Below, piece after piece: positions 1-64,000 of a stretch of 64,000 nucleotides of DNA; the stretch's first letter is position 1, and every line of letters starts with the position of its first letter. The translations under genes were made by a program, and so were the position numbers. This stretch comes from Acidimicrobiia bacterium (lineage in GTDB: Bacteria; Actinomycetota; Acidimicrobiia; Acidimicrobiales; Aldehydirespiratoraceae): NCBI GenBank assembly GCA_022819505.1, contig JAJEHD010000018.1, forward strand, positions 560,587 to 624,586. The letters are read 5' to 3'. The notes beneath the pieces were generated by a model. It was given only the letters and a program-made list of their open reading frames with translations. It ran no database searches and had not been told where the DNA came from.

Positions 1-2
1 CC

Positions 3-251
3 TACTGGGGCAGCATGGCCGACGGCTTCATAGACCTGGTCGACTTCGGGCCCGCCGTGCCCGACGACCTCGCCGAGATGGTGAACGCCCGCAGAGCCGA
101 GATAGAGGCCGGCAACTTCGACGTGTTTGTCGGACCCATCGTGGATCACGAGGGCAACCTCCAGGTTCCCGATGGCGAGCCGGCGTCACTCGAGCACATC
201 TGGGGAGTCGACTACGTGCTCGACGGCATCGAGGGCACCCTGCCCAACTGA
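3..251 (+). CDS. BMP-family (PnrA/Med-like) ABC substrate-binding protein, C-terminal fragment; 5' end outside window
   Basis: Frame is open to the window edge (..YWGSMADGFIDLVDFGP..FVGPIVDHEGN..), stop at 249-251. It is followed by the matching duplicated-ATPase gene and two permease genes. Family call rests on resemblance and context. Confidence 0.6.
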   Translation, partial: YWGSMADGFIDLVDFGPAVPDDLAEMVNARRAEIEAGNFDVFVGPIVDHEGNLQVPDGEPASLEHIWGVDYVLDGIEGTLPN

Positions 252-344
252 CCGTAGAGCCCGGCTCGGAGCAGGGCGCATCCTCAACGGGACAAGCGGG
301 ACGGATTGGACACTTCAGCACCGCCGCGCTCCAATGAGCCGGTG

Positions 345-1913
345 ATGGGGGGTTCGAGCGACCGGCTGGCGGTCGAGATGACCGGAATCTCGAAGTCGTT
401 CTTCGGTCAGAGCGCTCTCACCGACGTCGACTTTGAGGTCCGGTGGGGCGAGGTCCACGCGCTGCTGGGCGAGAACGGCGCGGGCAAGTCGGCGCTGTGC
501 TCCATCCTCGCCGGCCTGTACCGGGCCGATCAGGGCTCGATCAGGATCGACGGTCATGTGGTCGACTTCCGCTCCCCCCACGACGCCCTGAACGCGCACG
601 TAGGGATGGTGTACCAGGAGTTCCGGCTGGTCAACGAGTTCACGGTCGCGGAGAACGTCGTGCTGGGCGATCCCCGGCTGTCCCGCCGGCTCAAGTGGTC
701 CGAAGTCGAGGAGTCCGTCGCCGAGGCGGCCGCCGCCTACGACATCGACACCGACCCCAGGCAGTTGGTCGGGGACCTGTCGGTGGGCGAGCGCCAGCGC
801 ATCGAGATCCTGAAGCTGCTCTATCGCGACGCGCGGGTGCTCGTCCTCGACGAGCCCACGTCGGTGCTGACCCCCAGCGAGGTGCGCGAGCTGTTCCAGT
901 CGATGGACGCACTCCGTCGCTCCGGAAGGGCCGTGATCCTGATCTCTCACAAGATCAATGAACTGCGGGCCTCGTCGGACCGGGTCACGATCATGAGGCA
1001 GGGCCGGAAGGTGGCGGTCGACAAGCTCGACGACATCACCAACGACGACCTCACCCGGCTCATGGTCGGCCGCAAGATCGCCGCGCCCCGCACGAGACAG
1101 TCGCCACCGGCGCTCGACCGGCCCGTGCTCGAGATCCGGGGCCTCAACGTCACCAACCAGGACGGCAGGGTGGCGGTCGACTCATTCGATGCAGAAGTCC
1201 ATGAGGGGGAGATACTCGGCATCGCCGGGATCGCGGGCAACGGCCAGCGAGAGTTGGTCGAGGCTCTCGCCGGCCTCAAGCCGGTGCAGTCGGGAACGGT
1301 GAGGCTCCAGCGGCCGGTTGGAGCGTCCGCTGGCGACTCCGCGGGCGCCATCGACGTCACGGGCATGTCCCCCCGGGATCTGATCGAGATCGGGATCGCG
1401 CACATACCCGAGGACCGGCGGGCCGTGGGCGTCGCGTCCGGACTGGACATCGGGGCGAACCTCTGCATGAAGAGTTACTGGAAGGAGCCCCTGAGCAGGC
1501 GCGGCGTGATGTCGAGGTCAGCTGTCCGAGCTCTGGAGGACGGGCTGAGGGCCGACTTCGACATCAGGGGCGGCAGCCGCAACCTGCCGGTGAGCATCCT
1601 TTCCGGCGGGAACATCCAGAAGGTGATCCTGGCCCGGGAGCTGAGCCAGAGTCCGGCCGTGGTGATCGCCGCCTACCCGACCCGGGGTCTCGACCTCGGA
1701 GCCGTCGCCAACGTCCGAGACATCCTCATCGGTCAGCTGGAGGCCGGCACCGCCGTGGTGCTGGTGTCGGAGGACCTTGACGAGCTGTTCATCATGTCCG
1801 ACCGGCTGATCGTCCTTCACGCCGGCCGGATCATGGGCGAGTTCGAGCCGGCCGACTATGACCGCGAGACGGTGGGCGCGCTGATGTCGGGCGGCACGGC
1901 CGCGGGGGGCTAG
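345..1913 (+). CDS. ABC transporter ATP-binding protein with duplicated ATPase domains (BMP/CUT2-type importer)
   Basis: Walker A GENGAGKS, signature LSVGERQRIEI, Walker B VLVLDEPT. Second half carries GIAGNGQ and LSGGNIQKV. The track start at 306 is TTG; I prefer the in-frame ATG at 345 (MGGSSDRLAVEMTGISKSF). Confidence 0.9.
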   Translation: MGGSSDRLAVEMTGISKSFFGQSALTDVDFEVRWGEVHALLGENGAGKSALCSILAGLYRADQGSIRIDGHVVDFRSPHDALNAHVGMVYQEFRLVNEFTVAENVVLGDPRLSRRLKWSEVEESVAEAAAAYDIDTDPRQLVGDLSVGERQRIEILKLLYRDARVLVLDEPTSVLTPSEVRELFQSMDALRRSGRAVILISHKINELRASSDRVTIMRQGRKVAVDKLDDITNDDLTRLMVGRKIAAPRTRQSPPALDRPVLEIRGLNVTNQDGRVAVDSFDAEVHEGEILGIAGIAGNGQRELVEALAGLKPVQSGTVRLQRPVGASAGDSAGAIDVTGMSPRDLIEIGIAHIPEDRRAVGVASGLDIGANLCMKSYWKEPLSRRGVMSRSAVRALEDGLRADFDIRGGSRNLPVSILSGGNIQKVILARELSQSPAVVIAAYPTRGLDLGAVANVRDILIGQLEAGTAVVLVSEDLDELFIMSDRLIVLHAGRIMGEFEPADYDRETVGALMSGGTAAGG

Positions 1914-1915
1914 CA

Positions 1916-3016
1916 GTGCGCAGGCTGGTTCTCGAGCAGCGAGCCACCCCGTCTCGCACGTTCTCGCTGGCACTGCCGGCTCTGTCCGCGTTGGGCGCGC
2001 TCATTCTCGGGAGCGTCCCTCTGATGCTGATCGGCGCCGACCCGATCGAGGTGTACCGCCTGATGCTCACCAGTGCCTTCGGTAGCACTCGTGGCATCAC
2101 CGACACCCTCACCGACGCGATGCCGATCATGCTGACCGGCCTGGCGGCGGTCGTGACGTTCCGCATGAACGTGTGGAACATCGGAGCCGAGGGTCAGCTC
2201 CAGATCGGGGCGGTGACCTCGGCCGGCGTCGCGCTCTGGCTCGGCGACGGCGCCAACACCGTGTTCGCGCTGGTTGCCATGATCGTCGCCGGAGTCCTGG
2301 GCGGGAGCCTCTACGCGGGCTTGGTGGCGCTGCCGGCGGCGACCTGGAGGGTCGACGAGGTGGTCCTGACCCTCATGATGAACTTCCTGTCGCTGGCGTT
2401 CATCAACTACCTGGTGTTCGGCAGCCACAGCCCGTGGCGGGACGCGTTCTCGATCAGCTTCCCTCGGGGCCAGCTCATTCCCGACAGCTCGCGCCTGCCC
2501 GATCTGTCGGGCCGGCTTAACCTGGGCTTCGTCATCACGCTGGCGGTGGTATTCCTCGTCGCCTGGCTGCTGAAGTACACGGTCTGGGGATACGAGTACT
2601 TGGTAGTGGCCGACTCGCGGGGGGCGGCCTCCTTCGCCGGCATCAACCAGTGGCGGATGATCGTCAGCTCGTTCCTGCTGTCGGGCGGCTGCGCCGGTCT
2701 GGGGGGCGCAGTGCTGGTCGGCGGGACGCTGGGGGCGATGGAGCCCCGGGCCCTGACCGGCCTCGGTTTCACCGGGATCCTGGTGGCGGCCCTGGGACGC
2801 ATGTCGCCTACCGGCGTGATCCCGGCCGCGATCGTGCTGTCGGCCATCGTGTCGTCGGGTCCTGACCTGCAGCAGATCGGAGTGCCCGCTCCGCTGACGG
2901 TGGTATTGCAGGGGCTCATCCTGGTGGTGATCGCCGGGGGCGAGTTCCATCTCCGGTACCGCTTGACGAGAGCCGGATCCACAGCCCAGGAGGCGCATGG
3001 GGAGAGCGCTCCGTGA
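1916..3016 (+). CDS. ABC transporter permease (BMP-type system)
   Basis: Hydrophobic multi-span protein with a GTG start 3 nt after the ATPase stop and high GC3. Antisense ORF 1910-2998 was rejected. Confidence 0.85.
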   Translation: MRRLVLEQRATPSRTFSLALPALSALGALILGSVPLMLIGADPIEVYRLMLTSAFGSTRGITDTLTDAMPIMLTGLAAVVTFRMNVWNIGAEGQLQIGAVTSAGVALWLGDGANTVFALVAMIVAGVLGGSLYAGLVALPAATWRVDEVVLTLMMNFLSLAFINYLVFGSHSPWRDAFSISFPRGQLIPDSSRLPDLSGRLNLGFVITLAVVFLVAWLLKYTVWGYEYLVVADSRGAASFAGINQWRMIVSSFLLSGGCAGLGGAVLVGGTLGAMEPRALTGLGFTGILVAALGRMSPTGVIPAAIVLSAIVSSGPDLQQIGVPAPLTVVLQGLILVVIAGGEFHLRYRLTRAGSTAQEAHGESAP

Positions 3017-3954
3017 ACGACACTGCCTTGGTGAGCATCATCGTCGCCGGGCTCCTGTTCGGCACGCCTCTGGTGTATGTGGCCATGGGCGAGCTCGTCT
3101 CGCAGCGGGCGGGAGTCATGAACCTCTCCCTGGACGGGATAATGCTGTTCAGCGCGGTGAGCGGCTACGGCGTCGCCGCCGAGACCGGGTCGCTGTGGCT
3201 GGCGCTGGCTACGTCGGTCCTGGTCGGCGCATCGATATCGGCGCTGTTCGCGTTCCTGTCGATCACCCTGCGGGTCAGCCAGATCCTCGCGGCCCTCGGG
3301 CTACTGGTGTTCACCTCCGGCATGTCGCAGTACTTGGGCCGCATCGGTGACGAGCCGCTCATCGGACGGCTGTCGGGCGTCTCGATCGAGCCGTACACCA
3401 CCGGCGCCCTCACCGACATCCCGCTGCTGGGTCCGATCCTGTTCGGGCACGACTTCGTGGTCTACGGGAGTTGGGTGCTGGTGGCGCTGACCCACTTCTA
3501 CATCAACCACACTGAGCCCGGAATGCGGGTCCGTGCCGTCGGCAACGATCCTGCCAGCGCCGAGGCTGCCGGAGTGCGAGTGGCCAGGGTCCGGGCCGTG
3601 CACGTGATCATCGGCGGGGCGCTGGCCGGCTTCGGCGGGGCGTACTACTCGCTGGGGCTCGTGCCGATCTGGCAGGAGAGGATCACATCGAATGCGGGGT
3701 GGCTCGCTATCGCGATCGTGCTGGCCGCTCGTTGGCGGCCGCTGGCGGCGTTCGCGGCCGCGTTCGTCTTCGGAGCGTCCATCAGGCTCGGGTTCACGCT
3801 TCAGGTGGTCGGCGCCAACGTCTCCCCGGAACTGTTGAGCATGATCCCGTACGTCCTGGCGATCGTGGCCGTGTTGCTCACGGCTCTGAGCCGCTCACGC
3901 GGCCTCACCGAGCCGAAGGCGCTCGGCATCCCGTTCTTCCGCGAGCAGCGCTGA
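3013..3954 (+). CDS. ABC transporter permease (BMP-type system, second subunit)
   Basis: GTGA start/stop overlap with the previous permease; multi-span hydrophobic sequence. Confidence 0.85.
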   Translation: MNDTALVSIIVAGLLFGTPLVYVAMGELVSQRAGVMNLSLDGIMLFSAVSGYGVAAETGSLWLALATSVLVGASISALFAFLSITLRVSQILAALGLLVFTSGMSQYLGRIGDEPLIGRLSGVSIEPYTTGALTDIPLLGPILFGHDFVVYGSWVLVALTHFYINHTEPGMRVRAVGNDPASAEAAGVRVARVRAVHVIIGGALAGFGGAYYSLGLVPIWQERITSNAGWLAIAIVLAARWRPLAAFAAAFVFGASIRLGFTLQVVGANVSPELLSMIPYVLAIVAVLLTALSRSRGLTEPKALGIPFFREQR

Positions 3955-3960
3955 GCACGA

Positions 3961-5376
3961 TCAATCGCCGGAGCCCCAGGACACCGAGAACCGGTCAAGG
4001 CCGACCCGGTCGTTCAGGTTGGCGACGGCCCGCTCGGCCTCCTCGATGACCTCTCGTTCATCGACGGTGACGCAGCGTGCGTCCTCGACGACTACCCGGC
4101 CGTCCACCACTACCGTCCGGACATTGGCGCCGGTGACCGAGTTGACGACGGTCGTCGCCGTCTTCTGGCTGGGAATGCAGCTCGGTCCGGTCACGTCGAC
4201 GACGGCCAGGTCGGCCAGACGGCCCTGTGCCAGCACACCCACGTCGAAGCCGGTGAACTCGGCTCCCCCCAGCATCGCTGCCTCCAGGACTGTCTCGCTG
4301 GTGATCACCGATGGATCCACGGCCAGTGCTCGGTGCACCAGAACCGTCTGCTTCATGACCTCGAAGGCGTCCTGACGGTGGCCGACAGCAGGACCATCGG
4401 TCCCTAGCCCGACCACCACGCCGGCGTCGAGCATCTCTAGCAGCGGCATGGTTCCGACCCCGAGAGACGCGTTGGACACCGCGTTGTGGGCCACGGCCGC
4501 GCCGGTATCGGCCAGCGCCGCCACCTCGTCGGGGGTCACCCATATCGCATGGGCGAGCGTCGTCTCCGGCCCCAGCAGGCCCTCCCGGTGCAGCCATGAG
4601 ATCGGCGTCGTCTCATAGGCCCTCTGGTACACGACGGGGTCGCCCTTGGACTCACAGCAGTGCGTGTGCCACTTGGTGCCGAATCGTCGAGCCAGCTCCA
4701 CGGAGCCGGCGATCATGTCCTGGTCGTTGAAGGCGATGTTCAAGGGCCCGGGCCAGAGCGCCACCAGCGGGTCGTCGGACCAGCCTGACAGCAGCTCGGC
4801 CATGATCGAGAGCTCCTCACCGGTGGTGTAGTAGTTGGGCCGGGACCCGCTGTCTCGGAACGCCATCGCCGGCGGGCTCGTGCCGGTCATCCCCCGGGCG
4901 ACCGCGCCACGGATCCCCACTGACTCCATCGCGCCGGCCACCGCCACCGTGGTCTCGGGATCGGGCGGCATGTACTGGTTGTCGACCACGCATGTGATTC
5001 CGGCCCGGACCGCCTCCAGCGCGGCCAGGCGCGTACCGGCCACGACCTCGTCGCGAGTGACCTCGTCGGCGACCGGGAACGTGAGCGTGGAGAGCCAATC
5101 CCAAGTGGTGAGACCCTCTCCAAGGCTCTTGATCAGCATCTGTGCAAGGTGGCTGTGACAATCGACGAATCCCGGTAGCACTACCGCGCCCGTGCAGTCG
5201 ATGACTCGGCGCGCCGCGGAGGCGTCCACGCGGTCCGTGCTGTCGACCGCCACGATGCGGTTGCCCGACACCGCGACCGCCCCCCGTTCGATCACCCGCC
5301 GGTCGTCGTCGAGGGTGACCACCGTCCCGCCGGACAGCACAAGGTCGTACTCGGGCGTGACTTGAGTCGCAGGCAT
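3961..5376 (-). CDS. Amidohydrolase-superfamily deaminase/chlorohydrolase-type enzyme (nucleobase / MTA / triazine deaminase family)
   Basis: PGFVDCHSHL (HxH metal site), WHTHCCES, GLGTDG. Start trimmed from track ORF 3961-5829 to the ATG at 5376 (MPATQVTPEYDLVLSGGTVV), because the upstream part overlaps the Rieske gene. Confidence 0.8.
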   Translation of the reverse strand: MPATQVTPEYDLVLSGGTVVTLDDDRRVIERGAVAVSGNRIVAVDSTDRVDASAARRVIDCTGAVVLPGFVDCHSHLAQMLIKSLGEGLTTWDWLSTLTFPVADEVTRDEVVAGTRLAALEAVRAGITCVVDNQYMPPDPETTVAVAGAMESVGIRGAVARGMTGTSPPAMAFRDSGSRPNYYTTGEELSIMAELLSGWSDDPLVALWPGPLNIAFNDQDMIAGSVELARRFGTKWHTHCCESKGDPVVYQRAYETTPISWLHREGLLGPETTLAHAIWVTPDEVAALADTGAAVAHNAVSNASLGVGTMPLLEMLDAGVVVGLGTDGPAVGHRQDAFEVMKQTVLVHRALAVDPSVITSETVLEAAMLGGAEFTGFDVGVLAQGRLADLAVVDVTGPSCIPSQKTATTVVNSVTGANVRTVVVDGRVVVEDARCVTVDEREVIEEAERAVANLNDRVGLDRFSVSWGSGD

Positions 5377-5417
5377 CGCTTGCTCCCGTCTCGTTCCCGG
5401 CGTCCCGCAGCCGTCTG

Positions 5418-6557
5418 CTAGCCGGGTTCTGGAATCGTCTCGTCGCGGCCCTGCTCCAGCTGGCTGACGATCTCTCGCAGCCACAGCCGGTACTCCAGGG
5501 AGTAGAGGTCCACGCCCCGGATGTGCAGTTCGGCCGCCAAGTCCTGGGGCACTGCGTTCGGTCGCTGCGACTCGACGACGGGCCGGTCCTGTTCGTAGAC
5601 CGTCATGTTCAGCACGGCATGGTCCTTGAACGCCGTTCCCGGCTCGCCGAAGTTCCTTGCCACCACGGTGAAGTTCCTGGTGCGATCCGGTCCGAGGGGA
5701 GTAGCGCAGAAGAACTGGCTGAAGGAGCTGTTGCCCGCACTGATGTCCAGCCGGACGGCCAACGGCATCGAGATGGTCCTCATGTTGGTCACCTCGACGA
5801 ATTCGGCGTCGGTGTCGACCTCGGACCACTTGGACAGCCGAGCCGGTTGGAGCACCGGCTCATCCTCCATCATGCACAAGGTCATTCCGTCGCGCCAGAC
5901 CTTGTACGAGTTGATCTCGGGATGGTTGATGTCGCCGAGCCACCCGTCGTGGACGAAGGCGAAGTGGCTGACGTCGGTGTAGTTCTCGATGCGTCGCGCA
6001 GCTGCGCAATTCCAGTCGACCACTGGGAACTCGACCCAGTAGTAGTCCGGGTCGCTGAACTGGGGGAAGTCGGGCATCGGGGCGAGGGACTCGTCCTCGA
6101 GGCAGACCCAGATGAGCCCGTACCTCTCCTCGGCCCTGTAGCTGCGTACAGAGATGTCGAGCTTGTCGGCGAGGTCGGGCGCCTGCGGGACCAGCCTGCA
6201 CCGACCGGTGCCGTCGTACTGCCAGCCGTGGTAGGCGCAGCGAAGCCTCGTCCCCCCGGCGGTGACCGCACCCAGCGACAACGCGGTGCCCCGATGGGCA
6301 CACAGGTCGTTGAACGCCCGCACCCGGCCGTCGAGCCTCACGATCACCAGCTGCTGGTCGCACAACTCGGCCTGAACGGGGTCGGCGTCCACGTCGGAGG
6401 ATCGGGCCACGGGGTGCCAGAAGTGCCGGAAGGTCTCGTAGATCCTGCGGTCGGTGTCCGCATCTATCACCGTCGACTCGAACTGGTTCCTGGCGAGAGT
6501 GGGCCCGCCGTCGGCCGAGATTGCTGCCTCCGATCTCGGTTGGGCTCCGCTGTTCAT
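5418..6557 (-). CDS. Rieske [2Fe-2S] non-heme iron oxygenase, alpha subunit type (paralog 1)
   Basis: Rieske motif CAHRGTALSLG...CAYHGWQYD. Mononuclear iron motif ENYTDVSHFAFVH. 4-bp overlap with the upstream ferredoxin gene. Confidence 0.9.
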   Translation of the reverse strand: MNSGAQPRSEAAISADGGPTLARNQFESTVIDADTDRRIYETFRHFWHPVARSSDVDADPVQAELCDQQLVIVRLDGRVRAFNDLCAHRGTALSLGAVTAGGTRLRCAYHGWQYDGTGRCRLVPQAPDLADKLDISVRSYRAEERYGLIWVCLEDESLAPMPDFPQFSDPDYYWVEFPVVDWNCAAARRIENYTDVSHFAFVHDGWLGDINHPEINSYKVWRDGMTLCMMEDEPVLQPARLSKWSEVDTDAEFVEVTNMRTISMPLAVRLDISAGNSSFSQFFCATPLGPDRTRNFTVVARNFGEPGTAFKDHAVLNMTVYEQDRPVVESQRPNAVPQDLAAELHIRGVDLYSLEYRLWLREIVSQLEQGRDETIPEPG

Positions 6558-6748
6558 CCGTCCGAACTCGACAGAGCATTGACTGGACAGCAGGCGACTG
6601 CATCAAGCAGGGAGCGCTCCTCATGGGTTGCCGGCGTTTCCTTGACCACGACCAGCACGCCATCGTCGTCCATGTCAAAGAGTGCTGGTGCGATCGTTGT
6701 GCACATGCCCGATCCGATGCACTTGTCGCGGTCGACACCTACCTTCAT
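6554..6748 (-). CDS. Small single-cluster ferredoxin ([3Fe-4S]/[4Fe-4S] actinobacterial type)
   Basis: 64 aa with CIGSGMC (C-x5-C) and a distal CP (AVACCPVNAL). Translationally coupled to Rieske paralog 1. Confidence 0.8.
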   Translation of the reverse strand: MKVGVDRDKCIGSGMCTTIAPALFDMDDDGVLVVVKETPATHEERSLLDAVACCPVNALSSSDG

Positions 6749-6815
6749 CTGGCTTCCTCCGCTGGCTTGCTTCCTTCAGGTGCTCGTCCCGGGCTCCACG
6801 GGCGGCTCTCATTCT

Positions 6816-7943
6816 CTAGCAGGCGTCTGCCGGGACAAGCTCGTCGGCTAGTTCGAGCAGCCACTTGCGGTACTGGAGTGAGAACGTGTCCACGTTGGCC
6901 AGGTACATCTCCATCGAGAGGTCCTCGGGCAGCTGCTCGGGCCGCTGCGAGGAGACGATGGGCTCGTCCTGGTCGTAGACGATCTTGTTCCAGCCCGCGA
7001 TCTCTTCGAAGATCGTCGACGCCGACCCGAAGTTACGAGCGCCGATTGTGAAGTTGCGGATAGTGGTGGCCGAGGTCGGGGTGGGGTGGAAGAACAGGCA
7101 GTAGTCGTTGCCCTCGGTGTCGAACACCCGCAGCAGCACCGTCAGCGGCATGAAGCAATCCCAGGTCTTCATGACCTCGAGGAACTCACGGTCGGTCACG
7201 ATCGACTTGTTCTTGCCCGCGCTGGCGGGCTCGAAGCACGGTTCGGCCAGCCGCATCTGCAGCACGTTGTGGGCGGTCTGGGACACCTCGTACTGGGGGA
7301 TGGCCGGATTGCGGGAGTCTCCCAGGTAGCCGTCGTGGACGAAGGCCAGATGGGCCGGGTCGGTGTAGTTCTCGGTGCGGCGCACCGCGAAGGTGTGCTC
7401 CCAGTCGGTGGAGGGAACCGCCACCCAGTCATAGGAGGGATCCTCGAACTGGGGGAACTCCGGCAGCGGGAAATGGGGCTCGTCGGCCAGACAGACCCAG
7501 ACCATGCCGTAGCGCTCCACGGTGTTGTAGCGCTTGACGCGGGCTCTCAGCCTGCCGGCGAGGTCGGGACGCTGCGGAGCCAGCACGCAGCGCCCGTCGC
7601 GGGCATAGCGCCAGCCGTGATAGGGGCACTGCAGGGTCTCGCCCTCCTCTGATGCCACCACCTTGCCGAGCGACAGGGCGGTGCCGCGGTGCGCGCACAT
7701 GTCGTTGAGGACGTTGACCTCGCCGTCGAGACGCACCGCCACCAACTGCTCACCGCACAGCCACACCCGCTTGGGGGTGTCGTCGAGTTCCTGGGAGTAG
7801 ATGACCGGATGCCAGAAGTGCCGCAGCGCCCGGTAGATGCGGGTCTCGGCCTCGGCGTCCATCCGGTTGACCCGCATGTCGGCCAGGCTCTGGTTCTTGG
7901 CCAGCGCCCAGTCGGTGTCTGCTGCTGCTTGAGCTGAGTTCAT
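6816..7943 (-). CDS. Rieske [2Fe-2S] non-heme iron oxygenase, alpha subunit type (paralog 2)
   Basis: CAHRGTALSLG...CPYHGWRY; ENYTDPAHLAFVH. Clearly alignable by eye to paralogs 1 and 3. Confidence 0.9.
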   Translation of the reverse strand: MNSAQAAADTDWALAKNQSLADMRVNRMDAEAETRIYRALRHFWHPVIYSQELDDTPKRVWLCGEQLVAVRLDGEVNVLNDMCAHRGTALSLGKVVASEEGETLQCPYHGWRYARDGRCVLAPQRPDLAGRLRARVKRYNTVERYGMVWVCLADEPHFPLPEFPQFEDPSYDWVAVPSTDWEHTFAVRRTENYTDPAHLAFVHDGYLGDSRNPAIPQYEVSQTAHNVLQMRLAEPCFEPASAGKNKSIVTDREFLEVMKTWDCFMPLTVLLRVFDTEGNDYCLFFHPTPTSATTIRNFTIGARNFGSASTIFEEIAGWNKIVYDQDEPIVSSQRPEQLPEDLSMEMYLANVDTFSLQYRKWLLELADELVPADAC

Positions 7944-7983
7944 GTCATGTGGCGACCGACGCGGTCATTCTCGTCCCCGATTC

Positions 7984-8175
7984 CTAGCCTCGGACCCGGA
8001 TCGCACCGACCGGGCATCCCCGCTCGGCCGACTTCACCGCCTGGCGGGATTCCTCGGGCGGCTCCTGAAGCAGCAGGGAGGCCTTCCCGTCCTCGTCGAG
8101 GTGGAACACCTCGGGAGCGAAGCCGGTGCACATCCCGGTGCTAGCACATCTCTGGACGTCGATCTCTATCCGCAT
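7984..8175 (-). CDS. Small single-cluster ferredoxin (second copy)
   Basis: MRIEIDVQRCASTGMCTGFAPEVF...GCPVGAIRV. Trimmed from track ORF 7984-8271 to the ATG at 8175. Confidence 0.75.
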   Translation of the reverse strand: MRIEIDVQRCASTGMCTGFAPEVFHLDEDGKASLLLQEPPEESRQAVKSAERGCPVGAIRVRG

Positions 8176-8190
8176 GGGGCCTTGGCTGAG

Positions 8191-8205
8191 CTTACATGTA
8201 CCATG
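8191..8205. promoter_or_regulatory. Candidate operator CTTACATGTACCATG in the divergent ferredoxin/Rieske promoter region
   Basis: AT-rich 15-mer containing the palindrome TACATGTA. It matches 13 of 15 positions with CTTGCATGTATCATG at 12379-12393, upstream of the amidohydrolase_2/GntR operon. Confidence 0.4.
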
Positions 8206-8270
8206 CTTTACTGGCAATGGGCTCGCGTCCAAGGCCGACCGGCGTGGGCCGATCCGAAGGGAGATCTGCA

Positions 8271-9353
8271 ATGACGGTGGTCGACGATCGCACCGCCGCC
8301 GCGGTTCCCAATGAGTGGACCGCTGAGGGGGAGGGACGGCTGTACCGGTCGCTGGGCTGGTACTGGCATCCGGTGATGTACGCGTCCCAACTCGGCGACG
8401 CGCCGGTTCAGACCACGCTGCTGGGTCGCCGTGTGGTGGTCGTCCGTCTCACCGGCGAGGTTCGGGCCTTCGTCGACCGCTGCGCCCACCGCGGCACCGC
8501 GGTGTCGCTGGGATGGGTCGAGGGCGACTGCCTCCGCTGTCCTTACCATGGCTGGCTCTATGACGATCAGGGCGTGTGCGTCGAGATCCCGTCGCGCACC
8601 GACGCCGTCATCTCGCCTCGGGCCCGCCTGGAGCGCCTCCACGCCCGGGAGGCCAACGGTCTGATCTACGTCTGCGCGGCCCCGGAACCGAGAATCGACA
8701 TCCCCGTGTTTCCCGAGTGGTCCGACGACGCCTTCTGCAAGGTGGCCATACCGGCCTACGACTGGCAGGCCGGCGCAGCCCGGCGCACCGAGAACTTCGT
8801 GGACTTCTCCCATTTCGCCTGGGTCCACGACGGGGTCCTGGCCCGGCGTGACCAGCCGCTCGTGCCCGATCACGAGGTTCGCCGCGAAGGGTGGGAGCTG
8901 CGGACCCGGATCGTGGTCGACGAGCCCACCAACACATCCAAGACGTCGACGCTCGAACTCGAGTCGGCGAGCACGACGGTCCCCGGTGAGCGCAACTACC
9001 GGATTGCGCTTCCGTTCACCGTCTGGATCCACCAGACGCTTCCCGCGGGCCAGGCCTTCGTGCTGTTCATGGCTTGCCAGCCCGTCGGTCCGAAGGAGTG
9101 CCGCACCTTCACCTTCGTTGCCCGCAACTTCGGGCTCGAGGAGCCCGACGAGTCCTTCATCGCGCATCAGCAGGAGATCGTGGAAGCCGACCGGGTCATA
9201 GCCGAGTCGCAGCTGCCGGAGGAGCTGCCGACGGACCTGAGCGAGGAGATGTACGTGAGGGGTGCGGACCAGATCTCGGTCGAGTACCGGCGGTGGCTCC
9301 TCGAATTGGTCGTGGAGTCTGAGGAGGTCGGCGGCGATGCCTCGAATCGTTGA
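8271..9353 (+). CDS. Rieske [2Fe-2S] non-heme iron oxygenase, alpha subunit type (paralog 3)
   Basis: CAHRGTAVSLG...CPYHGWLYD; ENFVDFSHFAWVH. Start set to the ATG at 8271, preceded by GAAGGGAG. Confidence 0.9.
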   Translation: MTVVDDRTAAAVPNEWTAEGEGRLYRSLGWYWHPVMYASQLGDAPVQTTLLGRRVVVVRLTGEVRAFVDRCAHRGTAVSLGWVEGDCLRCPYHGWLYDDQGVCVEIPSRTDAVISPRARLERLHAREANGLIYVCAAPEPRIDIPVFPEWSDDAFCKVAIPAYDWQAGAARRTENFVDFSHFAWVHDGVLARRDQPLVPDHEVRREGWELRTRIVVDEPTNTSKTSTLELESASTTVPGERNYRIALPFTVWIHQTLPAGQAFVLFMACQPVGPKECRTFTFVARNFGLEEPDESFIAHQQEIVEADRVIAESQLPEELPTDLSEEMYVRGADQISVEYRRWLLELVVESEEVGGDASNR

Positions 9354-10608
9354 CCAAGCCAGCTTCGGTCCCACGCCGCTCACGCCGCGGATGGGCCCGC
9401 TGAATCACGGCAACAAGTGGCACAGCTGGCGCGGGCTGCACATTCCCGACACCTACGAGGGGCTGAGCCCGGAACTGAGGGCACTCCACAGTCGGGCGGT
9501 CATCGAGGACAAGTCCCCGATGAACTACTACTCGATAATGGGCGAGGATGCGCTCCGGTTCCTCGACCATCTGGTCACCCGCGATGTGAGCAGGATCCCG
9601 ATCGGGGCAGGCATCTACACGGTCTGGCTGAACGAATCGGGCAAGGTCGTCATCGACACGCCCGTATTCCGGGTGGGCGAGTCTCACTACGTCACCATGG
9701 GCGGAATCCTCAGCAACTGGCTGGCTGAGCACGCGGGTTCCTACGACGTCGAGATCCGCGACGAGTCGGAAGTGAAGATGGTGATGCCGCTTCAGGGCCC
9801 CCTGTCCGGCGGGATCCTCGAGGCGGTGACGGGAGAGGACTGGTCCGGCGTCGACTTCATGCGAGGGCGCCCCACCACCATCGGCTCAGCCGAAGTCTGG
9901 GTGTGGAGAGCCGGTTACAGCTCGCAGCTGGGCTACGAACTGCACATCGATCGAAGCGACGCCGTCGAGGTCTTCGACGCCGTGATGCTCGCTGGCGAGC
10001 CCTTCGGGCTGATGCCGATCGGCCAGAACGCCGTGCAGGTGGCCCGCACCGAGGCCGGCCTCATCGTGCCCGGAATCGACTACACCCGGGCAGGATCGGA
10101 CCTGAACATCGCCTCATACGCGTTGCTGGACGAGGGCGGGGTGGTCTCGCCGTTCGAGATCGGCCTCGGCCGGTTCGTGAACTTCGACAAGCCCTCCGAC
10201 TTCATCGGCAGGAAGGCGCTGCTCGACGAGCAGGCAAGAGGGGGGCCCGCCCGAAGACTGGTCGGGCTCGATGTGGCTTGGCAGGACATCGTGTCGCTGT
10301 ACGGCGAGGCTGGTGAGGCTCCTGAGGTCACTCGACGCGTCGACTACCGCCGCCACCGGGTCCTGCGCGACGGCGATGTCGTTGGGAAGGCGACCAGCCT
10401 GTGTTGGAGCCCTACGATCCGCCGCGAGATTGCCCTGGGCCAAGTCGACCGAGGCTGCTCCGGCATCGGGACATCACTCACCATGGAGTGGAGGGAGCAC
10501 GGATGCGCCCTGACACCCGAACTGCTTGAAGATGTGGTGAGCGGGACCGTTCAAGCGACCGTGGTGCCCCTCCCGTTCGTGTCCAAGGCCAGGAAGTTCA
10601 CCGCCTGA
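9337..10608 (+). CDS. GcvT-family aminomethyltransferase / folate-binding protein
   Basis: GcvT-like layout (..YYSIMGEDALRFLDHLVTRDV.., ..EIGLGRFVNFDKPSDFIGRKALLDE..). The ATG at 9337 overlaps the end of Rieske paralog 3 by 17 nt. Confidence 0.8.
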   Translation: MPRIVDQASFGPTPLTPRMGPLNHGNKWHSWRGLHIPDTYEGLSPELRALHSRAVIEDKSPMNYYSIMGEDALRFLDHLVTRDVSRIPIGAGIYTVWLNESGKVVIDTPVFRVGESHYVTMGGILSNWLAEHAGSYDVEIRDESEVKMVMPLQGPLSGGILEAVTGEDWSGVDFMRGRPTTIGSAEVWVWRAGYSSQLGYELHIDRSDAVEVFDAVMLAGEPFGLMPIGQNAVQVARTEAGLIVPGIDYTRAGSDLNIASYALLDEGGVVSPFEIGLGRFVNFDKPSDFIGRKALLDEQARGGPARRLVGLDVAWQDIVSLYGEAGEAPEVTRRVDYRRHRVLRDGDVVGKATSLCWSPTIRREIALGQVDRGCSGIGTSLTMEWREHGCALTPELLEDVVSGTVQATVVPLPFVSKARKFTA

Positions 10609-10612
10609 TCGG

Positions 10613-10648
10613 CCGGCCGGCGGGCGGCTTCGGCCCGCTGGTGCCGGT
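10613..10648. terminator. GC-rich imperfect hairpin between convergent genes (candidate bidirectional terminator)
   Basis: CCGGCCGGCGGGC..GCCCGCTGGTGCCGG stem with an internal bulge; no U tract. Confidence 0.35.
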
Positions 10649-10652
10649 CCCG

Positions 10653-11324
10653 TCAGGACGCGTCGGCGCGGTCGTGGTCTTCCAACTCGGCCAGCACCCG
10701 CTGGCGCAGGCAGGCTATGTGAGTGCGGGCCGCCGTCTCGGCCCGGTCGGTGTCGCCGTCGACGATGGCGTCGCACATGGCGGCGTGCTCGCGCTGCGTG
10801 GCCCGGAAGTTCCTCTCGCGGCGCCACAGTGTGTTCAGGGACAGATGAGCCCGACCCTGGGATCGGGCCAGCGTGGCATCCAGGTCCTTGTTGTGTGACA
10901 TGGCGCGGATGGTGGCGTGGAAGCGCATGTCAATGTCGGTGAACACCCACCGGTCCGCATCCGAGGACTTGAGAGACTCGAACTCCTTTTGAATCCGTCG
11001 CAGGTCCGTGCGCTGTGCGTCGGTGCCGCGCTCGGCGGCCAGCTTGGCCGCCAGCGCTTCCAGCACTTCGCGAACCTCCAGCAGGCGCAGGAAGTCGCTC
11101 ATGTCGATGTCCACAACCACCGTGCCGCGGCGTCCCCGGTAGTCGGCCAAGCCGTCCCAGATCAGGCGTTGCACGGCCTCGCGCACCGGGCTGCGAGAGA
11201 TGCCGAAGTGCCGCGCCAACTCCGGCACAGAGAGCGAAGTCCCTGGGGGCAGTTCGCTCCGGAGGATGGCAGTGCTCAACTGGGAGTAGGCGCGGTCCGC
11301 GAGAAGGTCGCCGGCCTCGATCAC
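10653..11324 (-). CDS. GntR-family transcriptional regulator (FadR/FCD-type C-terminal domain)
   Basis: Winged-HTH region SVPELARHFGISRSPVREAVQRL followed by a helical effector domain. GTG start. Confidence 0.85.
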   Translation of the reverse strand: MIEAGDLLADRAYSQLSTAILRSELPPGTSLSVPELARHFGISRSPVREAVQRLIWDGLADYRGRRGTVVVDIDMSDFLRLLEVREVLEALAAKLAAERGTDAQRTDLRRIQKEFESLKSSDADRWVFTDIDMRFHATIRAMSHNKDLDATLARSQGRAHLSLNTLWRRERNFRATQREHAAMCDAIVDGDTDRAETAARTHIACLRQRVLAELEDHDRADAS

Positions 11325-11382
11325 TTGGAGTGAGCCGTGCGGCAGGACGAGGTCTCCTTCTTCCTTGGTGGTGGGGCTTTCC

Positions 11383-12303
11383 CTAGGTGGTGGGGGTGCC
11401 GTAGCTGTTGTCGGCGAGTTGTTGTTTGGCGTCTGCGACGGTGGCGGGCGGTGCGGTGGGGGTGATACCGACGAGTCGGGCGATGTTGTTGCCCATGTAG
11501 TCCTCTAGTTGGTCCTCGGTGGCGTTGATGCCCTGGGGGGCGTCATGGCACAGCACCTCGAGATGGGTCAGCCACATGCCGGGGTCATTGGGCGGCGAGT
11601 CGGTGCCGAACACCAGCCGGTCGCGGGGCATCTCCTTGGCGAACTCCACGATGCGCGACTGCAACAGCCACCCCGACTCGCCGTAGACGTTGGGGGAGTC
11701 CATGATCATCCAGAAAGCCTCGAAGCAGTACACCCCGCCGGTCTGGACCCCGAAGTGCCCGATGATGAACTTCACGTCGGGGAACTCCCGGATGATGGGG
11801 TAGAACTGCGTCGGGATCGAATAGGGCCCGTCGCCGGTGTGGATCAACACCACCACGCCCAACTCGTCGCACTTGCGCATCACCGGGCGCAGCCAGTCCA
11901 ACGCCCGGTCGGGACGGTAGGCGTGCATGTTGGCATGCAGCTTCAACATCTTGAACCCGTACTCCTTGACATGGAACTCCAACTCGGCGGCCCCGTTGTC
12001 GGGCCCGAACCGCGGGTTGTAGTTGAAGTTCCCGATGAACCGATCGGGATAGCGCTGGGTCAACTCGGCCACATAGGCCATGTAGTCACGGATGCCCTCG
12101 CGGCCACCACGAGAACCGTCGCGCCACGCGGTGTTGCCCGGCGGGGGCTGGATGAACCCCATGTCGATGCGGCGCGGCTTGCCGTTGATCCAATACGGCC
12201 CATCCATCATCGCCAACATCCGCTCACCGGTGAACGGCTCACCGGTATGACGCCAAGCCTCATCGACGACGTTGGTCGGATGCAGATGGGTATCGATAAT
12301 CAT
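11383..12303 (-). CDS. Amidohydrolase_2 (ACMSD/LigW/isoorotate-decarboxylase-like) metal-dependent hydrolase or decarboxylase
   Basis: MIIDTHLHP N-terminal metal motif and a TIM-barrel amidohydrolase-like pattern (..LIHTGD.., ..GHFG.., ..FGTDSP..). Co-directional with the GntR gene. Confidence 0.7.
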   Translation of the reverse strand: MIIDTHLHPTNVVDEAWRHTGEPFTGERMLAMMDGPYWINGKPRRIDMGFIQPPPGNTAWRDGSRGGREGIRDYMAYVAELTQRYPDRFIGNFNYNPRFGPDNGAAELEFHVKEYGFKMLKLHANMHAYRPDRALDWLRPVMRKCDELGVVVLIHTGDGPYSIPTQFYPIIREFPDVKFIIGHFGVQTGGVYCFEAFWMIMDSPNVYGESGWLLQSRIVEFAKEMPRDRLVFGTDSPPNDPGMWLTHLEVLCHDAPQGINATEDQLEDYMGNNIARLVGITPTAPPATVADAKQQLADNSYGTPTT

Positions 12304-12378
12304 TGGGGCCTCTCCGTATATGCCGATAGCTGGGCTTTGCGGGTCCGGGCGAGCCCCGGTCCGCCGGGGTGCCCGAGT

Positions 12379-12393
12379 CTTGCATGTATCATG
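12379..12393. promoter_or_regulatory. Candidate operator CTTGCATGTATCATG upstream of the amidohydrolase_2/GntR operon
   Basis: 76-90 bp upstream of the ATG at 12303. Overlaps the ppx stop codon. 13/15 identical to the site at 8191-8205. Confidence 0.35.
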
Positions 12394-14020
12394 TCAGCGT
12401 ACCATTCGCCTGCTGGCCCACGGTCTTCGGGCTGCTGGAGGGATGGCGGTGGCGGGTGGCGCCCGTCCCGACGACGTGGAACTCGAGCTTCCGGCCGAGG
12501 GTCTTGGCCAACAGGTCGGCGCTGCGCTGGGCGGTGAAGAGCTCGATGTCCGCGTCGCTGCCTTCGGCGACCTCGACCTCGATCCGCACCACCTCGTCTT
12601 CGACGTGCGCGTGCACTCGTTCGACGGCTCGCCGGTAGGTGCGGTCCAGGGCGATCCCGATCCGGAGCAGTCCGGCCAGCACCCGCACCCGGAACCGGTC
12701 CCGCTTGGCCAGCGCGGTGAACTCGCGGTGGGAGGACACCGGCTCGCGCTTGCGGTGGTAACGGGCCACCAGGGCGATGAGCTCCAGGTCTCCCTCGGTG
12801 AAGCCGGCCAGGCGCTCGCTGTGGCGGATCAGGTAGTAGGAGTGCTTGTGGTGCGATGAGTGGGCCACGAAGCGCCCGATGTTGTGGAGCAGCCCGGCCG
12901 CCTCCAGCACCTCGCTGTCGGCGATGCCCAGGCCGTGTGCCGCCGCGGTCTCGTCGAACAGCTCGAGCGCGAGGTCGGTGGCGTGCTCGGCATGGATCAG
13001 GTCCTCGTGGTAGCTGCGGGCCAGGGCCAGCACACTGGACCTTCTCAGGTCGCTGAGATGGTGGAGGCCGTCGTCGCGGGAACGGTCCCGGCGGTTGAAC
13101 CGGTCCAGCAGCAGGCCCTCGCGCAGCGCTCCGGTCGACACCACCATCGACTCGATCTCCAACGCCTTGAACAGCTGCCTACACAGCACGGCGCCCCCGA
13201 CGATGACATCGCTGCGGGCCGGGTCCAGGCCGGGCACCTGCAAGCGGTCTGCGGGCCGAGGTCGGGAGATCAGATCGTTCACCACGCCGGTCAGGTCGGA
13301 ACGCTCGATGACCGCGTTGGCCGGGGTGCGAAGGGTCTCGCCCCGTCTCGCCGCGCACATATGCGCCAGAGCGGCGATGGTGCCCGAGCAGCCCACCGCA
13401 ACCTCGAATCCTATGGTCTTGGCCTCCTGGGCCACCGGCGCGATGAAGGACCGGATGTGGCGGCGGCAAGCCTTCACCGCGCCGTCGTCTATCACGCCGG
13501 CCGGGAAGAACCGGTCGGTGAGGCGGATATGGCCCAGCTTGAGGCTGCGGGCCAGCGCCGGTGCGGTGCCGTTGCCCACGATGACCTCCGTGGAGCCGCC
13601 GCCGATGTCGATCACCACATGGGACCGGCCCGCGATGGGCACCGCGCTCATCGCTCCCAGGTGGATCAGCCGGGCCTCCTCCATGCCCGAAATCACCTGC
13701 ACGGTCACATGGGCCTCGCTGTTGGCCCGGCGCAGGAAGTCGCTCTGGTTGTCGGCCTCCCTAACCGCGCTGGTCGCCACTGCCACGATCTCGGCGTCGT
13801 GGGCGTCGGCGATGTGGCGGCACTCGACGAGCGCGGAGATGGCCCGGTCGATGGCGTCGGGCAGCAGGCACCTCATGTCGGCCCCGCCACTGCCCAGCCG
13901 CACCGGCATCCGTTCCCGCACCACCACGTCGGGAGATCCGCCCGGAACGGGCCGAGCGATCACCATGTGAATCGAGTTGGTGCCCACATCGATGGCAGCC
14001 AACGCCCGCGAGCCCGTCAT
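12389..14020 (-). CDS. ppx: Ppx/GppA-family exopolyphosphatase / guanosine pentaphosphate phosphohydrolase with C-terminal HD domain
   Basis: AAIDVGTNSIHMVIA and DIGGGSTE ASKHA motifs; HD-domain region HNIGRFVAHSSHHKHSYYLI. Confidence 0.9.
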   Translation of the reverse strand: MTGSRALAAIDVGTNSIHMVIARPVPGGSPDVVVRERMPVRLGSGGADMRCLLPDAIDRAISALVECRHIADAHDAEIVAVATSAVREADNQSDFLRRANSEAHVTVQVISGMEEARLIHLGAMSAVPIAGRSHVVIDIGGGSTEVIVGNGTAPALARSLKLGHIRLTDRFFPAGVIDDGAVKACRRHIRSFIAPVAQEAKTIGFEVAVGCSGTIAALAHMCAARRGETLRTPANAVIERSDLTGVVNDLISRPRPADRLQVPGLDPARSDVIVGGAVLCRQLFKALEIESMVVSTGALREGLLLDRFNRRDRSRDDGLHHLSDLRRSSVLALARSYHEDLIHAEHATDLALELFDETAAAHGLGIADSEVLEAAGLLHNIGRFVAHSSHHKHSYYLIRHSERLAGFTEGDLELIALVARYHRKREPVSSHREFTALAKRDRFRVRVLAGLLRIGIALDRTYRRAVERVHAHVEDEVVRIEVEVAEGSDADIELFTAQRSADLLAKTLGRKLEFHVVGTGATRHRHPSSSPKTVGQQANGTLT

Positions 14021-14118
14021 CGGCGGGCAAGCATCATGCCAAACGGACCGTCTCGCAACCCGGGGCCCGGCATATCTTCACGGCGCCCGCGGCTACGGTG
14101 GCCGCGGTGAGCGGGGAG

Positions 14119-14847
14119 ATGGCCGGGCGCCGGGTGCTGGTGGTGGGCGCATCGTCGGGCATCGGTGCGGCTCTGGCCCGGGCGGTCGTGGCCCGGGGTG
14201 GTTCGGTGACGGTGTCGGCCCGGCGCCGGGACAGGCTCGAGATCCTGGTGGACGAGATGGGCGCCGGCCACGCCGCACCGGGTGACGCCACCGTCGCCAC
14301 AGACGCCCGCCGGGTGGCTGCCGAGGCCGCCGAGACGATGGGCGGGCTCGACCTGATGGTGTACGTGGCCGGCTACGGCGTGCTGCAGCCCTTGAGCAGG
14401 ACCGAGCCGGACATCTGGTCCGACGTGTACCGGGTGAACGTGGTGGGGGCCAACCTGGCTGCTGCGGCCGCGCTGGACCACATGGGCCGCGGCGGGCTCA
14501 TCGCCTTCGTGTCGTCTCGCACGGTGGAGGACGCCAACGCGCTGTTCAGTGCCTACAGCGCTTCCAAGGCGGCTCTGGACCAGTGCATAAGGGTGTGGCG
14601 GGCCGAGCACCCCGACCGCCGCTTCATGCGGGTGGTCATGGGCAACACCGTGCCCACCGAGTTCGGCGACCACATGAACCTCGACCTGCTCGGCGAGGCC
14701 ATGGAGGCTTGGGAACGCCAGGCTGTCCCCGGCGGGCTGATGCACGTCGACGACGTGGGCGCGGCCCTGGCCGAGGCCTTCGCGGTGGCGCTGGACCACC
14801 CCGACATCGACTTCGGTGAACTCAAGCTCGACGCCCGGGTGGTCTGA
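14119..14847 (+). CDS. Short-chain dehydrogenase/reductase (SDR)
   Basis: VLVVGASSGIGAA cofactor motif and YSASKAA catalytic motif. The track start at 14098 is GTG; I prefer the ATG at 14119. Confidence 0.85.
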   Translation: MAGRRVLVVGASSGIGAALARAVVARGGSVTVSARRRDRLEILVDEMGAGHAAPGDATVATDARRVAAEAAETMGGLDLMVYVAGYGVLQPLSRTEPDIWSDVYRVNVVGANLAAAAALDHMGRGGLIAFVSSRTVEDANALFSAYSASKAALDQCIRVWRAEHPDRRFMRVVMGNTVPTEFGDHMNLDLLGEAMEAWERQAVPGGLMHVDDVGAALAEAFAVALDHPDIDFGELKLDARVV

Positions 14848-14935
14848 GCCCTGGATCGGGTCCGCCGCACCAGAATTGGCAGCGTTAAGTGCGCATAGCG
14901 TGCAGGATGCGGCCAACTCGGCCGTGGGGGGAGTC

Positions 14936-15760
14936 TCAGGCGGTGGCCAGCGGACGGTCGGGGTCGGATCCCCAGGCCGACCACGACCCCACGAAGAGTC
15001 GCCCGTCGTCCAGCCCGGCGTGGCGGATGGCGAGCAGGTCGTGGCAGGCCGACACGCCGCTGCCGCAGTAGGCGATTACCTGCCGATCGGCGGCCCCTGC
15101 CCGCTCGTAGCGGTCGCGCATCCCGGCCTCCGGCAGCAGCCGCCCGTCGCTCAGGTTGTCTCCGACCTGCATGCTCACCGCTCCGGGGATGTGCCCGAAG
15201 CGGGGATCGATCTGGTTGGGCTCGCCCCGGTACCTCTCGATCGAGCGGGCATCGATGACCAGCGACTCAGGATCGAGGCGGGCCGAGTCCACCTCGTCGA
15301 TGGTCGCGAACCGCTCGGCGGGCCAGGGCCGGGCGGTGAACCGGGCTGCATCCCATGAGGACGCTCCGGTCTCGAGATCGCCGGCCCATGCCTCCAAACC
15401 GCCGTCGAGCACGGCCGCAGGTGCGTCCAGGCAGTCGAGCATCCACCACAGCCGGGAGGCGACGACCCCGCCCACGTCGTCGTAGGCGACCACCACGGTG
15501 CCGTCGCCGATGCCCAGGCGGCCCATGGCCGCCGCGAAGTCGTCGGGGGACGGTAGCGGATGGCGGCCTCCGGCTCGGGTGGGCGGGCCCGAGAGGTCGG
15601 TGTCCAGATCGACGAAACGGGCCGCCGGTATGTGACCCCGGTCGTAGGCATCGCGCCCGGAGCGGCCGTCGAGGTACCACCTCACGTCCGCGATCACGAC
15701 CTCGCCGGAGTGGCCGGCCAGCCACGCCGCGTCGACCAGAGGCCCGAATCCGCCCATCAC
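14936..15760 (-). CDS. Rhodanese-domain sulfurtransferase (thiosulfate/3-mercaptopyruvate type, two domains)
   Basis: Tandem rhodanese architecture with active-site loop YCGSGVSAC. Confidence 0.85.
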   Translation of the reverse strand: MMGGFGPLVDAAWLAGHSGEVVIADVRWYLDGRSGRDAYDRGHIPAARFVDLDTDLSGPPTRAGGRHPLPSPDDFAAAMGRLGIGDGTVVVAYDDVGGVVASRLWWMLDCLDAPAAVLDGGLEAWAGDLETGASSWDAARFTARPWPAERFATIDEVDSARLDPESLVIDARSIERYRGEPNQIDPRFGHIPGAVSMQVGDNLSDGRLLPEAGMRDRYERAGAADRQVIAYCGSGVSACHDLLAIRHAGLDDGRLFVGSWSAWGSDPDRPLATA

Positions 15761-16434
15761 TGCCTCCCGGGAGCCGGGTCTGCCGCTGAGAGGACCTCGC
15801 GTACGAGGCCGGCGATCTCGGCCGGGTGAGTCCTCATCAGCCGGTGGCGACCGTTCTCGACGGTGCGGCGACGTACGTCGGCCAGCTTGCGCTCCATGTA
15901 GTCGTTGGCGCCGACGAAGGCTCTGTCGCGGCTGCCCACGATCAGTCCGACGGGAATGGTCACTTCCGACAGCCGGTCGATCACCATCGAGTCGGTGTGG
16001 AGGCTGGCGGCGGCGGCCACCCGCGGGAGGTCGAGGCGGGGCATGGTCAGGTGGACCTGGTCGTTCCAGTCCTGCATCGCGGCCGCGTCGCGGAATCCCG
16101 GGCCGGCGGCCACCAGCACCAGTCCCCGGAGCACCCCGGGCCTCGTGATGCAGTGGGCCAGCCCCAGGTAGCCGCCGAGCGAGTGCCCGACATAAATCGC
16201 CGGGCCGGTCTCGGCCAGCACTGCGTCGATCGATTCCAGCAGCGCCTCGCGCTCGTAGGGAGCCCTGTCGTCCGGGGCGGGGGAGCTGCCGTGGGCTGGC
16301 AGGTCCACCGTGGTGCAGGCGCAGCCGGCGCCCAGGGCCTCGACCGTGGTGGCCCAGACGCTCGAGTCGTCGGCGAAGCCGTGCACCAGCACCACGGCGG
16401 GCCCGGCGCCGGTCGTGGTGGTGTGCAGCTGCAT
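15757..16434 (-). CDS. Alpha/beta hydrolase
   Basis: VVLVHGFADD and nucleophile elbow GHSLGG. Trimmed from track ORF 15757-16785 to the ATG at 16434. 4-bp overlap with the downstream gene. Confidence 0.8.
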   Translation of the reverse strand: MQLHTTTTGAGPAVVLVHGFADDSSVWATTVEALGAGCACTTVDLPAHGSSPAPDDRAPYEREALLESIDAVLAETGPAIYVGHSLGGYLGLAHCITRPGVLRGLVLVAAGPGFRDAAAMQDWNDQVHLTMPRLDLPRVAAAASLHTDSMVIDRLSEVTIPVGLIVGSRDRAFVGANDYMERKLADVRRRTVENGRHRLMRTHPAEIAGLVREVLSAADPAPGRQ

Positions 16435-16436
16435 GC

Positions 16437-17360
16437 TCACGAGTCCGAGGCGATGTCGGGTTCGACGTACATGGGGCGGGCGATGGGCACCGCGGCCCGG
16501 GTGTTTTCCTCGACGCGGTTGATGGCGGCCACGAGCTCGGCGGTGGTGTAGGCCGGGTCGAACGAGACCTTGGCCGCCACCAGCAGCTCCTCGGGGCCGA
16601 TGTGCTGGGTCCGCAGGTGGATCAGGCCGGTGACTCCCTCGGTCGTCTCGATGGCCCGGCGGATCCTGTCGATGTCGGCCCGGGTGGCGCCCTCGCCCAG
16701 CAGCAGGCTGCGCATCTCCAACGCCAGCACCACCGCGATCAGGCCGAGCAGCACTCCGATCGACAGGGTGCCGATGCCGTCCCACACCGGCGCGTCGAAC
16801 ACCACCGCGATCATCAGCGCCCCCAGGGCCAGCACCAGGCCCAGCAGTGCGCCCAGGTCCTCCAGCAGCACCACCGGCAGCTCAGGGGTGCGGGAGCGAC
16901 GCACGAAGCGCGCCCAGGAGGCGTCACCCCGCACCCGGTTGGACTCGATCACCGCGGTCCGCATGGAGAGGCTCTCGAGCAGGATGCCCACGCTGAGCAC
17001 CGCGAAGGCCCACGCCGGTGAGCTGATGTCGTGGGGGTGGCGGATCTTCTCGATGCCTTCGTACAGGGCGTACAGGGATCCGATGGCGAACAGCACCAAG
17101 GCCACCACGAACGACCAGAAGTAGCGTTCGCGCCCGTAGCCGAAGGGATGCTGCTCGGTGGCGTCGCGCCGGGCGAGCCGTCCCCCCAGCAGCAGCAGGG
17201 CCTGGTTGCTGGTGTCGGCCACGCTGTGGATGGCCTCGGCCAGCATCGACGACGCCCCGGTGAACGCGAAGGCCACGAACTTGGCGATGGCCAGGCCGAG
17301 GTTGGCGAAGAAGGCGGCCAGGATCGCCTTGGTTCCGCCGCCGGCTGCCATGGGCGGCAA
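16437..17360 (-). CDS. Cation diffusion facilitator (CDF) family metal efflux transporter
   Basis: TM helices with AEAIHSVADTSNQ and the C-terminal cytoplasmic domain pattern typical of CzcD/ZitB-like proteins. Confidence 0.85.
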   Translation of the reverse strand: MPPMAAGGGTKAILAAFFANLGLAIAKFVAFAFTGASSMLAEAIHSVADTSNQALLLLGGRLARRDATEQHPFGYGRERYFWSFVVALVLFAIGSLYALYEGIEKIRHPHDISSPAWAFAVLSVGILLESLSMRTAVIESNRVRGDASWARFVRRSRTPELPVVLLEDLGALLGLVLALGALMIAVVFDAPVWDGIGTLSIGVLLGLIAVVLALEMRSLLLGEGATRADIDRIRRAIETTEGVTGLIHLRTQHIGPEELLVAAKVSFDPAYTTAELVAAINRVEENTRAAVPIARPMYVEPDIASDS

Positions 17361-17407
17361 GGCTAACGGTGCTGCAAGCGCTGGCGTGCCGATAGGTTCG
17401 CGGCGGT

Positions 17408-17869
17408 ATGGCCACTGTCTTCGCTGCTCCCGACGATCTCCTGGACGCCGTCGGGCAGCACCTCGGTCACAGCGACTGGATCCCGGTCGAACAGGTCCGG
17501 ATAGACCTGTTCGCCGAGGCCACCGGTGACGATCAGTGGATTCATGTCGATCCCGAGGCGGCTGCGGCCGGCCCGTTCGGAGCCACGATTGCGCACGGCT
17601 ATCTGACCCTGGCGCTCACCAACCACCTGCTCCCCCAGATCGTGCGGGTGGAGGGCGTCTCGATGGGCATCAACTACGGCGTCAACCGGGTGAGATTCCC
17701 GCAGCCGGTGCTGGTGGGTTCGCGGCTGCGGGCCTCTGCGACGCTCACGTCCGCGGATGAGTTGCCGGGCGGCGCGGGAGTGCAGACGGTGATCACGGTC
17801 ACGGTGGAGATCGAGGGCCAGGCCAAGCCGGCGTGCGTCGTCGAGTCGGTCAGCCGGTTCCTGCGCTGA
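17408..17869 (+). CDS. MaoC-like (R)-specific enoyl-CoA hydratase / hot-dog fold dehydratase
   Basis: ..FAEATGDDQWIHVDPEAAAAGPFGATIAHGYLTL.. is the hydratase 2 motif region. Confidence 0.85.
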   Translation: MATVFAAPDDLLDAVGQHLGHSDWIPVEQVRIDLFAEATGDDQWIHVDPEAAAAGPFGATIAHGYLTLALTNHLLPQIVRVEGVSMGINYGVNRVRFPQPVLVGSRLRASATLTSADELPGGAGVQTVITVTVEIEGQAKPACVVESVSRFLR

Positions 17870-17919
17870 GAGCTCTGGGCCCAGTCCGTGCTTCGACCTC
17901 AGATTGACCCCGGCCGGTC

Positions 17920-19866
17920 ATGCGGCTGACTCGACGAGCCGTCGCAGCCGCGCTGGTTGCTCTGGTTGCGTGGCCGGCGGTCGCCGTGGCGCAGGAGGGC
18001 GGGGCGGAGCCGTCGTCCGATTCCGAGACCGAGACAGGGCCCGGGGTCGGGGTCGAGCCCGAACGGACCGCCTGCTCGGAGGCCGTCGGGGTCTTCGAAG
18101 TGCTGTGCAAGAGCCACGAGCTGCTGTCCGAGTACTACGTGGACGACGTGCCGGACGAGGACTGGGCCTCTGCCGCCGCCCTCGGAGTGCGCGAGGCCGG
18201 GCTCGCCCCGCGCGACGCCGAGGCGCCGCCGCCTTGTGCGCTGCCGTCGCCCGCGTTCGAGCAGGCCTGCGTCGAGATCGACGCGGTGGACGACACCGAG
18301 GCCGCGGTCTGGGCGGCCTCCACGGCGATGTTCGCTTCCCGAGGGGATCCCAACAACTTCCTGATGACCCGGTCGGAGTACGCGCGGTTGCTGGCTCGCC
18401 TCGAGGGCGGGGCTCCTTATGTGGGCATCGGCATCAGCCTGGGACTGCTGGACGGCACCAAGCCCTGCCACGCCCTCACGGCGAGCTGCCGGCCGGCAGT
18501 GGCCGAGGTGTACGCGGGCAGTCCGGCCGAGCGGGCCGGGCTGATGGCCGACGACATCGTGGTATCGCTCGACGGCTACGTCCCGTCGGGTCCGGTGTGC
18601 GGTCTGGGCGGCCTGCATCCCTTCGAGCAGGGGAGCGTGGTGAGGGTCGTTGTCGAACGGAACGGCCGGCAGAGGTCCTTCGCGGTCGATGTCGAGCCGG
18701 TGCACATCCCGACGGTTGACGGCAGGACGGTGGCTGGCAACATCGGCTATCTGCGGCTCAGCTCGTTCGGGTCGCGCACGGACGAGCTGGTCGAGCGGGA
18801 GCTCCAAGCCCTGATCGATGCCGGTGTTGACAGTCTGGTCGTGGACCTGCGGGACAATCCCGGGGGCTTTCTGCAGACCGTCATCAATATCGCCAGCATG
18901 TTCCTCGAGAACCGGCAGGTCGTCATACAGGAGGTGTCCCGGCGGCAGACCCTGTTGCACCTGGTCAGCGGCCAGGGCAGCCGCCCGGACCCGTCGGTGC
19001 TTCCCATAACGATGGTGGTGGACGCCGGATCGGCCTCGGCGTCGGAGGTCCTGGCGCTGGCCCTGCGGGATCACGGAAGGGCCACAGTGGTCGGCGCTAT
19101 CACCTTCGGCAAGAACACGGGACAGATAACTCAGCCCCTGCTGTCGCGTGACGGCACGCTGCTGGGGGGTGCCCGCGTGACCGTGTTCAGGTGGCTGGGT
19201 CCCGGCGGTGAGAGCGCTGCGGGCGGCATCCAGCCCGATGTCGAGCTCGATCTCGCGGCCTGCTGGCATCCGGTCGCGCTGGCTCGGCAGGTTGCGGCCG
19301 CGGCCGGGCTGCCGGGCGTCCTGCCGGCCGACATCGACCTGGAAGGCGAGCGCTACGACGCGGTGAGGGCCCTCACCGATGATGGGGTCCTTGCGGGCAC
19401 CGGATGCGCGCCGGGCCTCTTCTGCCCCGACGATCCGGTTCCTCGCTGGATGATGGCCGTGTGGCTGGTACGAGTCGTGGACGGCCGGGATCCCGAGCCG
19501 GTCACCGCCTCGAGGTTCGCCGATGTGGATGCCGGCCAGTGGTGGGCCGCGCACGTCGACCGCCTTGCGGAGCTCGGCATCACCGCCGGCTGCGCGACCG
19601 GACCGGCCGAGTACTGCCCCGACGATGTGGTGACTCGGGCTCAGATGGCCACATTCCTCAGGCGGGCCTTTGCCTTCGAGTCGGCTGTTCCCCAAGGGTT
19701 TGCTGATACCGGCGACAGCGTCCACGAGGCCAACATCGACGCCCTGTTCCGCGCCGGGATCACCGCAGGCTGCTCGACCGAGCCGCTGCGTTTCTGCCCG
19801 CAGCAGGCCACCACCCGGGTTCAGATGGCGTTGTTCCTCGAGCGGGCCCGCAACCATCTGCGCTGA
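17920..19866 (+). CDS. Secreted S41-family (C-terminal processing) peptidase with PDZ domain and three C-terminal SLH-like repeats
   Basis: Signal-like N-terminus MRLTRRAVAAALVALVAWPAVAVAQEG. DLRDNPGG and GSASASE peptidase motifs. Three repeats of about 55 aa each at the C-terminus (see findings). Confidence 0.85.
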   Translation: MRLTRRAVAAALVALVAWPAVAVAQEGGAEPSSDSETETGPGVGVEPERTACSEAVGVFEVLCKSHELLSEYYVDDVPDEDWASAAALGVREAGLAPRDAEAPPPCALPSPAFEQACVEIDAVDDTEAAVWAASTAMFASRGDPNNFLMTRSEYARLLARLEGGAPYVGIGISLGLLDGTKPCHALTASCRPAVAEVYAGSPAERAGLMADDIVVSLDGYVPSGPVCGLGGLHPFEQGSVVRVVVERNGRQRSFAVDVEPVHIPTVDGRTVAGNIGYLRLSSFGSRTDELVERELQALIDAGVDSLVVDLRDNPGGFLQTVINIASMFLENRQVVIQEVSRRQTLLHLVSGQGSRPDPSVLPITMVVDAGSASASEVLALALRDHGRATVVGAITFGKNTGQITQPLLSRDGTLLGGARVTVFRWLGPGGESAAGGIQPDVELDLAACWHPVALARQVAAAAGLPGVLPADIDLEGERYDAVRALTDDGVLAGTGCAPGLFCPDDPVPRWMMAVWLVRVVDGRDPEPVTASRFADVDAGQWWAAHVDRLAELGITAGCATGPAEYCPDDVVTRAQMATFLRRAFAFESAVPQGFADTGDSVHEANIDALFRAGITAGCSTEPLRFCPQQATTRVQMALFLERARNHLR

Positions 19867-19905
19867 CGGGAGGGCGTTGGTGCGGAACCTCTAGCCTGTG
19901 CAGTG

Positions 19906-20865
19906 ATGGCCAAACGCAAACGGCGGGTTCCCGCCGGGGTGGGGGCGGGCCGCGTCCCTGTGTCCAACCCGCCGGTGCGAGCCGGTCTGGTCAGTTCCAA
20001 GCGGCCTGTGCCCCCGGTCATCGACCGTCCGCCGTATACACGGCTTCCCGGCGGGGAGCCCGGGCCGTCGGTGTCCTCCGTGGTCCGGACATCGGAGGAA
20101 TTGGCGGCTATGCGCCGGACCGGGGCCCTGGCCGCCGACGTCCTGATCGCGGCCTGCGGCCAGGTCACCGAGGGGATCACGACGGATGCCATCGACCGGT
20201 TCGTGCACGACGCCGCGGTTGCCGCGGGCGCCTACCCCAGCCCGCTCGGATACCGGGGCTTCCCGAAGTCGGTGTGCACGTCCGTGAACGAGGTGATCTG
20301 CCACGGGATACCAGACTCCCGCCGGCTGGCCGCCGGCGACATCATCAACATCGACGTGACCGTGTACCGCGAGGGCGTCCACGGCGACACGTCTGTGACG
20401 CTGATGGTCGGCGACATGGACGACCACTCCCGCCGGCTGGTGGACGAGACCCGCGCCGCCCTGTACAAGGGAATCGGAGCGGTGCGAGCGGGCGTACCCG
20501 TGTCGGAGATCGGCCGGGCTATTGAGACCCACGCCTCCAGGCACCGCCTCGGGGTCGTGCGGGAGTTCATCGGGCACGGGGTGGGCACCGAGTTCCACTC
20601 CGGTCTGCAGGTGCCCCACTACTACGACCGGCGGGCCGCCACCCTGCTGGAGGAGGCCATGACCTTCACCATCGAGCCCATGCTCACGCTCGGCTCTCCC
20701 GAGGCGGCGATGTGGGACGACGGGTGGACGGCAGTAACCCTGGACGGTCGCCGGACCGCCCAGTTCGAGCACACCCTGGCCTGCACCGCCGACGGCGCTG
20801 AGATCCTGACCCGCACCGCCTCCGGCGAGTGCGCTCACGAACTGTTCACCGAGCCCATCGGCTAG
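19906..20865 (+). CDS. map: Type I methionine aminopeptidase with N-terminal extension
   Basis: VCHGIPD, DIINIDVTV, HGDTS, FIGHGVG, FTIEPM and FEHT metal-ligand motifs. GTG at 19903 or ATG at 19906. Confidence 0.95.
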   Translation: MAKRKRRVPAGVGAGRVPVSNPPVRAGLVSSKRPVPPVIDRPPYTRLPGGEPGPSVSSVVRTSEELAAMRRTGALAADVLIAACGQVTEGITTDAIDRFVHDAAVAAGAYPSPLGYRGFPKSVCTSVNEVICHGIPDSRRLAAGDIINIDVTVYREGVHGDTSVTLMVGDMDDHSRRLVDETRAALYKGIGAVRAGVPVSEIGRAIETHASRHRLGVVREFIGHGVGTEFHSGLQVPHYYDRRAATLLEEAMTFTIEPMLTLGSPEAAMWDDGWTAVTLDGRRTAQFEHTLACTADGAEILTRTASGECAHELFTEPIG

Positions 20866-20905
20866 ACCGCCGCCGGCCGCGCCATGGCCCACGCGGCTGC
20901 GGCTC

Positions 20906-21265
20906 CTATTCCACGAGCGTGATCGCCGGTTCCGCGACGCTGGGCGGCTCGCGGTGCTGTGTGAGGTCGGAGCGCACGCTGGCGGCGTGGGCAAGCACTG
21001 CCAGCAGTACGGCGACGAGCAGCACCGCGAGCCACCCCAAGGGGCCGAGACTCACGTCCGGGTCGGGCGATACGGCCCGCCGGATGATGGGACCGCAGGG
21101 TGCGAGTGTCATGTCACCCTCGCCGGATTGGGTCTGGTCCCTGCCTTGTGGCGCGTCGGGGGATCGGGGCCCGGCCTCACGGTGTGGGCTGAAGGAGTCA
21201 GTGCGAGGCCGGGCCTCGGAGAGTGCCCGGGGCGGCAGAAGATCGGTGAGTGCGGGGGAGGTCAC
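20906..21265 (-). CDS. Hypothetical small single-pass membrane protein (start uncertain; alternative ATG at 21112 gives 68 aa)
   Basis: One hydrophobic helix (GWLAVLLVAVLLAVLAHAA). Moderately high GC3. GAGGG lies before the internal ATG. No family recognised. Confidence 0.35.
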   Translation of the reverse strand: MTSPALTDLLPPRALSEARPRTDSFSPHREAGPRSPDAPQGRDQTQSGEGDMTLAPCGPIIRRAVSPDPDVSLGPLGWLAVLLVAVLLAVLAHAASVRSDLTQHREPPSVAEPAITLVE

Positions 21266-21279
21266 CGACCGGGCGGTCG

Positions 21280-21414
21280 TCAGATGCCGCGGTGGTTGCG
21301 GCGGTACCGCGGGATCGCCAGCACGGCCGCCGCGGTTGCAGCCGCGACCACGGCGATCCAGCTCATGGCACCGAAGCGCCGGTGGTCGATGGCGTGACTG
21401 GTGGAGTCTGACAT
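21280..21414 (-). CDS. Hypothetical 44-aa single-pass membrane protein (too short for the ORF track)
   Basis: My translation: MSDSTSHAIDHRRFGAMSWIAVVAAATAAAVLAIPRYRRNHRGI. ATG preceded by CGAGGAGACCCC. Divergent from the LuxR gene across the heptamer array. Confidence 0.4.
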   Translation of the reverse strand: MSDSTSHAIDHRRFGAMSWIAVVAAATAAAVLAIPRYRRNHRGI

Positions 21415-21480
21415 GGGGTCTCCTCGTGGTTGGCGTGTTGGCTTGATGGTCAGAGCATTGCCGCGTCCCGCCGTTTCATG

Positions 21481-21550
21481 TCTGCCAATCTCTGCCAGAT
21501 CGGGCTGCTTCCTGGCAGATGTCTGCCGAATCCGTGGCAGAGATCTGCCA
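21481..21550. promoter_or_regulatory. Array of six TCTGCCA/TGGCAGA heptamers (candidate operator cluster)
   Basis: TCTGCCA at 21481 and 21491 (10-bp phasing). TGGCAGA-TG-TCTGCCG at 21513-21528. TGGCAGA-GA-TCTGCCA at 21535-21550. The two palindrome centres are 22 bp apart. Confidence 0.5.
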
Positions 21551-21680
21551 GGCAGTTCGTGCCCGGCCGCGCCTGGGCTGCCCCGGTCCGGTTAGAGGCG
21601 TTGCGTTAGGCTCAGCTGCCGTGGGCGTTGAGCTGGGCAAGGGCCTTGCGCTCGCGCAGGTCCGTCTCGCGTGCGGTCGA

Positions 21681-22325
21681 ATGGCCGGAGGCGCCGACGC
21701 GATCCTGGAGGCCTACCGCTTCGGGGCGGCCGAGGGCCCCTACCGCGAGCCTTGGAGGGTCGAGTACCACCGGGAGGCGGTGAAGATCTACAGCGAGTCT
21801 CTGCCGTGGTCGTATCAGCGTGACGTCGCGAGACTGTTTCGCGACAGCGAGAAGGCCATGGAGGAGCGTTTGATTCCCTCGGGCTTGGCCGGGGACTGGG
21901 CGATCGTCACCGCCTACATGCGCGAGGCTGCCGGGTCCATCGAGGACTGGCTAGCGTCCGCCGAGCCGGCGTCGAGCGGGCCAAGGTTGGCACAGGCCCC
22001 GGAACTGACCCCCGAGAATCCGAGGGTCGTCCACTGGGACAGCTTGGCCGCGCTGACCACCACCGACGGCGTTCGCAGGCTGAGGCGGGCCTCCGTCGCG
22101 GTGAGGCAGCACTTCGACGCGGAGGCACCTCCTTCTCTCGAGACCTCCGAGCAACTTATGTTGAAGAGGCTCGCGTCCGGGGTGCCGATCGCGGACGTGG
22201 CGTCCGAGATGGGCTACTCGGAGCGCTCGATGTACCGGGAGCTGTCCAGGCTCTGGGACAAGCTCGGGGTCTCGGGCCGAGCCGCCGGACTGCGCAAGGC
22301 GACCGCCGAGGGCCTGATCGATTAA
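21681..22325 (+). CDS. LuxR/FixJ-type helix-turn-helix transcriptional regulator (start uncertain)
   Basis: C-terminal HTH: EQLMLKRLASGVPIADVASEMGYSERSMYRELSRLWDKLGVSGRAAGL. The track start at 21519 lies inside the palindrome array, so I prefer the ATG at 21681 (GTG at 21621 is also possible). N-terminal domain not recognised. Confidence 0.65.
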   Translation: MAGGADAILEAYRFGAAEGPYREPWRVEYHREAVKIYSESLPWSYQRDVARLFRDSEKAMEERLIPSGLAGDWAIVTAYMREAAGSIEDWLASAEPASSGPRLAQAPELTPENPRVVHWDSLAALTTTDGVRRLRRASVAVRQHFDAEAPPSLETSEQLMLKRLASGVPIADVASEMGYSERSMYRELSRLWDKLGVSGRAAGLRKATAEGLID

Positions 22326-22405
22326 CGCCTGGCTCTGCTGCGGGCGAGCTGGACCTCCTGCAATGCGCCTCGACCGGGGCCCGGTGGGGGGTGAGGATGT
22401 GGGCG

Positions 22406-22702
22406 CTATTCGCCGTGTGACGTGACGGCTACGACGGACATCACGGCGGACTGGCTCACGAGCTCCACCATCTCCGCATAGTCGCTGGAACCCACCCAAC
22501 TGTTCATGGCGTCGGCGTCCGGGAACTCGACGATCAGCAGATTGGTGGGCTTCCAGGCGCCGTCGATCACCGCCACCCGGTCGCCGCACACCAGCAACCG
22601 GCCGCCGTAGGACTCGGCGGTGTGGGCCGCAGAATGCCACTGATTGACGGTGGCGACATAGGCGTCACGGTCAACGATTCTCGGGTCGATTATCAGGAAC
22701 AT
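22406..22702 (-). CDS. DUF1330-domain protein
   Basis: 98 aa (MFLIIDPRIVDRDAYVATV...LLIVEFPDADAMNSWVGSSDY) fits the DUF1330 dimeric alpha-beta barrel-like family pattern. Confidence 0.7.
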   Translation of the reverse strand: MFLIIDPRIVDRDAYVATVNQWHSAAHTAESYGGRLLVCGDRVAVIDGAWKPTNLLIVEFPDADAMNSWVGSSDYAEMVELVSQSAVMSVVAVTSHGE

Positions 22703-22723
22703 GGGAGTGGTCCCTTTCCGTGG

Positions 22724-23680
22724 TCATGGATGGGGTCGAGCTAGGGAGCTGTGCTGCCGTACGAATTCCATTGTCAAACTAGCGCATGTCTCGGGTGCTT
22801 CGAGTGGAAGTAGGTGCGTGAGGTCCGGTACGAAATCATAATCCAGGTCCGAGAGGGTGCTCAGGTCCGTCGACGGCAGGAACGAGAACTTCGCGGTCGG
22901 GTCGGCCCCGATTACCTTGATGGGGATCGTGATGTCGGCGAGGAGTTCCAAGGTCTGCATCGAGTGGCCGAAGTACCACTCGAACAACTGCGCCTCGTGC
23001 TCGGGCGGGCATCGCAGCTCGTAGCCACCGTCGGGTGACGGGCGCAGGGTGACCTCCGCGAACAACGCCAGTGTCGGTTCGGGCACCAGCGAGAATGCGG
23101 GCGCGCGCTCAAGCATCGCCAGGAGTTCGTCCGGTGACTCGAATCGTCGCTGCCGCCGGCGGGCAGCGACCGCGAGCCCTTGGCAGACCGTCTCCATTTC
23201 GTCCAGGCCGGCTCCGGGCGGGTAGATCGGCGGATCGAACAACACCAGCGCAGAGAACGTCGGCGCCTGCTGCTCGTGCATCAGCACGACCATCGTCGAC
23301 AGCGAGTGGTAGATCCCGACGGTTGGCTTGGCGCCGAAGGCGTTGTTGACCGCTTCCAGAACCCGGATGTTGTCGTCGGCGAGCGTCGGCATGTTGTGCA
23401 ACCGCAGATCGCTCGGCTCGTTCCAGCCGTGGCTGCGAAGGTCGTAGACCACTACGTCGAAGTCGTCGGCGAACAGCGACCAGAAGGGCCAATACAGGTC
23501 GGCGGCGAAGCCGCAACCGTGAGTGATCACCACCCTCGGTCCGTCCGGGTTGCCGTGGCGGCGTGCCACGATCACTGAGCCGTCGCCGAGGCGCGCCCGC
23601 GCCATCGCTGACGGCTCAGGCGGTCTGGAACCGGCAGCGTTAGCGACCACTATCTGAGGGACTCCTCGGTTGAGAGCCAC
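22724..23680 (-). CDS. Alpha/beta hydrolase (start possibly ATG at 23605)
   Basis: PRVVITHGCGF oxyanion region, HSLS nucleophile-elbow-like segment, C-terminal cap/His region. Confidence 0.65.
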   Translation of the reverse strand: MALNRGVPQIVVANAAGSRPPEPSAMARARLGDGSVIVARRHGNPDGPRVVITHGCGFAADLYWPFWSLFADDFDVVVYDLRSHGWNEPSDLRLHNMPTLADDNIRVLEAVNNAFGAKPTVGIYHSLSTMVVLMHEQQAPTFSALVLFDPPIYPPGAGLDEMETVCQGLAVAARRRQRRFESPDELLAMLERAPAFSLVPEPTLALFAEVTLRPSPDGGYELRCPPEHEAQLFEWYFGHSMQTLELLADITIPIKVIGADPTAKFSFLPSTDLSTLSDLDYDFVPDLTHLLPLEAPETCASLTMEFVRQHSSLARPHP

Positions 23681-23780
23681 CGCAACCCCGCGGCGTGACC
23701 TCCAAGGGTCCGCAGGCTACTTTCCCGTGCCGCGTCGAGGCAAGGGGTCTTCTGGTAGCCGGCCACCTGCCCGTTGTTTA

Positions 23781-23824
23781 TGATACATACCGCAGCGATA
23801 CTTAGCCTAGTCAGCTATCATGTC
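23781..23824. promoter_or_regulatory. AT-rich paa promoter/operator candidate
   Basis: TGATAcataccgcagcGATACttagcctagtcagcTATCAtgtc: inverted TGATA/TATCA plus a direct GATAC repeat, 12-55 bp upstream of the paaZ ATG. The paaX repressor gene is in the same cluster. Confidence 0.35.
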
Positions 23825-23835
23825 GGGGAAGGGCC

Positions 23836-25908
23836 ATGCACCGGGTTGAGAGTTACATGGCGGGAGCGTGGCACCGCCCGGCTGTTGACGGGCGGGCGGT
23901 GCTCGACGCGGCCACCGGCCAAGCCGTCGCGGAACTCTCACCACCCGCTGTCGACCTTGCGGCTTCGGTCGCCTACGGGCGAGATGTCGGCGGGCCGGCG
24001 CTGCGGGAGCTGACCTTCCATCAGCGGGCCGCGATGCTCCGCAACATGGGCAAGTTGCTGCTCTCCGACAACATCAAGGAGCAGCTGTACGACCTCGCGT
24101 ACTGCACCGGGGCCACCCGGGCCGACTCATGGCTTGATATCGAGGGCGGCGCAGGCGTGCTCATGTCCTACGCCAGCAAGGCCCGGCGCGAGCTGCCCAA
24201 CTCCGCAGTCGCGGTCGATGGCGCCATTGAGGCCTTGTCGCGGGACGACTCGTTCTCGGCCGTGCACGTCCTCACCGCCCGCAAGGGCGTGGAGGTGCAG
24301 ATCAACGCCTTCAACTTCCCGGTCTGGGGGATGCTCGAGAAGCTGGCGCCCGCCTTCCTCGCGGGTGTGCCGTCCATCGTCAAGCCTGCTTCGGTGACCG
24401 CCTACCTGGCAGAGGCCGCGGTGCGGCTCATCGTCGAGTCCGGCCTGCTACCGGAGGGGGCCCTTCAGCTGGTGTGCGCCTCGGCCCCGGAGCTCGCCGG
24501 TCTGCTCGATTGCCTCGGGGGCCAGGACAGCATCGCCTTCACCGGCTCGGCCGCCACTGCCGCGGCGCTGCGAGCCCATCCTGCCGTCACCGAGAGGGCG
24601 GCCCGGCTCAATATCGAGGCCGACTCGCTCAACGCGGCCGTGCTGGCTCCGGCCGCCGCCCCCGGCACCGCCGAGTTCGACATCTTCGTGGCTGAAGTCG
24701 TCAAGGAGATGACCGTCAAGGCCGGTCAGAAGTGCACCGCCATCCGCAGGACGCTGGTGCCGGAGCGGCACCTGGACGCAGCCGCGGAGGCCCTGGCCGC
24801 GGCCTTGAGCGGCGTGGTGGTGGGGGATCCGCGGGACCGGGACACCCAATTGGGCCCGCTCGTCGGTCTGGCCCAGCGCGACGAGGTCGCCGCGTCCGTT
24901 GCCGCGCTGCGCGAGGCCGCGGTCCCGGTCGTGGACTCCTGCGACCTCTCCGGCGTCGACCCGGTGGCCGGGGCGTTCATGGCTCCCACCCTGCTGCAGG
25001 CCACCGATCCCTGCTCGGAGACGGTCCACACCACCGAGGCGTTCGGGCCGGTGTCCACCCTGGTGGGATACCGCAGCCTCGACGAGGCGGTGGAACTGGT
25101 CGCCGCGGGCGGCGGGAGTCTGGTGGCGTCCCTGTACGGCGGCGACCGGGACGAGATCACCGAACTTGCGCTGGGGATCGCTGCCTACCACGGCCGGGTG
25201 CTGATCATGGACTCGTCGATGGCCTCGACCAGCACCGGCCACGGCTCGCCCCTGCCGCCGCTGGTGCACGGCGGGCCCGGCCGGGCGGGTGGCGGGCAGG
25301 AGATGGGCGGCATGCGGGGGGTGTTCGCCCACATGCAGTGCACCGCGGTGCAGGGATCGCCCGACATGCTCACCGCGGTCACCGGCGAGTACGTCGGCGG
25401 CTCCGCGACCTGCGAGCACAAGGGGCACCCCTTCAAGCTCACCTTCGACGACCTGGAAGTGGGCGACTCCGTCACCACCGAGTCCCGCGCCGTCACCCGG
25501 GCCGACATCGCAGCCTTCGCGGAGAGCACCGGCGACAAGTTCTACGCCCACATGGACGAGGAGGCCGCGGCCCGCAGTCCCATCTTCAACGGCCTAGTGG
25601 CCCACGGCTACCTGGTGCTGTCGTTCGCGGCCGGTCTGTTCGTCTGGCCCGACGAGGGGCCGGTGCTGGCCAACTACGGCATCGACCGGCTGCGCTTCGC
25701 CAAGCCCACCTACCCGGGCGACGAGATCCACGTAGTGCTCACCTGCAAGCGCAAGACCCAACTCGACGGCCGCGGCTACGGCGAGGTTGCCTGGGACACC
25801 CGGGTCGTCAACCAGCACGGCGAGGTCAACGCGGCCTACGACGTGTTGACCATGGTGGCCAACGCCCCCGGCGTCAACGGCGCGCCGGAGGCACGCAGCC
25901 ATGGCTAG
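23836..25908 (+). CDS. paaZ: Bifunctional aldehyde dehydrogenase / MaoC-hydratase (oxepin-CoA hydrolase / 3-oxo-5,6-dehydrosuberyl-CoA semialdehyde dehydrogenase)
   Basis: N-terminal ALDH domain (..AGQKCTAIRR.. catalytic Cys) fused to a C-terminal MaoC hot-dog domain. Located immediately upstream of paaABC. Confidence 0.9.
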   Translation: MHRVESYMAGAWHRPAVDGRAVLDAATGQAVAELSPPAVDLAASVAYGRDVGGPALRELTFHQRAAMLRNMGKLLLSDNIKEQLYDLAYCTGATRADSWLDIEGGAGVLMSYASKARRELPNSAVAVDGAIEALSRDDSFSAVHVLTARKGVEVQINAFNFPVWGMLEKLAPAFLAGVPSIVKPASVTAYLAEAAVRLIVESGLLPEGALQLVCASAPELAGLLDCLGGQDSIAFTGSAATAAALRAHPAVTERAARLNIEADSLNAAVLAPAAAPGTAEFDIFVAEVVKEMTVKAGQKCTAIRRTLVPERHLDAAAEALAAALSGVVVGDPRDRDTQLGPLVGLAQRDEVAASVAALREAAVPVVDSCDLSGVDPVAGAFMAPTLLQATDPCSETVHTTEAFGPVSTLVGYRSLDEAVELVAAGGGSLVASLYGGDRDEITELALGIAAYHGRVLIMDSSMASTSTGHGSPLPPLVHGGPGRAGGGQEMGGMRGVFAHMQCTAVQGSPDMLTAVTGEYVGGSATCEHKGHPFKLTFDDLEVGDSVTTESRAVTRADIAAFAESTGDKFYAHMDEEAAARSPIFNGLVAHGYLVLSFAAGLFVWPDEGPVLANYGIDRLRFAKPTYPGDEIHVVLTCKRKTQLDGRGYGEVAWDTRVVNQHGEVNAAYDVLTMVANAPGVNGAPEARSHG

Positions 25909-26860
25909 GTCCTGGGCGACGATGGAGGACTTCGAGGCCTTCCTCGATGATGGCGGGCTGGTCGAGGCCGACGACCCCATGCCCGACGCGTACCGGCAGG
26001 CGGTGTTCGCCTTCATCGAGATGCACGCCAACAGCGAGCTCATGGGCGGGCTCACCGAGCGCGACTGGATTCCCAAGACCCCGGGCCTTCGCCACAAGAT
26101 GGCGGTCCTGGCCAAGACCCAGGACGAGATCGGTCACGGCCACCTGCTGTACATGGTGGCCGCCGACCTGGGTGTCAAGACCCGAGTTGAGATGCTCGAG
26201 GACCTGTTCGCCGGCCGCAGCCGCTTCCACAACGTGTTCCACTACCGGGCCGTCACTTGGGGCGACCAGGTGGCGATCGCCTTCCTGGTGGATGCGGCCG
26301 CGCTCATCAGCCAGCAGGCCGTCTTCAAGAACTGCTCCTACGGCCCGTACAAGCGGATCCTGCGGCGCATCATCGCCGAGGAGGGGTTCCACATGCGCTT
26401 GGGCGAGGACCGCATGCTGCGCATCGCGGAGGGCACCGACCGCCAGCGCCTCATGTTCCAGGAGTCGCTCAACCGCTGGTTCTGGCCGGCGCTGCAGCTC
26501 TTCGGGCCCGACTCGGAGTCCGACGACGTGCTGTTGCGCTGGCACATCAAGTCCGAGCGCAACGAGGTGCTCCGCGATCGGTGGGTACAGAAGTTCGTGC
26601 CCATGCTGCAGAGCTACGGGTTCACGGTACCCGCGCCCGACATGCGTTGGGACGCCGTGAGGCATCGCTGGGACGTCGGGCCGATCGACTGGGAGCCGCT
26701 GAAGCGCACGCTGGCGCAGGGCGGCCCCGACTCGTCCCGCCGGATCCGCGAGGCCGCCGACAACTGGAGCCGCACCGCCTGGGTGCGAGCCGCCCTCTCC
26801 CACAACAATGTGGCGGCCAACGATGCCGGGAACGGCTCCACGAGCGCCGGCGGGTCCTGA
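25901..26860 (+). CDS. paaA: 1,2-phenylacetyl-CoA epoxidase, catalytic subunit A
   Basis: Di-iron ferritin-like motifs (..EMHANSELMGG.., ..QDEIGHGHLLY.., ..EEGFHMRLG..). 8-bp overlap with paaZ. Confidence 0.9.
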   Translation: MARSWATMEDFEAFLDDGGLVEADDPMPDAYRQAVFAFIEMHANSELMGGLTERDWIPKTPGLRHKMAVLAKTQDEIGHGHLLYMVAADLGVKTRVEMLEDLFAGRSRFHNVFHYRAVTWGDQVAIAFLVDAAALISQQAVFKNCSYGPYKRILRRIIAEEGFHMRLGEDRMLRIAEGTDRQRLMFQESLNRWFWPALQLFGPDSESDDVLLRWHIKSERNEVLRDRWVQKFVPMLQSYGFTVPAPDMRWDAVRHRWDVGPIDWEPLKRTLAQGGPDSSRRIREAADNWSRTAWVRAALSHNNVAANDAGNGSTSAGGS

Positions 26861-26862
26861 AC

Positions 26863-27138
26863 GTGCGCGTCTACGAGGTGTTCGTCAAGAAGGACGGACG
26901 CAACGAGTTCCGTCATGTCGGCGCGCTGGAGGCCGCCACCGACGAACTGGCGCTCGTGCTGGCCCGGGAGGCCTACCTGCGCCGGGCCGAGGGTGACAGG
27001 CTCTGGGTGGTGCGCCGAGACCATGTGGTCGCGGCCGCTGGTGACTTTGTGGACCCCAACGCCGACAAGCCGCACCGCCACCACGACGGCGCGGCGGTGG
27101 CTGCCCGTCGCATGGCCGCGCGTCAGTCGCCCGGTTGA
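26863..27138 (+). CDS. paaB: 1,2-phenylacetyl-CoA epoxidase, subunit B
   Basis: GTG start 3 nt after the paaA stop. VRVYEVFVKKDGRNEFRHVGALEA... matches the PaaB pattern. It is hidden inside a longer out-of-frame track ORF (26257-27138). Confidence 0.85.
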   Translation: MRVYEVFVKKDGRNEFRHVGALEAATDELALVLAREAYLRRAEGDRLWVVRRDHVVAAAGDFVDPNADKPHRHHDGAAVAARRMAARQSPG

Positions 27139-27148
27139 GGCGGCCGCC

Positions 27149-27910
27149 ATGAGCGAACCCCATGGCGTGCGGGAGTATCTGCTGGCCTTCGCCGACGACG
27201 AGCACCTGATGGGCCAGCAGCACACCGAGTGGATCGGCGTCGCCCCGTTCCTGGAGGAGGATCTGGCCGTCTCCAGCATCGGCCAGGACGAGCTCGGCCA
27301 CGCCGCGCTCCTCTATGAGTTGGTACTCGACCTGGAGGGGGTCGAAGCCACCGACCCGGCCCTGGACGTTCTCGCCTTCGGCCGTCCAAGTGACGACTAC
27401 CGGTGCTGCCATCTGGTGGAGTACACGACTCACGACTGGGCCGAGGCTCTGGTGCGCCACTGGATCTACGACACCTTCGAGGCGATGCGCTGGCAGTTGG
27501 TGGCTGGTTCGTCGCTGCCCAAGCTGGCGTCGGTCGCGCGCAAGGCACTCCAGGAGGAGGCGTTCCACCGCCGCCACGCCGATGCCCTGCTCGACAAGCT
27601 CCTGGACGCGCCGGAAGCACGTGAGCGGATCTTGGAGGCGCTTGGCGCGGTCTACCCGCTGGTCGAGGGACTGTGCGAGCCGGTCGAGGGCGAGGCCGGG
27701 GCCATGAGCACGGGCGTGGCCGCGGCGTCGACCGCGGACCTGCTCGAACCGCTCCATCAGGCCATCGAGGCGCGCTTCGACAGCTCGGACTCCATCGGCT
27801 CGCGAACCGCGAGCCTCCAGAATCGGCGAACGAAGAGGTCGGCGGACTTCGATCCGCTCCTGCGGCGCATGCGCGAGGTACTTGACTACGACCCCGGGGC
27901 CGTCTGGTGA
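27149..27910 (+). CDS. paaC: 1,2-phenylacetyl-CoA epoxidase, subunit C
   Basis: MSEPHGVREYLLAFADDEHLMGQQHTEWIGVAPFLEEDLAVSSIGQDELGHA is the PaaC ferritin-like pattern. Trimmed from track ORF 26915-27910. Confidence 0.85.
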   Translation: MSEPHGVREYLLAFADDEHLMGQQHTEWIGVAPFLEEDLAVSSIGQDELGHAALLYELVLDLEGVEATDPALDVLAFGRPSDDYRCCHLVEYTTHDWAEALVRHWIYDTFEAMRWQLVAGSSLPKLASVARKALQEEAFHRRHADALLDKLLDAPEARERILEALGAVYPLVEGLCEPVEGEAGAMSTGVAAASTADLLEPLHQAIEARFDSSDSIGSRTASLQNRRTKRSADFDPLLRRMREVLDYDPGAVW

Positions 27911-28827
27911 GCGACGGGCAGCCCGGGAGCGACCCCAAGGAGCGAGGCATTGCGGCCACGGTGCGCCGGACCTGCGAGCGGTCCGACATCTCCGCGAGGT
28001 CGGTGCTGGTGACGGTGCTCGGCGACTCCGTACTCCCGGTGACCAAGACGTTGTGGCTCTCCAGCCTGTTCGAGCTGGCTTCACCCTTCGGGTTCAGCGA
28101 GCGCCTCGTGCGCACGTCGATGTACCGGCTTGTGTCCGAGGGCTGGGTGTCCAACGAGCGAGTCGGTCGCCGCAGCCGCTACTCGCTGACCCTGCTGGCC
28201 GTGAGCGAGTCCGAGAATGCCGGTCGCAGGATCTACACCCGAGACCCGGCCCGGTGGGATGGCTCCTGGGCCTTTGCCGTGCTTGACGGGGCGCAGATGC
28301 AGGCACACGAGCGCGAGAGGATCGCCCGGCATCTGCGCTGGCACGGGTTCGTGGCCTTGGGCCGGGGACTGCTGGCCTCGCCGTCGGTGACGGTGCCGAG
28401 CCTGCGCGAGCTGCTGCGCCTTGTGGAGCCGGCCGCGGCAGTGCCGATCGGGCGGGCCGAGTTCGACGATCTCGACCGCCTGGTCGGGGAGGGCTTCTTT
28501 GCTGAAGCGTTCCGCGTCGATGACATCGAGAACGAGTACCGGGACTTCCTGGCCCGCTACGAGCCCTGGCAGAGTCACGATCTGAACGGGACGGCTCCGC
28601 TCGAGGCCTACGGGCTGCGCACAATGCTGGTGCACGAGTTCCGCCGGATCCGCCTGAGGGAACCCGACATGCCGGCGGAGCTCCTGCCGTCGGACTGGAT
28701 CGGCGACCGCGCCTTCGATGTCGCGGCCGACCTTTACCGCCGGCTCAGCCCGCCCGCAGCCCGAGCCCTGGGCGAGATCCTCGAGGTCGACTACCCCACC
28801 ACAATGCCCCGCCGCTTCGTGACCTGA
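27907..28827 (+). CDS. paaX: Phenylacetic acid degradation operon repressor PaaX
   Basis: ..SARSVLVTVLGDSVLP..LFELASPFGFSERLVRTSMYRLVSEGWV..RRSRYSLT.. is the PaaX winged-helix region. GTGA overlap with paaC. Confidence 0.85.
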   Translation: MSDGQPGSDPKERGIAATVRRTCERSDISARSVLVTVLGDSVLPVTKTLWLSSLFELASPFGFSERLVRTSMYRLVSEGWVSNERVGRRSRYSLTLLAVSESENAGRRIYTRDPARWDGSWAFAVLDGAQMQAHERERIARHLRWHGFVALGRGLLASPSVTVPSLRELLRLVEPAAAVPIGRAEFDDLDRLVGEGFFAEAFRVDDIENEYRDFLARYEPWQSHDLNGTAPLEAYGLRTMLVHEFRRIRLREPDMPAELLPSDWIGDRAFDVAADLYRRLSPPAARALGEILEVDYPTTMPRRFVT

Positions 28828-28853
28828 TCGCCGGGCGCGGCCGCCCGAACCGA

Positions 28854-31160
28854 TCAGGGCCGGCGCTCTGTCAGTTCGCCCTCGACCCGCAGGTTGGGGA
28901 TGATGCGGTCGAGCCAGCGGGGCAGCCACCAGTTGCGGGCGCCGAGCAGCTCCATGGTGGAGGGCACGATCAGCATCCTCACCAGGGTGGCGTCGATGGC
29001 GATGGCGGTGGCCAGGCCGAGGCCGAAGAGCTTGACCGGCCTGCTGTCCTCCAGCACGAAGCTGCCGAACACGACGACCATGATGGCCGCGGCCGCGGTG
29101 ATCACGCGGGCGGTGGCGGCCAGGCCGTCGGCCACGGAGTTGACCGCGTCGCCGGTGCGCTCGTACTCCTCCTTCATGCGCGACAGCAGGAACACCTCGT
29201 AGTCCATCGACAGACCGAACAGGATCGCGAACAGCATCATCGGCACGAACGGTTCGATCGGTGCCGGCTCGACTCCGGTGATGCCGCCCAGCCATCCCCA
29301 CTGGAAGACGGCCACGACCACCCCGTAGGCCGCCCCGATCGACAGCATGTTCATGATCACCGCCTTGAGCGGCACCACCAGCGAACGGAACACCGCCATC
29401 AGCAGCAGGAATGACGCGCCCAGCACTGCCGCGAAGAAGACGGGGATGCGGCCGGCCAGATAGTCGCTGATGTCGATGTTGAAGGCCACCTGGCCCGCGA
29501 CCAGCGGGTCGAGGCGGACGCCGTCGAGAGCCAGAGGGACGACGTCGCCCCGGATCCGATGCACCAGGTCCTCGGTGGCCGCATCCTGGGGGCCGGTGGT
29601 GGGCTGGAGCCGGATGACCGCGGCCCGTCCGTCGGGGCTCGGTACCGCAGGCGACGCGAAGGTGACGCCGTCGGTGCGGTTCAACGCGTCCGACAGGTCG
29701 TTGAGGGTCGCCAGATCCTGCGGGCCCGACACCGTGGCCACCACCAGCAGCGGGCCGTTCGCCCCCGGCCCGAAGCCCTCCGAGATCAGGTCGTAGGCCC
29801 TGCGGGTGGTGGTCTCCTCCGCGAAGTTGCCCTCGTCGGAGAACCCCAGACGAAGGCCGAGCACCGGCGCGGCCAGCACCAGCAGCACCACGGTGCCGCC
29901 CACCGCGAACAGCCACGGCCGGGACTGGACCATCCGGCTGAGCCGGTACCAGCCGGTCTCGCGCCGCGGCTTGGGCTCACGGTGACGCACCACTCGTCTC
30001 AGCGGGTTGGAGGGGGTCTTGAACGCGCCCGCCACCAGCACGACCACGGCCAGGGGCACGCCCACCAGCAGCAGCCTGAAGCCGGTGCCGAAGCCGAGCA
30101 GGGCAACCGCGACCAGCGCAGAGGCCGCCACGCCCCGGAAGCGGGTCGTGGTTATCCGGTCACCGAGCAGGCCGATCACGGCAGGCAGAAGCGTCACCGA
30201 CCCGGCCATCACGACAGCCACGGTGATGGCCGCAGCCAGCCCCAGCCCGGCCACGAACGGCAGGCCGATGAGCAACAGACCCAGAAGCGACACCACCACA
30301 GTGGCACCCGCGAAGATCACTGCCCGGCCGGCCGAGTCGAGCGCGGCCGCAGCGGCCTCCTCCGCGCTCAAGCCGTCGCTGACCCACTCCCGGTAACGGG
30401 TGATTATGAACAGTGCGTAGTCGATGCCCACACCGATGCCGATCATGATGCCGATAGTCGGGGCGAACTCGGGAACGGTCGCCACGTTGCTCAGCAGCAC
30501 GACTCCGGCCGCGCCGACGCCCACACCGATGAGGGCCGTTCCGACGGTCATGCCCATGGCCACCACCGAGCCCACCGCCAGGATCAGCACGAACACCGCG
30601 AAAGCGAGCCCGATGGCCTCGGACTCGGGCGGCTCCCGGTCGGACAGCCAGGCCCCGCCTACCTCCACCTGAACGCCGTCCATCGAGCGCACCCCGACCT
30701 CATCGATGAGGCGTCCGATCTCAAGTCCGATCTCCTCCGCCTCGAAGGCGGAGGTGTCGGCCCCGGTGTCGACGTCGGCGTAGGCGATGAGGCCGGCTTC
30801 AGGGCCTTGAGCCGCTATGCGGCGACCCCCATCAGGGGCGTAGGGCGATCCGACGGTGACGCCCTCGATGGCCTCGACCCGCTCGAACAGCTCGGTCATG
30901 GAGGCCCGCACGGCCGGGTCGTCCACTCCCTGCTCGGCCCTGAAGACGATCCGGCCGCTGATCACCGCGCCGATACGGCCGAAGTGCGCGTCGAGGATGT
31001 CGGCGCCCAGGCTGCTCTCGGCGTCGGGCGCGGCCGGCGTGCCGCCGTACGCCGCGCCCACACCTCCCGAGGCCCCGGCAATTGTCACGATGATCAGCAG
31101 CCAGGCGATCAGAACCCGCCACGGATGCCGGTAGCACCACCGACCGAGAGAGGAGTACAC
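28854..31160 (-). CDS. MMPL-family (RND-superfamily) membrane transporter
   Basis: 768 aa with two blocks of about six TM helices, each followed by an extracytoplasmic domain, as in typical MMPL proteins. Confidence 0.85.
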   Translation of the reverse strand: MYSSLGRWCYRHPWRVLIAWLLIIVTIAGASGGVGAAYGGTPAAPDAESSLGADILDAHFGRIGAVISGRIVFRAEQGVDDPAVRASMTELFERVEAIEGVTVGSPYAPDGGRRIAAQGPEAGLIAYADVDTGADTSAFEAEEIGLEIGRLIDEVGVRSMDGVQVEVGGAWLSDREPPESEAIGLAFAVFVLILAVGSVVAMGMTVGTALIGVGVGAAGVVLLSNVATVPEFAPTIGIMIGIGVGIDYALFIITRYREWVSDGLSAEEAAAAALDSAGRAVIFAGATVVVSLLGLLLIGLPFVAGLGLAAAITVAVVMAGSVTLLPAVIGLLGDRITTTRFRGVAASALVAVALLGFGTGFRLLLVGVPLAVVVLVAGAFKTPSNPLRRVVRHREPKPRRETGWYRLSRMVQSRPWLFAVGGTVVLLVLAAPVLGLRLGFSDEGNFAEETTTRRAYDLISEGFGPGANGPLLVVATVSGPQDLATLNDLSDALNRTDGVTFASPAVPSPDGRAAVIRLQPTTGPQDAATEDLVHRIRGDVVPLALDGVRLDPLVAGQVAFNIDISDYLAGRIPVFFAAVLGASFLLLMAVFRSLVVPLKAVIMNMLSIGAAYGVVVAVFQWGWLGGITGVEPAPIEPFVPMMLFAILFGLSMDYEVFLLSRMKEEYERTGDAVNSVADGLAATARVITAAAAIMVVVFGSFVLEDSRPVKLFGLGLATAIAIDATLVRMLIVPSTMELLGARNWWLPRWLDRIIPNLRVEGELTERRP

Positions 31161-31215
31161 AGCAGAGGCCTTCCGCCCAGCAGGCTATTGGCCCGGCAGT
31201 AGTGTGGGCGCGGCG

Positions 31216-31249
31216 GGGCCGGCGACGGCCCGAACGCCGCCGCCGGCCC
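31216..31249. terminator. GC-rich hairpin between the binding-protein gene and the MMPL gene (candidate terminator)
   Basis: GGGCCGGCG...CGCCGGCCC, a 9-bp stem extendable with one mismatch. No U tract. Confidence 0.35.
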
Positions 31250-31277
31250 GAAGCCGGATTGTGCGGCTAGCTAGTGG

Positions 31278-32726
31278 CTACTCGCCGCCGGGGAGCAGCG
31301 TGACGGGTACACGCTGCCAGTTGTTGCCGATCACGTCGACGCCCGCGTTGCGCAGGTTTGTGACCGCCTCCCAGGCGATCTCCGGGCGGTAGGCGTCGTC
31401 GTCGGGGGCCGAGGCGAGGATTCCTTCGCTGGTGGCCACTGCGACGGTCTGGTCCCACAGGTCCGTGTCCATCACGCCCACGCCCTGCGGCGACGGCCAG
31501 ATCAGGGCGTTGATCTCGTTGAGCTGCCAGGTCTGGTGCGACCGGCCCAGAGTGGGCGCGTTGTCGAGCACGATGTCCACGCACTCCTCGGGATTGTCGC
31601 GGCAGTAGATCCAGCCCATCAGCGATGCCTCCACGAACTTGACCGCCGTCTCGTGGTAGGCGGGGTCGTCGTCGAGGCGGTCGGCGTCGGCCCACAGGGC
31701 GTCCTGGAGCATGGCCGTGCCCACGTCGTTCCAGTTGATGATGTTCAGGTCCTCCGGCTGGTAGAGCTCGCCGGTGTCGGGGTTGACCGTCTCGAGCACC
31801 TGGGCGTACTCGTTGTAGATCATCGCCTGGGCGGCGTCGATCTCGCCGCTGATCAGGGCCAGCATGTCGAAGTTCTGCTGCACCAGCTGGACGTCGCTGG
31901 CCGGGTCGAGCCCGTTCCTGCGCAGCCCGGCCAGCAGCTCGAACTCGTTGCCGAATCCCCAGTTGCCCACCGTTCGGCCCTCCAGGTCGGCGACCGTGGA
32001 GATGCCGGTGTCGGCGAAGGCCACCTGCAGGGTGGCGCTGCGCTGGAACACCTGGGCGATATTGGTGATGTTGGCGCCTTCCTCTCGTGGCACGAGGCCC
32101 CGAGGCACCCACGACACCGCGAAGTCGGCCGCACCGGAGTCGAGCACCGAAGCGGGCACGATCTCCACGCCGCCCTCGAGGATCTCCACGTTCAGTCCGT
32201 AGTCCTCGTAGATGCCGGTGGCCACGGCCGCGTAGTAGCCCGCGAACTGGGACTGGGTGAACCACTGCAACTGCAGGGTGACGTCGGTCACCGTCTCGGG
32301 CTCCGGCTCAGGTTCGGCCATGGCCGCCTCCATGGCTGCTTCAGCCTCGGCCGCGGCCGCTTCCGCTTCGGCCTGAGCGGCCGCGGCCGCGTCGGCGTCT
32401 GCTTGGGCCGCATCCCGTTCCGCTTCGAGCGCGGCGACAACCTCGGGGTCTACAGCTCCTTCGGCTTCGGCCATGGCAGCCTCAAGGGCCGCCTCGGCCT
32501 CGGCCGCCCTGGCTGCGGCCGCGTCGGCCTCGGCTGCGGCTTCGTCGGCCTGAGCCTGCGCGGCGGCCGCGTCGGCCTCGGCTGCGGCTGCGGCAGCCTC
32601 GGCTGCGGCCGCGTCCGCCGCGCTGGTGTCCGGGGCTGGCTCGTCGTCCTCGCCGCAGGCCGCGGCGATCAGGCCTAGTGCCATCAATGGCACGAATAGA
32701 CGTACCAACGTGTTTCTTATTTTCAT
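31278..32726 (-). CDS. NMT1/THI5-type (TauA/SsuA-like) ABC substrate-binding lipoprotein with a long Ala/Glu/Asp-rich tether
   Basis: Lipobox LIAAAC. Low-complexity residues about 25-145. Then QLQWFTQSQFAGYYAA... binding domain. GGAGGG before the ATG. Confidence 0.8.
   Translation of the reverse strand: MKIRNTLVRLFVPLMALGLIAAACGEDDEPAPDTSAADAAAAEAAAAAAEADAAAAQAQADEAAAEADAAAARAAEAEAALEAAMAEAEGAVDPEVVAALEAERDAAQADADAAAAAQAEAEAAAAEAEAAMEAAMAEPEPEPETVTDVTLQLQWFTQSQFAGYYAAVATGIYEDYGLNVEILEGGVEIVPASVLDSGAADFAVSWVPRGLVPREEGANITNIAQVFQRSATLQVAFADTGISTVADLEGRTVGNWGFGNEFELLAGLRRNGLDPASDVQLVQQNFDMLALISGEIDAAQAMIYNEYAQVLETVNPDTGELYQPEDLNIINWNDVGTAMLQDALWADADRLDDDPAYHETAVKFVEASLMGWIYCRDNPEECVDIVLDNAPTLGRSHQTWQLNEINALIWPSPQGVGVMDTDLWDQTVAVATSEGILASAPDDDAYRPEIAWEAVTNLRNAGVDVIGNNWQRVPVTLLPGGE
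32292..32654 (-). repeat. Low-complexity coding repeat (Ala/Glu/Asp-rich linker) inside the binding-protein gene
   Basis: Degenerate GCC/GCG/GAG repeats. For example, ggccgcgtcggcctcggctgcggc occurs twice. Encodes AAAEAAAAAAEADAAAAQAQADEAAAEADAAAARAAEAEAALEAAMAEAE... Confidence 0.8.
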
Positions 32727-32819
32727 TGGGTTTCCCTCCTCAGTGGGCTTTCTCTTACGAGAATGAGTGCGAGCCTGCCAACCGGCCCCGGGTGGACGGC
32801 ACGGTGACGGGCCAAAGTG

Positions 32820-33602
32820 TCATGCGGATCTCCTGGCGGTGAAGTACCAGGGCATGACGAGGCGTTCGATCACGACCGCGAGCGCGTATAGACCGATCCC
32901 CACGAGCGAGCCGGCGAGCACCGCGGCCCAGGCGTCGTCGTAGCGGGTCAGTCCGGCCGAGTTGGTGATGAGGTTTCCGAGGGCGTCCTGGCGGCCGCCG
33001 AAATACTCGGCCACGATGGCCGCGATAACGGCCAGGGAGGTCGCCAGCTTCAGCGCGGTGAAGAAGAACGGCATGGCGTTGGGGATGCGCACCTCGCGCA
33101 TGATCCGCCACTTCCGGGCCCCGTAGGACTCCATCAGCTCGATCTGGCTGGGCTCCACCTGGGTCAGCCCGCGGGCCGTGTTGACGAAGACCGGGAAGAA
33201 CACCAGCACCACCACCACGGCTTGGTTGGATCGGGGCGAGAGGATCCCGAACCAGGCGTTGAAGATCGGCGCCAGCGCGATGATCGGCACTGCGTTTATG
33301 GCCACCGCTAGCGGGGTGAGCGTCTCGTTGGCGGCCCGGAAGGCGGTGACCAGCAGCGCGAACGCCGCCCCCACCACCACCCCGGCCAGAAGTCCGGTGA
33401 TGACGATGAAGCCGGTCACCCCGGTCGCGGTCACGATGGCGTCCCAGTTCTGGGCAACGGCGCCCCCGATCTCCGAGGGCGGCGGCAGCACGAAGCCGTC
33501 AGGTCGGATTATGGCCAGCAGGGCTTCCCAGCCGCCGAAGATGACCCCGGCGGCCACCACCGGCGGCAGCCAAGAGCGCAGCAGCGTCCTGGCCGCGGTC
33601 AC
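32820..33602 (-). CDS. ABC transporter permease (NitT/TauT family)
   Basis: Six-TM binding-protein-dependent permease pattern. 4-bp overlap with the ATPase gene. Confidence 0.85.
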   Translation of the reverse strand: MTAARTLLRSWLPPVVAAGVIFGGWEALLAIIRPDGFVLPPPSEIGGAVAQNWDAIVTATGVTGFIVITGLLAGVVVGAAFALLVTAFRAANETLTPLAVAINAVPIIALAPIFNAWFGILSPRSNQAVVVVLVFFPVFVNTARGLTQVEPSQIELMESYGARKWRIMREVRIPNAMPFFFTALKLATSLAVIAAIVAEYFGGRQDALGNLITNSAGLTRYDDAWAAVLAGSLVGIGLYALAVVIERLVMPWYFTARRSA

Positions 33603-34402
33603 GGTCGCTCACCTCCCCGCAGGGCGTTGCGGACCGTGGTCACGTTGGCGAAGAAGGCGGGGTCGTCGCGGGTCGCTTCGTTGCGCTCGCCCAGGTCGTT
33701 GTCCACGACGGCCGCGATCCTTCCCGGGCGGGGTGACATCACCACGACCTTGGTGGACAGGAACACCGCCTCGGGGATCGAGTGGGTCACGAACACCACC
33801 GTGATCTGGGTCTCGTTCCATATGCGCAGCAGCTCGTTCTGCATGTGCTCGCGGGTCATCTCGTCGAGCGCGCCGAACGGCTCGTCCATCAGCAGCAGCT
33901 TCGGATGAAAGGACATCGCCCGGGCGATGGCCACCCGCTGCTGCATCCCGCCCGACAGTTCGGCGGGATGGTGGCGGGCGAACTCGCCGAGCTTGACCAG
34001 CTCCAGCATCTCGGCCGAGCGCCGGCGGCGGTCGGCCGCCTTCCAGCCCATCAGCTCCAGCGGCAGCTCGATGTTGCGGGACACGTTGCGCCAGTCGAAC
34101 AGGCCGGCTCGCTGGAACACCATCGAGTAGTCCCGGTCGAGGCGGGCGGCGTCCGCGGTCTTGCCGTTCACCAGCACGGTCCCCTCAGTGGTGTCGATGA
34201 GCGCCGCGATGAGCCGCAGCAGCGTGCTCTTGCCGCAGCCCGAAGGGCCGATGAGGGTGACGAAGTCGCCCTGGCCGATGTCGAGGTCGATGTCCGCGAC
34301 GGCCTTGACCTCGTTGTGCCGTCCGGGGTTGAAGATCTTGGACCCGCCCCGGATCTCAACGGCCAGGGGGTGAGAATCCACGGCGCCTCCCGTGCCGGTC
34401 AT
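33599..34402 (-). CDS. ABC transporter ATP-binding protein (NitT/TauT family)
   Basis: GPSGCGKST Walker A, LSGGMQQRVAIARA signature, LLLMDEPFGALD Walker B. Trimmed from track ORF 33599-34828 to the ATG at 34402. Confidence 0.9.
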   Translation of the reverse strand: MTGTGGAVDSHPLAVEIRGGSKIFNPGRHNEVKAVADIDLDIGQGDFVTLIGPSGCGKSTLLRLIAALIDTTEGTVLVNGKTADAARLDRDYSMVFQRAGLFDWRNVSRNIELPLELMGWKAADRRRRSAEMLELVKLGEFARHHPAELSGGMQQRVAIARAMSFHPKLLLMDEPFGALDEMTREHMQNELLRIWNETQITVVFVTHSIPEAVFLSTKVVVMSPRPGRIAAVVDNDLGERNEATRDDPAFFANVTTVRNALRGGERP

Positions 34403-35418
34403 GTGACGGTCTCCCGACCCTTGCGACCGACCAGCGCGTACTCGATGGAGGAGATGGCCGCGAACACGAAGATCCCGAGGACGGCCGCGCCGAGCACGGC
34501 GATGTAGAGACGCTCGGGGCCGGTGGTGTAACGCTGGGCCTCCAGCAGCACCCGACGGCCGAGTCCGCCCTTCACCCCAGCGGAGATCTCGCCCACGATG
34601 GCCCCCACCACGCTGGCGGTCGCCGCGATCTTGAACGCCGCGAACAGGTACGGCAGCGAAGCCGGGAGCCGCAACCGCCACAGGGTCTGGCCCCAGCGGG
34701 CCGCGTAGGAGTCCATCAGCTCGAGGTTCTCCGGCCGGGGGGACTGCAGACCTCGGAGGCCGTTGATGGTCACCGGGAAGAAGGTGAGGTAGGTGGCGAT
34801 GATCGACACCGACATCCAGTCCTGCCACTCGAAGGGCAGGAAGTCGAAGCTCTTTCGGCCCCAGATCACGATGATGGGCGCGATGGCGATCAGCGGGATG
34901 GTCTGGCTCGCGATCACATGGGGGACCAGGGCCCGCTCCAGGCGCCCCGACGTGGTGAGCACGATGGCGATGCCGAGGCCGACGATCACGCCGATGGCGA
35001 AGCCGACCGCCGCCTCCCGCAGGGTGAAGGCGGCCTCCTTGCCGACGATCGACCAGAAGGCTTCGTTGGTTCCCCTGGGCTCCTCGAAGATTCCCGTGAC
35101 GATGTCAAGCACCGGCGGCATCTTGAGGTCGTCGGATCCGGGCAGGATCGAGCCGATGATCGGCCAGCCGGACTGGCTGTCGTCGATGGCGCTGCCGACC
35201 ACCTTGTAGAGGCTGTACAGCAGGCCTAGAAGACATGCGAACAGGGCCAGTACGACGACCTGCCGGCCGGTTCTCATCATCCGGGTCCGTCGCTGCTCGC
35301 GGGCCGCCCGCTGGCGGATCAGTTGCTCGAAGACGATCGGGTCGTCGATGGGTGAAGCCGGGGCCCCGTCACCCGAATCAATGATGGCTTCAACAACAGG
35401 TCCAGACTCAGAGTTCAC
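34399..35418 (-). CDS. ABC transporter permease (NitT/TauT family, second subunit with N-terminal extension)
   Basis: Multi-span hydrophobic protein. ATGA overlap with the ATPase gene. Confidence 0.8.
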   Translation of the reverse strand: MNSESGPVVEAIIDSGDGAPASPIDDPIVFEQLIRQRAAREQRRTRMMRTGRQVVVLALFACLLGLLYSLYKVVGSAIDDSQSGWPIIGSILPGSDDLKMPPVLDIVTGIFEEPRGTNEAFWSIVGKEAAFTLREAAVGFAIGVIVGLGIAIVLTTSGRLERALVPHVIASQTIPLIAIAPIIVIWGRKSFDFLPFEWQDWMSVSIIATYLTFFPVTINGLRGLQSPRPENLELMDSYAARWGQTLWRLRLPASLPYLFAAFKIAATASVVGAIVGEISAGVKGGLGRRVLLEAQRYTTGPERLYIAVLGAAVLGIFVFAAISSIEYALVGRKGRETVT

Positions 35419-35426
35419 GGTGGGGG

Positions 35427-36428
35427 TCAGTCCCTGAGGGCCGGGATGATGCGCTGGCCGTAGGCGTTGAGGGTCTCGTCCTTGGCGTCGTGCATCAGGT
35501 AGATGGCGAACTGGTCGACGCCGAGGTCGCGAAGCTCCCGGAGCCGGTCAACGTGATTGTCGGCGTCTCCGAGGATGCAGAAGCGGTCGATCACCTCGTC
35601 GGGCACGAAGTCGGTGTGCACGTTGCCCGCCTTGCCGTGCTCGGCGTAGTCGTAGCCCTCCCGGCCGGCGATGTAATCGGTGAGGGCCTGGGGCACTCCG
35701 GCGCCGGTGTCGCCGTAGCGGTCCACCAGGTCGGCCACATGGTTGCCGACCATGCCGCCGAACCAGCGAACCTGATCGCGCTGGTGGGCCAGGTCGTCGC
35801 CAACATAGGCGGGAGCGGCCACGCACATGTACAAGTCATCGGGATTGCGGCCCGCGTCGGCGGCGGCCTGGCGCACCGCCGCAATTGTCCACTCGGTTAT
35901 CTGGGGGTCCGCTAGCTGGAGGATGAAGCCGTCGGCCCGCTCGCCGCAGAGCTTGAGGGCCCGCGGTCCGTAGGCGGCCATCCAGATGTCGAGCCGGCTG
36001 CCCGTCGACCACGGCAGTTGCTGCTGGGTGCCGTTGTAGGTGACCTCACGGCCCTCGGCCATGCCCTTGATGACCGTAATGGCCTCGGCCAGGGTGGCGA
36101 GGCTGGTGGGGGTGTGGCCGAGCACTCGCATAGCCGAGTCGCCCCGGCCGATGCCGCACACGGTGCGGTTGCCGAACATGTCGTTGAGGGTGGCGAACAC
36201 CGAGGCCGTGACCGTCCAGTTGCGGGTGCCGGGGTTGGTGACCATGGGCCCGACGATCATGCGGTTGGTGGCCGACAGCATCTGGCTGTAGATCACGTAC
36301 GGCTCCTGCCATAGCACATGGCTGTCGAAGGTCCAGCCGTAGGAGAACCCGTGCGTCTCTGCCTGACGGGCCAGGTCCACGACCCGCCACGCCGGGGGAT
36401 CGGTCTGGAGTACGACGCCGAAGTCCAT
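35427..36428 (-). CDS. Luciferase-like (LLM-class) oxidoreductase resembling methylene-H4MPT reductase / F420-dependent LLMs
   Basis: MDFGVVLQTDPPAWRVVDLARQAETHGFSYGWTFDSHVLWQEPYV...GPMVTNPGTRNWTVTASVFATLNDMFGNRTVCGIGRGDS aligns by eye with Mer-type LLMs. Trimmed from track ORF 35427-36779. Confidence 0.7.
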   Translation of the reverse strand: MDFGVVLQTDPPAWRVVDLARQAETHGFSYGWTFDSHVLWQEPYVIYSQMLSATNRMIVGPMVTNPGTRNWTVTASVFATLNDMFGNRTVCGIGRGDSAMRVLGHTPTSLATLAEAITVIKGMAEGREVTYNGTQQQLPWSTGSRLDIWMAAYGPRALKLCGERADGFILQLADPQITEWTIAAVRQAAADAGRNPDDLYMCVAAPAYVGDDLAHQRDQVRWFGGMVGNHVADLVDRYGDTGAGVPQALTDYIAGREGYDYAEHGKAGNVHTDFVPDEVIDRFCILGDADNHVDRLRELRDLGVDQFAIYLMHDAKDETLNAYGQRIIPALRD

Positions 36429-36448
36429 GGTCCCTGCCCGGTTGGTCT

Positions 36449-37936
36449 CTAGCGGTTCCGGGGGAAGCCGAGGTCCACCGTGCTGTCGGCGGGATCGGGC
36501 CAGCGGGTGGTGATGGCCTTGGCCTTGGTGAAGAAGTGGATTCCCTCGGGGCCGTACATGTGGGTGTCGCCGAACAGCGAGTTCTTCCAGCCGCCGAAGG
36601 AGTGGCAGCCGACCGGCACCGGGATGGGGACGTTGACGCCGATCATGCCGGCGTCGGCGTCGAGCTGGAACTGGCGGGCGGCACCCCCGTCGCGGGTGAA
36701 GATGGCGGCGCCGTTGCCCCACGGGTTCTGGTCGATCAACTCGACGGCCTCGTGGTAGGTGTCGGAGCGCACCACGCACAGCACCGGCCCGAAGATCTCG
36801 TCCCGGTAGACGGTCATGTCGGGGGTGACGTTGTCGAGCAGCGACACACCCAGGAAGAACCCGTCGTTGTCGAAGACGGCCTCGCGCCCGTCCACCACCA
36901 CCGTTGCGCCCTCCTCCGCGCCGATGCCGACGTAGCCGGCCACCCGGTCGCGGTGCTCGCGGGTGATCAGGGGTCCCATCTCGGAGTCGGGGTCGTCGCC
37001 GGGCCCGATGCGCAGCTTGTCCATGCGCACCCTGATGGCGTCCACGAGGGGGTCGCCGGCGTCGCCCACGGCCACCACCACCGACACCGCCATGCAGCGC
37101 TCCCCGGCCGAGCCGTAGGCCGCGGAGACGGCTGCGTCGGCCGCTAGGTCCAGGTCGGCGTCGGGCAGCACCACCATGTGGTTCTTGGCCCCGGCCAGAG
37201 CCTGCACCCGCTTGCCGGCCGAGGTGCCTGTCTCGTAGACGTAGCGGGCGATGGGGGTGGACCCCACGAAGCTGACCGCCGCGATGTCGGGATGGGTCAG
37301 CAGCCGGTCCACGGCCATCTTGTCGCCGTTCACGACGTTGAGCACACCGGGCGGGAAGCCCGCCTCGAAGAACAGCTCAGCCACGAGACGGGGCGCCGAC
37401 GGGTCGCGCTCGGACGGTTTGAGCACGAAGGTGTTGCCGCAGGCGACCGCGTTGGGAATCATCCACAGCGGCACCATCGCCGGGAAGTTGAACGGCGTGA
37501 TGCCGGCCACCACCCCAAGCGGCTGGCGCACGGTGTGCACGTCGACACCTGTGGACGCCTGGGAGTTGAAGCTGCCCTTGAGCAGGTCGCCCAGGCCGCA
37601 CGCGAACTCGATGTTCTCCAGCCCCCGGGCGACCTCGCCCAGAGCGTCGGAGTGCACCTTTCCGTGCTCGGCCGTCAACCGGGCCGCGATCTCGGCGGCG
37701 TTGGCCTCCACCAGATTGCGGAAGGAGTGCATCAGCTTCGTCCGGGCCGCCAGCGATGTGTGACGCCACTCCTCGAAGGCGGCCGCCGACGAGGCGACCG
37801 CCGCGTCGACCTCCTCGACGCTGGCCAGCCCGACCTCTGAGGTCGGCTCGCCGGTAGCGGGGTTGTACACCGGGAGGGCACGGCCCGAGCCGCACTCCAG
37901 GATTGTTCCGTTCACGTAGTGGTGAATCGTCTCCAC
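36449..37936 (-). CDS. mmsA: CoA-acylating methylmalonate/malonate-semialdehyde dehydrogenase
   Basis: FNFPAMVPLWM and AGERCMAVS (catalytic Cys) motifs. GTG start preceded by AGGAGA. Trimmed from track ORF 36449-38128. Confidence 0.9.
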   Translation of the reverse strand: METIHHYVNGTILECGSGRALPVYNPATGEPTSEVGLASVEEVDAAVASSAAAFEEWRHTSLAARTKLMHSFRNLVEANAAEIAARLTAEHGKVHSDALGEVARGLENIEFACGLGDLLKGSFNSQASTGVDVHTVRQPLGVVAGITPFNFPAMVPLWMIPNAVACGNTFVLKPSERDPSAPRLVAELFFEAGFPPGVLNVVNGDKMAVDRLLTHPDIAAVSFVGSTPIARYVYETGTSAGKRVQALAGAKNHMVVLPDADLDLAADAAVSAAYGSAGERCMAVSVVVAVGDAGDPLVDAIRVRMDKLRIGPGDDPDSEMGPLITREHRDRVAGYVGIGAEEGATVVVDGREAVFDNDGFFLGVSLLDNVTPDMTVYRDEIFGPVLCVVRSDTYHEAVELIDQNPWGNGAAIFTRDGGAARQFQLDADAGMIGVNVPIPVPVGCHSFGGWKNSLFGDTHMYGPEGIHFFTKAKAITTRWPDPADSTVDLGFPRNR

Positions 37937-38003
37937 TTGACTTCTCCTGATTCCGGGGATGGGGTGGGTGCCACCGGAGCCCCCTGCTCCAGCGCCGGTG
38001 CGG

Positions 38004-39413
38004 TTACTGCAGGTACTGGGACAGGCCGCGCCGGAGGTAGACGCCGTCGCCGGCCCGGCCCAGGTACTGGCCGTCGTCGATGACCTTCTTGCCCCTGGAG
38101 AACACGGTGTCGACGTGCCCGGTGACACCGACGCCCTCGTAGGCGGAGTAGTCCATGTTCATGTGGTGGTTGTCGACGCTGATGGTCCACTGCTTGTTGG
38201 GGTCATAGATGACGACGTCGGCGTCGGATCCGGGGGCGATGATCCCCTTGCGGGGGTACAGGCCCATCATGCGGGCCGGTGTGGTGGCGCACAGCTCGAC
38301 CCAGCGGGCCAGGCCGATCTCGCCGGTGACCACGCCCTGGTAGATCATGTCCATGCGGTGCTCGACGCCGCCGATGCCGTTGGGGATGGCCCGGAAGTCA
38401 TTCAGGCCCAGCTCTTTCTGCTCCTTCATGCAGAACGGGCAGTGGTCGGTGGACACCACGGCCAGGTCGTTGGTGCGCAGGCCCCGCCAAAGGTCTTCCT
38501 GATGGCCCTCGGCCCGGGACCGGAGCGGCGTGGAGCACACGTAGCCGGCGCCCTCGAATCCGGGCCGGTCCAGATGCTCCTCCAGGCTGAAGTGCAGGTA
38601 CTGCGGGCACGTCTCGGCGAAGACGTTCATGCCGTCGTCGCGGGCGATGGCCACCTGCTCAAGGGCCTCGGAGGCGGACAGGTGAACGATGTACAGCGGG
38701 GCGGCGCCCACCTTGGCCAGCTGGATGGCCCGGTGAGTGGCCTCCGACTCCAGCTCCTTGCGACGCACGTAGCCGTGGTTGACGGGGCTGATCTCGCCCC
38801 GCTCGAAGGCCTGCTCGGCGAGCACATCGATAGCCAGGCCGTTCTCGGCGTGCATCATGATGAGCCCGCCGTTGCCGGCGGCCTGCTGCATGGCCCTCAG
38901 GATCTGGCCGTCGTCGGAGAGCATCACCCCCGGGTAGGCCATGAACAGCTTGAAGCTGGTGATCCCCTCGTTGACCAGCAGGTCCATCTCCTTGAGCGCG
39001 TCGTTGTCGACACCGCCGATGATCATGTGGAAGCCGTAGTCGATGGCGCAGTTGCCCTCCGCCTTGGCCATCCAGGCGTCGAGGCACTCGCGCACGTTCT
39101 CGCCGTACGTCTGCACCGCGAAGTCGACGATCGTGGTGGTCCCGCCCCAGGCCGCGGCCCTGGTGCCCGTCTCGAAGGTGTCGGAGGCGAACGTGCCGCC
39201 GAAGGGCAGCTCCATGTGGGTGTGGACGTCCACGCCGCCGGGAACGACCAGCCGGCCGGTGGCGTCGACGACCTCGGCCCCCTGCTCGGCCGCGACGGCG
39301 ATGTCGCTGCCGGGGCGCAGCACGGCCGTGATCTGCTCGCCGTCTATGAGCACCTCGGCCGGATCCGCGCCGGTCGCGCTGACGACGGTGCCTCCCTTGA
39401 TCAGCGTTGTCAT
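38004..39413 (-). CDS. Dihydropyrimidinase / D-hydantoinase
   Basis: MTTLIKGGTVV...VVPGGVDVHTHMELPFGGT is the cyclic amidohydrolase signature. Trimmed from track ORF 38004-40187. Confidence 0.9.
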   Translation of the reverse strand: MTTLIKGGTVVSATGADPAEVLIDGEQITAVLRPGSDIAVAAEQGAEVVDATGRLVVPGGVDVHTHMELPFGGTFASDTFETGTRAAAWGGTTTIVDFAVQTYGENVRECLDAWMAKAEGNCAIDYGFHMIIGGVDNDALKEMDLLVNEGITSFKLFMAYPGVMLSDDGQILRAMQQAAGNGGLIMMHAENGLAIDVLAEQAFERGEISPVNHGYVRRKELESEATHRAIQLAKVGAAPLYIVHLSASEALEQVAIARDDGMNVFAETCPQYLHFSLEEHLDRPGFEGAGYVCSTPLRSRAEGHQEDLWRGLRTNDLAVVSTDHCPFCMKEQKELGLNDFRAIPNGIGGVEHRMDMIYQGVVTGEIGLARWVELCATTPARMMGLYPRKGIIAPGSDADVVIYDPNKQWTISVDNHHMNMDYSAYEGVGVTGHVDTVFSRGKKVIDDGQYLGRAGDGVYLRRGLSQYLQ

Positions 39414-39463
39414 CTTCGTCTCCTTCTGGGATTTGCCAGTGATGCGACTGGAAGGTCCGGGGG

Positions 39464-40306
39464 TCAGGGAGCGGTCAGTGAGTCGTAGAGGTCGGGCCGG
39501 CGGTCCCGGTAGAAGGCCCACTGTGACCGGACCTCCTCGATCTGGTCGAGGTCGAGGTCGCGCACCACCAGCTCCTCGGTCTGGTCCGAGGCGGTGCCGT
39601 CCACGAACTGGCCCCTGGGATTGGCGAAATACGAGGTGCCGTAGAAGTCGTTGTCGCCCAGGGGCTCGATCCCGACCCGGTTGATGGCCCCCACGAAGTA
39701 CATGTTGGCCACCGCGGCGGAGGTCTGCTCGAGCTGCCAGAGGTAGGCGGAGAGCCCCCGGCTGGTGGCCGACGGGTTGAACACGATCTCGGCACCGGCC
39801 AGCCCCAGGGCGCGCCAGCCCTCGGGGAAGTGGCGGTCGTAGCAGATGTACACCCCAACCGTGCCGACGGCCGTCTCGAACACCGGGTATCCCATGTTGC
39901 CGGGACGGAAGTAGAACTTCTCCCAGAAGCCCTTCACCTGGGGGATGTGGGTCTTGCGGTACTTGCCCAGGTAGGTGCCGTCGGCGTCTATCACGGCTGC
40001 GGTGTTGTACAGGAACCCCGCCTTCTCCCGCTCGTACATGGGCAGCACCAGCACCATCTCGTGCTTGGCCGCCAGCTCCTGGAAGCGCTTGGTGGTCGGC
40101 CCGTCGGGGATGGCCTCGGCGTAGCCGTAGAACTCGGTGTCCTGGACCTGGCAGAAGTAGGGGCCGTAGAACAGCTCCTGGAAGCACATCACCTGTGTGC
40201 CGGCTGCGGCCGCCTCGGCCACGTACTTCTCGTGGAGCTCGATCATCGACTCCTTGTCACCCGTCCAAGCCACCTGGACAATGGCGGAAGTAACGGTTCG
40301 TACCAT
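39464..40306 (-). CDS. Beta-ureidopropionase / N-carbamoyl-beta-amino acid amidohydrolase (CN-hydrolase family)
   Basis: Catalytic triad context FQELF (Glu), YRKTHIP (Lys), ICYDRHFPE (Cys). GGGAGGG before the ATG at 40306. Confidence 0.85.
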   Translation of the reverse strand: MVRTVTSAIVQVAWTGDKESMIELHEKYVAEAAAAGTQVMCFQELFYGPYFCQVQDTEFYGYAEAIPDGPTTKRFQELAAKHEMVLVLPMYEREKAGFLYNTAAVIDADGTYLGKYRKTHIPQVKGFWEKFYFRPGNMGYPVFETAVGTVGVYICYDRHFPEGWRALGLAGAEIVFNPSATSRGLSAYLWQLEQTSAAVANMYFVGAINRVGIEPLGDNDFYGTSYFANPRGQFVDGTASDQTEELVVRDLDLDQIEEVRSQWAFYRDRRPDLYDSLTAP

Positions 40307-40320
40307 TTGCGCCCTCCCGT

Positions 40321-40353
40321 TCTCATGGGATTGCCCGTCCCGGCTCCATGAGA
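40321..40353. promoter_or_regulatory. 8-bp inverted repeat TCTCATGG-N17-CCATGAGA just upstream of the pyrimidine operon RBS
   Basis: Lies between the CoA-binding gene stop (40387) and the beta-ureidopropionase start (40306). It could be an operator, a 5'-UTR hairpin or a terminator for the upstream gene. Confidence 0.35.
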
Positions 40354-40386
40354 GAAAGGGCGATCTTAGCGAACCTGCCGCTGGCG

Positions 40387-40902
40387 TCAATGCTGAAAGC
40401 TGCGGCGAGAGGAGATCACCCCGGTGTCGAAGCCGGACAGGTGCAGGCCGCCGTGGAAGCGGGCGTGCTCGATCTTGAGGCAGCGGTCCATCACCACGTC
40501 GAGGCCTGCGGCGGTGCATCGCCGGGCGGCCTCCGGGCTCCACAACCCGAGCTGCGCCCAGAAGACCGGAGCACCCACTGCGATGGCCTCGTCGGCCACG
40601 GCGGGCAGATCCTCGGAGCGGCGGAACGCGTCGACGATGTCGGGTGTGACCGGCAGGTCTGCCAGCGACGCGTACACCTTTCGGCCGAGGATCTCTGTGC
40701 CGGCCAACCGGGGGTTCACCGGGTACACCTCGAAGTCGGTGGACGACGACAGCAGGTAGGTGAGGACGAAGTAGCTGGCTCGGGCCAGGTTGGCGGAGGC
40801 GCCGACGACCGCCACCGTCTCGGAGCGGTTCAGGATCCGCTGACGCTCGAGCGCGGTCGGCGGCGTCCAGCCCTCGACGGGCGGGTGATCAGCCTCAGGC
40901 AC
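40387..40902 (-). CDS. CoA-binding domain protein (YccU/YneT-like)
   Basis: ..TVAVVGASANLARASYFV..YPVNP..ILGRKVYASLADLP..PDIVDAFR.. is the CoA-binding Rossmann pattern. 8-bp overlap with metY. Confidence 0.8.
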   Translation of the reverse strand: MPEADHPPVEGWTPPTALERQRILNRSETVAVVGASANLARASYFVLTYLLSSSTDFEVYPVNPRLAGTEILGRKVYASLADLPVTPDIVDAFRRSEDLPAVADEAIAVGAPVFWAQLGLWSPEAARRCTAAGLDVVMDRCLKIEHARFHGGLHLSGFDTGVISSRRSFQH

Positions 40903-42193
40903 CGGAGTCCTTCGTGGCCGCTGTCAGGGCCTGGTCGAGGTCCCAGATGATGTCGTCGACGTCCTCCAGGCCGACCGATATGCGCACCATGTCCGGCGAC
41001 ACGCCCCCCGCCTCCAACTCGGCGTCGGAGAGCTGCTGGTGGGTGGTGGAGGCCGGGTGTATGACCAGCGTCTTGGCGTCGCCCACATTGGCGAGATGCG
41101 ACACCATCTGCAGCGACTCGATGAAGCGGGCACCGGCGGCACGCCCGCCCACCACGCCGAAGGTGAAGATGGCGCCCGGTCCCTTGGGCAGGTAGCGGTT
41201 GGCCAGGTCGTGCTGGGGATGGTCGGGCAGGCCCGCCCACAGCACCCACGCCACCCGTTCGTCGGCGTCGAGCCACTCGGCCACGGCCCGGGCGTTGGCG
41301 ACATGGGCGTCCATGCGCAGCGGCAGCGTCTCGATCCCCTGCAGCAGCAGGAAGGCGTTGAACGGGGACAGGCAGGCGCCGACGTCACGCAGCTGCTCGG
41401 CCCGGACCTTCGTGCAGAAGGCGTACTCGCCGAAGTTGTCCCACCAGCGCAGCTCGTTGTAGCTCGGGATCCGATCGACCATGTGCGGGAACCGGCCCGA
41501 GTCCCAGTCGAAGCGGCCCGCCTCCACGATCACTCCCGCGATGGAGGTTCCGTGGCCGCCCAGGAACTTGGTGGCCGAATGCAGGGCGATGTCGGCGCCG
41601 TGGTCCAGCGGGCGGCACAGGTACGGGGTGGCGAACGTCGAGTCGACCGCCAGCGGCAGGCGGTGGGCCTGGGCCACGTCGGCTAGGGCGGCCAGGTCGG
41701 CCACCGCGCCGGAGGGGTTGGCGATGATCTCGGTGTAGAGCAGCTTCGTGTTGGGCCGTACCGCCGCGGCGAAAGCGTCGGGATCGGTTCCGTCGACGAA
41801 CGTCGTGTCGATGCCGAGGCGTCGCAGCGTCACGTCCAGGAGCGTGTAGGTGCCGCCGTAGAGGCCGGCCGCGGCCACTACGTGTTGGCCGGCGGAGGCC
41901 AGCGCCGTGACGGTGAGGAACTCGGCGGCCTGACCGCTGGAGGTGGCCACCGCTCCGATGCCCCCCTCGAGGCTGGCCATGCGCTCCTCGAAGGCCGCGT
42001 TCGTCGGGTTGGAGATCCGCGTGTAGAACGGGCCGTACTTCTGGAGGGCGAACAGGTCGGCGGCATCGGCGGTGTCCTCGAACACGAAGCTCGTCGACTG
42101 GTAGATGGGCACCGCCCTAGCGCCGGTGGTGGGGTCGGGTTGGCCGCCTGCGTGCAGGGCCCGGGTACGGAACCCCCAATTCCGGTCTTCCAT
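40895..42193 (-). CDS. metY: O-acetylhomoserine sulfhydrylase (aminocarboxypropyltransferase), PLP-dependent
   Basis: [21 protein letters not shown]-like N-terminus and PLP lysine motif [11 protein letters not shown]. Trimmed from track ORF 40895-42325 to the ATG at 42193. Confidence 0.9.
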
Positions 42194-42200
42194 GCCTTGA

Positions 42201-42430
42201 CGATACTCATCCCGGACTCGTCCCGGCCGGCGGGTCCTGTCGCCGAGCCGAGATGATCGACACGGGCTTCGCCCTATTCGTCGGTCATCTGACTCGTCGC
42301 CACCCCCCGGCCTGGCGATACTCATCCCGGACTCGTCCCGGCCGGCGGGTCCTGTCGCCGAGCCGAGATGACCGACACGGGCTTCGCCCTATTCGTCGGT
42401 CATCTGACTCGTCGCCACCCCCCGGCCTGG
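42201..42430. repeat. Direct tandem duplication, 2 x 115 bp, one mismatch (42257 T vs 42372 C)
   Basis: Read directly: unit 1 is 42201-42315 and unit 2 is 42316-42430. Each unit holds an extended hairpin, AGATGA(T/C)CGAC..GGGCttcGCCC..GTCGGTCATCT (42251-42290 and 42366-42405). Confidence 0.95.
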
Positions 42431-42544
42431 CGCACCGCGCACTCTCGTGGGGGATGCGCCGGGGTACGGTTCGGAGTTGTGGGCTCGTTCAGTCGCGAGA
42501 CGGTGGCTTTCGAGTCGTCTGACACCTCAGTGGTGGTGCGGGCC

Positions 42545-42970
42545 ATGCAGACCCTGGCGGCCCGGGGCGACGGGCTGGGCTGGATCAACATCGGTCCCGG
42601 CCTGCGAGACGATCAGATCGACAGGCTCCCTGCGCCGACGGCACTGGACCGGTGGTTCTCCGGTCGGGGGCCGGCGGTGCCCATGGCGACGTGGACCCCG
42701 CCCCGGGGGGTTTCCGGCGATTCGCAGCCGACGGTGGGCGTGGCCCATGGGGCGGGCCCCAAGGCGCTGAACCGGCTCCGCGACGCCGGGCTGCCGCTGC
42801 CGCCGGGCTGGCGCAAGGTTCAGGACCACGCCAAGCACGGCATCGTCGTCCATCCGATGCCGGGTGCGGCCCATGACGAGGTGCTCGAGTGGCTGCTGGC
42901 GGCCTGCTGGTCGCTGTGCCCCATCGAGATCGAGGACCACTGGCTGGCGGAGGTCCACCGCCCTACGTAG
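42545..42970 (+). CDS. Hypothetical protein (start uncertain; ORF is open from 42368, inside the tandem repeat)
   Basis: High GC3 from about 42545 (MQTLAARGDGLGWINIGPGLRDDQIDRLP...). No family recognised. Confidence 0.5.
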   Translation: MQTLAARGDGLGWINIGPGLRDDQIDRLPAPTALDRWFSGRGPAVPMATWTPPRGVSGDSQPTVGVAHGAGPKALNRLRDAGLPLPPGWRKVQDHAKHGIVVHPMPGAAHDEVLEWLLAACWSLCPIEIEDHWLAEVHRPT

Positions 42971-43005
42971 GTTCCGGCCCTCGTTGCCGCGCCGACTGAT
43001 TCCCC

Positions 43006-43068
43006 GGCATCGAAATCTGTAGAGAAACCCGTCATATAGGGGTATGACCCGCACAGATTTGGAATGCC
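43006..43068. terminator. AT-rich nested hairpin between convergent genes (bidirectional terminator or small structured RNA)
   Basis: Outer stem GGCAT..AAATCTGT / ACAGATTT..ATGCC and inner stem GTCATA-tagggg-TATGAC. Confidence 0.4.
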
Positions 43069-43069
43069 C

Positions 43070-44020
43070 CTAGGTACTGACCACGGCCTCCACGATCAGG
43101 TCGATCACGGCTGAGGCGTCGGCGTCCCACACGACATCGTGGAACTGCGGGGCCGGACTCGCGGCAATGGCGGCCGGCGGGCGCACGTCGGTCACGGTCA
43201 TGCCGCGGGTGTGCTCACCGTGCAACTCCACCGCCACCGGGTGGCTCGACCGGCGGAAGAGGTGGGGGTGGGTGACCGCGATGATGGCGGTGGCGTCGTG
43301 CACCGGGGCCGCTTCCAGGCCGAACTCGCGGCACCGGTCGTAGGCGAACTCCAGCAGGCCGGCCGCGAAATCGGCCGCGGGGGTGCCGGCCGAGCGCATC
43401 CGGGCCGCCTCGTCACCGCCCAGCAGGACCCGGTGGGTGACGTCGAGGCCGACCATGGTGAGCGGGGCCGCCTCGTTGAACACGATGGCGGCCGCCTCGG
43501 GATCGGCCCAGACGTTGAACTCGGCCACCGGGGTGACGTTCCCGGCGTGGGCTCCGCCGCCCATGATCGTGAGGCCGGCCAGGCGGCTGCGCAGGTGGGG
43601 GTCGCGTCGCAGCGCGAGGGCGACGTTCGTCAGGGGACCCACCGCCACCAGGTGCACGTCGTCGACGGAGCGGGCCGTGTCGCACAGGAACGCCACGGCG
43701 TCGTCGGAGGCCACCGAGCGGGTGAGTTCGGGCAGGGCGACGTCGCCCAGCCCGGTGGCTCCGTGGATGCGGGCCGCGTCCATGGTGGGAGCGATCAGCG
43801 GGCGGGCCGCGCCCCGGTGCACGGGCACGTCCAGGCTGGCTATCTGCGCGGTGGCCAGCGCGTTGTGGGTGGTGTGGTCGATGCCGACGTTGCCGTTGAC
43901 AGTGGTGATTCCCAGCAGCTCACCGAAGTGGGCTGCGGTGAGGATGGCGATGGCGTCGTCCAGTCCTGGGTCGCAGTCGAGCACGATCCTGGGTCGGGCG
44001 GTCACGGCTTCGGCATTCAT
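43070..44020 (-). CDS. Nucleoside hydrolase (inosine/uridine-preferring, Rih-like)
   Basis: N-terminal Ca-binding signature IVLDCDPGLDDAIAIL. Confidence 0.9.
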   Translation of the reverse strand: MNAEAVTARPRIVLDCDPGLDDAIAILTAAHFGELLGITTVNGNVGIDHTTHNALATAQIASLDVPVHRGAARPLIAPTMDAARIHGATGLGDVALPELTRSVASDDAVAFLCDTARSVDDVHLVAVGPLTNVALALRRDPHLRSRLAGLTIMGGGAHAGNVTPVAEFNVWADPEAAAIVFNEAAPLTMVGLDVTHRVLLGGDEAARMRSAGTPAADFAAGLLEFAYDRCREFGLEAAPVHDATAIIAVTHPHLFRRSSHPVAVELHGEHTRGMTVTDVRPPAAIAASPAPQFHDVVWDADASAVIDLIVEAVVST

Positions 44021-44029
44021 CGTTCGAGC

Positions 44030-44971
44030 CTACGCACCGAGGAGTTGATCGACTTCCAACGGGGTCGGCAGCGACGGCTGGGCGCCCGGCCGCAGCGTCG
44101 CCGCGGCCCCCACCCGGACGGCCCACTCGGCGGCCCGCACCAGGTCGGCGCCGTCGACCAGAGCATCGGCGAGCGCCCCGCAGAATGCGTCTCCGGCTGC
44201 GGTGGTGTCCACCGGCTCAACTGCGGGCGCGGGCACATGGGTGGCGTCGGTGGGGGTGACGACCATCGCGCCGGCCGCTCCCAGGGTCACCACCGCAGCC
44301 GCGACCGGCAGGCCGCGGGCTAGAGCGACGGCTGTGTCCGGGTCGACCTTGCCGATGGCCGACAGCCCGGCGTAGCCGGCCAGGGTGGCCAGCTCGGTCT
44401 GGTTGGGCACGATCACGTCCACGCCGTCGAGCAGTTCGTCCGGCAGCATGGAGGAAGGGGCGGGCGCCGGGTTGAGCACCACCGTGCCGCGAGCGTGGCG
44501 CACTGCAGCCTCCACCGCCTCAAGGGGCACCTCGAGTTGCAGCAGAACGACCGCGGCCGCTCCCAGGACCTGGGCCGTGCTCGCCACGTCGGCCGAGCTG
44601 ACCCGCCCGTTGGCGCCCGGGCTCACCACGATGGCGTTGTCGCCGTCGGCGCCCACCGCGATCAGAGCGGTCCCGCTCGGAGTGCCGTCGGTGTTCAGCA
44701 GCCAGGTCGTGTCGACCCCGGCCGCATCCATGGCCGACCGCAGAGTCGTGGCCGCGTCGTCGTCCCCGAGCCTGCCGATCATGGCGACCCGGCGGCCGAG
44801 GCGGGCCGCGGCCACGGCCTGGTTGGCTCCCTTGCCCCCGGGAATGCGCCGCAGATCGCCGCCCAGCACGGTCTCGCCCGCCACGGGGATCGTCTTGACC
44901 GCCACCACGAGGTCGAGGTTGGCGCTGCCCACGACCGCAACCTCGGGCCCCGACCGCTGGTCTTCGGCCAT
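44030..44971 (-). CDS. rbsK: Ribokinase
   Basis: VVGSANLDLVV, GGKGANQAVAAARLG and DTTAAGDAFCGAL PfkB signatures. Confidence 0.9.
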   Translation of the reverse strand: MAEDQRSGPEVAVVGSANLDLVVAVKTIPVAGETVLGGDLRRIPGGKGANQAVAAARLGRRVAMIGRLGDDDAATTLRSAMDAAGVDTTWLLNTDGTPSGTALIAVGADGDNAIVVSPGANGRVSSADVASTAQVLGAAAVVLLQLEVPLEAVEAAVRHARGTVVLNPAPAPSSMLPDELLDGVDVIVPNQTELATLAGYAGLSAIGKVDPDTAVALARGLPVAAAVVTLGAAGAMVVTPTDATHVPAPAVEPVDTTAAGDAFCGALADALVDGADLVRAAEWAVRVGAAATLRPGAQPSLPTPLEVDQLLGA

Positions 44972-45002
44972 CGCGGCAGTCTAGGGCCGGCCCGGCCGGC
45001 GG

Positions 45003-45965
45003 CTAGAGGACGGCTACTGGATTGACGGGGGAGCCGCAGCCTCCCACGAACGGCTCCGGGTTGGCCTGGAGCAGGAACTCGTAGCGGCCCTCCTCGGCGC
45101 AGGCCGCGGCCAGAGCCTCCAAGTCCCAGTTCTGGCCCTGGGTCATGCCCATGTCCACAACGTGCGCGCAGTGCACGCCCAGAGCGTCGTCCCAGTTGGG
45201 GCCAGGGAAGACCTCAAAGATGTAGGTGTCGTCGGCGACCGCAGCCACATCATGGCGATGGAACCAGCGCACCGCGCCGAAGCCGGGGCCCGGGCTGGTG
45301 CCGTCGCCGTCGGGCCCGGTGACGTAGGGGAGTGCCCCCATCTCCCGGAACACCTGCATCCGCCCAGTGCGAATCAGCACGATGTCGCCGGGGTGCATCC
45401 GTACCCGTCCGTGCTCGGCCGCCTCGTCGAGGTCGTCGGCGGTCACTTCGTGGTCGCTGGCGAGTCGCTCGGTCCCCTTGGCCGCGCAGATGTCGAGAAG
45501 CACGCCCCGACCGGTGAGGTGGCGGACGTTCTCGATGCCGAGCACGGTGGCGCCGCCCATGGGATTGATCGACGAGACCGGCACGCCGTTGTAGAGGGTG
45601 TTGTCGTAGCTCACGTGGGACAGGCCATCCCAGTGGGTGGCGGCCTGCAGGGCCATGGTCACGATGTCGTCGGAGAAGTGCGGGACCAGGCCCTTGCCGT
45701 CGGCGTCGCCGAGGTCGGGGCTGTGGATCTTCACCATGGCGTGCAGCGGGTTGATGCGGCCGTGCATCTGGCCGATTTGGACACCGTTGGTGTGGTGCAG
45801 GTCGAGAGCGCACGACACCCTGCGACCGCTGCGAACCAGCGACGCGGCGTGGGCCACCGCGTCGTCGGTGATCAGGTTGAGCGTTCCCAGGCGGTCGTCG
45901 TCACCCCAGCGGCCCCAGTTTCGGACTTCGTCGCGCAGTGCGAAGAAGGCGTCCGTGAAGCTCAT
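45003..45965 (-). CDS. Putative cyclase-family protein (kynurenine-formamidase-like fold)
   Basis: ..NWGRWGDDDRLGTLN.. N-terminus and a THWDGLSHV metal-site-like motif. Confidence 0.65.
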   Translation of the reverse strand: MSFTDAFFALRDEVRNWGRWGDDDRLGTLNLITDDAVAHAASLVRSGRRVSCALDLHHTNGVQIGQMHGRINPLHAMVKIHSPDLGDADGKGLVPHFSDDIVTMALQAATHWDGLSHVSYDNTLYNGVPVSSINPMGGATVLGIENVRHLTGRGVLLDICAAKGTERLASDHEVTADDLDEAAEHGRVRMHPGDIVLIRTGRMQVFREMGALPYVTGPDGDGTSPGPGFGAVRWFHRHDVAAVADDTYIFEVFPGPNWDDALGVHCAHVVDMGMTQGQNWDLEALAAACAEEGRYEFLLQANPEPFVGGCGSPVNPVAVL

Positions 45966-46088
45966 GGGACACTCGGCGCGGGCGGCACGGTCGGGATACT
46001 AGCTTTGGACCATGATCGGTCTGATCTCGGCGCTGGGACGGCTGTCGCCCCGGTGCCCGGGGTTGCCCGACGGGGGAGCGGCCGGGCC

Positions 46089-46628
46089 ATGACCTGGCTC
46101 TACGCGTTCATGCTGGCGGCCGGGGCCCCGCTGCTGCTGTGGTTCGTGTTCACCGGCGGCGACAGCGAGATGGAGATGGGCGGCGAGGCTGACGGGCTGT
46201 CAGAGGTCTTCACGATCATCCCGCTGAGCAGCCTGGCCTTCGTGGCCACGTTCTTCGGTGCGACCGGGCTGGTCTCACAGTGGCTCGGAACCGGTGCGAT
46301 CTTCACGCTGCTGATGGCGGTCGTGGTCGGGGTGCTGGCCGGAGCCCTCAACAGCGCCGCTTTCGCATTCCTGCGTCGCAGCGAGGCGTCCAGCGAGGTC
46401 AGCGACCGCGAGATCGAGGGCAGCATCGCCCGGGTCTCGCTTCCCATGTCGAACGAGCGGCGCGGCCGGATCGTGCTGAACGTGGCCGGTGCCCGCACCC
46501 AGATGACGGCCGCCCCCATCGATCCCCTCGACGACGGCAAGCTCATCGAGTCCGGGGCCCGGGTCATCGTGGTGCGGATCGAGGGCGGCGTCGCCCTCGT
46601 CACCCGCTTGGACCCCGAACTGGAATAG
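46089..46628 (+). CDS. NfeD-like membrane protein (partner of SPFH/flotillin)
   Basis: Several TM helices plus a C-terminal soluble OB-like segment (..GSIARVSLPMSNERRGRIVLNVAGARTQMTA..). Located upstream of the flotillin gene. Trimmed from track ORF 45162-46628. Confidence 0.7.
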   Translation: MTWLYAFMLAAGAPLLLWFVFTGGDSEMEMGGEADGLSEVFTIIPLSSLAFVATFFGATGLVSQWLGTGAIFTLLMAVVVGVLAGALNSAAFAFLRRSEASSEVSDREIEGSIARVSLPMSNERRGRIVLNVAGARTQMTAAPIDPLDDGKLIESGARVIVVRIEGGVALVTRLDPELE

Positions 46629-46770
46629 GCCGACCCGGCAGGGTTCGCTCCAGCGTGTTCGGCGTCGCTGGACCCCGAAACGACCCTGGTCGGCGACCGG
46701 GCGGTGCTGGTACGCTCGGCTGGGCAGTGGTCGCTCATAGACGCGCGTGGCGCGTGGGAGGGTAGGCGCA

Positions 46771-48078
46771 ATGTCCTCAGCAATCGTGGCCGGCATCGCC
46801 TTGGCGCTGGCGGTGTTCTTCGTGATCCTGATTGTCCGGTCCCTGATCGTGATCTGCCCGCCCAACCGGGTGGCGGTCATCTCGGGCCGCAAGCGGACCC
46901 TGTCCGACGGCCGCACCGTGGGCTACCGCATCCTCAAGGGCGGGCGAACCCTGCGGATCCCGCTGATCGAGAGGGTCGCCTGGATGGACCTCAACACCAT
47001 CCCGCTGGAGGTCGCGGTGCAGAACGCCTACTCGCGAGGCGCCATTCCCCTCAATGTGATGGGCATCGCCAACGTCAAAGTGTCGAGCGGCGAGGGCCTG
47101 CTGGAGAACGCCGCCGAGCGTTTCCTGCACGTAGACAGCGCCGCAATCGGCAAGATCGCCAAGGAGACGCTGGAGGCCAACCTGCGCGGTGTGCTGGCCA
47201 CCCTGTCGCCCGAGGAGGTCAACGAGGACCGGCTCAAGTTCAGCCAGCAGCTCATCGACGAGGCCGACGATGACATCAAGACCCTGGGCCTGGAGCTCGA
47301 CGTGCTGAAGATCCAGAACGTCACCGACGACGTGAACTACCTCGAGTCGGTGGGCCGGCGCCTCACCGCCGAGGTCATCCGGGACGCCCGTGTGGCCGAG
47401 GCCAACCGCACCGCCGAGTCCGAGCAGGCCGAGGCGGCCGCTCGTCGCACCGCCCAGGTGGCCCAGATCGAGGCCGACAAGAAGATCGTCGAGGAGCAGA
47501 ACGCGCTGCGGGTGCGCACCGCCGAACTGGAGGCCATCTCAAGGGCACGCGAGGAGGAGGCTCTGGTGGCGGGCGAGACGGCCAAGGCCGTCGCCAGCCA
47601 GGAGCTGGAATCCGAGCGCATCGAGCTGGAGAAGCGCCGGGTGGAGGCCGATGTGGTCGTGCCGGCCCGCGCCGACCTCGAGGCCCGCCAGCTCCAGGCC
47701 CAGGCCGAGGCGGCCACCATCGTCGAGGACGGCAAGGCCCAGGTCGAGGTGTTCAAGCGGCTCACCGACCAGTACCAGGCGGCCGGCGCCGACGGCCACG
47801 ACGTGCTGGTGCTCAACATGCTGCCCGACCTGATCGACAAGATCGTCGCCACCGTGCAGAACGTGTCCATCGACCGGGTCGCGGTCGTCGACACCGGCGC
47901 CGGCGGGGGCGGCAACGGCGACGGCAACGGCGACGGAGGCTCCCGCGGGGGCATTCCCGGGCTCATGAGCCAGCTCCCGGCGTCACTGGTGGCCATGACC
48001 GAGCAGATCGAGGCCGCGACCGGGGTGGACATTCTGGCCTCGCTGCGTCGCCGAGACGAGCGGGGCGACGAGAGCTAG
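46771..48078 (+). CDS. SPFH/Band-7 flotillin-like protein (YqiK/FloT type)
   Basis: N-terminal TM helix, SPFH domain (..PPNRVAVISGRK..LRIPLIERV..), long Ala/Glu coiled-coil region, Gly-rich tail. GGGAGGG before the ATG at 46771. Confidence 0.85.
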   Translation: MSSAIVAGIALALAVFFVILIVRSLIVICPPNRVAVISGRKRTLSDGRTVGYRILKGGRTLRIPLIERVAWMDLNTIPLEVAVQNAYSRGAIPLNVMGIANVKVSSGEGLLENAAERFLHVDSAAIGKIAKETLEANLRGVLATLSPEEVNEDRLKFSQQLIDEADDDIKTLGLELDVLKIQNVTDDVNYLESVGRRLTAEVIRDARVAEANRTAESEQAEAAARRTAQVAQIEADKKIVEEQNALRVRTAELEAISRAREEEALVAGETAKAVASQELESERIELEKRRVEADVVVPARADLEARQLQAQAEAATIVEDGKAQVEVFKRLTDQYQAAGADGHDVLVLNMLPDLIDKIVATVQNVSIDRVAVVDTGAGGGGNGDGNGDGGSRGGIPGLMSQLPASLVAMTEQIEAATGVDILASLRRRDERGDES

Positions 48079-48114
48079 GGCTCCATCACTGGAGCAGACT
48101 CCCGGCGACGCAGC

Positions 48115-49026
48115 GTGAGCGGGCACCTCGAAGGCAGGACGATCGCGGTCACCGGCGGCGGCGGCGGCATCGGCCGTGCGGTGTCGCTGGCCTGCGCGGC
48201 CGAGGGAGCCAGCGTCGTGGTCGCGGACTACGGCGTGTCTCTCGATGGCTCGGACCCCTCCAGCGAGGTCGCCGAGTCGGCCGTGGAAGCGATCCGGTCC
48301 GCCGGCGGCGAGGCGATCGCGGTGGCGGGCGACGTCTCCCGATTCGATGTGGGCGCCGCCATCGTCGAGGCGGCCTGCGATCAGTGGGGGAGCATCGACG
48401 GCGTGGTGTGCCCTGCGGGGGTGCTTCGGGAGCGGATGCTGTTCAACATGAGCGAGGACGAGTGGGACCACGTGGTGGCCGTCCACCTCAAGGGACACTT
48501 CAACGTGTACCGGGCCGCGCTGGCCCGGATGCGCAAGCAGCCGTCGGGCGGGTCGCTGGTGGGGTTCACCTCCGGGGCGTTCTCGGCATCGACCGCTCAG
48601 GCCAACTACTCGGCGGCCAAGGGCGGCATCGTGAGCCTCACCCGTTCGGCCGCCATGACCGCGGCCTCCATCCGGCTGCGGGGCGGCCCGGCGATCAACG
48701 CCAACTGCATCGCCCCGACCGCCCGCACCCGGATGAGCGAGAACGTGCCGTTCGAGATCGAGACGGGCGAGCCCGAGGCGGTGGCCCCCATGGCCGTGTA
48801 TCTCCTCAGCGACGCCGGCCGGGACGTCAACGCCCAGATCTACACCGTCGTGGGGAGGCGGATCTCGGTGTGGAACCAGCCGGAGGAGGTGCGTTCGATG
48901 TGGTCGGCCGGCGACCGGTGGACCCCGGACGAGATCGCCGAGTCGCTGCCCAGGACCATCGGTCAGGAGCCGAACCCGATGATCGCCGATCTTGAGCGGC
49001 GCATGGCCGAGATGGCTGGCGGGTGA
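48115..49026 (+). CDS. SDR-family oxidoreductase
   Basis: VTGGGGGIGRA cofactor motif and YSAAKGG catalytic motif. Confidence 0.85.
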   Translation: MSGHLEGRTIAVTGGGGGIGRAVSLACAAEGASVVVADYGVSLDGSDPSSEVAESAVEAIRSAGGEAIAVAGDVSRFDVGAAIVEAACDQWGSIDGVVCPAGVLRERMLFNMSEDEWDHVVAVHLKGHFNVYRAALARMRKQPSGGSLVGFTSGAFSASTAQANYSAAKGGIVSLTRSAAMTAASIRLRGGPAINANCIAPTARTRMSENVPFEIETGEPEAVAPMAVYLLSDAGRDVNAQIYTVVGRRISVWNQPEEVRSMWSAGDRWTPDEIAESLPRTIGQEPNPMIADLERRMAEMAGG

Positions 49027-49029
49027 GCC

Positions 49030-49839
49030 ATGGCTTCCGAGCACGGCGAGCGGGGTTGGCCCGAGCCGCCGGTTGAGCCCCCCGGGCGGGGCCTGCTCGA
49101 CGGCCGGCGGGTGGTGGTCACCGCCGCGGCCGGCGCCGGCATCGGCTCGGCTGTTGCCCGCCGGGCCCTGATCGAGGGCGCCAGGGTTCTCATCTCGGAC
49201 ATCCACGACCGGCGCCTGTCCTCCACCTGCGACCGGCTGGAGGCCGACACCGGGTCCCGGCCCGCCGCGGTGAAATGCGATGTGACCTCCGAGGACGATG
49301 TCCAGGCTCTCATGGACGCCGCGGTGGACCGGCTGGGCGGCATTGACGTGATGATGAACAACGCGGGGCTGGGCGGGTCGGTGCGCCTGGTGGATATGAC
49401 CGACGAGCAATGGTCGGCGGTGCTCTCGGTGACGCTCGACGGGACCATGCGGTGCACCCGGGCCGCGCTGCGCCGCATGATCGAGCAGGGCACCGGCGGC
49501 GCCATCGTCAACAACGCCTCGGTGTCGGGCTGGAGGGCCCAGGCCGAGCAGGCCCACTACGCGGCGGCCAAGGCCGGGGTGATGGCCCTCACCCGCTGCG
49601 CCGCACTGGAAGCGGCCGAGCACCGCATCAGGGTGAACTGCGTGGCGCCCAGCCTTGCCTGGCACCCGTTCCTGGCCAAGACCGCCGACGAGACGCTGTT
49701 GGCCGACCTGGCCCGGCAGGAGGCCTTTGGCCGGCCGGCCGAGCCCTGGGAGGTGGCCAACGTGATGGTGTTCCTGGCCAGCGATCTCGCCGGCTACATG
49801 ACCGGAGAAGTCGTCTCGGTCAGCAGCCAGCACCCCTGA
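49030..49839 (+). CDS. SDR-family oxidoreductase
   Basis: VTAAAGAGIGSA, NNAG and YAAAKAG motifs. Confidence 0.85.
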   Translation: MASEHGERGWPEPPVEPPGRGLLDGRRVVVTAAAGAGIGSAVARRALIEGARVLISDIHDRRLSSTCDRLEADTGSRPAAVKCDVTSEDDVQALMDAAVDRLGGIDVMMNNAGLGGSVRLVDMTDEQWSAVLSVTLDGTMRCTRAALRRMIEQGTGGAIVNNASVSGWRAQAEQAHYAAAKAGVMALTRCAALEAAEHRIRVNCVAPSLAWHPFLAKTADETLLADLARQEAFGRPAEPWEVANVMVFLASDLAGYMTGEVVSVSSQHP

Positions 49840-49898
49840 CCGGGCGCCGGGAGACCGCCATTGAGGACCGGCGCGGCGACGCCACTGGCGGGCTGGTG

Positions 49899-49912
49899 CT
49901 GCCATCTGGCAG
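49899..49912. promoter_or_regulatory. Palindrome CTGCCA-TC-TGGCAG upstream of the first family-5 binding-protein gene
   Basis: 6-2-6 perfect inverted repeat 54-67 bp upstream of the ATG at 49966. It has the same half-site as the heptamer array at 21481-21550. Confidence 0.35.
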
Positions 49913-49965
49913 AGTAATGCGGCTAGGCGCCGGTTCATCGGTCTCACACGGGAGGGCAATCAGGG
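49905..49965 (+). promoter_or_regulatory. Conserved 61-nt leader, copy 1
   Basis: Gap-free hand alignment with 51973-52033 gives 46/61 identical positions, including CGGCTAGGCGCCGG and GGGAGGGCAATC (RBS). Confidence 0.45.
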
Positions 49966-51912
49966 ATGGCTGTTAGACGGATCAACAAGCCTTGGGGATG
50001 GTGGCTCGGAGCCGTGCTCGCCTTCGCCCTTATCGCGGCAGCATGCGGCGGCGGGGGAGACGACGGCGAGTCGCAGCCCTCCCAGGCGGTCGAGACCACC
50101 GAGACGGCCGCTCCGTCCGGGTCCGCCGACTCGGGCGCCGCCGACGACGGTGCCGCAGCGGATGCCGGCGACAGCGCAGGAGAGGCGGCGCCCGCTCCGG
50201 ACGCCACCGAGCCGGAGACCGTGGAGGAGCCGCTGATCGCGCCGGTGGACACCACGACCACGACCACCGCTCCGCCGCCGGCCGAGGACGGCGAGGAGGC
50301 TGTCGTGGAGGCGCCTCCGACGACGACGGTGCCGCAGTTCGGGGGCACGCTGCGGGTCGGTGTGGAGGCCGAGGGCGACAGCCTGAACCCCACCTCCGGC
50401 AGTTTCGCGGTGTCGGCCTACGTCATGACCTACCCGATATTCGAGCCCGTCGCCTACTGGGACACCAGCGGCAACTGGATCCCATACCTGGCCGAGTCGT
50501 TCACAGCCATCAACGGGGGCGAGTCGTGGCAGATGAAGCTGCGTGAGGGGGTGCGCTTCCACGACGGCACCGAGCTCGACGCCGACGACGTCATAGCCAC
50601 CTACGAGGCCCAGCTGCTCGACCTGGAGGTTTCGCTCGCGGTCCGTCCCTTCTATCCCGCGGAGGGCGGGGTCGTGAAGGTCGACGACCTCACCGTGCAG
50701 TTCAACCCGCTCCAGCCCATGGCCAACTTCCCCCAGTACGTCACCAGCCAGCTGGGCATGGTCCCCCCGTCGGAGTGGCTGGCCCGCGCCCTGGAGGACC
50801 CGACGCTCAACCAGTTCCCGGTCGGCACCGGTCCCTTCATGATCGAGAGCCGCGTCCAGGACGAGAGGACGGTGCTGGTGCGCAACCCGGACTACTGGGC
50901 CGCCGACATCACCGACATCTACCTGGACCGCATCGAGGTCTACCCCATCACCGACACCGTGATCGCCGCCGAGCGGCTGGCGGCCGGCGACATCGACCTG
51001 ATGGTCACCAGCAACTCCGACGCCATTCTCACCCTGCGCGACTCTGCGGACGCGGGCGTGCGGACCATCGAGAACGTGAGGTCCAGCGAGGACTTCGCCA
51101 TGATGAACGTCCAGCAGCCCCCGTTCAACGACATCAGGGCCCGCCAGGCGCTCACGTTCGCGACCGACCGCGACGCCTACGTGGCGCTCATCCGCCAGGG
51201 CACCGCACCGGCGGCCGACTCGATGTTCCACCCGGACCTGATCTGGCACAACCCGGACGTGAAGCAGGAGACCAACATGCCCGAGCGGGCCGGGGCGCTG
51301 GTGGCGGCGTACTGCGCCGACAATCCCGGCGACCATGAATGGCCCGTCTTCACCGGGCAGCGCCGCCCCTACTGCACCGACGGCAAGATCAACATGGAGC
51401 TCCAGTTCTCGGGCCCGTCGGTCGCGCAGACCCGCATCGCCGAACTGCTCATCGACAGCTGGGAGGACTACTTCAACGTCCACCAGAATGAGCTGCTGCA
51501 GGACGAGCACATCACCGAGACGGCCATCGGGTTCTTCAACGTGGTGACCTGGCGCCAGTTCGGCGCGGTCGACCCCGACAACGATGTGCTGTGGATCCAG
51601 TGCGCCTCCATCGACTTGATCTCGCTCAACTGGCCACGGGACTGCGACGAGGAGCGCGATGTCCTGCTGTTCGAGCAGCGGGCCCTCAGCAACCGGGACC
51701 CCGATGAGCGGGCCCGGCGGGTGGAGATCTGGCACCAGATCTCGGAGGATCTCCGGGACTCCTACACCTACATCTTCTTCAACCACGCCAACTGGACCAT
51801 CGGCGCCCGTGACAACGTCCACAACATCTGCGGGCAGACATCCCCCGACGGGGTGGAGCTGTTCTGCAATAACCAGGGCCGGGTGCAGTTGCACCAGGTG
51901 TGGTTGAGCTGA
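49966..51912 (+). CDS. ABC substrate-binding lipoprotein, family 5 (peptide/nickel/opine type), paralog 1
   Basis: Lipobox LIAAAC, acidic Ala/Pro/Thr-rich tether, then the family-5 domain (..GGTLRVGVEAEGDSLNP..). Confidence 0.85.
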   Translation: MAVRRINKPWGWWLGAVLAFALIAAACGGGGDDGESQPSQAVETTETAAPSGSADSGAADDGAAADAGDSAGEAAPAPDATEPETVEEPLIAPVDTTTTTTAPPPAEDGEEAVVEAPPTTTVPQFGGTLRVGVEAEGDSLNPTSGSFAVSAYVMTYPIFEPVAYWDTSGNWIPYLAESFTAINGGESWQMKLREGVRFHDGTELDADDVIATYEAQLLDLEVSLAVRPFYPAEGGVVKVDDLTVQFNPLQPMANFPQYVTSQLGMVPPSEWLARALEDPTLNQFPVGTGPFMIESRVQDERTVLVRNPDYWAADITDIYLDRIEVYPITDTVIAAERLAAGDIDLMVTSNSDAILTLRDSADAGVRTIENVRSSEDFAMMNVQQPPFNDIRARQALTFATDRDAYVALIRQGTAPAADSMFHPDLIWHNPDVKQETNMPERAGALVAAYCADNPGDHEWPVFTGQRRPYCTDGKINMELQFSGPSVAQTRIAELLIDSWEDYFNVHQNELLQDEHITETAIGFFNVVTWRQFGAVDPDNDVLWIQCASIDLISLNWPRDCDEERDVLLFEQRALSNRDPDERARRVEIWHQISEDLRDSYTYIFFNHANWTIGARDNVHNICGQTSPDGVELFCNNQGRVQLHQVWLS

Positions 51913-51972
51913 CGCGCCAGAACGCCTCTTTCGGACGGTTGCGCCAATAGCATTGCCGGGCCAGCAGCGCAG

Positions 51973-52033
51973 TCTGGCGGAGTTTCACGGCTAGGCGCCG
52001 GCTCACGGGCCTCTACTGGGAGGGCAATCGGGA
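51973..52033 (+). promoter_or_regulatory. Conserved 61-nt leader, copy 2
   Basis: See 49905-49965. Confidence 0.45.
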
Positions 52034-53893
52034 ATGGCTGCTCGACGGATCGACAGGTCTTGGAGATGGTGGCCCGCGGCCGCGCTCGCCTTCTCCCTGA
52101 TCGCGAGTGCGTGCGGAGGCGGCGGCGACGAGCCGTCCTCACCGGCTGCCGAGCCCTCCGCGCCGGCCGAGGAGACCGTTCCCGCTGAGCCGGCCGACGC
52201 CGGCGGGACGGGCGCGACCTCCGAAGCCGGGTCCGATCCCGGCGAGGAGCAAGAAGAGCAGGAACTGCTGGTAGCGCCGATCGACACCACCACGACCACG
52301 GCGCCGCCGCCTGCCGACGACGACGGCGCCGTGGCCGTTGTGGAGGAGCCGGCCGAGCCGGAGCCCAAGTCCGGCGGCACGCTGAGAGTCGCGATCTCGG
52401 CCGAGGGCGACGGCCTCAACCCGGCGGCCAACGCAATGACGGGGGCCGTGAACAACATCGCCTACGCGATCTTCGACCCTCTGACCTACTTCGACACCCA
52501 AGGCGACTGGGTGCCGGTCCTGGCCGAGTCGTGGACCAAGATCGGCGACGGCACGTCCTGGCAGATGAAGGTGCGCGAGGGAGTCCGGTTCCACGACGGG
52601 ACCGAACTCGACGCCGATGATGTGGTCGCGACGTTCCAGGCTCAGTTCGCCGACCCGGTGATCTCGGTCGTGTACAGGCCCGGCTTCGACCCCGACGCGC
52701 CCATCGTCAAGATCGACGACTACACGGTCCAGTTCAAGGGGGTCCGACCGTCGGCCAGGCTGCCGATCGCGTTCACGAGCCAACTCGGGATGATCCTGCC
52801 GTCGGAGTGGCTCGACCAGGCCGCGGCCGACTCGACGCTCAACCAGATGCCGGTCGGCACCGGCCCGTTCATGGTCGAGAGCCGCATCCTGGGCGAGAGG
52901 ACGGTGCTGGTGCGCAACCCTGACTACTGGGCCGCGGACATTATCGACATCGGCCTTGACCGCATCGAGATATATCCCATCTCCGACCAGACGGTGGCTG
53001 CCCAGCGGTTGATCGCCGGTGACCTCGACCTGATCCTCGTCTCGAGCGCAGAGGCGATCCTGACCCTGCGCGACGCGGCGGACCAGGGGCTGACCATCAT
53101 CGAGAACCAGCGCTCGGAAGAGTCGACGATGATCATCAACGCGGCCAGCGCGACGTTCTCGGACATCAGGGCCCGACAGGCGCTGACGTTCGCGACCGAC
53201 CAGGATCTGTATGTGGAGCTTCTGGGGCAGGGCACGACGCTGGCGGCCGACACGATGTTCCATCCCGACATGATCTGGCGCAACCCGGACATCGAGCAGG
53301 AGACCAACATGCCGGAGAGGGCGGGACCGCTGGTCGCCGCCTACTGCGCCGACCTCCCCGAGAACTGCTCCGGCGGGAAGATCAACATGCGCTTCGGCCT
53401 GTCCGGCCCGTCGGTGGAGAGCGACCGCGCCGTCGATCTGCTGGTCGACATGTGGGGCGACTACTTCAACGTCGTGGACCCCTCGGTCAAGCCGCTCCAG
53501 GATCTGCTCATCGACGTAGTGCTGGGCAACTACGACGTGGCCCAGGCCTTCGCGTTCGGGGGGGTCGACCCCGACAACGACGCGCTCTTCATGGAGTGTG
53601 GGGCGATCGGCTTCATCTCGCTGAACTTCGCCCGTCACTGCGATCAGGAGCGCGACGAGTTGATATACGAGCAGCGCAGGGTCGACGACCTCGACCGGCG
53701 GGTGCAGATCTGGCACCGCATCCAGGAGATCAACCGGGACGCCTACATCTTCATCTTCGTGAACCACGCCAACTGGACCATTGGTGCCCGCGACAATGTG
53801 GAGAACATCTGCGGGCAGATCGGGCCCACCGGCGACCCGATCCTCTGCAACAACCAGGGCCAGACCTGGTTGAGCCAGCTGTGGCTCAGCTAA
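52034..53893 (+). CDS. ABC substrate-binding lipoprotein, family 5, paralog 2
   Basis: Lipobox LIASAC, tether, ..GGTLRVAISAEGDGLNP... Collinear with paralog 1. Confidence 0.85.
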   Translation: MAARRIDRSWRWWPAAALAFSLIASACGGGGDEPSSPAAEPSAPAEETVPAEPADAGGTGATSEAGSDPGEEQEEQELLVAPIDTTTTTAPPPADDDGAVAVVEEPAEPEPKSGGTLRVAISAEGDGLNPAANAMTGAVNNIAYAIFDPLTYFDTQGDWVPVLAESWTKIGDGTSWQMKVREGVRFHDGTELDADDVVATFQAQFADPVISVVYRPGFDPDAPIVKIDDYTVQFKGVRPSARLPIAFTSQLGMILPSEWLDQAAADSTLNQMPVGTGPFMVESRILGERTVLVRNPDYWAADIIDIGLDRIEIYPISDQTVAAQRLIAGDLDLILVSSAEAILTLRDAADQGLTIIENQRSEESTMIINAASATFSDIRARQALTFATDQDLYVELLGQGTTLAADTMFHPDMIWRNPDIEQETNMPERAGPLVAAYCADLPENCSGGKINMRFGLSGPSVESDRAVDLLVDMWGDYFNVVDPSVKPLQDLLIDVVLGNYDVAQAFAFGGVDPDNDALFMECGAIGFISLNFARHCDQERDELIYEQRRVDDLDRRVQIWHRIQEINRDAYIFIFVNHANWTIGARDNVENICGQIGPTGDPILCNNQGQTWLSQLWLS

Positions 53894-53900
53894 GGGACCA

Positions 53901-55763
53901 CTGACTGGCGGGCTCGGGCTCCGGTGGCCGGCGGCGCTGCTGGCCTGTGCGGCTGTCCTGGCCGCGTGCGGGGGAGGCGGCGACGAGTCGGTGAGCACCG
54001 CCGGGACCGCCGAGCCGTCCGCCCAGCCGGAGCCGGCGGCCTCGCCCGAACGCTCCGACTCCGACGTCTCGGCCGCTGACGGCGACCGCGCCGAAGGGGC
54101 GGACACCGGTGCGGTGTCGCCTGATGTGGCCGGGGAGGGGTCTCAGGAGGACGAGGGCTCCCTGGTCGCACCGCTACGCGCCACCACGACCATCGCCGTT
54201 CAGGGCTCCGGCACCGGTGTCGAGGCGCCCGCGGGCCCGCTGCCGCTCACCGGCGGGACCCTGAGGGTCGCCGTCGATGGCGAGGCCGACGGCTTGAATC
54301 CTGCGGCCAACAACTTCGCGGTGTCGGCCTATGTGATGGCCTACCCGATGTTCGATCCGCTGGCCTACTTCGATGCGGAGGGCAACTGGATCCCGTACCT
54401 GGCCGAGTCGTTCATCAGCAACGATGACGGCACGGTGTGGCGGATGAGACTGCGCGAGGGAGTCCGCTTCCACGACGGCACCGAAATGACCGCTGACGAT
54501 GTCGTCGCCACCATCAGCGCCCAGCTCGCGGACCCCGTCATCTCGCTCGTGTACCGCAACACGATCGAGGCCGGTGACTTCATCACCAAGATCGACGACC
54601 TGACCGTCGAGATGAGGGTGGCCAGGCCGTCGGCCCGGTTCCCGCTGGCGTTGACGGGCCAGCTGGGGATGGTCCTGCCGTCGGAGTGGCTGGAGCTGGC
54701 CCGCGAGGATCCGACCCTGAACCAGAAGCCGGTGGGGCAGGGGCCGTTCATGATCTCCAGCCGGGTCCAGGACGTGGCCACCACGCTGGTGCGCAACCCC
54801 GACTACTGGGCCGCCGATCGGGTGCCGGTCTACCTCGACCGGATCGAGGTCTACACGATCACCGACATGGTCATCGCCGCGGAGCGCTTGAGTGTCGGAG
54901 ACCTCGACCTGGCCATCACGACCAATGCCGAGGCGACGCTCATCATGCGCGAGAGCGCCGGGGTCAGGACCATCGAGAATCTGCGGTCCGATGAGGGCTT
55001 CGCCGTGATCAACTCGGGGCGGCCTCCCTTCGACGATATCCGGGCCCGCCAGGCCCTGACCTTCGCCGCCGACCGGGACGGGTACCTGGAGCTGATCCGC
55101 CAGGGCACCTCGCCGCCGGCCGACACGATGTTCCATCCGGACCTGATCTGGCACAACCCGGACGTCAAGCAGGAGACCAACATGCCGGAGCGGGCCGCAC
55201 CGCTGGTCGACGCCTACTGCGCCGACCATCCCGAGAACTGCTCCGCCGGAAGGATCAACATGGAGTTGCACTTCGGCGGGCCCTCGGTGGAGAACGTGCG
55301 CATCGCCGACCTGCAGATCGACGCCTGGGAGGAGTTCTTCAACGTCACGCCGGTCGAGATTCTGCAGGACAAGCTGATCAACGAGGTGGTGCTGGGCAAC
55401 TACGGCGTGGTCAACTGGCGGCAGTTCGGCACCATCGACCCCGACAGCGCCGCGCTGTGGCTGGAGTGCGACTCCATCGGGTTCATCTCGCTCAACTTCG
55501 CCCGCTACTGCGACCGGGAACGGGACGCACTCATGCTCGAATCCCGGGCCATCGACGACCTCGATCGCCGGGTGGAGATCTGGCGCCGGATCCAGGAGAT
55601 GATCCGCGACAGTTACACCTACATCTTCTACTACCACACGAACTGGGCGGTCGGTGCCCATGACGGTGTCCACAGAATCTGCGGTCAGGCGTCTCCCGAT
55701 GGGACCGAACTCTGGTGCAACAACTCGGGGCGGGTGCTGCTGAACGGCGTCTGGCTGGGCTAG
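53901..55763 (+). CDS. ABC substrate-binding lipoprotein, family 5, paralog 3 (non-canonical start; conservative GTG start at 53991)
   Basis: The frame is open from 53874 and encodes ..LRWPAALLACAAVLAACGGGGDES.. (signal plus lipobox) upstream of the track start. There is no ATG, GTG or TTG in that stretch. CTG at 53901 is preceded by AAGGGA. Confidence 0.7.
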   Translation: MTGGLGLRWPAALLACAAVLAACGGGGDESVSTAGTAEPSAQPEPAASPERSDSDVSAADGDRAEGADTGAVSPDVAGEGSQEDEGSLVAPLRATTTIAVQGSGTGVEAPAGPLPLTGGTLRVAVDGEADGLNPAANNFAVSAYVMAYPMFDPLAYFDAEGNWIPYLAESFISNDDGTVWRMRLREGVRFHDGTEMTADDVVATISAQLADPVISLVYRNTIEAGDFITKIDDLTVEMRVARPSARFPLALTGQLGMVLPSEWLELAREDPTLNQKPVGQGPFMISSRVQDVATTLVRNPDYWAADRVPVYLDRIEVYTITDMVIAAERLSVGDLDLAITTNAEATLIMRESAGVRTIENLRSDEGFAVINSGRPPFDDIRARQALTFAADRDGYLELIRQGTSPPADTMFHPDLIWHNPDVKQETNMPERAAPLVDAYCADHPENCSAGRINMELHFGGPSVENVRIADLQIDAWEEFFNVTPVEILQDKLINEVVLGNYGVVNWRQFGTIDPDSAALWLECDSIGFISLNFARYCDRERDALMLESRAIDDLDRRVEIWRRIQEMIRDSYTYIFYYHTNWAVGAHDGVHRICGQASPDGTELWCNNSGRVLLNGVWLG

Positions 55764-55913
55764 CCGCCTGGCCCCGCGGCGGGGCGATGGCGGCTACGGG
55801 CGTGGCGGGCACTGCAGTAGGCGCAGTAGTAATCTCGGTGGCGAGTGACTGCCGTACTTGAATCAGGTAGCGCCTCGATGATCATGTCGCGGCGACCGGG
55901 GCGGTAGCGGCTC

Positions 55914-56912
55914 GTGGCACGGTTCTTCATCCGGCGGCTGGTTCTGCTGGTGGCCGTGCTGTTCGCAGTCACGTTCCTCGGCTTCTCGGCGATGAACTTC
56001 CTCGGCGATCCGCTGTTCAACGTGGTCGGCCTGATGGCCGAACTCGACTGCGAGGCCATAGAGGCCGGATCGGCCGAGGACCCCTCGCTGGACCGGGCCC
56101 GCAGCGACTGCGAGACCGTGGCCGAGGCCAGGGCCACCTACCACCTCGACCGGCCGGTGCCCGTCCGCTACCTGCTGTGGGTGGGAGACATGTTCACCGG
56201 GGACTTCGGCACCTCGTTCCAGAACGACCAGCCGGTGGCGGAGATCATCCGCGAGAAGCTGCCCGAGACGCTGATCCTGCTGATCATGGCCCAGATCGTG
56301 TCGCTCGGCGTGGCCATCCCCTGGGGTGTGGTCGCGGCCTACCGGGCGAACCGGGCCTTCGACCGCGGCTCCACGGTGGCCTCCTTCGGGCTGCTGTCGA
56401 TACCCAACTTCGCGCTCGGCGTGGTGCTGCTGTACCTGCTCTCCCTGCGCTGGCAGATCTTCCCCTCGGCCTACGAGAGCGACAGCGTCGTCGGGCTGGT
56501 GTTCTCCATGGTGCTTCCGGCGGCCACCCTCGGCCTGCCCCTGGCGGCCAGCTACCAGCGGCTGCTGCGCACCGACCTGATCACCACCCTCCAGGAGGAC
56601 TTCGTTCACATGGCCCGGGCCAAGGGCCTGCCGCCCATGAGGATCATGTTCCGCCACGCCCTGCGGCCCTCGCTGTTCTCGGTCGTCACCGTCTTCGGGG
56701 TCAGCACCGGGGCCATGATCGGCGGGTCGCTGGTGGTGGAGCAGATCTTCGGCATCCCCGGGATCGGCCGGGAGATCGTGACCGCGGTGGTCCGCGACGA
56801 CTTCCCGGTGGTGCTGGCCATCGTCATGCTGGTCGCCTGCACCTTCGTGATCATCAACTTCGTGGTGGACCTGTTCTACAGCTGGCTCGACCCGAGGGTG
56901 AGGGCCCGGTGA
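55914..56912 (+). CDS. ABC transporter permease (DppB/OppB type)
   Basis: MARFFIRRLVLLVAVLF... N-terminus typical of DppB-like permeases. GTG start. Confidence 0.9.
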   Translation: MARFFIRRLVLLVAVLFAVTFLGFSAMNFLGDPLFNVVGLMAELDCEAIEAGSAEDPSLDRARSDCETVAEARATYHLDRPVPVRYLLWVGDMFTGDFGTSFQNDQPVAEIIREKLPETLILLIMAQIVSLGVAIPWGVVAAYRANRAFDRGSTVASFGLLSIPNFALGVVLLYLLSLRWQIFPSAYESDSVVGLVFSMVLPAATLGLPLAASYQRLLRTDLITTLQEDFVHMARAKGLPPMRIMFRHALRPSLFSVVTVFGVSTGAMIGGSLVVEQIFGIPGIGREIVTAVVRDDFPVVLAIVMLVACTFVIINFVVDLFYSWLDPRVRAR

Positions 56913-57868
56913 GCGGTGACGGTCGGCCGTCCCGCAAGGGCAGGGCCTCCCGGCAGCGGCTGCTGCGGCGGTTCCGGGTCTTCCGGCTCGTGCGGTCCAG
57001 CAAGGGGCCCGAGCCCGACGGCCCGGGTGAGAACGAGGCCGTGCGCCGCCGACTGGGGGTCGGCTTCTGGCTGGCGGTGGTCTGGCTGGTTGTCATGGCG
57101 TTCATCGCCCTGTTCGCACCGATGCTGCCCTTCGCCGACCCCACCAAGGTGGGGTACTCCGGGCCCCGGGAGCCGCCGTCGGCGGGCGCCTGGTTCGGAA
57201 CCGACGCCCTGGGCCGGGACGTGTTCTCACGCACCATGCACGGCGCCCGCATCAGCCTCGCGGTCGGCGGCTTCGCCATCGTGTTCGGCATGGTGGTCGG
57301 GGGCGCGCTGGGGATCCTGGCCGGGTACTTCCGGGGCCGGCTCGACCAGGCCGTGGGCTTCACCTTCTTCGTGCTGTTGTCGTTCCCGGCGCTGGTGCTG
57401 GCCATCCTCATCACCGCCACCCTCGAGCGCAGCCTGCTGGTGGTGAGCCTCACCATCGGCATCCTGGCCGTCGCGCCCGTCGGCCTGCTGGCCCGGGCCT
57501 CCACCCTGGTGTACGCCGAGCGCGAGTTCGTGGCCGCGGCCCGGGTGCTCGGAGCCCGCAACGGTCGCATCATCGTGCGCGAGCTCCTACCCAACGTGGT
57601 CATCCCCATGGGGGCGCTCACGCTGCTTGGGATGGCGGTGGCGGTGGTGGCCGAGGGCTCGCTCGCCTTCCTGGGCCTGTCGGTGGCCGGGGACGAGGCC
57701 ATCTCGTGGGGCAAGATGATCGTCGACGGGGCCGGCCTGCGCGACCTCCAGAACGCCACCCATGTGGCCATGTTCCCCGTGGCGGTGATGTTCGTCACCG
57801 TGCTGGCCCTGAACTTCGCCGGGGACCGCATTCGCCAGTACTTCGACGTCAAGGAGCTGGCCTTCTGA
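56909..57868 (+). CDS. ABC transporter permease (DppC/OppC type)
   Basis: GTGA overlap with the previous gene. ..WFGTDALGRDVFSRTMHGARISL.. is the DppC signature region. Trimmed from track ORF 56177-57868. Confidence 0.9.
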   Translation: MSGDGRPSRKGRASRQRLLRRFRVFRLVRSSKGPEPDGPGENEAVRRRLGVGFWLAVVWLVVMAFIALFAPMLPFADPTKVGYSGPREPPSAGAWFGTDALGRDVFSRTMHGARISLAVGGFAIVFGMVVGGALGILAGYFRGRLDQAVGFTFFVLLSFPALVLAILITATLERSLLVVSLTIGILAVAPVGLLARASTLVYAEREFVAAARVLGARNGRIIVRELLPNVVIPMGALTLLGMAVAVVAEGSLAFLGLSVAGDEAISWGKMIVDGAGLRDLQNATHVAMFPVAVMFVTVLALNFAGDRIRQYFDVKELAF

Positions 57869-58953
57869 TGGCTCCGGACCAGACGACCGCTGCACCCGTC
57901 CCTCTGCTGTCGGTGCGCGACCTGCACGTGCGGTTCCCCACCGAGCGGGGCACCGTCAACGCGGTCAACGGCGTGAGCTTCGACCTGTACGAGGGCAAGA
58001 CCCTGGCCATCGTGGGCGAGTCGGGCTCGGGCAAGTCGGTCACGGCCAAGACGCTCATGAACCTGCTGCCCCGTTCCGCGCTGGTGAGCGGCGACGTGAC
58101 CTACGCCGGCCAGGACGTGCGGGCCCTGGCAGCGGCCGGCACCAAGCACTTCTTCGGTGTGCAGATGACGATGGTGTTCCAGGATCCGATGACCTCGCTA
58201 AATCCGGTAAAGAGGGTGGGGGAGCAGATCGCTGAGACCCTCCGCTACCACCTCGGCCGCTCCCGCAGCGCGGCCCTGGAGGAGGCCGAGGACCTGCTGG
58301 ACGCGGTGGGCATGCCCGAGCCGGCCCGGAGGGTGATGCAGTACCCCCATGAGCTGTCGGGGGGCCTGCGCCAGCGGGTGGTGATCGCCATGGCGCTGGC
58401 CTGCCAGCCCCGGCTGCTCATCGCCGACGAGCCCACCACCGCAGTGGACGTGACCGTCCAGAAGCACCTGCTGGACCTGCTCGATGAGCTGCGCCGCGAC
58501 CGGGGCATGGCGATGATCCTCATCACCCACGACCTCGGCGTGGCCCACGGCCGGGCCGACGATGTGGCCGTCATGTACGCGGGCCGCATCGTGGAGACGG
58601 CCGACGCCCGCACGCTCTTCGTCGACATGCGCCATCCCTACACCGAGGCCCTGCTGCGCTCCATCCCCCGCATCGACGATCCCGTCCACCACCGGCTCGA
58701 CCCGATCCCGGGCCGCCCGCCCGAGCTGATCAGCCCGCCCGACGCATGCGCATTCGCTCCCCGCTGCCTCTACGCCCAGGCCGACTGCCTCGACGGCGTT
58801 CCCGAGCTGAGCGGTCTGGTCGGCCTGCATCGCTTCGCCTGCCTGCACCCGACCGGCACCGAGCGGGGCGTGGCCGCGGCCACGGCCAACCGGGCCGCGG
58901 GGGTGACCGTGGCGGGTCTGCCCCTCACCGGGGATCCGGGAGGGGCCGGCTGA
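57868..58953 (+). CDS. ABC transporter ATP-binding protein (DppD/OppD type)
   Basis: GESGSGKS Walker A, LSGGLRQRVVIAMA signature, LLIADEPTTAVD Walker B, C-terminal oligopeptide-type extension. Trimmed from track ORF 57706-58953. Confidence 0.9.
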   Translation: MAPDQTTAAPVPLLSVRDLHVRFPTERGTVNAVNGVSFDLYEGKTLAIVGESGSGKSVTAKTLMNLLPRSALVSGDVTYAGQDVRALAAAGTKHFFGVQMTMVFQDPMTSLNPVKRVGEQIAETLRYHLGRSRSAALEEAEDLLDAVGMPEPARRVMQYPHELSGGLRQRVVIAMALACQPRLLIADEPTTAVDVTVQKHLLDLLDELRRDRGMAMILITHDLGVAHGRADDVAVMYAGRIVETADARTLFVDMRHPYTEALLRSIPRIDDPVHHRLDPIPGRPPELISPPDACAFAPRCLYAQADCLDGVPELSGLVGLHRFACLHPTGTERGVAAATANRAAGVTVAGLPLTGDPGGAG

Positions 58954-59963
58954 TGGCCGGGACGGGCCACACCCAACTGCGCGGCGACGACGTGCTGCTG
59001 CGGGTCCGGGACCTGGTGGTGCAGTTCCCGGCCGGGCGCAAGCGTGTCGTTCATGCCGTCTCGGAGGTGACCTTCGACGTCGCCGAGGGCGAGACCCTAG
59101 GAATCGTGGGCGAGTCGGGGTGCGGCAAGTCGACGGTGGCCCGGGCCATCATCCGCTTGGTGGATATCACCGCCGGGGAGGTGCGGTTCCAGGGCCAGGA
59201 CCTCGCCGGCCTCGAGGGAGAAGACCTGCGCCGGGTGCGGCCCAGCCTGCAGATGATCTTCCAGGATCCCATCTCGTCCCTCAATCCCCGGCGCCGGGTG
59301 CGCGACGTGATCGGCGAGGGCCTGGCGGTGTGGGGCGACGAAATCGGATCCTGGAGCCTCGACCGGATCGACGAGCTCATGGAGGCCGTAGGGGTGGAGG
59401 CCCGGTACGGCGACCGTCGCCCCCACGAGTTCTCCGGCGGCCAGTGCCAGCGCATCGGCATCGCCCGGGCCCTGGCCCTCGACCCCAAGGTGCTCATCTG
59501 TGACGAGCCGGTGTCGGCGCTCGACGTGTCCATCCAGGCCCAGATCCTGAACCTGATCCAGGACATGAAGCGGCGGTACGGCCTGACCGTGCTCTTCATC
59601 TCCCACGACTTGTCGGTGGTGAAGAACGTCAGCGACCGGATCGTGGTCATGTACCTGGGCAAGGTGTGCGAGATCGGCAGCACGGAGGAGCTCTACTCCC
59701 GTCCGGCCCATCCGTACACCCGGGCCCTGCTGGCGTCCATTCCCGAGCCCGCCCCCACCGTGGACGTGAGCGAGGGCGATATCGGCGACGAGCTGCCGTC
59801 GGCCACCGCGCCCCCGAGCGGCTGCCGGTTCCACACCCGCTGCCCGCGGGCGACCGACGTGTGCCGGGACGTCGAGCCGGTTACCGAGCAGATCGGCGAC
59901 GCCGACCACTTCGTCGCCTGCCACCACCCGGTGGCCGCGGAGGTGGCCGTCAGGGCTCCCTGA
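58953..59963 (+). CDS. ABC transporter ATP-binding protein (DppF/OppF type)
   Basis: GESGCGKST, FSGGQCQRIGIARA, VLICDEPVSALD. ATGA overlap with the previous gene. Confidence 0.9.
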   Translation: MAGTGHTQLRGDDVLLRVRDLVVQFPAGRKRVVHAVSEVTFDVAEGETLGIVGESGCGKSTVARAIIRLVDITAGEVRFQGQDLAGLEGEDLRRVRPSLQMIFQDPISSLNPRRRVRDVIGEGLAVWGDEIGSWSLDRIDELMEAVGVEARYGDRRPHEFSGGQCQRIGIARALALDPKVLICDEPVSALDVSIQAQILNLIQDMKRRYGLTVLFISHDLSVVKNVSDRIVVMYLGKVCEIGSTEELYSRPAHPYTRALLASIPEPAPTVDVSEGDIGDELPSATAPPSGCRFHTRCPRATDVCRDVEPVTEQIGDADHFVACHHPVAAEVAVRAP

Positions 59964-59989
59964 TCGGGCGGCCCGTCAGGTCTCAGCAG

Positions 59990-60039
59990 AATCTCGGGTT
60001 GGTTCTGTGCGCTGTATGCACAAAAGTCACACCGAGATT
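59990..60039. terminator. AT-rich nested inverted repeat between convergent operons (candidate bidirectional terminator)
   Basis: Outer stem AATCTCGG...CCGAGATT and inner stem TGTGC-gctgtat-GCACA. No clear U tract. Confidence 0.35.
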
Positions 60040-60050
60040 TGCGGATGGGC

Positions 60051-61883
60051 TCAGGTGGCGCACTCCGAGGCGCCGGTCTCCACCGTGTAGGGGCCGGTCT
60101 CGTCGAAGTCGACGTAGAAGGACGGGTCGTCGTCGAAGGTGGGGAACTGGTCGAGATCCTTGAGGGCCTCGGCCACGGCCCGGGCCCCGCCGGCCCGCTG
60201 CATCCAGTCCCGGAACTTCTCGCCGGCCTGCCGCTCCTCGGTGAAACGCCGGATCACCCGGGCGGTGGCCTCGGGGGCGTTGCGGGCTGGCAGGCGCAGG
60301 GCCTTCTCGCCGAAGTGCATCTGCTGGGAGCCGATGTAGCCGCCGAGCAGCATCTGGTAGCCGGGCGCGCTGCGGCCGTGGGCCCGCCGCTCCGCGCCGA
60401 AGAACCCGATGTCCGACGCGTGATGCTGGCCGCACGAGTTGGGGCATCCCGAGATGTTGATGCGGATGCCGCCCACCTCGGCCAGGCCTTCGGACTCCAG
60501 ACGCTCGCCGATGGCGTGGCCCAGCCCCCGGCTCTGGGTGACCGCCAGATTGCAGGTGTCCGATCCCGGGCAGGCAACCACGTCGCGGGACAACTCGGCG
60601 CCGGGCTGGGCCATGTCCATGCTGGAGAGGCGGTCGAAGACCAACGGCAGGTCCTCCACGTGGATGCCCCTGAACACCACGTTCTGGCGGTTGGTCAGAC
60701 GCACGTCCGCGCCTAGGTCCCGCTGCAGGGCGGCCAGGGCACGGAACTGGTCGCCGGTGATGTCGCCGAGATGGGCCTGGGCGTACACCGAGACGGTGCC
60801 GTCCCGCACACCCCGCACCACGTTGGCCCGTTCCCAACGCTCGTAGGGGCTGCCGGTGCCCAGCGTCACCGGGGTGCCGTGGCCGATGACGGTGACGTCG
60901 GCCGGGTCGTCGCCGGCACCGGCCGGGTCGTCGCCGCCGGCCAGCACCTCGGCGGGGATGCCGCCGGGCCAGGACGTGGAGGCCACCAGGAACTTGCGCT
61001 GGGTCAGCACCCGTCGCTGGACCTCTTCGAAGCCGAGGGTGTCGACCAGCCACTTCATGCGGGCCCGGAGCTTGTTGTCGCGGTTGCCGGCCTGGTCGAA
61101 CACCCGAAGGCAGGCCTCGATGGTGGGAAGCAGCTCCTCGCGGGGGGTGAAGTCCTCCAGGGCCAGAGCGGGATGGGGCGTCGTGCCGAGACCGCCAGCG
61201 ATGAACACCTTGAAGCCGCTCTCGACGTCGCCGGCGTCGGTCCGGCGGACCACGCCGATCACGCCGACGTCGTTGAACATCGCCTGCCCGCAATCGGACT
61301 CGCAGCCCGAGAAGTTGATCTTGAACTTGCGGGGTAGCCGCTGGCTGATCGGGTTGCGTACGAAGTGTCGGTAGGTGGCCTCGGCCCATGGCGTGATGTC
61401 CAGGATCTCGTGGGGGCAGGCGCCGGCCAGGTGGCAGCCCTGGACGTTGCGGACCGTGTCGCCGCAGGCTTCCCGGGTGGTGAGGCCCACCGACGCCAGA
61501 TGCTCGAGAACCTCGGGGATCTGATCGAGTTGCACGTAGTGGAACTGGATGTTCTGGCGGGTGGTGATGTGGCCCCAACCGCGGCTGTAGGCCTCGACCA
61601 GCCAGCCCAGCATCTCGAGCTGGTCGGGCTGGATGGACCCGTAGGGCACCTTGACCCGCACCATCTGGTTGGTGCCGCCCTGCCGCTGCCCGTAGATGCC
61701 GTTGGTGAGCCGGTACACCCGGAACACTTCGTCGCTCAGCTCGCCGCTCAGGAACCGGGCGTACTGCTGCCGGTACTTGTCGACGTCGGCCCGTATCTCG
61801 GGGTCGGCCGGGCCCCGGCCAGTCGGCGGCTCGGCCGGCTCGGCCGGCGTCGGAGTGTCGGTGCGTGGCTCCAGGAGGGTCAT
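60051..61883 (-). CDS. Ferredoxin-dependent sulfite/nitrite reductase (siroheme, [4Fe-4S])
   Basis: Duplicated NiR/SiR ferredoxin-like and hemoprotein domains. Cluster-binding Cys motifs CPGSDTCNLAV and SGCPNSCGQHH. Co-operonic with siroheme synthesis genes. Confidence 0.9.
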   Translation of the reverse strand: MTLLEPRTDTPTPAEPAEPPTGRGPADPEIRADVDKYRQQYARFLSGELSDEVFRVYRLTNGIYGQRQGGTNQMVRVKVPYGSIQPDQLEMLGWLVEAYSRGWGHITTRQNIQFHYVQLDQIPEVLEHLASVGLTTREACGDTVRNVQGCHLAGACPHEILDITPWAEATYRHFVRNPISQRLPRKFKINFSGCESDCGQAMFNDVGVIGVVRRTDAGDVESGFKVFIAGGLGTTPHPALALEDFTPREELLPTIEACLRVFDQAGNRDNKLRARMKWLVDTLGFEEVQRRVLTQRKFLVASTSWPGGIPAEVLAGGDDPAGAGDDPADVTVIGHGTPVTLGTGSPYERWERANVVRGVRDGTVSVYAQAHLGDITGDQFRALAALQRDLGADVRLTNRQNVVFRGIHVEDLPLVFDRLSSMDMAQPGAELSRDVVACPGSDTCNLAVTQSRGLGHAIGERLESEGLAEVGGIRINISGCPNSCGQHHASDIGFFGAERRAHGRSAPGYQMLLGGYIGSQQMHFGEKALRLPARNAPEATARVIRRFTEERQAGEKFRDWMQRAGGARAVAEALKDLDQFPTFDDDPSFYVDFDETGPYTVETGASECAT

Positions 61884-62644
61884 GGCACAGTTCCTTGGGT
61901 CGCTAGGGCGTTCGAGATGGCGTTCAGCTCTGAGGCGGCCAGCACGTCGGTGGCCGCGACCGCTCCGACGATGATGGTGGCCGGGCTGGACACCCGGAGG
62001 CGGCGTAGGCCGGACAGGTCGGTCCGGTCAATGTTCTGGTCGCCGGTCGTGGCCGCGCTGATGACTGCCACCGGGGTGTCGTCGGCCATGCCGCCGGCCC
62101 GGAGCCGGTCGGCGATCTGCTCGGCCCGGGCCGCGCCCATCAGGATCACCAGCGTCGTGCCGCCCCTGGCCAGCGCGTCCCAGTCGAGCCACCGGTTCGA
62201 GGACGGATCCTGGTGGGCGGTGACGACGGTGAAGCCGCTGGAGACGCCTCGCAGGGTGACGGGGATGCCGGCCGCAGCCGGCGCGGCCACCGCAGAGGTC
62301 ACTCCGGGGACCACTTCGACATCGAGGCCGGCGGCCCGCAGGGCGGTGGCCTCCTCGCCGCCGCGGCCGAACACGAACGGGTCGCCGCCCTTCAGCCGCA
62401 CGACGCAGCCGAAGCGGCGGCCCCGGTCCACGAGGATGGCGTTGATGTCGTCCTGGGACGGGCTCGGAGCGCCGGGCGTCTTGCCCACGCAGATGAGCTC
62501 GGCCCACGGCGGCGCGAGATCGAGCACCGCCGGATCGACGAGCCGGTCGTAGACCACCGTGTCGGCCTTGCGCAACAGGCCGGCGGCCCGGACGGTCAGC
62601 AGCTCAGGGTCACCGGGACCCGCGCCCACGAGATGGACGGTCAC
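61880..62644 (-). CDS. cobA: Uroporphyrinogen-III C-methyltransferase (SUMT)
   Basis: VHLVGAGPGDPELLT and VVRLKGGDPFVFGRG motifs. 4-bp overlaps on both sides. Confidence 0.9.
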   Translation of the reverse strand: MTVHLVGAGPGDPELLTVRAAGLLRKADTVVYDRLVDPAVLDLAPPWAELICVGKTPGAPSPSQDDINAILVDRGRRFGCVVRLKGGDPFVFGRGGEEATALRAAGLDVEVVPGVTSAVAAPAAAGIPVTLRGVSSGFTVVTAHQDPSSNRWLDWDALARGGTTLVILMGAARAEQIADRLRAGGMADDTPVAVISAATTGDQNIDRTDLSGLRRLRVSSPATIIVGAVAATDVLAASELNAISNALATQGTVP

Positions 62645-63306
62645 GATGCCAGCGCCTCGGTGGGTTCGTTCTCGGGGGCATGGAGTCCGAGGTGGCCGCG
62701 CAACAGGGAGCGAGCCTCGTCAACGCGTCCCACCCGCACGAGCTCGAGCAACCCTCCGTCGAGGGCGGCCTCCCAGCCGGTCACCTCGGAAGTGCCGTAG
62801 TGAGCCTTGGCTTCCGCTCGCGCCTCTGCCAGCAGTTCCAGAAGGGCCGCGTAGCCGGAATCGACCTCGCGCTCGATCCTCTGCCGGAGCCAGCGAGCCA
62901 GGGCTGGGCTCTGCCCGCCCGTCGACACCGCCACCTGGACGTGGCCGCGCCGGGCCACCGAAGGCAGGGTGAAGGTGCAGTTGGCTGGATCGTCGGCCGA
63001 GTTGACGAACACGTTGGCGGCTTCGCAATCGGCGGCCACGCGGGCGTTCACCGCAGGGTCGTTCGTGGCCGTGACCACCAACCGGTACGAGCCGGCCTCC
63101 GCTGGCTGGTATCGGCGTCGCAGCCAGGTGACGTCGGACCGCTCGGCGATGGCGTTGGCCGCAGCCGGAGCGACCACGGTCACGCGGGCGCCCGCGCGGA
63201 GCAGGGCCTCCACCTTGCGGGCGGCAACCGGCCCTCCGCCGACCACCAGGACGGGCTGATCAGCGAGGAGGAGGTTCACCGGGTATGGGGTCGGGGCGCT
63301 GGGCAT
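62641..63306 (-). CDS. Precorrin-2 dehydrogenase / sirohydrochlorin ferrochelatase (CysG N-terminal-domain / SirC-Met8-like)
   Basis: VLVVGGGPVAARKVEALLRAGARVTVVAP Rossmann motif. Trimmed from track ORF 62641-63498 to the ATG at 63306. Confidence 0.8.
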   Translation of the reverse strand: MPSAPTPYPVNLLLADQPVLVVGGGPVAARKVEALLRAGARVTVVAPAAANAIAERSDVTWLRRRYQPAEAGSYRLVVTATNDPAVNARVAADCEAANVFVNSADDPANCTFTLPSVARRGHVQVAVSTGGQSPALARWLRQRIEREVDSGYAALLELLAEARAEAKAHYGTSEVTGWEAALDGGLLELVRVGRVDEARSLLRGHLGLHAPENEPTEALAS

Positions 63307-63314
63307 CTGAATAC

Positions 63315-63397
63315 GATAATTCCGATAAGAAAAGTCGGGATTCGAGAGGGTAGCGCACTCTCGGGCGCGATACAACACAAATCCGATCAGAATTATC
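63315..63397. promoter_or_regulatory. AT-rich promoter region of the siroheme/sulfite-reductase operon with inverted 12-mers
   Basis: GATAATTCCGAT (63315-63326) and ATCAGAATTATC (63386-63397) are reverse complements at 11/12 positions. Central hairpin CGAGAG-N9-CTCTCG (63343-63363). Confidence 0.4.
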
Positions 63398-63437
63398 AGG
63401 TTTTGGACGGGCCGAACAGCGGAGGCCCGCTCACAAC

Positions 63438-63788
63438 TCAGGGGCTGCCTTCGGGGAGTCGTACACGGGCGGCCCGGGCCGCTCGAGCGATTCGCCAAAT
63501 GATGAAGGCGACTGCGATAGCCACCGCTCCCAGGGTGGCGAACTGGAGGCTTCCGCCCCGGTCGCCGGAGTGCAGGGGGTCCGGTCCGGGGTCGGGGGAT
63601 CCGATTATCCGGTCGGCGCCCGGAGGGATCTCGTAGACGGGTCTCAGGTCGTCCCCGATGTCGGTAGGGAGCGGCTCGTCCTCGCCCTCATGGGCGGCCG
63701 CGCCGGATTGGATGCCGATGAGCAGGGCAGTCATCCCGACCAGCAGGACGGCCCCGCGGCCTGCCCGCCTGGAACCCGGGACTCTCAC
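63438..63788 (-). CDS. Hypothetical secreted/membrane-anchored protein
   Basis: N-terminal signal-like helix ([20 protein letters not shown]), acidic/Pro-rich middle, C-terminal TM helix with Arg-rich tail ([24 protein letters not shown]). GTGA overlap with the upstream SDR gene. Confidence 0.5.
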
Positions 63789-64000
63789 GGCTTGGAGCCC
63801 GGCCGGAACTCGGCTACCTCCCCGGTGGTGGCAAGCAGGTAGGAGGGCACCTCGCCGCCGCCGTGCACCGGTACCGACGCTCCCGACATGTAGGAGGCGA
63901 GAGGCGAGGCGCAGAACAGCACCACACCGGCGATCTCGTCGGGCTCTCCGAGCCGGCCCGACGCCAGGGTGTGACCGACGGCGTCGATCCCGGCCTCGTC
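63785..64000 (-). CDS. SDR-family oxidoreductase, C-terminal fragment (5' end outside window)
   Basis: My translation of the reverse strand: ..[36 protein letters not shown].., the typical SDR C-terminus. Stop at 63785-63787. Not in the ORF track because no start lies inside the window. Confidence 0.7.

Follow-up and report, generated by a model that had tools for sequence, protein, structure and literature searches.

A Rieske oxygenase gene cluster from an uncultured Acidimicrobiia lineage as a candidate catabolic module for an N-methylated nitrogen heterocycle

Background

The NdmABCDE system, by which Pseudomonas putida CBB5 degrades caffeine, relies on a fused Rieske-flavin-Fer2 protein, NdmD, and the caffeine contacts of NdmA have been described as F168, F174, L248, N282, V285, and F286 (bioRxiv 10.1101/2021.12.17.472166). 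HpxDE, the molybdenum-independent hypoxanthine/xanthine hydroxylase of Klebsiella and Pantoea, works with a PDR/VanB-type reductase and, by annotation, hydroxylates a ring carbon, and SxtT and GxtA are biosynthetic C-H hydroxylases of the saxitoxin pathway. In the operon of the dimethylamine monooxygenase DmmDABC, DmmD is a stand-alone, tetrahydrofolate (THF)-binding GcvT-type partner of an N-demethylating oxygenase and is thought to conjugate formaldehyde to THF (PMC5520151). In the Atz pathway of Pseudomonas sp. ADP, alkylamines are removed hydrolytically without Rieske oxygenases or folate enzymes. AtzT is a guanine binder recruited for hydroxyatrazine (PMC6834077). Furthermore, characterised non-pyrrolysine MtmB homologs act on tetramethylammonium or choline, i.e., quaternary amines (PMC13044021).

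The locus described here was analysed in a 64-kb window (the whole stretch of DNA studied) from a sponge-type uncultured Acidimicrobiia lineage. It is considered, with a probability of roughly 0.55, to encode a catabolic module under GntR control whose imported substrate is a planar nitrogen heterocycle with several N-methyl groups; a methylated (amino)purine base, or a compound closely resembling one, is the most likely candidate.

Gene content, conservation, and putative regulation of the locus

The features of the locus are as follows, with Pfam supporting every family assignment (E 1e-10 to 1e-49) and no cluster protein reaching a curated NCBIfam equivalog cut-off.

1..251, plus strand: 3' end of Bmp, a BMP-family substrate-binding lipoprotein (mapped from L001, L007, and L008; the remainder lies upstream of the window)
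345..1913, plus strand: ABC transporter ATPase with two ABC_tran domains (62% identity to the L100 importer ATPase)
2024..3016, plus strand: ABC permease 1 (BPD_transp_2)
3013..3954, plus strand: ABC permease 2 (BPD_transp_2)
3961..5376, minus strand: Amh1, Amidohydro_1 protein of the deaminase/chlorohydrolase type (TRZ/ATZ, 8-oxoguanine-deaminase group; Pfam 9.9e-49)
5418..6557, minus strand: Rk1, alpha-only Rieske non-heme-iron oxygenase (Rieske + VanA_C; NdmA match 7.5e-52)
6554..6748, minus strand: Fd1, 64-aa single-cluster ferredoxin (Fer4_13/Fer4_15, CxxSxxC...CP; Pfam)
6816..7943, minus strand: Rk2, Rieske oxygenase paralog (Pfam)
7984..8175, minus strand: Fd2, 63-aa single-cluster ferredoxin (CxxTxxC...CP; Pfam)
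8192..8201, no strand assigned: candidate GntR operator TTACATGTA(C) (pattern search)
8271..9353, plus strand: Rk3, most divergent Rieske paralog (NdmB match 3.1e-46)
9337..10608, plus strand: stand-alone GcvT-like THF-binding protein (GCV_T + GCV_T_C; Pfam and structure model)
10653..11324, minus strand: GntR/FCD transcription regulator (Pfam)
11383..12303, minus strand: Amh2, Amidohydro_2 protein with the ACMSD/LigW/IDCase fold (Pfam 8.2e-44)

An earlier note, made from the sequence alone, had interpreted the cluster as a candidate oxidative demethylation pathway, an interpretation that is supported here, and its gene coordinates, order, and overlaps (Rk1 and Fd1 by 4 nt, Rk3 and the GcvT-like gene by 17 nt; Fd1-Rk2 gap, 67 bp) were all correct. 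The three Rieske paralogs that it recognised are real, but the set comprises four, as the 371-aa Rk4 is encoded just upstream of the window.

The neighbourhood survey revealed that the Rieske/GcvT/ferredoxin/amidohydrolase/GntR unit is conserved. On an unrelated contig (L099) it forms a single operon adjoining a BMP-type permease, in the order GntR-Rk3 (76%)-DUF3237-GcvT (73%)-Rk4 (67%)-Rk2 (81%)-Fd (71%)-Rk1 (73%)-Amh1 (69%)-ferredoxin reductase, with 1:1 orthologs (66-81% identity) of Rk1-4, Fd1, the GcvT-like protein, Amh1, and the GntR regulator. In an alphaproteobacterial locus (L015), Rieske genes (57-62%) are accompanied by GntR, ferredoxin, reductase, and formaldehyde dehydrogenase genes as well as by two Bmp and two amidohydrolase genes, and another locus (L097) combines Rieske/VanA_C genes with two GcvT copies, an Amh1-like gene (44%), a BMP-type ABC transporter, adenine and adenosine deaminases, and NdmC- and NdmD-like genes. 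Two close relatives (L010 and L013) lack Rk3 and/or Rk1. Amh2 lies where it had been noted, but its membership is doubtful, and on gene distribution it probably stands outside the module because it was not found in L099, L015, L097, or L100; it is 66-80% identical across phyla, and its fold matches have TM values of ~0.6 at 15-20% identity. A weak operator-like site occurs near Amh2 at 12380-12388. Two upstream genes, one NicX-like and one of the agmatinase family, form a block at which no operator was found and which is absent from L099 and L015.

The candidate operator lies within the 95 bp that separate the divergent Fd2 and Rk3 genes and form their promoter region. The TKRCATGTA pattern occurs twice in the 64 kb (0.33 expected) and is also present upstream of Rk4 and of Bmp (L007). 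The palindrome TTACATGTAA is found at cluster promoters in both the window and L099, where a perfect 16-bp palindrome (ACGTTACATGTAACGT) precedes the first Rieske gene. The GntR/FCD regulator, whose ortholog at the head of the L099 operon is 66% identical and whose L015 homolog is 48% identical, is likely the cluster repressor, and co-regulation of the two divergent units, as the earlier note supposed, is suggested by the candidate operator common to both.

Rieske oxygenases and their electron supply

As reported earlier, the three Rieske proteins of the window are alpha-only enzymes with their metal sites kept and without a beta subunit. All paralogs carry CxH...CxxH, as had been stated, but their iron site reads E-N-x2-D-x2-H-x4-H rather than N-x3-D, and a downstream Asp is also conserved. 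The duplicated ferredoxin-Rieske module proved to be ancient, given that the Rk paralogs share 40-49% identity with one another and that separate orthologs of each exist at other loci.

Among proteins of solved structure, they are closest to the methylxanthine N-demethylases NdmA and NdmB, which the four-paralog profile matched over the full length (6.7e-69 and 1.2e-66), followed by SxtT/GxtA (~1e-54), with all other Rieske families at 1e-23 or worse. In the neighbour-joining tree, the window and Ndm clades grouped as sisters (bootstrap 71), with support of 100 for the Ndm clade, 99 for the Rk1/2/4 core, and 61 for the whole window clade, placing the paralogs beside NdmA/NdmB and not with KshA, DdmC, CntA, or the ring-dihydroxylating enzymes. 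The modest values of 71 and 61 count against the demethylation reading, as do the lack of Rk3 and/or Rk1 in L010 and L013 and the location of the reductase outside the window.

For electron transfer, a 2Fe-2S identity of Fd1 and Fd2 was ruled out by their single-cluster Fer4_13/Fer4_15 type (CxxS/TxxC...CP). Fd2 occurs in the population to which the window belongs, whereas L010, L013, and L099, the related loci used for comparison, do not carry it. The earlier note had seen no ferredoxin reductase in the cluster, and none was found in the whole 64 kb either, where tblastn with the cognate reductase returned nothing and a motif scan gave no FNR- or Fer2-type pattern; the L099 operon encodes the missing enzyme.

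Proposed one-carbon handling by the GcvT-like protein

The GcvT-like protein, ~60 residues longer than T-protein, gave a model with pLDDT 86.7 that superposed on T-protein with TM 0.91. The question raised earlier of whether it keeps its folate-binding residues was answered positively, as the folate and catalytic residues are retained: Asp107, Tyr200, Glu201, and R237-x-E239 are invariant or nearly so in its family, and the Asp that serves in catalysis in T-protein and DMGO is present and almost invariant.

Capture of formaldehyde by this protein, as first proposed, is now one of two live readings of its role, because orthologs of 68-71% identity also pair with corrinoid/MtmB methyltransferases. 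It is possible, if rather less than probable, that the protein is a THF-dependent methyl or C1 transferase instead of a formaldehyde trap, i.e., a DmdA/LigM-type direct demethylase or a methyl-corrinoid acceptor, in which case it would be an additional demethylase or would act at a step that the aerobic and anaerobic forms of the pathway share. L100 harbors three genes of this type, two of them orthologs (68% and 71%) and one a further paralog, together with six MtmB-family genes, two corrinoid (B12-binding) proteins, a CDA-fold deaminase, and an orthologous importer (57-62% identity), and no Rieske gene or other oxygenase was found there. Sharing the importer and GcvT orthologs with an MtmB/corrinoid route in which no formaldehyde is made counts against the demethylation-and-capture reading, as do the several GcvT paralogs per cluster in L097 and L100, which hint at substrate-specific roles. 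For a transferase role, L097 has two GcvT paralogs, in L102 MtmB adjoins a 45% homolog, and the fold search did not separate T-protein, DMGDH, LigM, and DmdA (TM 0.72-0.78 on the query). On the other hand, the NCBIfam scores of the TMAO-demethylase C-domain (172 bits) and GcvT (149) exceed those of DmdA (106), DesA (96), and LigM (85), the T-protein/DMGO catalytic Asp is in place, and homologs of 40% identity adjoin pairs of amine-oxidase flavoproteins. DmmD provides a precedent for the trap role, and in L015, which has no GcvT gene, its place is taken by a formaldehyde dehydrogenase that passes the curated equivalog TIGR02819 (698 bits, cut-off 637).

N-demethylation versus ring hydroxylation

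Rk1-4 and HpxD retain most of the NdmA caffeine-contact residues, whereas SxtT does not. The pocket residues vary from paralog to paralog (Rk1, Y F N Q N V Y; Rk2, Y L K L N V Y; Rk3, F F R L Q I V, which resembles NdmB at residues 282 and 286) and are the same in the window and L099 for the Rk1, Rk2, and Rk3 orthologs, with Rk4 differing at two of seven. HpxD shows the same signature (F F R I N V F), which counts against the demethylation reading, as the pocket therefore argues for a purine and not for demethylation.

Some or all Rk paralogs could accordingly be ring or C-H hydroxylases of the HpxD or SxtT/GxtA kind, with an unmethylated or partly methylated purine-like ring being oxidised and deaminated, although this is judged unlikely. 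The HpxD encoded on a Pantoea plasmid shares 28-33% identity with Rk1-4, and its tblastn score of 179 bits is about as high as that of NdmA. SxtT and GxtA lie on the same branch of the superfamily, and in L020 a Rieske family member is flanked by two SDR genes and accompanied by three amidohydrolases, but by no C1 enzyme. However, the tree unites Rk with Ndm to the exclusion of HpxD and SxtT, HpxD being recovered as the direct sister of that group in only 15 of 300 replicates, and C1 genes recur in homologous clusters, in the form of GcvT (window, L099, and L097) or of formaldehyde dehydrogenase (L015 and L071, in the latter adjoining a Rieske family member). The conservation of four paralogs that differ in their pockets would also be easier to reconcile with a set of methyl positions than with just one or two carbons of a ring. 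GcvT-Rieske adjacency is rare beyond this clade, which again weighs against demethylation as the main reading.

Predicted uptake, deamination, and substrate class

The best PDB matches of the full Bmp protein were AtzT (6pi5, 3e-73) and 3s99, both purine-base binders. Compared with guanine-binding AtzT, the aromatic sandwich is kept, and the pocket carries the changes Y45W, E165D, N169D, N218G, and N220S, with Gly and Ser standing in place of Asn218 and Asn220. Amh1, which carries HxH, HxxE, H, and D, best matched AtzA (6.3e-53), followed by AtzB and 8-oxoguanine deaminase (~1e-45). Overall, the earlier guess of a nucleobase-type substrate is strengthened, and methoxy-aromatics, which had been listed beside it, are now less likely.

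It appears doubtful that the substrate is instead a non-purine, namely one of the quaternary or aromatic N-methyl betaines found in marine invertebrates (e.g., homarine, trigonelline, or a cation resembling choline or betaine). The five Bmp pocket changes, with two Trp and two acidic residues, would suit a cation, the importer is shared with L100 and its MtmB genes, whose characterised non-pyrrolysine homologs use quaternary amines, and the NicX-like and agmatinase-family genes would also fit. Nevertheless, Rieske enzymes of the GbcA, CntA, and Stc2 type are very remote relatives (E 1e-7 to 1e-10), the conserved core includes a nucleobase-type deaminase (cog0402), L097 encodes adenine and adenosine deaminases, the NicX/agmatinase block is not operator-linked and does not occur in L099 or L015, and methylated purinium cations (e.g., herbipoline) would fit both sets of clues. 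Degradation of an N-alkylated s-triazine by an atrazine- or melamine-type xenobiotic pathway is highly improbable despite AtzT, AtzA, and AtzB being the best solved relatives of the binding protein and amidohydrolase, as the identities are modest, AtzT itself is a recruited guanine binder, the source is a sponge-type lineage, and N-dealkylation of ethyl or isopropyl groups yields no C1 unit, which would make GcvT or formaldehyde dehydrogenase pointless.

Proposed function

For the N-methylated heterocycle favored here, we infer the reaction type from the NdmA/NdmB kinship and the co-located formaldehyde and C1 enzymes. The compound would be imported by the AtzT-type BMP binding protein and its ABC transporter, and each of the four alpha-only Rieske monooxygenases may then hydroxylate one N-methyl group, with electrons presumably passing from a glutathione-reductase-type ferredoxin reductase encoded elsewhere in the genome through the small Fer4-type ferredoxins to Rk1-4. 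The hydroxylated methyl groups would depart as formaldehyde, and the one-carbon unit could be transferred to THF via the GcvT-like protein. Amh1 may take an exocyclic amino or alkylamino group off the ring to give an ordinary purine-type intermediate. The substrate class and the order of these steps are likewise putative.

Comparison with known systems

Similar to NdmABCDE, the locus employs several alpha-only Rieske/VanA_C paralogs of ~350-380 aa, each presumably position-specific, with full-length similarity (33-36% identity), a sister position in the tree, common aromatic purine contacts including the N/Q switch at 282, and formaldehyde-handling genes nearby in relatives of the cluster. Unlike Ndm, the window proteins form a separate clade with a polar residue at position 223 and Tyr at 286 (Val in Rk3), the cluster family uses 63-65-aa Fer4_13/15 ferredoxins and a Pyr_redox_2/Reductase_C reductase in place of NdmD, NdmC and NdmE are absent from the window, and four full Rieske paralogs are combined with GcvT-like C1 handling, an integral cog0402 deaminase, and an ABC importer. 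HpxD shares the alpha-only Rieske/VanA_C architecture and the purine-pocket signature F F. I N V F, whereas its locus lacks GcvT, formaldehyde dehydrogenase, ferredoxin, and amidohydrolase. SxtT and GxtA are also alpha3-type Rieske/VanA_C enzymes (~30% identity), but they belong to a different clade, with Ser for the aromatic stacking residue and Asp for Leu248. The Atz pathway resembles the locus in its binding protein and in the AtzA/TriA affinity of Amh1, whereas no other atz genes occur here and the two guanine-contacting Asn are replaced in Bmp. Finally, the stand-alone THF-binding GcvT-fold protein next to a putative N-demethylating oxygenase recalls DmmDABC, and the C-terminal THF domain of TMAO demethylase gives the best NCBIfam score, but DmmABC is unrelated and not Rieske/VanA_C, and the substrates of DmmDABC and TMAO demethylase are simple methylamines.

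Gene content of the cluster

ORF listing and Pfam scans recovered the following genes and confirmed all gene coordinates of the earlier note; the boundaries were also identical in independent gene calls on six public contigs with identical proteins.

Features of the cluster in the window (ORF listing and Pfam), with the fourth Rieske paralog upstream
3961-5376, minus strand: Amidohydro_1 protein of the deaminase/chlorohydrolase type (Amh1)
5418-6557, minus strand: Rieske/VanA_C oxygenase (Rk1)
6554-6748, minus strand: Fer4_13/15 ferredoxin, 64 aa (Fd1); 4-nt overlap with the Rk1 gene
6816-7943, minus strand: Rieske/VanA_C oxygenase (Rk2); 67-bp gap to Fd1
7984-8175, minus strand: ferredoxin, 63 aa (Fd2)
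8271-9353, plus strand: Rieske/VanA_C oxygenase (Rk3), divergent; 17-nt overlap with the GCV_T gene
9337-10608, plus strand: GCV_T/GCV_T_C protein (GcvT-like)
10653-11324, minus strand: GntR/FCD regulator
11383-12303, minus strand: Amidohydro_2 protein (Amh2)
L007 7387-8502: fourth Rieske paralog (Rk4), upstream of window base 1

Window base 1 falls inside the cluster, and the remainder of the gene for Bmp, a BMP-family binding lipoprotein, lies upstream together with Rk4 (locus L007). The three Rieske paralogs described previously are those of the window; the system as a whole has a fourth. The "duplicated module" is old, since the four paralogs share only 40-49% pairwise identity. The absence of a beta subunit also held, with no small-subunit gene in the window, L007, or L099 (an operon of 1:1 orthologs), and the reported lack of a ferredoxin reductase in the cluster extended to the whole 64 kb, as searched by tblastn with the reductases of L099 and of L015 (an alphaproteobacterial cluster) and by an FNR/Fer2 regular expression. 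No cluster protein scored above an NCBIfam equivalog cut-off, no tRNA genes were found in the window, and scanning the cluster for sigma-70 promoters and terminators was uninformative. In window 1-14500 and the upstream 10 kb, Rfam revealed no credible ligand-naming riboswitch (purine, THF, guanidine).

Beyond Rk4, L007 595-7329 encodes an HsaA-like flavin oxygenase, a class-III aminotransferase, a NicX-like protein, a PatB-like PLP aminotransferase, an F420-type LLM oxidoreductase, and an agmatinase-family hydrolase that passes NF002564 and TIGR01230. This block may represent a separate guanidino- or pyridine-type pathway, because it lacks an operator (Rk4 has its own one) and is absent from L099 and L015. 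Elsewhere, a phenylacetate-CoA oxygenase region (window 23836-28827) comprises a PaaZ-like Aldedh+MaoC fusion, PaaA, PaaB, PaaC, and PaaX, with no PaaE motif (FNR/Fer2-type) anywhere in the window, and a 648-aa S41 peptidase with PDZ domains and a weak SLH-domain match, unusual for an actinobacterial lineage, is encoded at 17920-19866.

Rieske oxygenases and their relationship to the caffeine demethylases

All four paralogs are alpha-only VanA_C (phthalate-family) Rieske non-heme-iron oxygenases. The Rieske cluster ligands C-H-C-H (CxH...CxxH) are kept in Rk1-4 and all orthologs (Pfam Rieske, E 2e-22 to 7e-20), and the His, His, and Asp of the mononuclear iron site align with the NdmA ligands (VanA_C, E 8e-20 to 3e-17). 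The iron-site motif reads E-N-x2-D-x2-H-x4-H, followed by a downstream Asp, in all four proteins, correcting by one position the N-x3-D given earlier.

A profile of the paralogs searched against all PDB sequences matched NdmA (6.7e-69) and NdmB (1.2e-66) over the full length, followed by GxtA and SxtT (~1e-54), with carbazole dioxygenase, DdmC, KshA, Stc2-like enzymes, and CntA at 1e-23 or worse. In a neighbour-joining tree of 48 family members (300 bootstrap replicates), the Ndm clade, including Cupriavidus and Paracoccus orthologs, was monophyletic (bootstrap 100) with Rk1-4 outside it. The window clade was its sister (bootstrap 71, 32-36% identity), with bootstrap values of 99 for the Rk1/2/4 core and 61 for the whole window clade, so support for Ndm as the nearest relative, judged from these sequences, is moderate, not strong. 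Neither the profile search nor the tree placed the paralogs within ring-hydroxylating or KshA-type enzymes, a placement that the earlier note had regarded as contrary to its demethylation proposal.

Residues at the NdmA positions F168, F174, F223, L248, N282, V285, and F286, in this order
Rk1: Y F N Q N V Y
Rk2: Y L K L N V Y
Rk4: Y F Q L C V Y
Rk3: F F R L Q I V
HpxD: F F R I N V F
SxtT: Ser at 168, Asp at 248

These seven residues contact caffeine in NdmA (bioRxiv 10.1101/2021.12.17.472166), two of them as the pairs N282/Q289 and F286/L293. In Rk1-4, conservation is seen at positions 168 (Y/F), 174 (F, with L in Rk2), 248 (L, with Q in Rk1), and 285 (V/I). Position 282 reads N, N, C, Q and position 286 reads Y, Y, Y, V in Rk1, Rk2, Rk4, Rk3; the polar position 223 (N, K, Q, R) belongs to a loop that aligns poorly. 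An alternative to demethylation is ring hydroxylation of the type catalyzed by HpxD, a molybdenum-independent xanthine hydroxylase, which was recovered in a plasmid search as a relative at 28-33% identity and has the same caffeine-contact signature as the Rk paralogs; in the tree, both HpxD and SxtT fell outside the group formed by the Rk and Ndm enzymes. The pocket residues of Rk1, Rk2, and Rk3 are the same in the window and L099, and those of Rk4 differ at 2/7, whereas the paralogs differ among themselves, a pattern that fits position-specific enzymes.

The closest non-clade relatives of Rk3 (L016 and L017, 8800-17700) are under LysR control, in operons that also encode a 644-655-aa protein and an ABC importer of another kind. 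This suggests that the Rk3 branch has come to act on other substrates taken up by the cell.

GcvT-like protein and one-carbon handling

The GcvT-like protein has the GCV_T and GCV_T_C fold, and its predicted model (pLDDT 86.7) superimposes on the T-protein 1yx2 with a TM of 0.91. Asp107, Tyr200, Glu201, and R237-x-E239 are present and invariant or nearly so in the GcvT-like family (reference T-protein residues: Tm Asp96, the catalytic Asp, Tyr188, Glu195, and RxE); the folate and catalytic residues, on which the earlier note had made its proposal depend, are intact. The curated GcvT cut-offs were missed (148.9 bits vs 300 for NF001567; 124 vs 236 for TIGR00528), no gcvH or gcvP was present in any locus of the cluster family examined, and the window protein, like Tdm and DMGDH, has Val in place of Tm Arg227. 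Close orthologs occur only in a narrow set of metagenomic lineages, after which identity drops to ~40%, and these ~40% homologs adjoin pairs of amine-oxidase flavoproteins. The fold comparison of the model did not separate a T-protein/DMGDH role from a LigM/DmdA role, and neither sequence nor fold comparison discriminated between a formaldehyde trap and a direct transferase. The genes of a related locus (L100) suggest a corrinoid route, in which no formaldehyde would arise; instead of trapping formaldehyde, the GcvT-like protein may therefore act as a direct methyl or C1 transferase that depends on THF. A stand-alone GcvT-type partner of an N-demethylating oxygenase has a published precedent in DmmD (PMC5520151).

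Deaminase, importer, and Amidohydro_2 protein

The metal and catalytic set of Amh1 is complete, with CHSH, HTHCCE, AHAIW, and GTDG providing the HxH, HxxE, His, and Asp (Pfam Amidohydro_1, 9.9e-49), and its closest PDB matches are AtzA, AtzB/8-oxoguanine deaminase, and MTA/SAH deaminase. Amh1 is a predicted member of the cog0402 amidohydrolase group (guanine, 8-oxoguanine, AtzA/B, TrzN); no curated equivalog naming a specificity was reached (best 266 bits vs a cut-off of 609). The Bmp binding protein matches AtzT (6pi5) at 3e-73 and also 3s99, which bind guanine and adenine bases, not nucleosides (PMC6834077). The aromatic sandwich and contacts of AtzT are kept (Y45W, W194W, S97S, F98F, T139T), and the guanine hydrogen-bonding residues Glu165, Asn169, Asn218, and Asn220 are replaced by D, D, G, and S, respectively, which suggests that the site is roomier and more acidic. 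The ligand is probably not plain guanine.

The Amh2 gene is located where it had been described, but it is probably not part of the module, as it is absent from L099, L015, L097 (an Acidimicrobiaceae cluster with purine deaminases), and L100. Amh2 is unusually well conserved across phyla, with 66-80% identity over a range that includes Acidimicrobiia, Sinorhizobium, Pseudomonas, Streptomyces, and Nocardia. Its model falls distantly in the ACMSD/LigW/LigJ/IDCase fold group, and no specific function can be assigned at the 15-20% identity observed. On pSymB of S. meliloti (L103 6035-9467), two tandem Amh2 copies lie beside a UbiD-family decarboxylase, a purine permease, and a xanthine-dehydrogenase-family gene.

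Regulator and candidate operators

The regulator contains GntR and FCD domains (Pfam). The motif TKRCATGTA, which was found by eye so that its window statistics are post hoc, occurs twice in the 64-kb window (sites 8192 and 12380) against 0.33 expected. The first site lies within the 95-bp divergent Fd2/Rk3 promoter region; the second, at 12380-12388 near Amh2, is doubtful as an operator, being placed between the ppx stop codon and a hairpin. In the upstream DNA, a perfect TTACATGTAA precedes Rk4 and a tandem copy precedes Bmp. In L099, the motif occurs in exact form only once, as a perfect palindrome of 16 bp, ACGTTACATGTAACGT, in the gap that separates GntR from the first Rieske gene; at the sequence level, this is an independent confirmation of the motif. 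Sites of the TTACATGTAA type are candidate GntR/FCD operators shared by the promoters of Rk3/Fd2, Rk4, Bmp, and the first Rieske gene of L099.

Conservation of the module as a unit

The Rieske/GcvT gene set of the window recurs as a unit in L099, where the genes follow one another in one direction in the order GntR, Rk3 (76%), DUF3237, GcvT (73%), Rk4 (67%), Rk2 (81%), ferredoxin (71% to Fd1), Rk1 (73%), Amh1 (69%), a Pyr_redox_2/Reductase_C ferredoxin reductase, and AP_endonuc_2, with a BMP-type permease after the operon. L099 has a GC content of 61.5%, and one member of its GcvT cluster is labelled Gemmatimonadota. This co-location indicates that the four Rieske paralogs, GcvT, ferredoxin, deaminase, and regulator form one functional unit, and that the reductase missing from the window is of the Pyr_redox_2/Reductase_C type. 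Just upstream of the L099 GntR gene (2862-2922), a sub-threshold tRNA-like element (Rfam tRNA, 21.8 bits vs a gathering threshold of 29; ARAGORN negative) may be an integration-site remnant.

Among close relatives, L013 lacks Rk3 and Fd2, and L010 lacks Rk1, Rk3, Fd2, and the transporter. In a comparison of L010 5659-11272 and L013 873-12538 with window 3961-10608, the number of Rieske paralogs (2, 3, or 4) and of ferredoxins (1 or 2) varied between genomes with 92-94% identical GcvT-like proteins, and the ABC importer was missing from one genome. Such differences suggest that modules are lost or gained rapidly in a single lineage.

Evidence for a proposed demethylation of a purine-like substrate

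We consider it somewhat probable (about 55%) that an imported methylated N-heterocycle is demethylated with a folate C1 outlet and a deaminase. In L015, found in an alphaproteobacterial MAG next to an integrase, the Rieske genes are 57-62% identical to Rk2 and Rk4 and are accompanied by a ferredoxin, a reductase, two Bmp genes, two cog0402 amidohydrolases, and GntR. A glutathione-independent formaldehyde dehydrogenase (698 bits vs an equivalog cut-off of 637) lies between the reductase and a Rieske gene, and the same dehydrogenase adjoins a family member at L071. The co-location of GcvT or formaldehyde dehydrogenase in homologous clusters would be indirect evidence for N-demethylation of the methylxanthine type with formaldehyde release, as opposed to HpxD-type ring hydroxylation. 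Primase- and phage-integrase-type genes (14419-17169) follow the L015 cluster, which suggests a mobile island.

Clues to a purine-like substrate come from the Rieske pocket residues, the AtzT-type binding protein, and the closest matches of Amh1, and also from the neighbourhoods of more distant relatives. L097 (1-13215), from another Acidimicrobiaceae MAG, harbors a BMP-type ABC transporter, two GcvT paralogs, an Amh1-like cog0402 gene (44%), a Rieske/VanA_C gene, a VanA_C-only (NdmC-like) gene, a 587-aa Rieske+Fer2 (NdmD-like) gene, adenine deaminase, and adenosine deaminase. In addition, genes for BMP binding proteins immediately precede family members in Cohnella, Paenibacillus, and a further Acidimicrobiales MAG.

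L100 (1671-19885), a metagenomic contig, carries an importer orthologous to that of the window (identities of 59% for Bmp, 62% for the ATPase, and 57-60% for the permeases), two orthologs of the GcvT-like protein (68% and 71%), and a third, 44% identical paralog of it, together with six full-length non-pyrrolysine MtmB-family genes, two B12-binding (corrinoid) proteins, and a CDA-fold deaminase; no Rieske gene is present in L100, and the MtmB-GcvT adjacency recurs in L102. L100 may be an oxygen-independent counterpart and, if so, would reveal a previously undescribed role for non-pyrrolysine MtmB homologs and for GcvT-fold proteins. A cationic substrate stays in play because the characterised non-pyrrolysine MtmB homologs act on quaternary amines (PMC13044021); methylated purinium ions would reconcile the purine and cation clues.

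The source belongs to an Acidimicrobiaceae MAG lineage, with 97% identity to SB0675_bin_25, which represents the species in GTDB. Bins of the SB06xx series are associated with sponges (PMC7883664), and Candidatus Spongiisociaceae and Aldehydirespirator MAGs contain several of the related loci. Poly-N-methylated guanines, isoguanines, and adenines have been documented from sponges (PMC5793054) and would be attractive, though speculative, candidate substrates. A bolder and rather unlikely proposal is that the module is a horizontally shared island with which sponge or marine symbionts eat host poly-N-methylated aminopurines (e.g., 1,3,7-trimethylguanine, dimethyl- or trimethyl-isoguanine, and herbipoline). 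In this scenario, the four Rieske N-demethylases, each specific for one position, would strip the methyl groups, the folate enzyme would recover the methyl carbon, and the dedicated deaminase would complete the conversion; an oxygen-independent sister pathway, as in L100, could combine the same importer and GcvT-like enzyme with MtmB-family/corrinoid methyltransferases.

Comparison with known systems

To our knowledge, bacterial Rieske purine N-demethylation is known essentially from one system, the caffeine Ndm enzymes of Pseudomonas. A literature search that covered Rieske+GcvT+amidohydrolase+BMP clusters, Ndm homologs from Actinobacteria or sponges, and methylguanine demethylases found no description of the present system. 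The module would work in a similar way to Ndm, but it lies outside the Ndm clade and has another redox chain: the NdmD reductase combines Rieske, flavin, and plant-type Fer2 domains and acts with NdmC/NdmE, whereas the window has Fer4_13/15 ferredoxins only and the orthologous loci use a Pyr_redox_2/Reductase_C reductase, NdmC- and NdmD-like genes being confined to the more distant L097. The sister clade defined here differs in its electron-transfer chain and comes with a deaminase, a purine-type importer, and a folate outlet for C1 units within the module; uncultured marine bacteria that are only distantly related share the whole set as a conserved unit. With Rieske copy numbers of 2, 3, or 4 in near-identical genomes and the MtmB/corrinoid counterpart, the system is a tractable case of modular pathway evolution. 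The idea of folate-linked C1 capture would be common to the window module and DmmD/Tdm, and the importer and deaminase are natural-type relatives of AtzT, AtzA, and AtzB. If the substrate is a sponge methylpurine, the module would account for the use of a well-known group of host alkaloids by symbionts, provide position-specific demethylases for making methylated purines, and supply natural ancestors for AtzT, AtzA, and AtzB of the atrazine pathway.

Follow-up and report, generated by a model that had tools for sequence, protein, structure and literature searches.

The window, a 64-kb stretch of DNA from a sponge-associated Acidimicrobiia bacterium, contains eight minus-strand genes between positions 31278 and 40306 (Table 1). 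Read from the CN-hydrolase gene to the binding-protein gene, the gaps between neighbours are 50, 67, 20, 8, -4, -4 and 93 nt. All genes listed in an earlier note on this DNA were confirmed by Pfam and NCBIfam matches at the same coordinates and on the same strand. However, that note counted nine co-directional genes in the interval; there are eight, and two more, encoding a CoA_binding_2 protein and a MetY-type enzyme, lie upstream.

Table 1. Features of the candidate pyrimidine locus and its upstream region
Feature	Coordinates	Strand	Evidence or remark
NMT1/THI5-type solute-binding lipoprotein, probable pyrimidine-base binder	31278-32726	-	PF09084, 122.9 bits
ABC permease 2 (BPD_transp_1)	32820-33602	-	PF00528
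ABC ATPase (NitT/TauT-like)	33599-34402	-	PF00005
ABC permease 1 (BPD_transp_1)	34399-35418	-	PF00528
333-aa LLM oxidoreductase, proposed F420H2-dependent uracil/thymine reductase, step 1	35427-36428	-	PF00296; TIGR03842
CoA-acylating (methyl)malonate-semialdehyde dehydrogenase (MmsA), step 5	36449-37936	-	TIGR01722, 702.9 bits (cut-off 448.5)
Dihydropyrimidinase / D-hydantoinase, step 2	38004-39413	-	TIGR02033 equivalog, 533.9 bits (cut-off 393.25)
CN-hydrolase, probable beta-ureidopropionase (N-carbamoyl-beta-alanine amidohydrolase), step 3	39464-40306	-	PF00795, 223 bits
Sigma-70-like promoter match	40363-40390	-	80-nt gap upstream of the CN-hydrolase gene; weak evidence
CoA_binding_2 protein, co-directional	40387-40902	-	Outside the eight-gene interval
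MetY-type enzyme, co-directional	40895-42325	-	Outside the eight-gene interval
Nucleoside hydrolase	43070-44020	-	PF01156, 297 bits
Ribokinase-like PfkB kinase	44030-44971	-	PF00294, 204 bits

The candidate promoter, TTGACG-16-TAAGAT, agrees with the consensus in 9 of 12 positions. In 16 kb there are two matches of this kind, with 1.0 expected, so that the match alone is not significant and only its position is suggestive.

Pathway enzymes, transporter and missing genes

The dihydropyrimidinase and MmsA both score above the cut-offs of their families, and the assignment of steps 2 and 5 of the reductive pyrimidine pathway made in the earlier note stands. The CN-hydrolase has no curated NCBIfam model above its cut-off. 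It is probably a beta-ureidopropionase (PydC), an assignment made from context, as among solved structures it comes closest to N-carbamoylputrescine amidase (1.7e-57) and, equally, to the Drosophila and human beta-ureidopropionases (approximately 1e-56).

In the binding protein, the lipobox LIAAAC precedes a linker of about 110 aa that is rich in Ala and Glu. The protein is related to the solved structures 4NMY and 3IX1, the latter being ThiY, which binds formylaminopyrimidine. The ABC ATPase is nearest to the NCBIfam models of taurine, SaoA and nitrate ATPases, and the start of its gene shares 4 nt with the preceding permease gene.

Ring reduction in this pathway is normally the task of PydA/PreTA, a flavin/FeS enzyme. 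No DHO_dh, PreT-type or Aminotran_3 proteins were found when practically every GC3-supported ORF in the window was scanned with Pfam. In tblastn searches of the window, the E. coli proteins PreT, PreA and RutB-F have no match at E<=1e-3, E. coli RutA has none below 1e-8, and two cluster-type queries detect no class-III aminotransferase at E<=0.01. Both methods thus agree with the earlier claim that no PydA-, PreT- or PreA-like protein and no aminotransferase is encoded in the 64 kb, and the RutB-F searches bear out the reported lack of rut genes.

The locus resembles the Pyd pathway (PydA/PreTA, PydB, PydC, beta-alanine aminotransferase, MmsA) in that dihydropyrimidinase, CN-hydrolase, CoA-acylating semialdehyde dehydrogenase and a base transporter are encoded in one operon, and relatives of the locus contain the class-III aminotransferase as well. 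It differs in that neither the window nor the 80 related loci described below contain a DHODH-like/FeS dihydropyrimidine dehydrogenase; instead, there is a non-homologous TIM-barrel protein of the LLM class. The latter was also considered as a member of PydA/PreTA itself. This was rejected, as it has neither the DHODH-like FMN domain (PF01180) nor FeS/FAD partner domains, and the proposed relation is one of functional analogy only.

Family and cofactor of the LLM protein

The profile search makes the 333-aa protein a full-length member of TIGR03842 (595.6 bits, cut-off 295.45; residues 2-331 align with profile positions 1-329 of 329). This family, F420_CPS_4043, belongs to the LLM class of F420-dependent oxidoreductases and is described in NCBIfam (June 2026) as a hypothetical equivalog without function. 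PF00296 is the only Pfam domain of the protein. All other NCBIfam matches but one are F420-class LLMs, every PDB sequence match is an F420 enzyme (Mer, fHMAD, FGD1, Adf), and the top 22 Foldseek matches of the AlphaFold2 model (mean pLDDT 88.7) are F420-dependent LLMs. Thus F420, and not FMN, is the cofactor suggested by the family assignment and the structural neighbours. F420 production is documented for the host phylum, including an order within the class Acidimicrobiia (PMC7771536), and for Streptomyces (PMC8498797). In the 64-kb window, no genes of F420 biosynthesis (fbiA-D/cofC-H) or of an F420-reducing enzyme (Fgd/Fno) were seen. The standard potential E0' of F420 is -340 mV, compared with -320 mV for NAD(P)H, the donor of the canonical dihydropyrimidine dehydrogenase (PMC8518648).

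The closest solved structure is Mer, the F420-dependent 5,10-methylene-H4MPT reductase (PDB 8QPL, 1Z69; E 2e-30, 25-26% identity, TM-score about 0.8), and the VTNP and GxGD motifs are common to both proteins. This agrees with the view of the earlier note that the protein is Mer-like and not RutA-like, although it falls below the cut-offs of both Mer models, TIGR03555 (123.3 bits against 348.7) and NF002619 (136 bits against 276). No C1/H4MPT gene context was found in the window. The proteins differ in residue 6: Glu6, which we take to be the catalytic residue of Mer, aligns with Val6 of the LLM protein. This glutamate is mutated in PDB 8QQ8 (jMer E6Q), and of 200 family sequences at least 97% retain the valine. 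Candidate proton donors are His37 and Asp97, both conserved, or Arg95, which is specific to the family.

RutA is an LLM-fold enzyme that acts on uracil too (E. coli annotation), and the protein could by analogy be an FMN-dependent monooxygenase catalyzing oxidative opening of the uracil ring. This reading is disfavoured, and extremely improbable. No RutA-type model is present among the NCBIfam matches, the nearest structures are all F420 enzymes, and the searches of the window with RutA and RutB-F gave the negative results described above. Ring opening by RutA is dependent on FMN and O2 and needs RutB-F, and such a route would leave the dihydropyrimidinase and the beta-ureidopropionase without substrate.

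Gene neighbourhoods in other genomes

The analysed sample consists of 80 LLM loci, the best-scoring of at least 599 matches. They are mutually related, so that the counts below are not independent events; all have at least 67% identity, and the proteobacterial branch of TIGR03842 lies outside the sample. The loci come from Acidimicrobiia, Streptomyces, Actinoplanes, Kribbella, Frankiaceae, Kineosporiaceae and Streptosporangiaceae, and 57 of them are well-flanked (at least 6 kb on each side).

A dihydropyrimidinase gene lies beside the LLM gene in 55 of these 57 loci, always on the same strand and with a median gap of -37 nt, and a co-directional CN-hydrolase gene is present in 53. Transporter genes were found in 37 loci (NMT1-type ABC in 29, NCS1 in 8), with ABC permease 1 accompanying the LLM gene in about half of the loci. 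On the question, raised in the earlier note, of whether the gene travels with the pyrimidine enzymes or with the transporter, these counts favour the enzymes. Class-III aminotransferase genes occur within 10 kb in 37/57 loci and are located inside the cluster in relatives of the window locus, while mmsA is present in 21/57, usually directly upstream of the LLM gene. In 14/57 loci the LLM gene is accompanied by dihydropyrimidinase and/or CN-hydrolase only, with or without a transporter. Thus the two ring-processing enzymes are the tightest partners of the LLM protein. By tblastn (E<=1e-3), none of the 80 loci has a homologue of PreA or PreT within 10 kb.

Since many actinobacterial lineages have the LLM gene next to those of the same two ring-processing enzymes, its product probably represents an undescribed class of uracil reductase. 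The searchable literature contains no description of TIGR03842 in pyrimidine operons, nor of such a function.

Alcohols, ketones and imines are commoner substrates of F420-dependent LLMs than C=C bonds. One possibility is that the protein acts at the end of the pathway as an F420-dependent malonate-semialdehyde reductase or 3-hydroxypropionate dehydrogenase, analogous to PydE/RutE, and that the ring is reduced by a canonical dihydropyrimidine dehydrogenase encoded elsewhere. Indeed, the characterised F420-dependent LLMs are mostly alcohol dehydrogenases and ketoreductases, such as Adf, FGD, fHMAD and fPKR (PMC8498797; PDB matches), and the lack of PydA-type genes was observed for the window and the 80 loci, so that a copy may exist elsewhere in this genome or in the related ones. 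However, the constant partners of the LLM gene are the dihydropyrimidinase and the CN-hydrolase, not the aminotransferase that would make the semialdehyde substrate; 14 loci lack both the aminotransferase and MmsA; and in the window and 20 other loci the semialdehyde is already consumed by MmsA. An end-of-pathway role thus seems quite unlikely.

Two of the 57 loci lack the dihydropyrimidinase gene. In one of them, L017 (labelled Binatia), no pyrimidine genes adjoin the LLM gene, and more distant LLMs (40-41% identity) have other neighbours. L017 and the distant LLMs, together with the fairly close relationship of all sampled loci, would fit an LLM gene that is an operon passenger unrelated to pyrimidine breakdown, its conserved neighbourhood reflecting shared ancestry of the genomes. 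Against this, at least seven actinobacterial families show the linkage despite extensive rearrangement of the other cluster genes: the type of transporter is swapped, and MmsA and the aminotransferase are gained or lost and change position and strand. It also recurs in three metagenome homologues, with identities of 67% and down to about 42%: Amidohydro_1 and/or CN_hydrolase genes again flank the LLM gene, and two of these loci also contain an NMT1 ABC transporter and an Aminotran_3 gene. Finally, the gaps of 8-20 nt on both sides of the LLM gene in the window indicate its co-transcription with the flanking genes. The passenger explanation is therefore very unlikely.

Candidate route of pyrimidine catabolism

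The reading that we prefer, with a probability of roughly 0.6, is that the LLM protein takes the place of dihydropyrimidine dehydrogenase in an operon of uptake and reductive catabolism, and reduces the C5=C6 bond of uracil/thymine with F420H2. The suggestion of the earlier note that this protein may supply the missing ring reduction with a deazaflavin hydride, or else act on a related substrate, is thus supported by comparative genomics only. We infer the substrate and the direction of the reaction as well as the use of F420. The base would be imported by the NMT1-type ABC system. The LLM protein with F420H2 would then transfer a hydride to C6 of uracil or thymine and a proton to C5, yielding the 5,6-dihydropyrimidine, whose ring would be opened by the dihydropyrimidinase. 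The CN-hydrolase would release beta-alanine or beta-aminoisobutyrate together with CO2 and NH3; (methyl)malonate semialdehyde would be made by an aminotransferase whose gene lies within the cluster in relatives, but here would lie elsewhere in the genome; and MmsA would convert the latter to acetyl- or propionyl-CoA. The extension to the entire family, with TIGR03842 as a third, non-homologous class of dihydropyrimidine dehydrogenases acting as F420H2-dependent uracil/thymine reductases, seems slightly favoured over the opposite.

Two literature cases are similar. The putative F420/FMN-dependent oxidoreductase SSGG-03002/NpsU of mureidomycin/napsamycin biosynthesis is genetically required for reducing the C5=C6 bond in the uracil ring of mureidomycins, although its in vitro activity was not obtained (PMC10714638). 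This is the same chemistry as proposed here, the likeness being one of reported function; however, NpsU acts on a uridyl-peptide in antibiotic biosynthesis. In uricolytic clusters of Chloroflexota, a putative F420 LLM, 'yanthine reductase', occurs in place of the PydA homologues YgfK/UacX (Life Metab 2025, PMC12507026). By its description, this is the same kind of replacement, again adjoining an amidohydrolase, but in the uric acid pathway, with another phylum and substrate, and it is a bioinformatic prediction only.

The Chloroflexota case, with its purine-derived ring, brings up the possibility that the operon degrades some other cyclic ureide (a 5-substituted hydantoin, a modified pyrimidine or a purine-derived ring), which would be reduced by the LLM protein, the "dihydropyrimidinase" being a hydantoinase. 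TIGR02033 does include enzymes of both D-hydantoinase and dihydropyrimidinase activity. In the Streptomyces loci the NMT1-type ABC transporter is replaced by NCS1 nucleobase permeases whose nearest relatives are allantoin/hydantoin-type transporters, and the distant locus L087 contains additional genes encoding a second LLM, an FAA hydrolase, a CoA transferase and a second amidohydrolase. However, the CN-hydrolase is far nearer to beta-ureidopropionase and N-carbamoylputrescine amidase than to D-carbamoylases (only about 1e-24), and the frequent class-III aminotransferase and the CoA-acylating semialdehyde dehydrogenase suit a pathway that yields beta-alanine or beta-aminoisobutyrate. The nearby ribokinase and nucleoside hydrolase of uridine type also argue for pyrimidines, and another ureide is an unlikely, though conceivable, substrate.

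If uracil and thymine are indeed reduced by the LLM protein, reductive pyrimidine catabolism would begin with a TIGR03842 enzyme in Streptomyces, Actinoplanes and many other Actinomycetota, as well as in abundant marine and sponge-associated Acidimicrobiia. Coenzyme F420 would then gain a role in the central nitrogen and nucleobase catabolism of aerobic bacteria.

The nucleoside hydrolase is nearest to the NCBIfam models UriH, RihC and RihA, and the PfkB kinase to ribokinase, all below the cut-offs. It is plausible that the two enzymes form a feeder step, in which uridine would be split into uracil and ribose and the base thus freed for the pathway. The synteny of their genes is kept in the related locus L003.

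Organization of the operon and the missing first enzyme

Genes were called from the ORF listing and third-position G+C, and named from curated models. The G+C content of the window is 65-71%. By these data there are eight co-directional minus-strand genes in the operon, not nine as counted in the earlier note. The successive intergenic gaps are 50, 67, 20, 8, -4, -4 and 93 nt, which fits a single transcription unit. Upstream of the CN-hydrolase gene, a sigma-70-like match lies in the 80-nt gap. Shuffled sequence yields such matches no less often, and the scan for promoters and terminators stayed within chance level. No Rfam families were matched in the window.

Features of the window (positions in the window; an empty cell means that no value is given)
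Feature	Position	Strand	Model or remark
CUT2-type ABC importer with adjacent amidohydrolase or deaminase	306-5829		importer: double ATPase, two BPD_transp_2 permeases
Rieske/VanA_C-type oxygenase, paralogue 1	5418-6557	-	
Rieske/VanA_C-type oxygenase, paralogue 2	6816-7943	-	
Rieske/VanA_C-type oxygenase, paralogue 3	8196-9353	+	
GcvT-like aminomethyltransferase	9262-10608	+	adjoins Rieske oxygenases
GntR/FCD regulator	10653-11324	-	adjoins Rieske oxygenases
Partial phenylacetate-catabolism set	23836-28827	+	
MMPL transporter	28854-31160	-	
NMT1/THI5-type binding protein	31278-32726	-	PF09084
Spurious 380-aa ORF	31536-32678	+	antisense to binding-protein gene
BPD_transp_1 permease	32820-33602	-	
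ABC ATPase	33599-34402	-	
BPD_transp_1 permease	34399-35418	-	
Luciferase-like (LLM) protein	35427-36428	-	PF00296
CoA-acylating methylmalonate-semialdehyde dehydrogenase (MmsA)	36449-37936	-	TIGR01722, 702.9 bits (cut-off 448.5)
Dihydropyrimidinase	38004-39413	-	TIGR02033, 533.9 bits (cut-off 393)
CN-hydrolase	39464-40306	-	PF00795, 223 bits
Nucleoside hydrolase, ribokinase-like PfkB kinase, 'putative cyclase' family protein in a row	43070-45965	-	about 3 kb upstream of operon
SBP_bac_5 binding proteins and Opp/Dpp-type set	49966-59963	+	

Of the pyrimidine pathway, the cluster supplies the later steps and lacks a recognisable enzyme for the first. Essentially all remaining ORFs of the window supported by third-position G+C were scanned with Pfam, and there was no DHODH-like protein, PreT-like protein or class-III aminotransferase among them. 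The E. coli PreT, PreA and RutA-F proteins, taken from the MG1655 record, were compared by tblastn with the window and with 80 genomic loci containing LLM homologues (the best-scoring of at least 599 matches, mutually related). In neither was there a match to PreT, PreA or RutB-F at E<=1e-3, and the sole RutA match below 1e-8 was an unrelated LLM protein in one locus, L019. The cluster-type aminotransferases of relatives also have no counterpart in the window. Since both the Pfam scans and tblastn were negative, the absence of PydA/PreT/PreA-like proteins, an aminotransferase and rut genes, claimed in the earlier note, is correct for the 64 kb. The possibility that the LLM protein is a RutA-like oxygenase or monooxygenase is rejected, as the window shows neither a sequence match nor any rut gene.

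Conservation of the gene neighbourhood

The 80 loci were retrieved with an alignment of the LLM protein and its close and distant homologues, with flanks of up to 10 kb. They include Acidimicrobiia (among them sponge-associated Ca. Poriferisodalis, Ca. Poriferisocius, Ca. Aldehydirespirator, Ilumatobacter and Microthrix), Streptomyces, Actinoplanes, Kribbella, Frankiaceae, Kineosporiaceae, Streptosporangiaceae, Jatrophihabitans and a few MAGs labelled otherwise, and lie outside the proteobacterial branch of TIGR03842. Window proteins were mapped by tblastn, and ORFs were clustered all against all, the clusters being labelled with Pfam. All counts refer to the 57 loci in which both flanks of the LLM gene reach 6 kb or more.

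The earlier note had considered, as an outcome against its proposal, that the LLM gene might travel with the transporter rather than with the pyrimidine enzymes. This was not seen: the dihydropyrimidinase is a neighbour in 55 of the 57 loci and the CN-hydrolase in 53, whereas the NMT1 binding protein of the ABC system occurs in 29 and an NCS1 nucleobase permease in 8, standing immediately after the LLM gene in the checked Streptomyces loci. Both enzyme genes are always on the strand of the LLM gene, and the median gap to the dihydropyrimidinase is -37 nt. LLM, dihydropyrimidinase and CN-hydrolase form a conserved three-gene core, and in 14 loci the LLM gene is accompanied solely by one or both of these genes, with or without a transporter. 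A class-III aminotransferase is found in 37 loci, in variable position and on either strand, MmsA in 21, mostly directly upstream of the LLM gene, and a MocR-type regulator in 13. Several Acidimicrobiia and Streptomyces have the aminotransferase gene between those of the CN-hydrolase and the dihydropyrimidinase; it has been lost from this position in the lineage of the window. The Streptomyces-type cluster, as in L065, comprises CN-hydrolase, aminotransferase, dihydropyrimidinase, LLM and NCS1 genes. Because the linkage survives such rearrangements of the cluster, it is distinctly unlikely that the LLM gene is merely hitch-hiking in the operon.

The dihydropyrimidinase gene is missing in two loci. 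One of them, L037, retains the CN-hydrolase and the ABC transporter, and in the other, L017, the LLM neighbours are unrelated. Among metagenomic homologues, P0121 (67% identity), P0132 and P0136 (about 42%) are flanked by Amidohydro_1 and/or CN_hydrolase genes, and the P0121 and P0132 loci additionally contain an NMT1 ABC transporter and an Aminotran_3 gene. The neighbours of P0154 and P0167 (40-41% identity) differ, and these are probably not orthologues. The contigs of two further distant representatives, P0124 and P0149, are too short to reveal the context.

Over the operon, the nucleotide identity of the window with L001, an Acidimicrobiaceae MAG, and with L003, labelled Ca. Aldehydirespirator sp., is about 88%. 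For the LLM protein, the sponge symbiont Ca. Poriferisodalis provides the nearest named relatives. The window therefore comes from a member of this sponge-associated group of Acidimicrobiia whose species differs from those among the loci compared. TIGR03842 members with 70-83% identity also occur in MAGs assigned outside the actinobacteria: L017 (Binatia), L021 (Pirellulaceae) and P0052 (Verrucomicrobiales). The Pirellulaceae locus has genes for the CN-hydrolase, the dihydropyrimidinase, MmsA and the LLM protein, whose products are up to 84% identical to those of the window. This suggests mis-binning or recent transfer.

In a more distant locus, L086 (1646-6759), a 41%-identity LLM adjoins a 446-aa LLM, an isochorismatase-family protein (RutB family) and an amidase. 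This somewhat Rut-like context marks the outer limit of the orthologous group.

The luciferase-like protein and its candidate reaction

By a full-length match (595.6 bits; cut-off 295.45), the LLM protein belongs to NCBIfam TIGR03842, "LLM class F420-dependent oxidoreductase", which in NCBIfam of June 2026 is a hypothetical equivalog with no function given. In metagenomes this family has more than 8000 matches at E<=1e-20, which is a lower bound. The closest solved structures by sequence are all F420 enzymes, namely Mer (2e-30), hydroxymycolic acid dehydrogenase, FGD1 and Adf. The AlphaFold2 model has a mean pLDDT of 88.7 and is confident apart from residues about 230-280. In a Foldseek comparison of this model with the PDB, the top 22 matches are all F420-dependent LLM proteins, ahead of any FMN enzyme. 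Family, sequence and predicted fold thus all show an F420-type character.

The protein was not accepted as Mer, as it scores 123 and 136 bits with the Mer models, well under the cut-offs of 349 and 276, and has no C1 gene context. Moreover, the position of Glu6 in M. jannaschii Mer, which was mutated in PDB 8QQ8, is occupied in the alignment by Val6, a residue shared by at least 97% of 200 family sequences. The TIGR03842 motif GIGRGD (with Arg95) corresponds to GIGPGD in Mer. Also family-conserved and different in Mer are Trp140, Tyr153, Trp180, the block R221-W-F-G-G-M-V-G-N-H230, and Y259-D260-Y261 with H264. The latter residues fall within the low-confidence insertion of the model, which is probably a lid over the active site. 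Between the window and Streptomyces or Actinoplanes, identity is 67-70% for the LLM protein, 62-69% for the dihydropyrimidinase and about 40-45% for the permeases. By this comparison the LLM protein is unusually well conserved, at the level of the adjacent dihydropyrimidinase or above it, and much above the permeases.

Plant N-carbamoylputrescine amidase (1.7e-57) and Drosophila and human beta-ureidopropionase (about 1e-56) resemble the CN-hydrolase of the operon about equally closely, and D-carbamoylases (about 1e-24) are far from it. A D-hydantoinase/D-carbamoylase system for D-amino acids was rejected on this difference (about 1e-57 against about 1e-24). The same affinity, taken with the aminotransferase and the CoA-acylating semialdehyde dehydrogenase, makes beta-alanine or beta-aminoisobutyrate the favoured product, and in consequence favours uracil or thymine over 5-substituted hydantoins as the starting compound. 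Action of the LLM protein on a different cyclic ureide is a less likely alternative.

A 42%-identity homologue lies inside a larger cluster with a GntR/UTRA regulator in L087 (3728-16022), and also in L088 and L089. The cluster comprises NMT1 ABC, Amidohydro_1, LLM, CN_hydrolase, FAA_hydrolase, a second LLM, two CoA-transferase subunits, a second amidohydrolase and Aminotran_3. Possibly, this is a variant pathway for another cyclic ureide.

We propose, from genome context throughout, that an F420-type LLM protein may be a non-orthologous replacement of dihydropyrimidine dehydrogenase (DPD), with a probability of roughly 0.6. The enzyme would pass a hydride from C5 of F420H2 to C6 of uracil or thymine, and C5 of the ring would be protonated by an acid in the active site to give the dihydropyrimidine. 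Candidates for the acid, by alignment position, are His37 (DSH motif), Asp97 (GRGD) and the neighbouring Arg95. The E0' of F420 is -340 mV, and that of NAD(P)H, which serves canonical DPD as donor, is -320 mV (PMC8518648). Alternatively, the protein could act at the end of the pathway, reducing malonate semialdehyde. This matches the usual chemistry of F420 LLM enzymes, but is at odds with the linkage pattern and with the co-presence of MmsA, and we consider it improbable.

Reduction of the pyrimidine ring by such an enzyme would have parallels. In mureidomycins, reduction of the uracil ring at C5=C6 genetically needs SSGG-03002/NpsU, a presumed oxidoreductase dependent on F420/FMN (PMC10714638). 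In Chloroflexota uricolytic clusters, a putative F420 enzyme of the luciferase family stands where YgfK/UacX, homologues of PydA, would be, as described in 2025 from genome context alone (PMC12507026). Streptomyces and other actinomycetes are documented F420 producers (PMC8498797), and F420 biosynthesis genes were reported in the acidimicrobiial order Ca. Actinomarinales (PMC7771536).

The TIGR03842 family and the pyrimidine pathway are each already known by themselves. No description of TIGR03842 as the first enzyme of this pathway was found in full-text literature searches or in the 2021 surveys of F420 enzymes. A FEMS review of 2021 has the entry "other LLHTs: unknown" and treats as open what the many predicted F420 enzymes do physiologically (PMC8498797). 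If true, the assignment would close the pathway gap for a large part of Actinomycetota and give a widespread F420-type LLM protein a role in primary catabolism. By our own inference, it would also provide a single-domain DPD analogue without an FeS cluster, relevant to fluoropyrimidine metabolism and to biocatalysis of dihydropyrimidines and beta-amino acids.

Transport, nucleoside cleavage and other loci of the window

Solved relatives of the binding protein of the operon include ThiY, a formylaminopyrimidine binder. At residues about 25-145 it has a lipoprotein signal LIAAAC and then a low-complexity linker, about 110 residues long and rich in Ala, Glu and Asp. With this linker the protein reaches 482 aa, compared to a median length of about 389 aa among its orthologues elsewhere in the loci.

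The nucleoside hydrolase upstream of the operon is nearest to UriH/RihC/RihA. Both it and the ribokinase-like kinase score under the curated cut-offs, and the arrangement with the cyclase-family gene is syntenic in L003. It resembles a nucleoside-cleavage module, which could feed uracil (from uridine) and ribose.

The Rieske oxygenases and the genes adjoining them (5418-11324) look like a demethylation cluster for methylated amines of the betaine or carnitine type. The ATPase of the CUT2-type importer is nearest to the 'putative B6' transporter model, under its cut-off. Beside the importer lies a TRZ/ATZ-type amidohydrolase or deaminase of 622 aa, extended at its N-terminus by about 160 aa. 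The partial phenylacetate set consists of a PaaZ-like Aldedh+MaoC fusion, two PaaA/PaaC-family proteins and a PaaX-type regulator, and the MMPL transporter gene flanks the operon, lying between it and this set. Finally, three SBP_bac_5 binding-protein paralogues in tandem, each of about 590-650 aa, are followed by one Opp/Dpp-type set of two permeases and two ATPases.

Follow-up and report, generated by a model that had tools for sequence, protein, structure and literature searches.

Mycobacterial interspersed repetitive units (MIRUs), on which MIRU-VNTR typing of Mycobacterium tuberculosis is based, are not defined by a long palindromic hairpin. Rickettsia palindromic elements (RPEs) are palindromes of approximately 100 nt that can sit in-frame within protein genes, where they add a peptide segment to the product. 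REP/BIME, REPIN, ERIC and MITE-like sequences are short, extragenic, hairpin-forming repeats that are present in multiple copies, often just past stop codons. Here, we describe a family of palindromic repeats that shares properties with each of these systems, one member of which is tandemly duplicated beside metY in a 64-kb stretch of an Acidimicrobiia genome that was analysed as a whole (hereafter, the window).

The likeness to MIRUs, which is organisational and functional only, lies in actinobacterial units of 40-100 bp that are dispersed intergenically and occur singly or in tandem arrays, with copy number differing between close relatives. It extends to the Solirubrobacterales copies, which are mostly intra-operon, in one orientation, and adjoin the downstream translation start. 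Unlike MIRUs, however, members of the present family form a long palindromic hairpin whose arms are conserved; some copies are translated within open reading frames (ORFs), and the hosts are Acidimicrobiia and Thermoleophilia. With the REP/BIME, REPIN, ERIC and MITE-like repeats it has in common, besides the traits listed above, the occurrence of one type of copy (sponge-type) in either orientation, compensatory upkeep of the stem, and presence or absence at orthologous sites. It differs from REP sequences in that visual inspection of the aligned arms showed no 5' GTAG-type motif, and from REP and MITE sequences in that no transposase was seen in the element flanks, no target-site duplication was demonstrated, and the conserved part is a 9-bp stem with an asymmetric loop rather than a simple terminal inverted repeat. 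The comparison with RPEs rests on palindromes of approximately 100 nt that lie in-frame in genes, here adding the segment PGGG...TGPAG, but the two families are unrelated in lineage and in sequence, the present copies are mostly intergenic, and the ORF insertions are all in one orientation.

Results

Tandem Repeats Finder detected a single array at positions 42201-42432 of the window, with a period of 115, 2.0 copies, 99% matches, 0 indels and a score of 457. The two units, 42201-42315 and 42316-42430, differ only at one position (T at 42257, C at 42372), and each consists of 21 nt of metY-proximal promoter DNA (CGATACTCATCCCGGACTCGT) followed by one repeat element. A 2-nt microhomology, CG, marks the junction at 42316-42317 in a TGNCG context; the same dinucleotide is found at 42201-42202 and at the distal boundary, 42431-42432, to which the array found by the program extends. 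A preliminary description of this DNA had reported a near-perfect 2 x 115 bp duplication of recent origin; both statements hold, the latter on the strength of 1 mismatch per 115 bp.

The array lies between two divergent genes. metY (40895-42193, minus strand) encodes a 432-aa protein of the O-acetylhomoserine sulfhydrylase family (PF01053; Pfam E = 2e-128), and its ATG at 42193 is separated from the repeat by 7 nt (42194-42200). On the other side is a conserved hypothetical gene of 163 aa (42479-42970, plus strand), for which homologue lengths indicate a start at GTG 42479 and not at ATG 42368: most of the 120 homologues listed are 163 aa long and align to the product from GTG 42479. The 115-bp repeat is therefore wholly intergenic, contained within 42194-42478. 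The preliminary description had it reaching into a plus-strand ORF at 42368-42970, which is a mechanical ORF; the 89-aa ORF at 42253-42522 that it also noted is present, but again only as a mechanical one. The 163-aa protein belongs to no Pfam or NCBIfam family, and its AlphaFold model, although confident (pLDDT 86.6), matched no PDB fold at E < 0.1. A role as a regulator is neither supported nor clearly refuted; the protein has no recognisable DNA-binding family or fold.

Putative -10 boxes precede both genes. On the minus strand, TATCGT (42200-42205) lies 6 nt before the metY ATG, with five of its six bases inside copy 1, and is found at this distance in 30 of 34 orthologues regardless of the sequence upstream; no Shine-Dalgarno sequence precedes metY. 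On the plus strand, TACGGT (42465-42470) is a candidate -10 box for the 163-aa gene, 8 nt ahead of its GTG; orthologues carry TAC(N)(N)T at the same distance from the start whether the element is present or absent. Because these conserved boxes lie 6-8 nt before both start codons, metY and the 163-aa gene are probably both leaderless, as judged from sequence, and the repeat would then lie upstream of both promoters. The duplication also created a degenerate -10-like hexamer, TATCGC (42315-42320, minus strand), in copy 2; since the final T is missing, it is probably not a second promoter. A scan of 42100-42560 gave no sigma-70 or intrinsic-terminator consensus match, a result that is uninformative for a high-GC actinobacterium.

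The repeat element itself is approximately 95 nt long (family units, 70-120 nt) and forms one long imperfect hairpin. Its two copies, both read on the plus strand, occupy 42222-42315 and 42337-42430, and were matched by covariance model R1 at 42215-42322 (80.3 bits) and 42330-42437 (78.1 bits); their predicted fold has a free energy of -55 to -60 kcal/mol, with z about -4. The family is defined by its arms, CCGGCGGGTCCTGTC and GCCACCC(C/G)CCGG, which together make a 9-bp stem. In the window, the left arm, CCGGCGGGTCCTGTC (42227-42241 and 42342-42356), provides the 5' strand of this outer stem, P1 (CCGGCGGGT), and a CCTGTC loop, and the right arm, GCCACCCCCCGG (42299-42310 and 42414-42425), provides a GCC loop and the 3' strand of P1 with the C.C mismatch of sponge-type copies. 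Thus P1 (CCGGCGGGT/ACCC(C/G)CCGG) is followed by an asymmetric internal loop, CCTGTC versus GCC, and then by a variable inner helix; the conserved stem-loop reads CCGGCGGGUCCUGUC...GCCACCCGCCGG. The invariance of the left arm is in part ascertainment, for the search demanded an exact 19-mer. Short direct repeats (CCGGCC..., GGCGGGTC) are also present inside the element. As a short non-coding hairpin unit with conserved termini, the element has the form of an interspersed palindromic repeat.

Within each copy, the inner long hairpin, a 40-nt sequence AGATGA(T/C)CGAC-AC-GGGC-TTC-GCCC-TATTC-GTCGGTCATCT, occurs in the window only at 42251-42290 and 42366-42405 (plus strand), with 0 occurrences expected from shuffles. 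Folding bears out the earlier observation that each unit carries a long hairpin whose 11-bp stem, enclosing GGGC-TTC-GCCC, is perfect only in the distal copy: copy 1 has T.G at 42257, equivalent to A.C on the opposite strand. Across the family the inner helix covaries strongly, with changes on both sides at 8 of the 8 pairs tested. Of the cells, 86% are paired, versus 73% in shuffles and 42-57% when partners were slid. G.U and A.C counts (43 versus 60) single out neither strand.

Comparison of orthologous metY upstream regions, which the preliminary description had proposed, revealed relatives without the element, with a single copy and with tandem copies in varying number. Full elements number two in the window, one in L004, at least two in L005, where the junction is different, and at least three in L011. 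Tandem copy number thus differs among close relatives, as in MIRU-VNTR loci. Arrays of partial units are found in L002 (3 x 36 nt), L006 (5 x 30 nt), L020 (3 x 42 nt, with arm starts 42 nt apart and without the hairpin), L021, L015 with L019, and L022. The hairpin is deleted in L026, L027 and L033, and the element is absent in L012, L016, L018, L025, L028, L029 and L034; the hairpin-less and element-less relatives retain metY, the 163-aa gene and both -10 boxes. Most of the genomes compared share 96-100% identity in the element at this locus (86-91% for the three most divergent, L009, L035 and L022), whereas the third-codon positions of metY in the same genomes are only 75-89% identical; the element is also better conserved than the adjoining intergenic DNA. 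Such conservation would be unexpected for junk DNA and implies either homogenisation or a constraint, which could come from an operator, an RNA or a site bound by a protein.

The element is not confined to metY. An exact scan of metagenome contigs for the left arm identified at least 120 loci, and a relaxed search with both arms recovered about 90-95 full elements among the matches listed; pooling with the loci of related genomes and the window gave at least 115 distinct element sequences. Hosts are sponge-associated Acidimicrobiia, the lineage of the window, and soil Solirubrobacterales. The contexts of the copies are mutually unrelated, with guaA, recQ, proS, valS, maf, trpG, nuoE, grpE, cimA and pfkB/iunH as neighbours. 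Some copies follow a stop codon, some immediately precede a Shine-Dalgarno sequence (guaA, recQ, proS, valS, grpE, nuoE), and others are in-frame within ORFs. Many unrelated sites are therefore occupied within the lineage, while the window's own genome shows one locus in 64 kb, where covariance model R1 found two copies only; in approximately 487 kb of related loci, copies were found only at metY and in L042 and L045. Two or three copies can lie kilobases apart on single contigs (L144, L091 with L095, L172), and tandem pairs are found elsewhere (L118, L172, L084).

Soil and sponge copies differ in setting. Of 47 evaluable soil copies, 26 are 8-68 nt past a same-strand stop codon, and soil copies typically lead straight into AGGAG, AGGGG or AGGAA and then the next gene. 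In Solirubrobacterales the flank pairs with the Shine-Dalgarno sequence more than in any of 1000 shuffles, and the copies at orthologous sites before recQ and guaA show compensatory changes relative to one another. Sponge copies are without a Shine-Dalgarno flank, have the C.C mismatch in the stem and are found in either orientation. In-frame copies (10 of 71 evaluable) lie in open frames that have GC3 > 0.8 on both sides and all run antisense to the element; the peptide segment that they encode is found in membrane proteins and a helicase, with two inserts in one 779-aa membrane protein (L088). In this respect the family inserts within protein-coding genes as RPEs do.

Orthologous sites are polymorphic for presence of the element, not only at metY but also downstream of cimA, where it is found in L200 and L095 and absent from L274-L277, and in the pfkB-iunH gap, where it is found in L042 and L045 and absent from the window. 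No clean empty site or target-site duplication was identified among these, and the filled and empty cimA sequences diverge right after the stop codon. CCGG occurs at both ends of the element (ccgg|CCGGCGGG...CCCGCCGG) but is part of the palindrome. The flank pairing might alternatively reflect a palindromic target site (CTCCGGAG, TTCCGGAA); the association of T/A versus C/G, although inflated by kinship of the copies, would fit the pairing register better. Viral contigs gave 70 exact 15-mer matches to the left arm and 0 full elements; as none of the matches has the right arm, the element does not appear to be phage-borne, and the search doubles as a control for chance matches. A literature search returned nothing relevant on the arm sequence, as DNA or RNA, or on such repeats in Solirubrobacterales or Actinobacteria, and the palindromic repeat family appears to be undescribed.

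The preliminary description had suggested that the repeat doubles a cis-regulatory element of metY or of the divergent gene, perhaps a SAM- or methionine-responsive leader or tandem riboswitch, while observing that the unit fitted no SAM-I, SAM-IV, SAH or guanidine riboswitch consensus and might be unclassified. Rfam cmscan agrees with the observation and lends the suggestion no support: no riboswitch was matched in 41900-42800 at E <= 10 or in the whole window at the gathering score, whether of the SAM and SAH models (SAM-I, II, III, IV, V, VI, SAM-I/IV, SAM/SAH, SAH) or any other. Extending the search to twelve family-bearing loci (gathering score) and to one canonical soil copy (E <= 10) brought up only chance miRNA-like hairpin matches for the element, which fits no catalogued RNA family. 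In addition, metY is seemingly leaderless, which would place the repeat outside the metY mRNA and not in the 5' UTR of a regulated gene. The element is absent in some orthologues and has no consistent tie to methionine, cysteine or SAM genes, standing beside guaA, recQ, proS, valS, grpE, nuoE, maf, cimA and pfkB/iunH. Of the proposed cis-regulatory element, then, the structured unit stands and the riboswitch does not; a promoter or operator is conceivable, but nothing links the unit to metY regulation. The c-di-AMP riboswitches of L096 and L117 sit apart from the repeat element.

Discussion

The repeat beside metY is probably a VNTR-like change in the copy number of an interspersed palindromic element of MIRU, REP or RPE kind. 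In an ancestor of the clade, one copy would have settled between the promoters of metY and the 163-aa gene, which are divergent and probably leaderless. The short direct repeats and strong hairpins of the element would account for repeated rearrangement of the locus, which may proceed by slippage during replication or by recombination between misaligned copies (unequal recombination). Here, 115 bp, comprising the element and 21 nt of metY-proximal DNA, may have been duplicated at the CG (TGNCG) microhomology. Each gene keeps its native -10 box and its native upstream sequence (115 bp for metY, about 264 bp for the 163-aa gene), and the main effect of the duplication would be to move the two promoters 115 bp further apart. 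The duplication is most likely neutral or nearly so. For the family as a whole, the distribution of the copies suggests mobile, perhaps selfish, spread.

Instead of selfish DNA, the family might be a structured RNA module with a function, the window copies being a displaced, probably non-functional, duplicated relic; we regard this as unlikely, although several features of the family favour it. Over two actinobacterial classes the arms scarcely vary whereas the inner helix covaries, more than half of the evaluable soil copies follow a same-strand stop codon and typically lead into a Shine-Dalgarno sequence, flank pairing with that sequence exceeds all shuffles, and the orthologous recQ and guaA copies have diverged by compensatory changes. 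Such a module could work inside operons as a hairpin for processing, stabilisation or termination, or at the level of translation as an operator sequestering the Shine-Dalgarno sequence that follows, and a putative protein could read the invariant stem and the CCUGUC/GCC loop. Against this, the neighbouring genes form no coherent regulon, ten in-frame copies are translated and always antisense, sponge copies depart from the soil pattern in flank, stem and orientation, the G.U and A.C counts favour neither strand, and the window copies would lie outside the transcripts of both genes. A more specific version, which we find rather improbable, is a module of Thermoleophilia and Acidimicrobiia in which the stem and CCUGUC/GCC loop dock a protein or RNase, the basal helix holds the Shine-Dalgarno sequence, and the metY copies have been co-opted. 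If it were true, the module would act on the downstream cistrons of housekeeping operons, controlling their processing, stability or translation initiation.

It is likewise doubtful that metY, the 163-aa gene or both have recruited the element at this locus as a cis-regulatory site acting at the DNA level, with the duplication doubling the input. The element is flanked by the two -10 boxes, includes a long inverted repeat and is conserved well above synonymous sites and neighbouring intergenic DNA, and might accordingly act as a promoter spacer, as an operator or by binding a nucleoid-associated protein. However, four relatives have lost the hairpin (L020, L026, L027, L033) and seven are without the element, with genes and -10 boxes kept in each case; the same arms stand beside unrelated genes elsewhere, the 163-aa protein does not resemble a DNA-binding protein, and no methionine-regulon motif was identified.

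That the second copy is an assembly artefact is very unlikely. Contigs of L005 and L011 stop inside the array, indicating that assemblers struggle here, but one base differs between the two copies, independent assemblies of relatives also contain tandem copies (two or more in one, three or more in another) with other junctions, and within the window the array is bordered by unique sequence at either end.

Control of metY by a duplicated leader that senses SAM, SAH or methionine, for which the position beside a methionine-pathway gene, the strong predicted structure and the likeness to SAM-IV, SAM-I and other SAM/SAH riboswitches as a structured GC-rich element next to an O-acetylhomoserine sulfhydrylase gene might speak, can scarcely be entertained, given the lack of any Rfam riboswitch or covariance-model match, a position outside the presumed transcript of a seemingly leaderless gene, the many metY orthologues that dispense with the element, and its copies beside many genes foreign to sulfur and methionine metabolism and within ORFs.

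The tandem riboswitch at metY can thus be removed as a false lead, in favour of a copy-number change that is probably neutral, and the more useful by-product is an apparently uncatalogued palindromic repeat family common to two actinobacterial classes. The extreme conservation of its arms and the placement directly before Shine-Dalgarno sequences leave room for a real post-transcriptional function. The family also has practical consequences: it adds peptide segments to proteins, breaks short-read assemblies, as in the two relatives whose contigs end within the array, and misleads gene callers, giving rise to N-terminal extensions of guaA and the 163-aa gene and to the spurious 89-aa ORF. Finally, its VNTR-like loci might be used as markers to tell apart strains of uncultured sponge symbionts.

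Results

A 115-bp tandem duplication beside metY

The intergenic DNA between metY (40895-42193, minus strand; PF01053, E = 2e-128) and a divergent gene encoding a conserved hypothetical protein of 163 aa (42479-42970, plus strand) contains two tandem units, copy 1 at 42201-42315 and copy 2 at 42316-42430. These are defined by the sequence itself and by the array that Tandem Repeats Finder reports at 42201-42432 (period 115, 2.0 copies, 99% identity, 0 indels, score 457), and the near-perfect 2 x 115 bp duplication of the preliminary description is thereby confirmed. The units differ at a single position, T at 42257 in copy 1 and C at 42372 in copy 2. Each unit carries a 40-nt inner hairpin (42251-42290 and 42366-42405), AGATGA(T/C)CGAC-AC-GGGC-TTC-GCCC-TATTC-GTCGGTCATCT, which is restricted to those two sites in the window, none being expected by chance. 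As had also been described, its 11-bp stem is perfect in copy 2, distal to metY, and mismatched in copy 1, where the substitution leaves T.G (A.C on the opposite strand). A CG microhomology marks the array boundary (42316-17 and 42431-32, in the contexts TGA/CG and TGG/CG). R1, a covariance model of the element, detects no further copy in the window: these two score 80.3 and 78.1 bits, and the next-best matches, at 18 bits, are their own reverse strands.

The base pair altered by the C to T change at 42257 in the 5' arm of copy 1 is also altered at the related metY locus L011, where two of three copies bear G to A in the 3' arm (GTCGATCATCT); combined, the two changes would be a compensatory C-G to T-A.

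Placement relative to genes and promoters

Most of the 120 homologues listed for the divergent gene are 163 aa long and align to the product from GTG 42479, so the repeat is wholly intergenic. By these alignments the plus-strand ORF 42368-42970 (200 aa), into which the repeat had been thought to reach, is over-extended. Both it and the 89-aa ORF (42253-42522) earlier ascribed to the duplication are artefactual open frames of GC-rich DNA. Judged from the homologues and from 80 genomic loci, the window belongs with sponge-associated Acidimicrobiia ('Candidatus Aldehydirespirator' and SB06xx bins).

Actinobacterial genes with leaderless mRNAs have a TANNNT -10 box whose distance to the start codon is about 6-8 nt. 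Among 34 orthologous metY upstream regions a Shine-Dalgarno sequence is absent, and TATCGT stands 6 nt ahead of the ATG in 30, whatever stands further upstream; in these orthologous loci TAC(N)(N)T is likewise kept 8 nt ahead of the GTG of the 163-aa gene. In the window the putative -10 boxes are TATCGT at 42200-42205 (minus strand) for metY and TACNNT at 42465-42470 (plus strand), again without a Shine-Dalgarno sequence, for the 163-aa gene. Both genes are therefore probably leaderless, which would place the repeat upstream of both core promoters and in neither transcript. Despite the duplication each gene retains its native -10 box and native upstream sequence (115 bp for metY, about 264 bp for the 163-aa gene), and the -10 fragment duplicated in copy 2 reads TATCGC, missing the critical final T. 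The likely effect of the duplication is only a promoter spacing wider by 115 bp; though genuine, the duplication is probably without consequence.

The 163-aa protein has 129 homologues (P0001-P0120 listed), is conserved across Acidimicrobiia and contains invariant Trp, His and Asp motifs (WFSGRGP, QDHAKHGI).

Variation at the metY locus in relatives

The distance between metY and the 163-aa gene ranges from 25 to 307 bp across relatives. As to whether these carry one copy or two, many have one (L003, L004, L010, L013, L032 and others), L005 has at least two full-unit tandem copies with a different junction, and L011 at least three with a junction resembling that of the window (CCTGGGGATACTC), both contigs ending in the array. 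Arrays of other units occur in L006 (left arm, 5 x 30 nt), L002 (3 x 36 nt) and L020 (hairpin-less, 3 x 42 nt, with arm starts 42 nt apart), and L021 combines two hairpin-less units with one full unit. The inner hairpin is deleted and the arms joined directly in L026, L027 and L033, and the element is absent from the locus in L012, L016, L018, L025, L028, L029, L034 and L040-L045. This variety identifies the locus as a recurrent hotspot of duplication and deletion, and since relatives with absences and deletions retain both genes, the element is dispensable for keeping them. L017, which has no element, carries in the same intergenic region a different array of about 3 GGCTACCGTGGCGCGGC-type units (2845-3000); tandem duplication here is thus not tied only to the element.

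The 84-nt element at this locus is 96-100% identical among most genomes compared and 86-91% identical in the three most divergent (L009, L035, L022), with third-codon identities in the same genomes of 75-89% for metY and 60-91% for the 163-aa gene; the adjoining intergenic DNA is more variable than the element. Such identity implies constraint or homogenisation.

A dispersed family of hairpin elements

The same arms, enclosing a different inner hairpin, occur in L042 and L045 at another site, flanked by pfkB and the nucleoside hydrolase gene. In 487 kb of related loci R1 finds the metY copies and these two only; the element is sparse in the window's clade. A scan of metagenome contigs with the exact left arm gave at least 120 loci, in which a relaxed two-arm search recovered at least 95 full elements; adding the related genome loci and the window brings the set to at least 115 distinct sequences. 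A chance control on viral contigs gave 70 exact 15-mer matches and 0 full elements.

The consensus comprises a left arm (CCGGCGGGTCCTGTC), whose invariance in part reflects ascertainment, an exact 19-mer having been demanded by the scan, a variable hairpin of 18-68 nt in full copies, and a right arm, GCCACCC(C/G)CCGG. The arms form a 9-bp stem (CCGGCGGGT with ACCC(G/C)CCGG) and an asymmetric internal loop (CCTGTC opposite GCC), and whole elements are predicted to fold into one long hairpin on either strand (z-scores -2.8 to -6.2). The helix adjoining the loop covaries strongly: both sides change in 8/8 pairs, as in GCGAGGGA/TCCCTCGC and GAGGACTC/GAGTCCTC, and orthologous copies upstream of recQ show the pairs CGTGGGGA/ATCCCACG, AGGGAGAT/ATCTCCCT and GGGGAGAT/ATCTCCCC. 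Its cells are paired in 86.1% of cases versus 72.7% in shuffles (0/500 reaching the observed value), with which our separate count agrees; sliding the partners lowers the paired share to 42-57%.

Soil copies, assigned to Solirubrobacterales from the names on their best GuaA matches, have a perfect stem and are usually followed directly 3' by AGGAG, AGGGG or AGGAA, which leads into the next gene, such as guaA, recQ, proS, valS, maf, trpG, nuoE, or grpE after dnaK. Among the matches listed, 26 of 47 evaluable soil copies lie 8-68 nt past a same-strand stop codon. Pairing between the 5' flank (CTCC or TTCC) and the Shine-Dalgarno-like tract reaches 77.5% versus 70.4%, above all 1000 shuffles, a figure inflated by copy relatedness. 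Ten of the 71 evaluable copies of both lineages (matches listed), all on soil-type contigs, form in-frame parts of ORFs and are antisense in every case; the PGGG...TGPAG segments that they encode occur in membrane proteins and a helicase. The translated segments are Gly/Pro-rich (e.g. PGGGAVGGPTPEDALATGRGGGSPAVTGPAGP, in Solirubrobacterales proteins); the plus-strand ORF 279-2618 of L088 has two inserts (525-640 and 1128-1243), and others occur in L089, L133, L137, L166, L170, L189, L190 and L203. In being translated in frame these copies resemble Rickettsia palindromic elements.

Sponge copies come from the window's own clade, mostly have a C.C mismatch in the stem, lack a Shine-Dalgarno flank, and lie close to the 3' ends of genes, in one orientation or the other. 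Their terminal CCTGGCGGGTCG directly repeats part of the left arm, and they form tandem pairs in L118, L172 and L084. A copy downstream of cimA is present in L200 and L095 and absent from L274-L277; the CimA encoded beside the L200 copy shares 92% identity with a protein of the L009-bearing chromosome.

Interpretation

Heterogeneous neighbours, in-frame ORF copies, presence and absence, lineage subfamilies and tandem arrays point to an interspersed palindromic repeat, hallmarks shared with REP, ERIC, MITE, MIRU and RPE and in combination unlike a ligand-specific riboswitch. For the feature in the window the best reading is a change in the copy number of such an element, probably made by slippage or by unequal exchange at the short microhomology, in a region rich in short direct repeats and hairpins. 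For the family, the loci examined showed no transposase, no target-site duplication and no clean empty site.

Two further readings stay alive. The family may be a functional RNA or protein-binding module, as suggested by arms conserved across classes, by copies adjoining the Shine-Dalgarno sequence in Solirubrobacterales, and by identity at the metY locus beyond that of synonymous sites. Alternatively, the metY copy may have been co-opted as a DNA-level site, given its conservation above third-codon positions and adjacent intergenic DNA, combined with the same arm conservation and Shine-Dalgarno-adjacent placement. The 163-aa protein helps neither reading: neither Pfam nor NCBIfam assigns it to a family, and comparison of its AlphaFold model, itself confident (pLDDT 86.6, pTM 0.84), with PDB folds gave no match (best Foldseek E = 0.13, TM < 0.3). 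The SAM-type tandem leader on metY originally proposed is rejected, leaving the finding as first posed unsupported, because Rfam searches gave no match for the repeat region at E <= 10 or for the whole window at gathering score, metY appears leaderless, neighbours elsewhere are unrelated and the element is dispensable.

The accompanying guess of an unclassified element was sound: the family is absent from Rfam 15, a well-known kind of repeat that is itself uncatalogued, and a limited full-text literature search found no description of it. What matters is this uncatalogued family, its possible post-transcriptional role and its unexplained conservation.

Genes neighbouring other copies

Between the element and pfkB, L045 has two additional short ORFs (147 and 230 aa; 5078-5964) missing from L042 and the window; they may be an inserted two-gene cassette, toxin-antitoxin-like, beside the element. 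On Solirubrobacterales contigs, c-di-AMP (ydaO/yuaA) riboswitches lie a few kb from guaA-associated copies (L096 4784-4944, plus strand, 87 bits; L117 6684-6844, minus strand, 73 bits). Most database calls of Solirubrobacterales GuaA are 518-555 aa long (P0121-P0240) and a start just past the element gives 507-510 aa (L096, L117), a gap suggesting that gene callers extend the GuaA N-terminus through the open-frame element.
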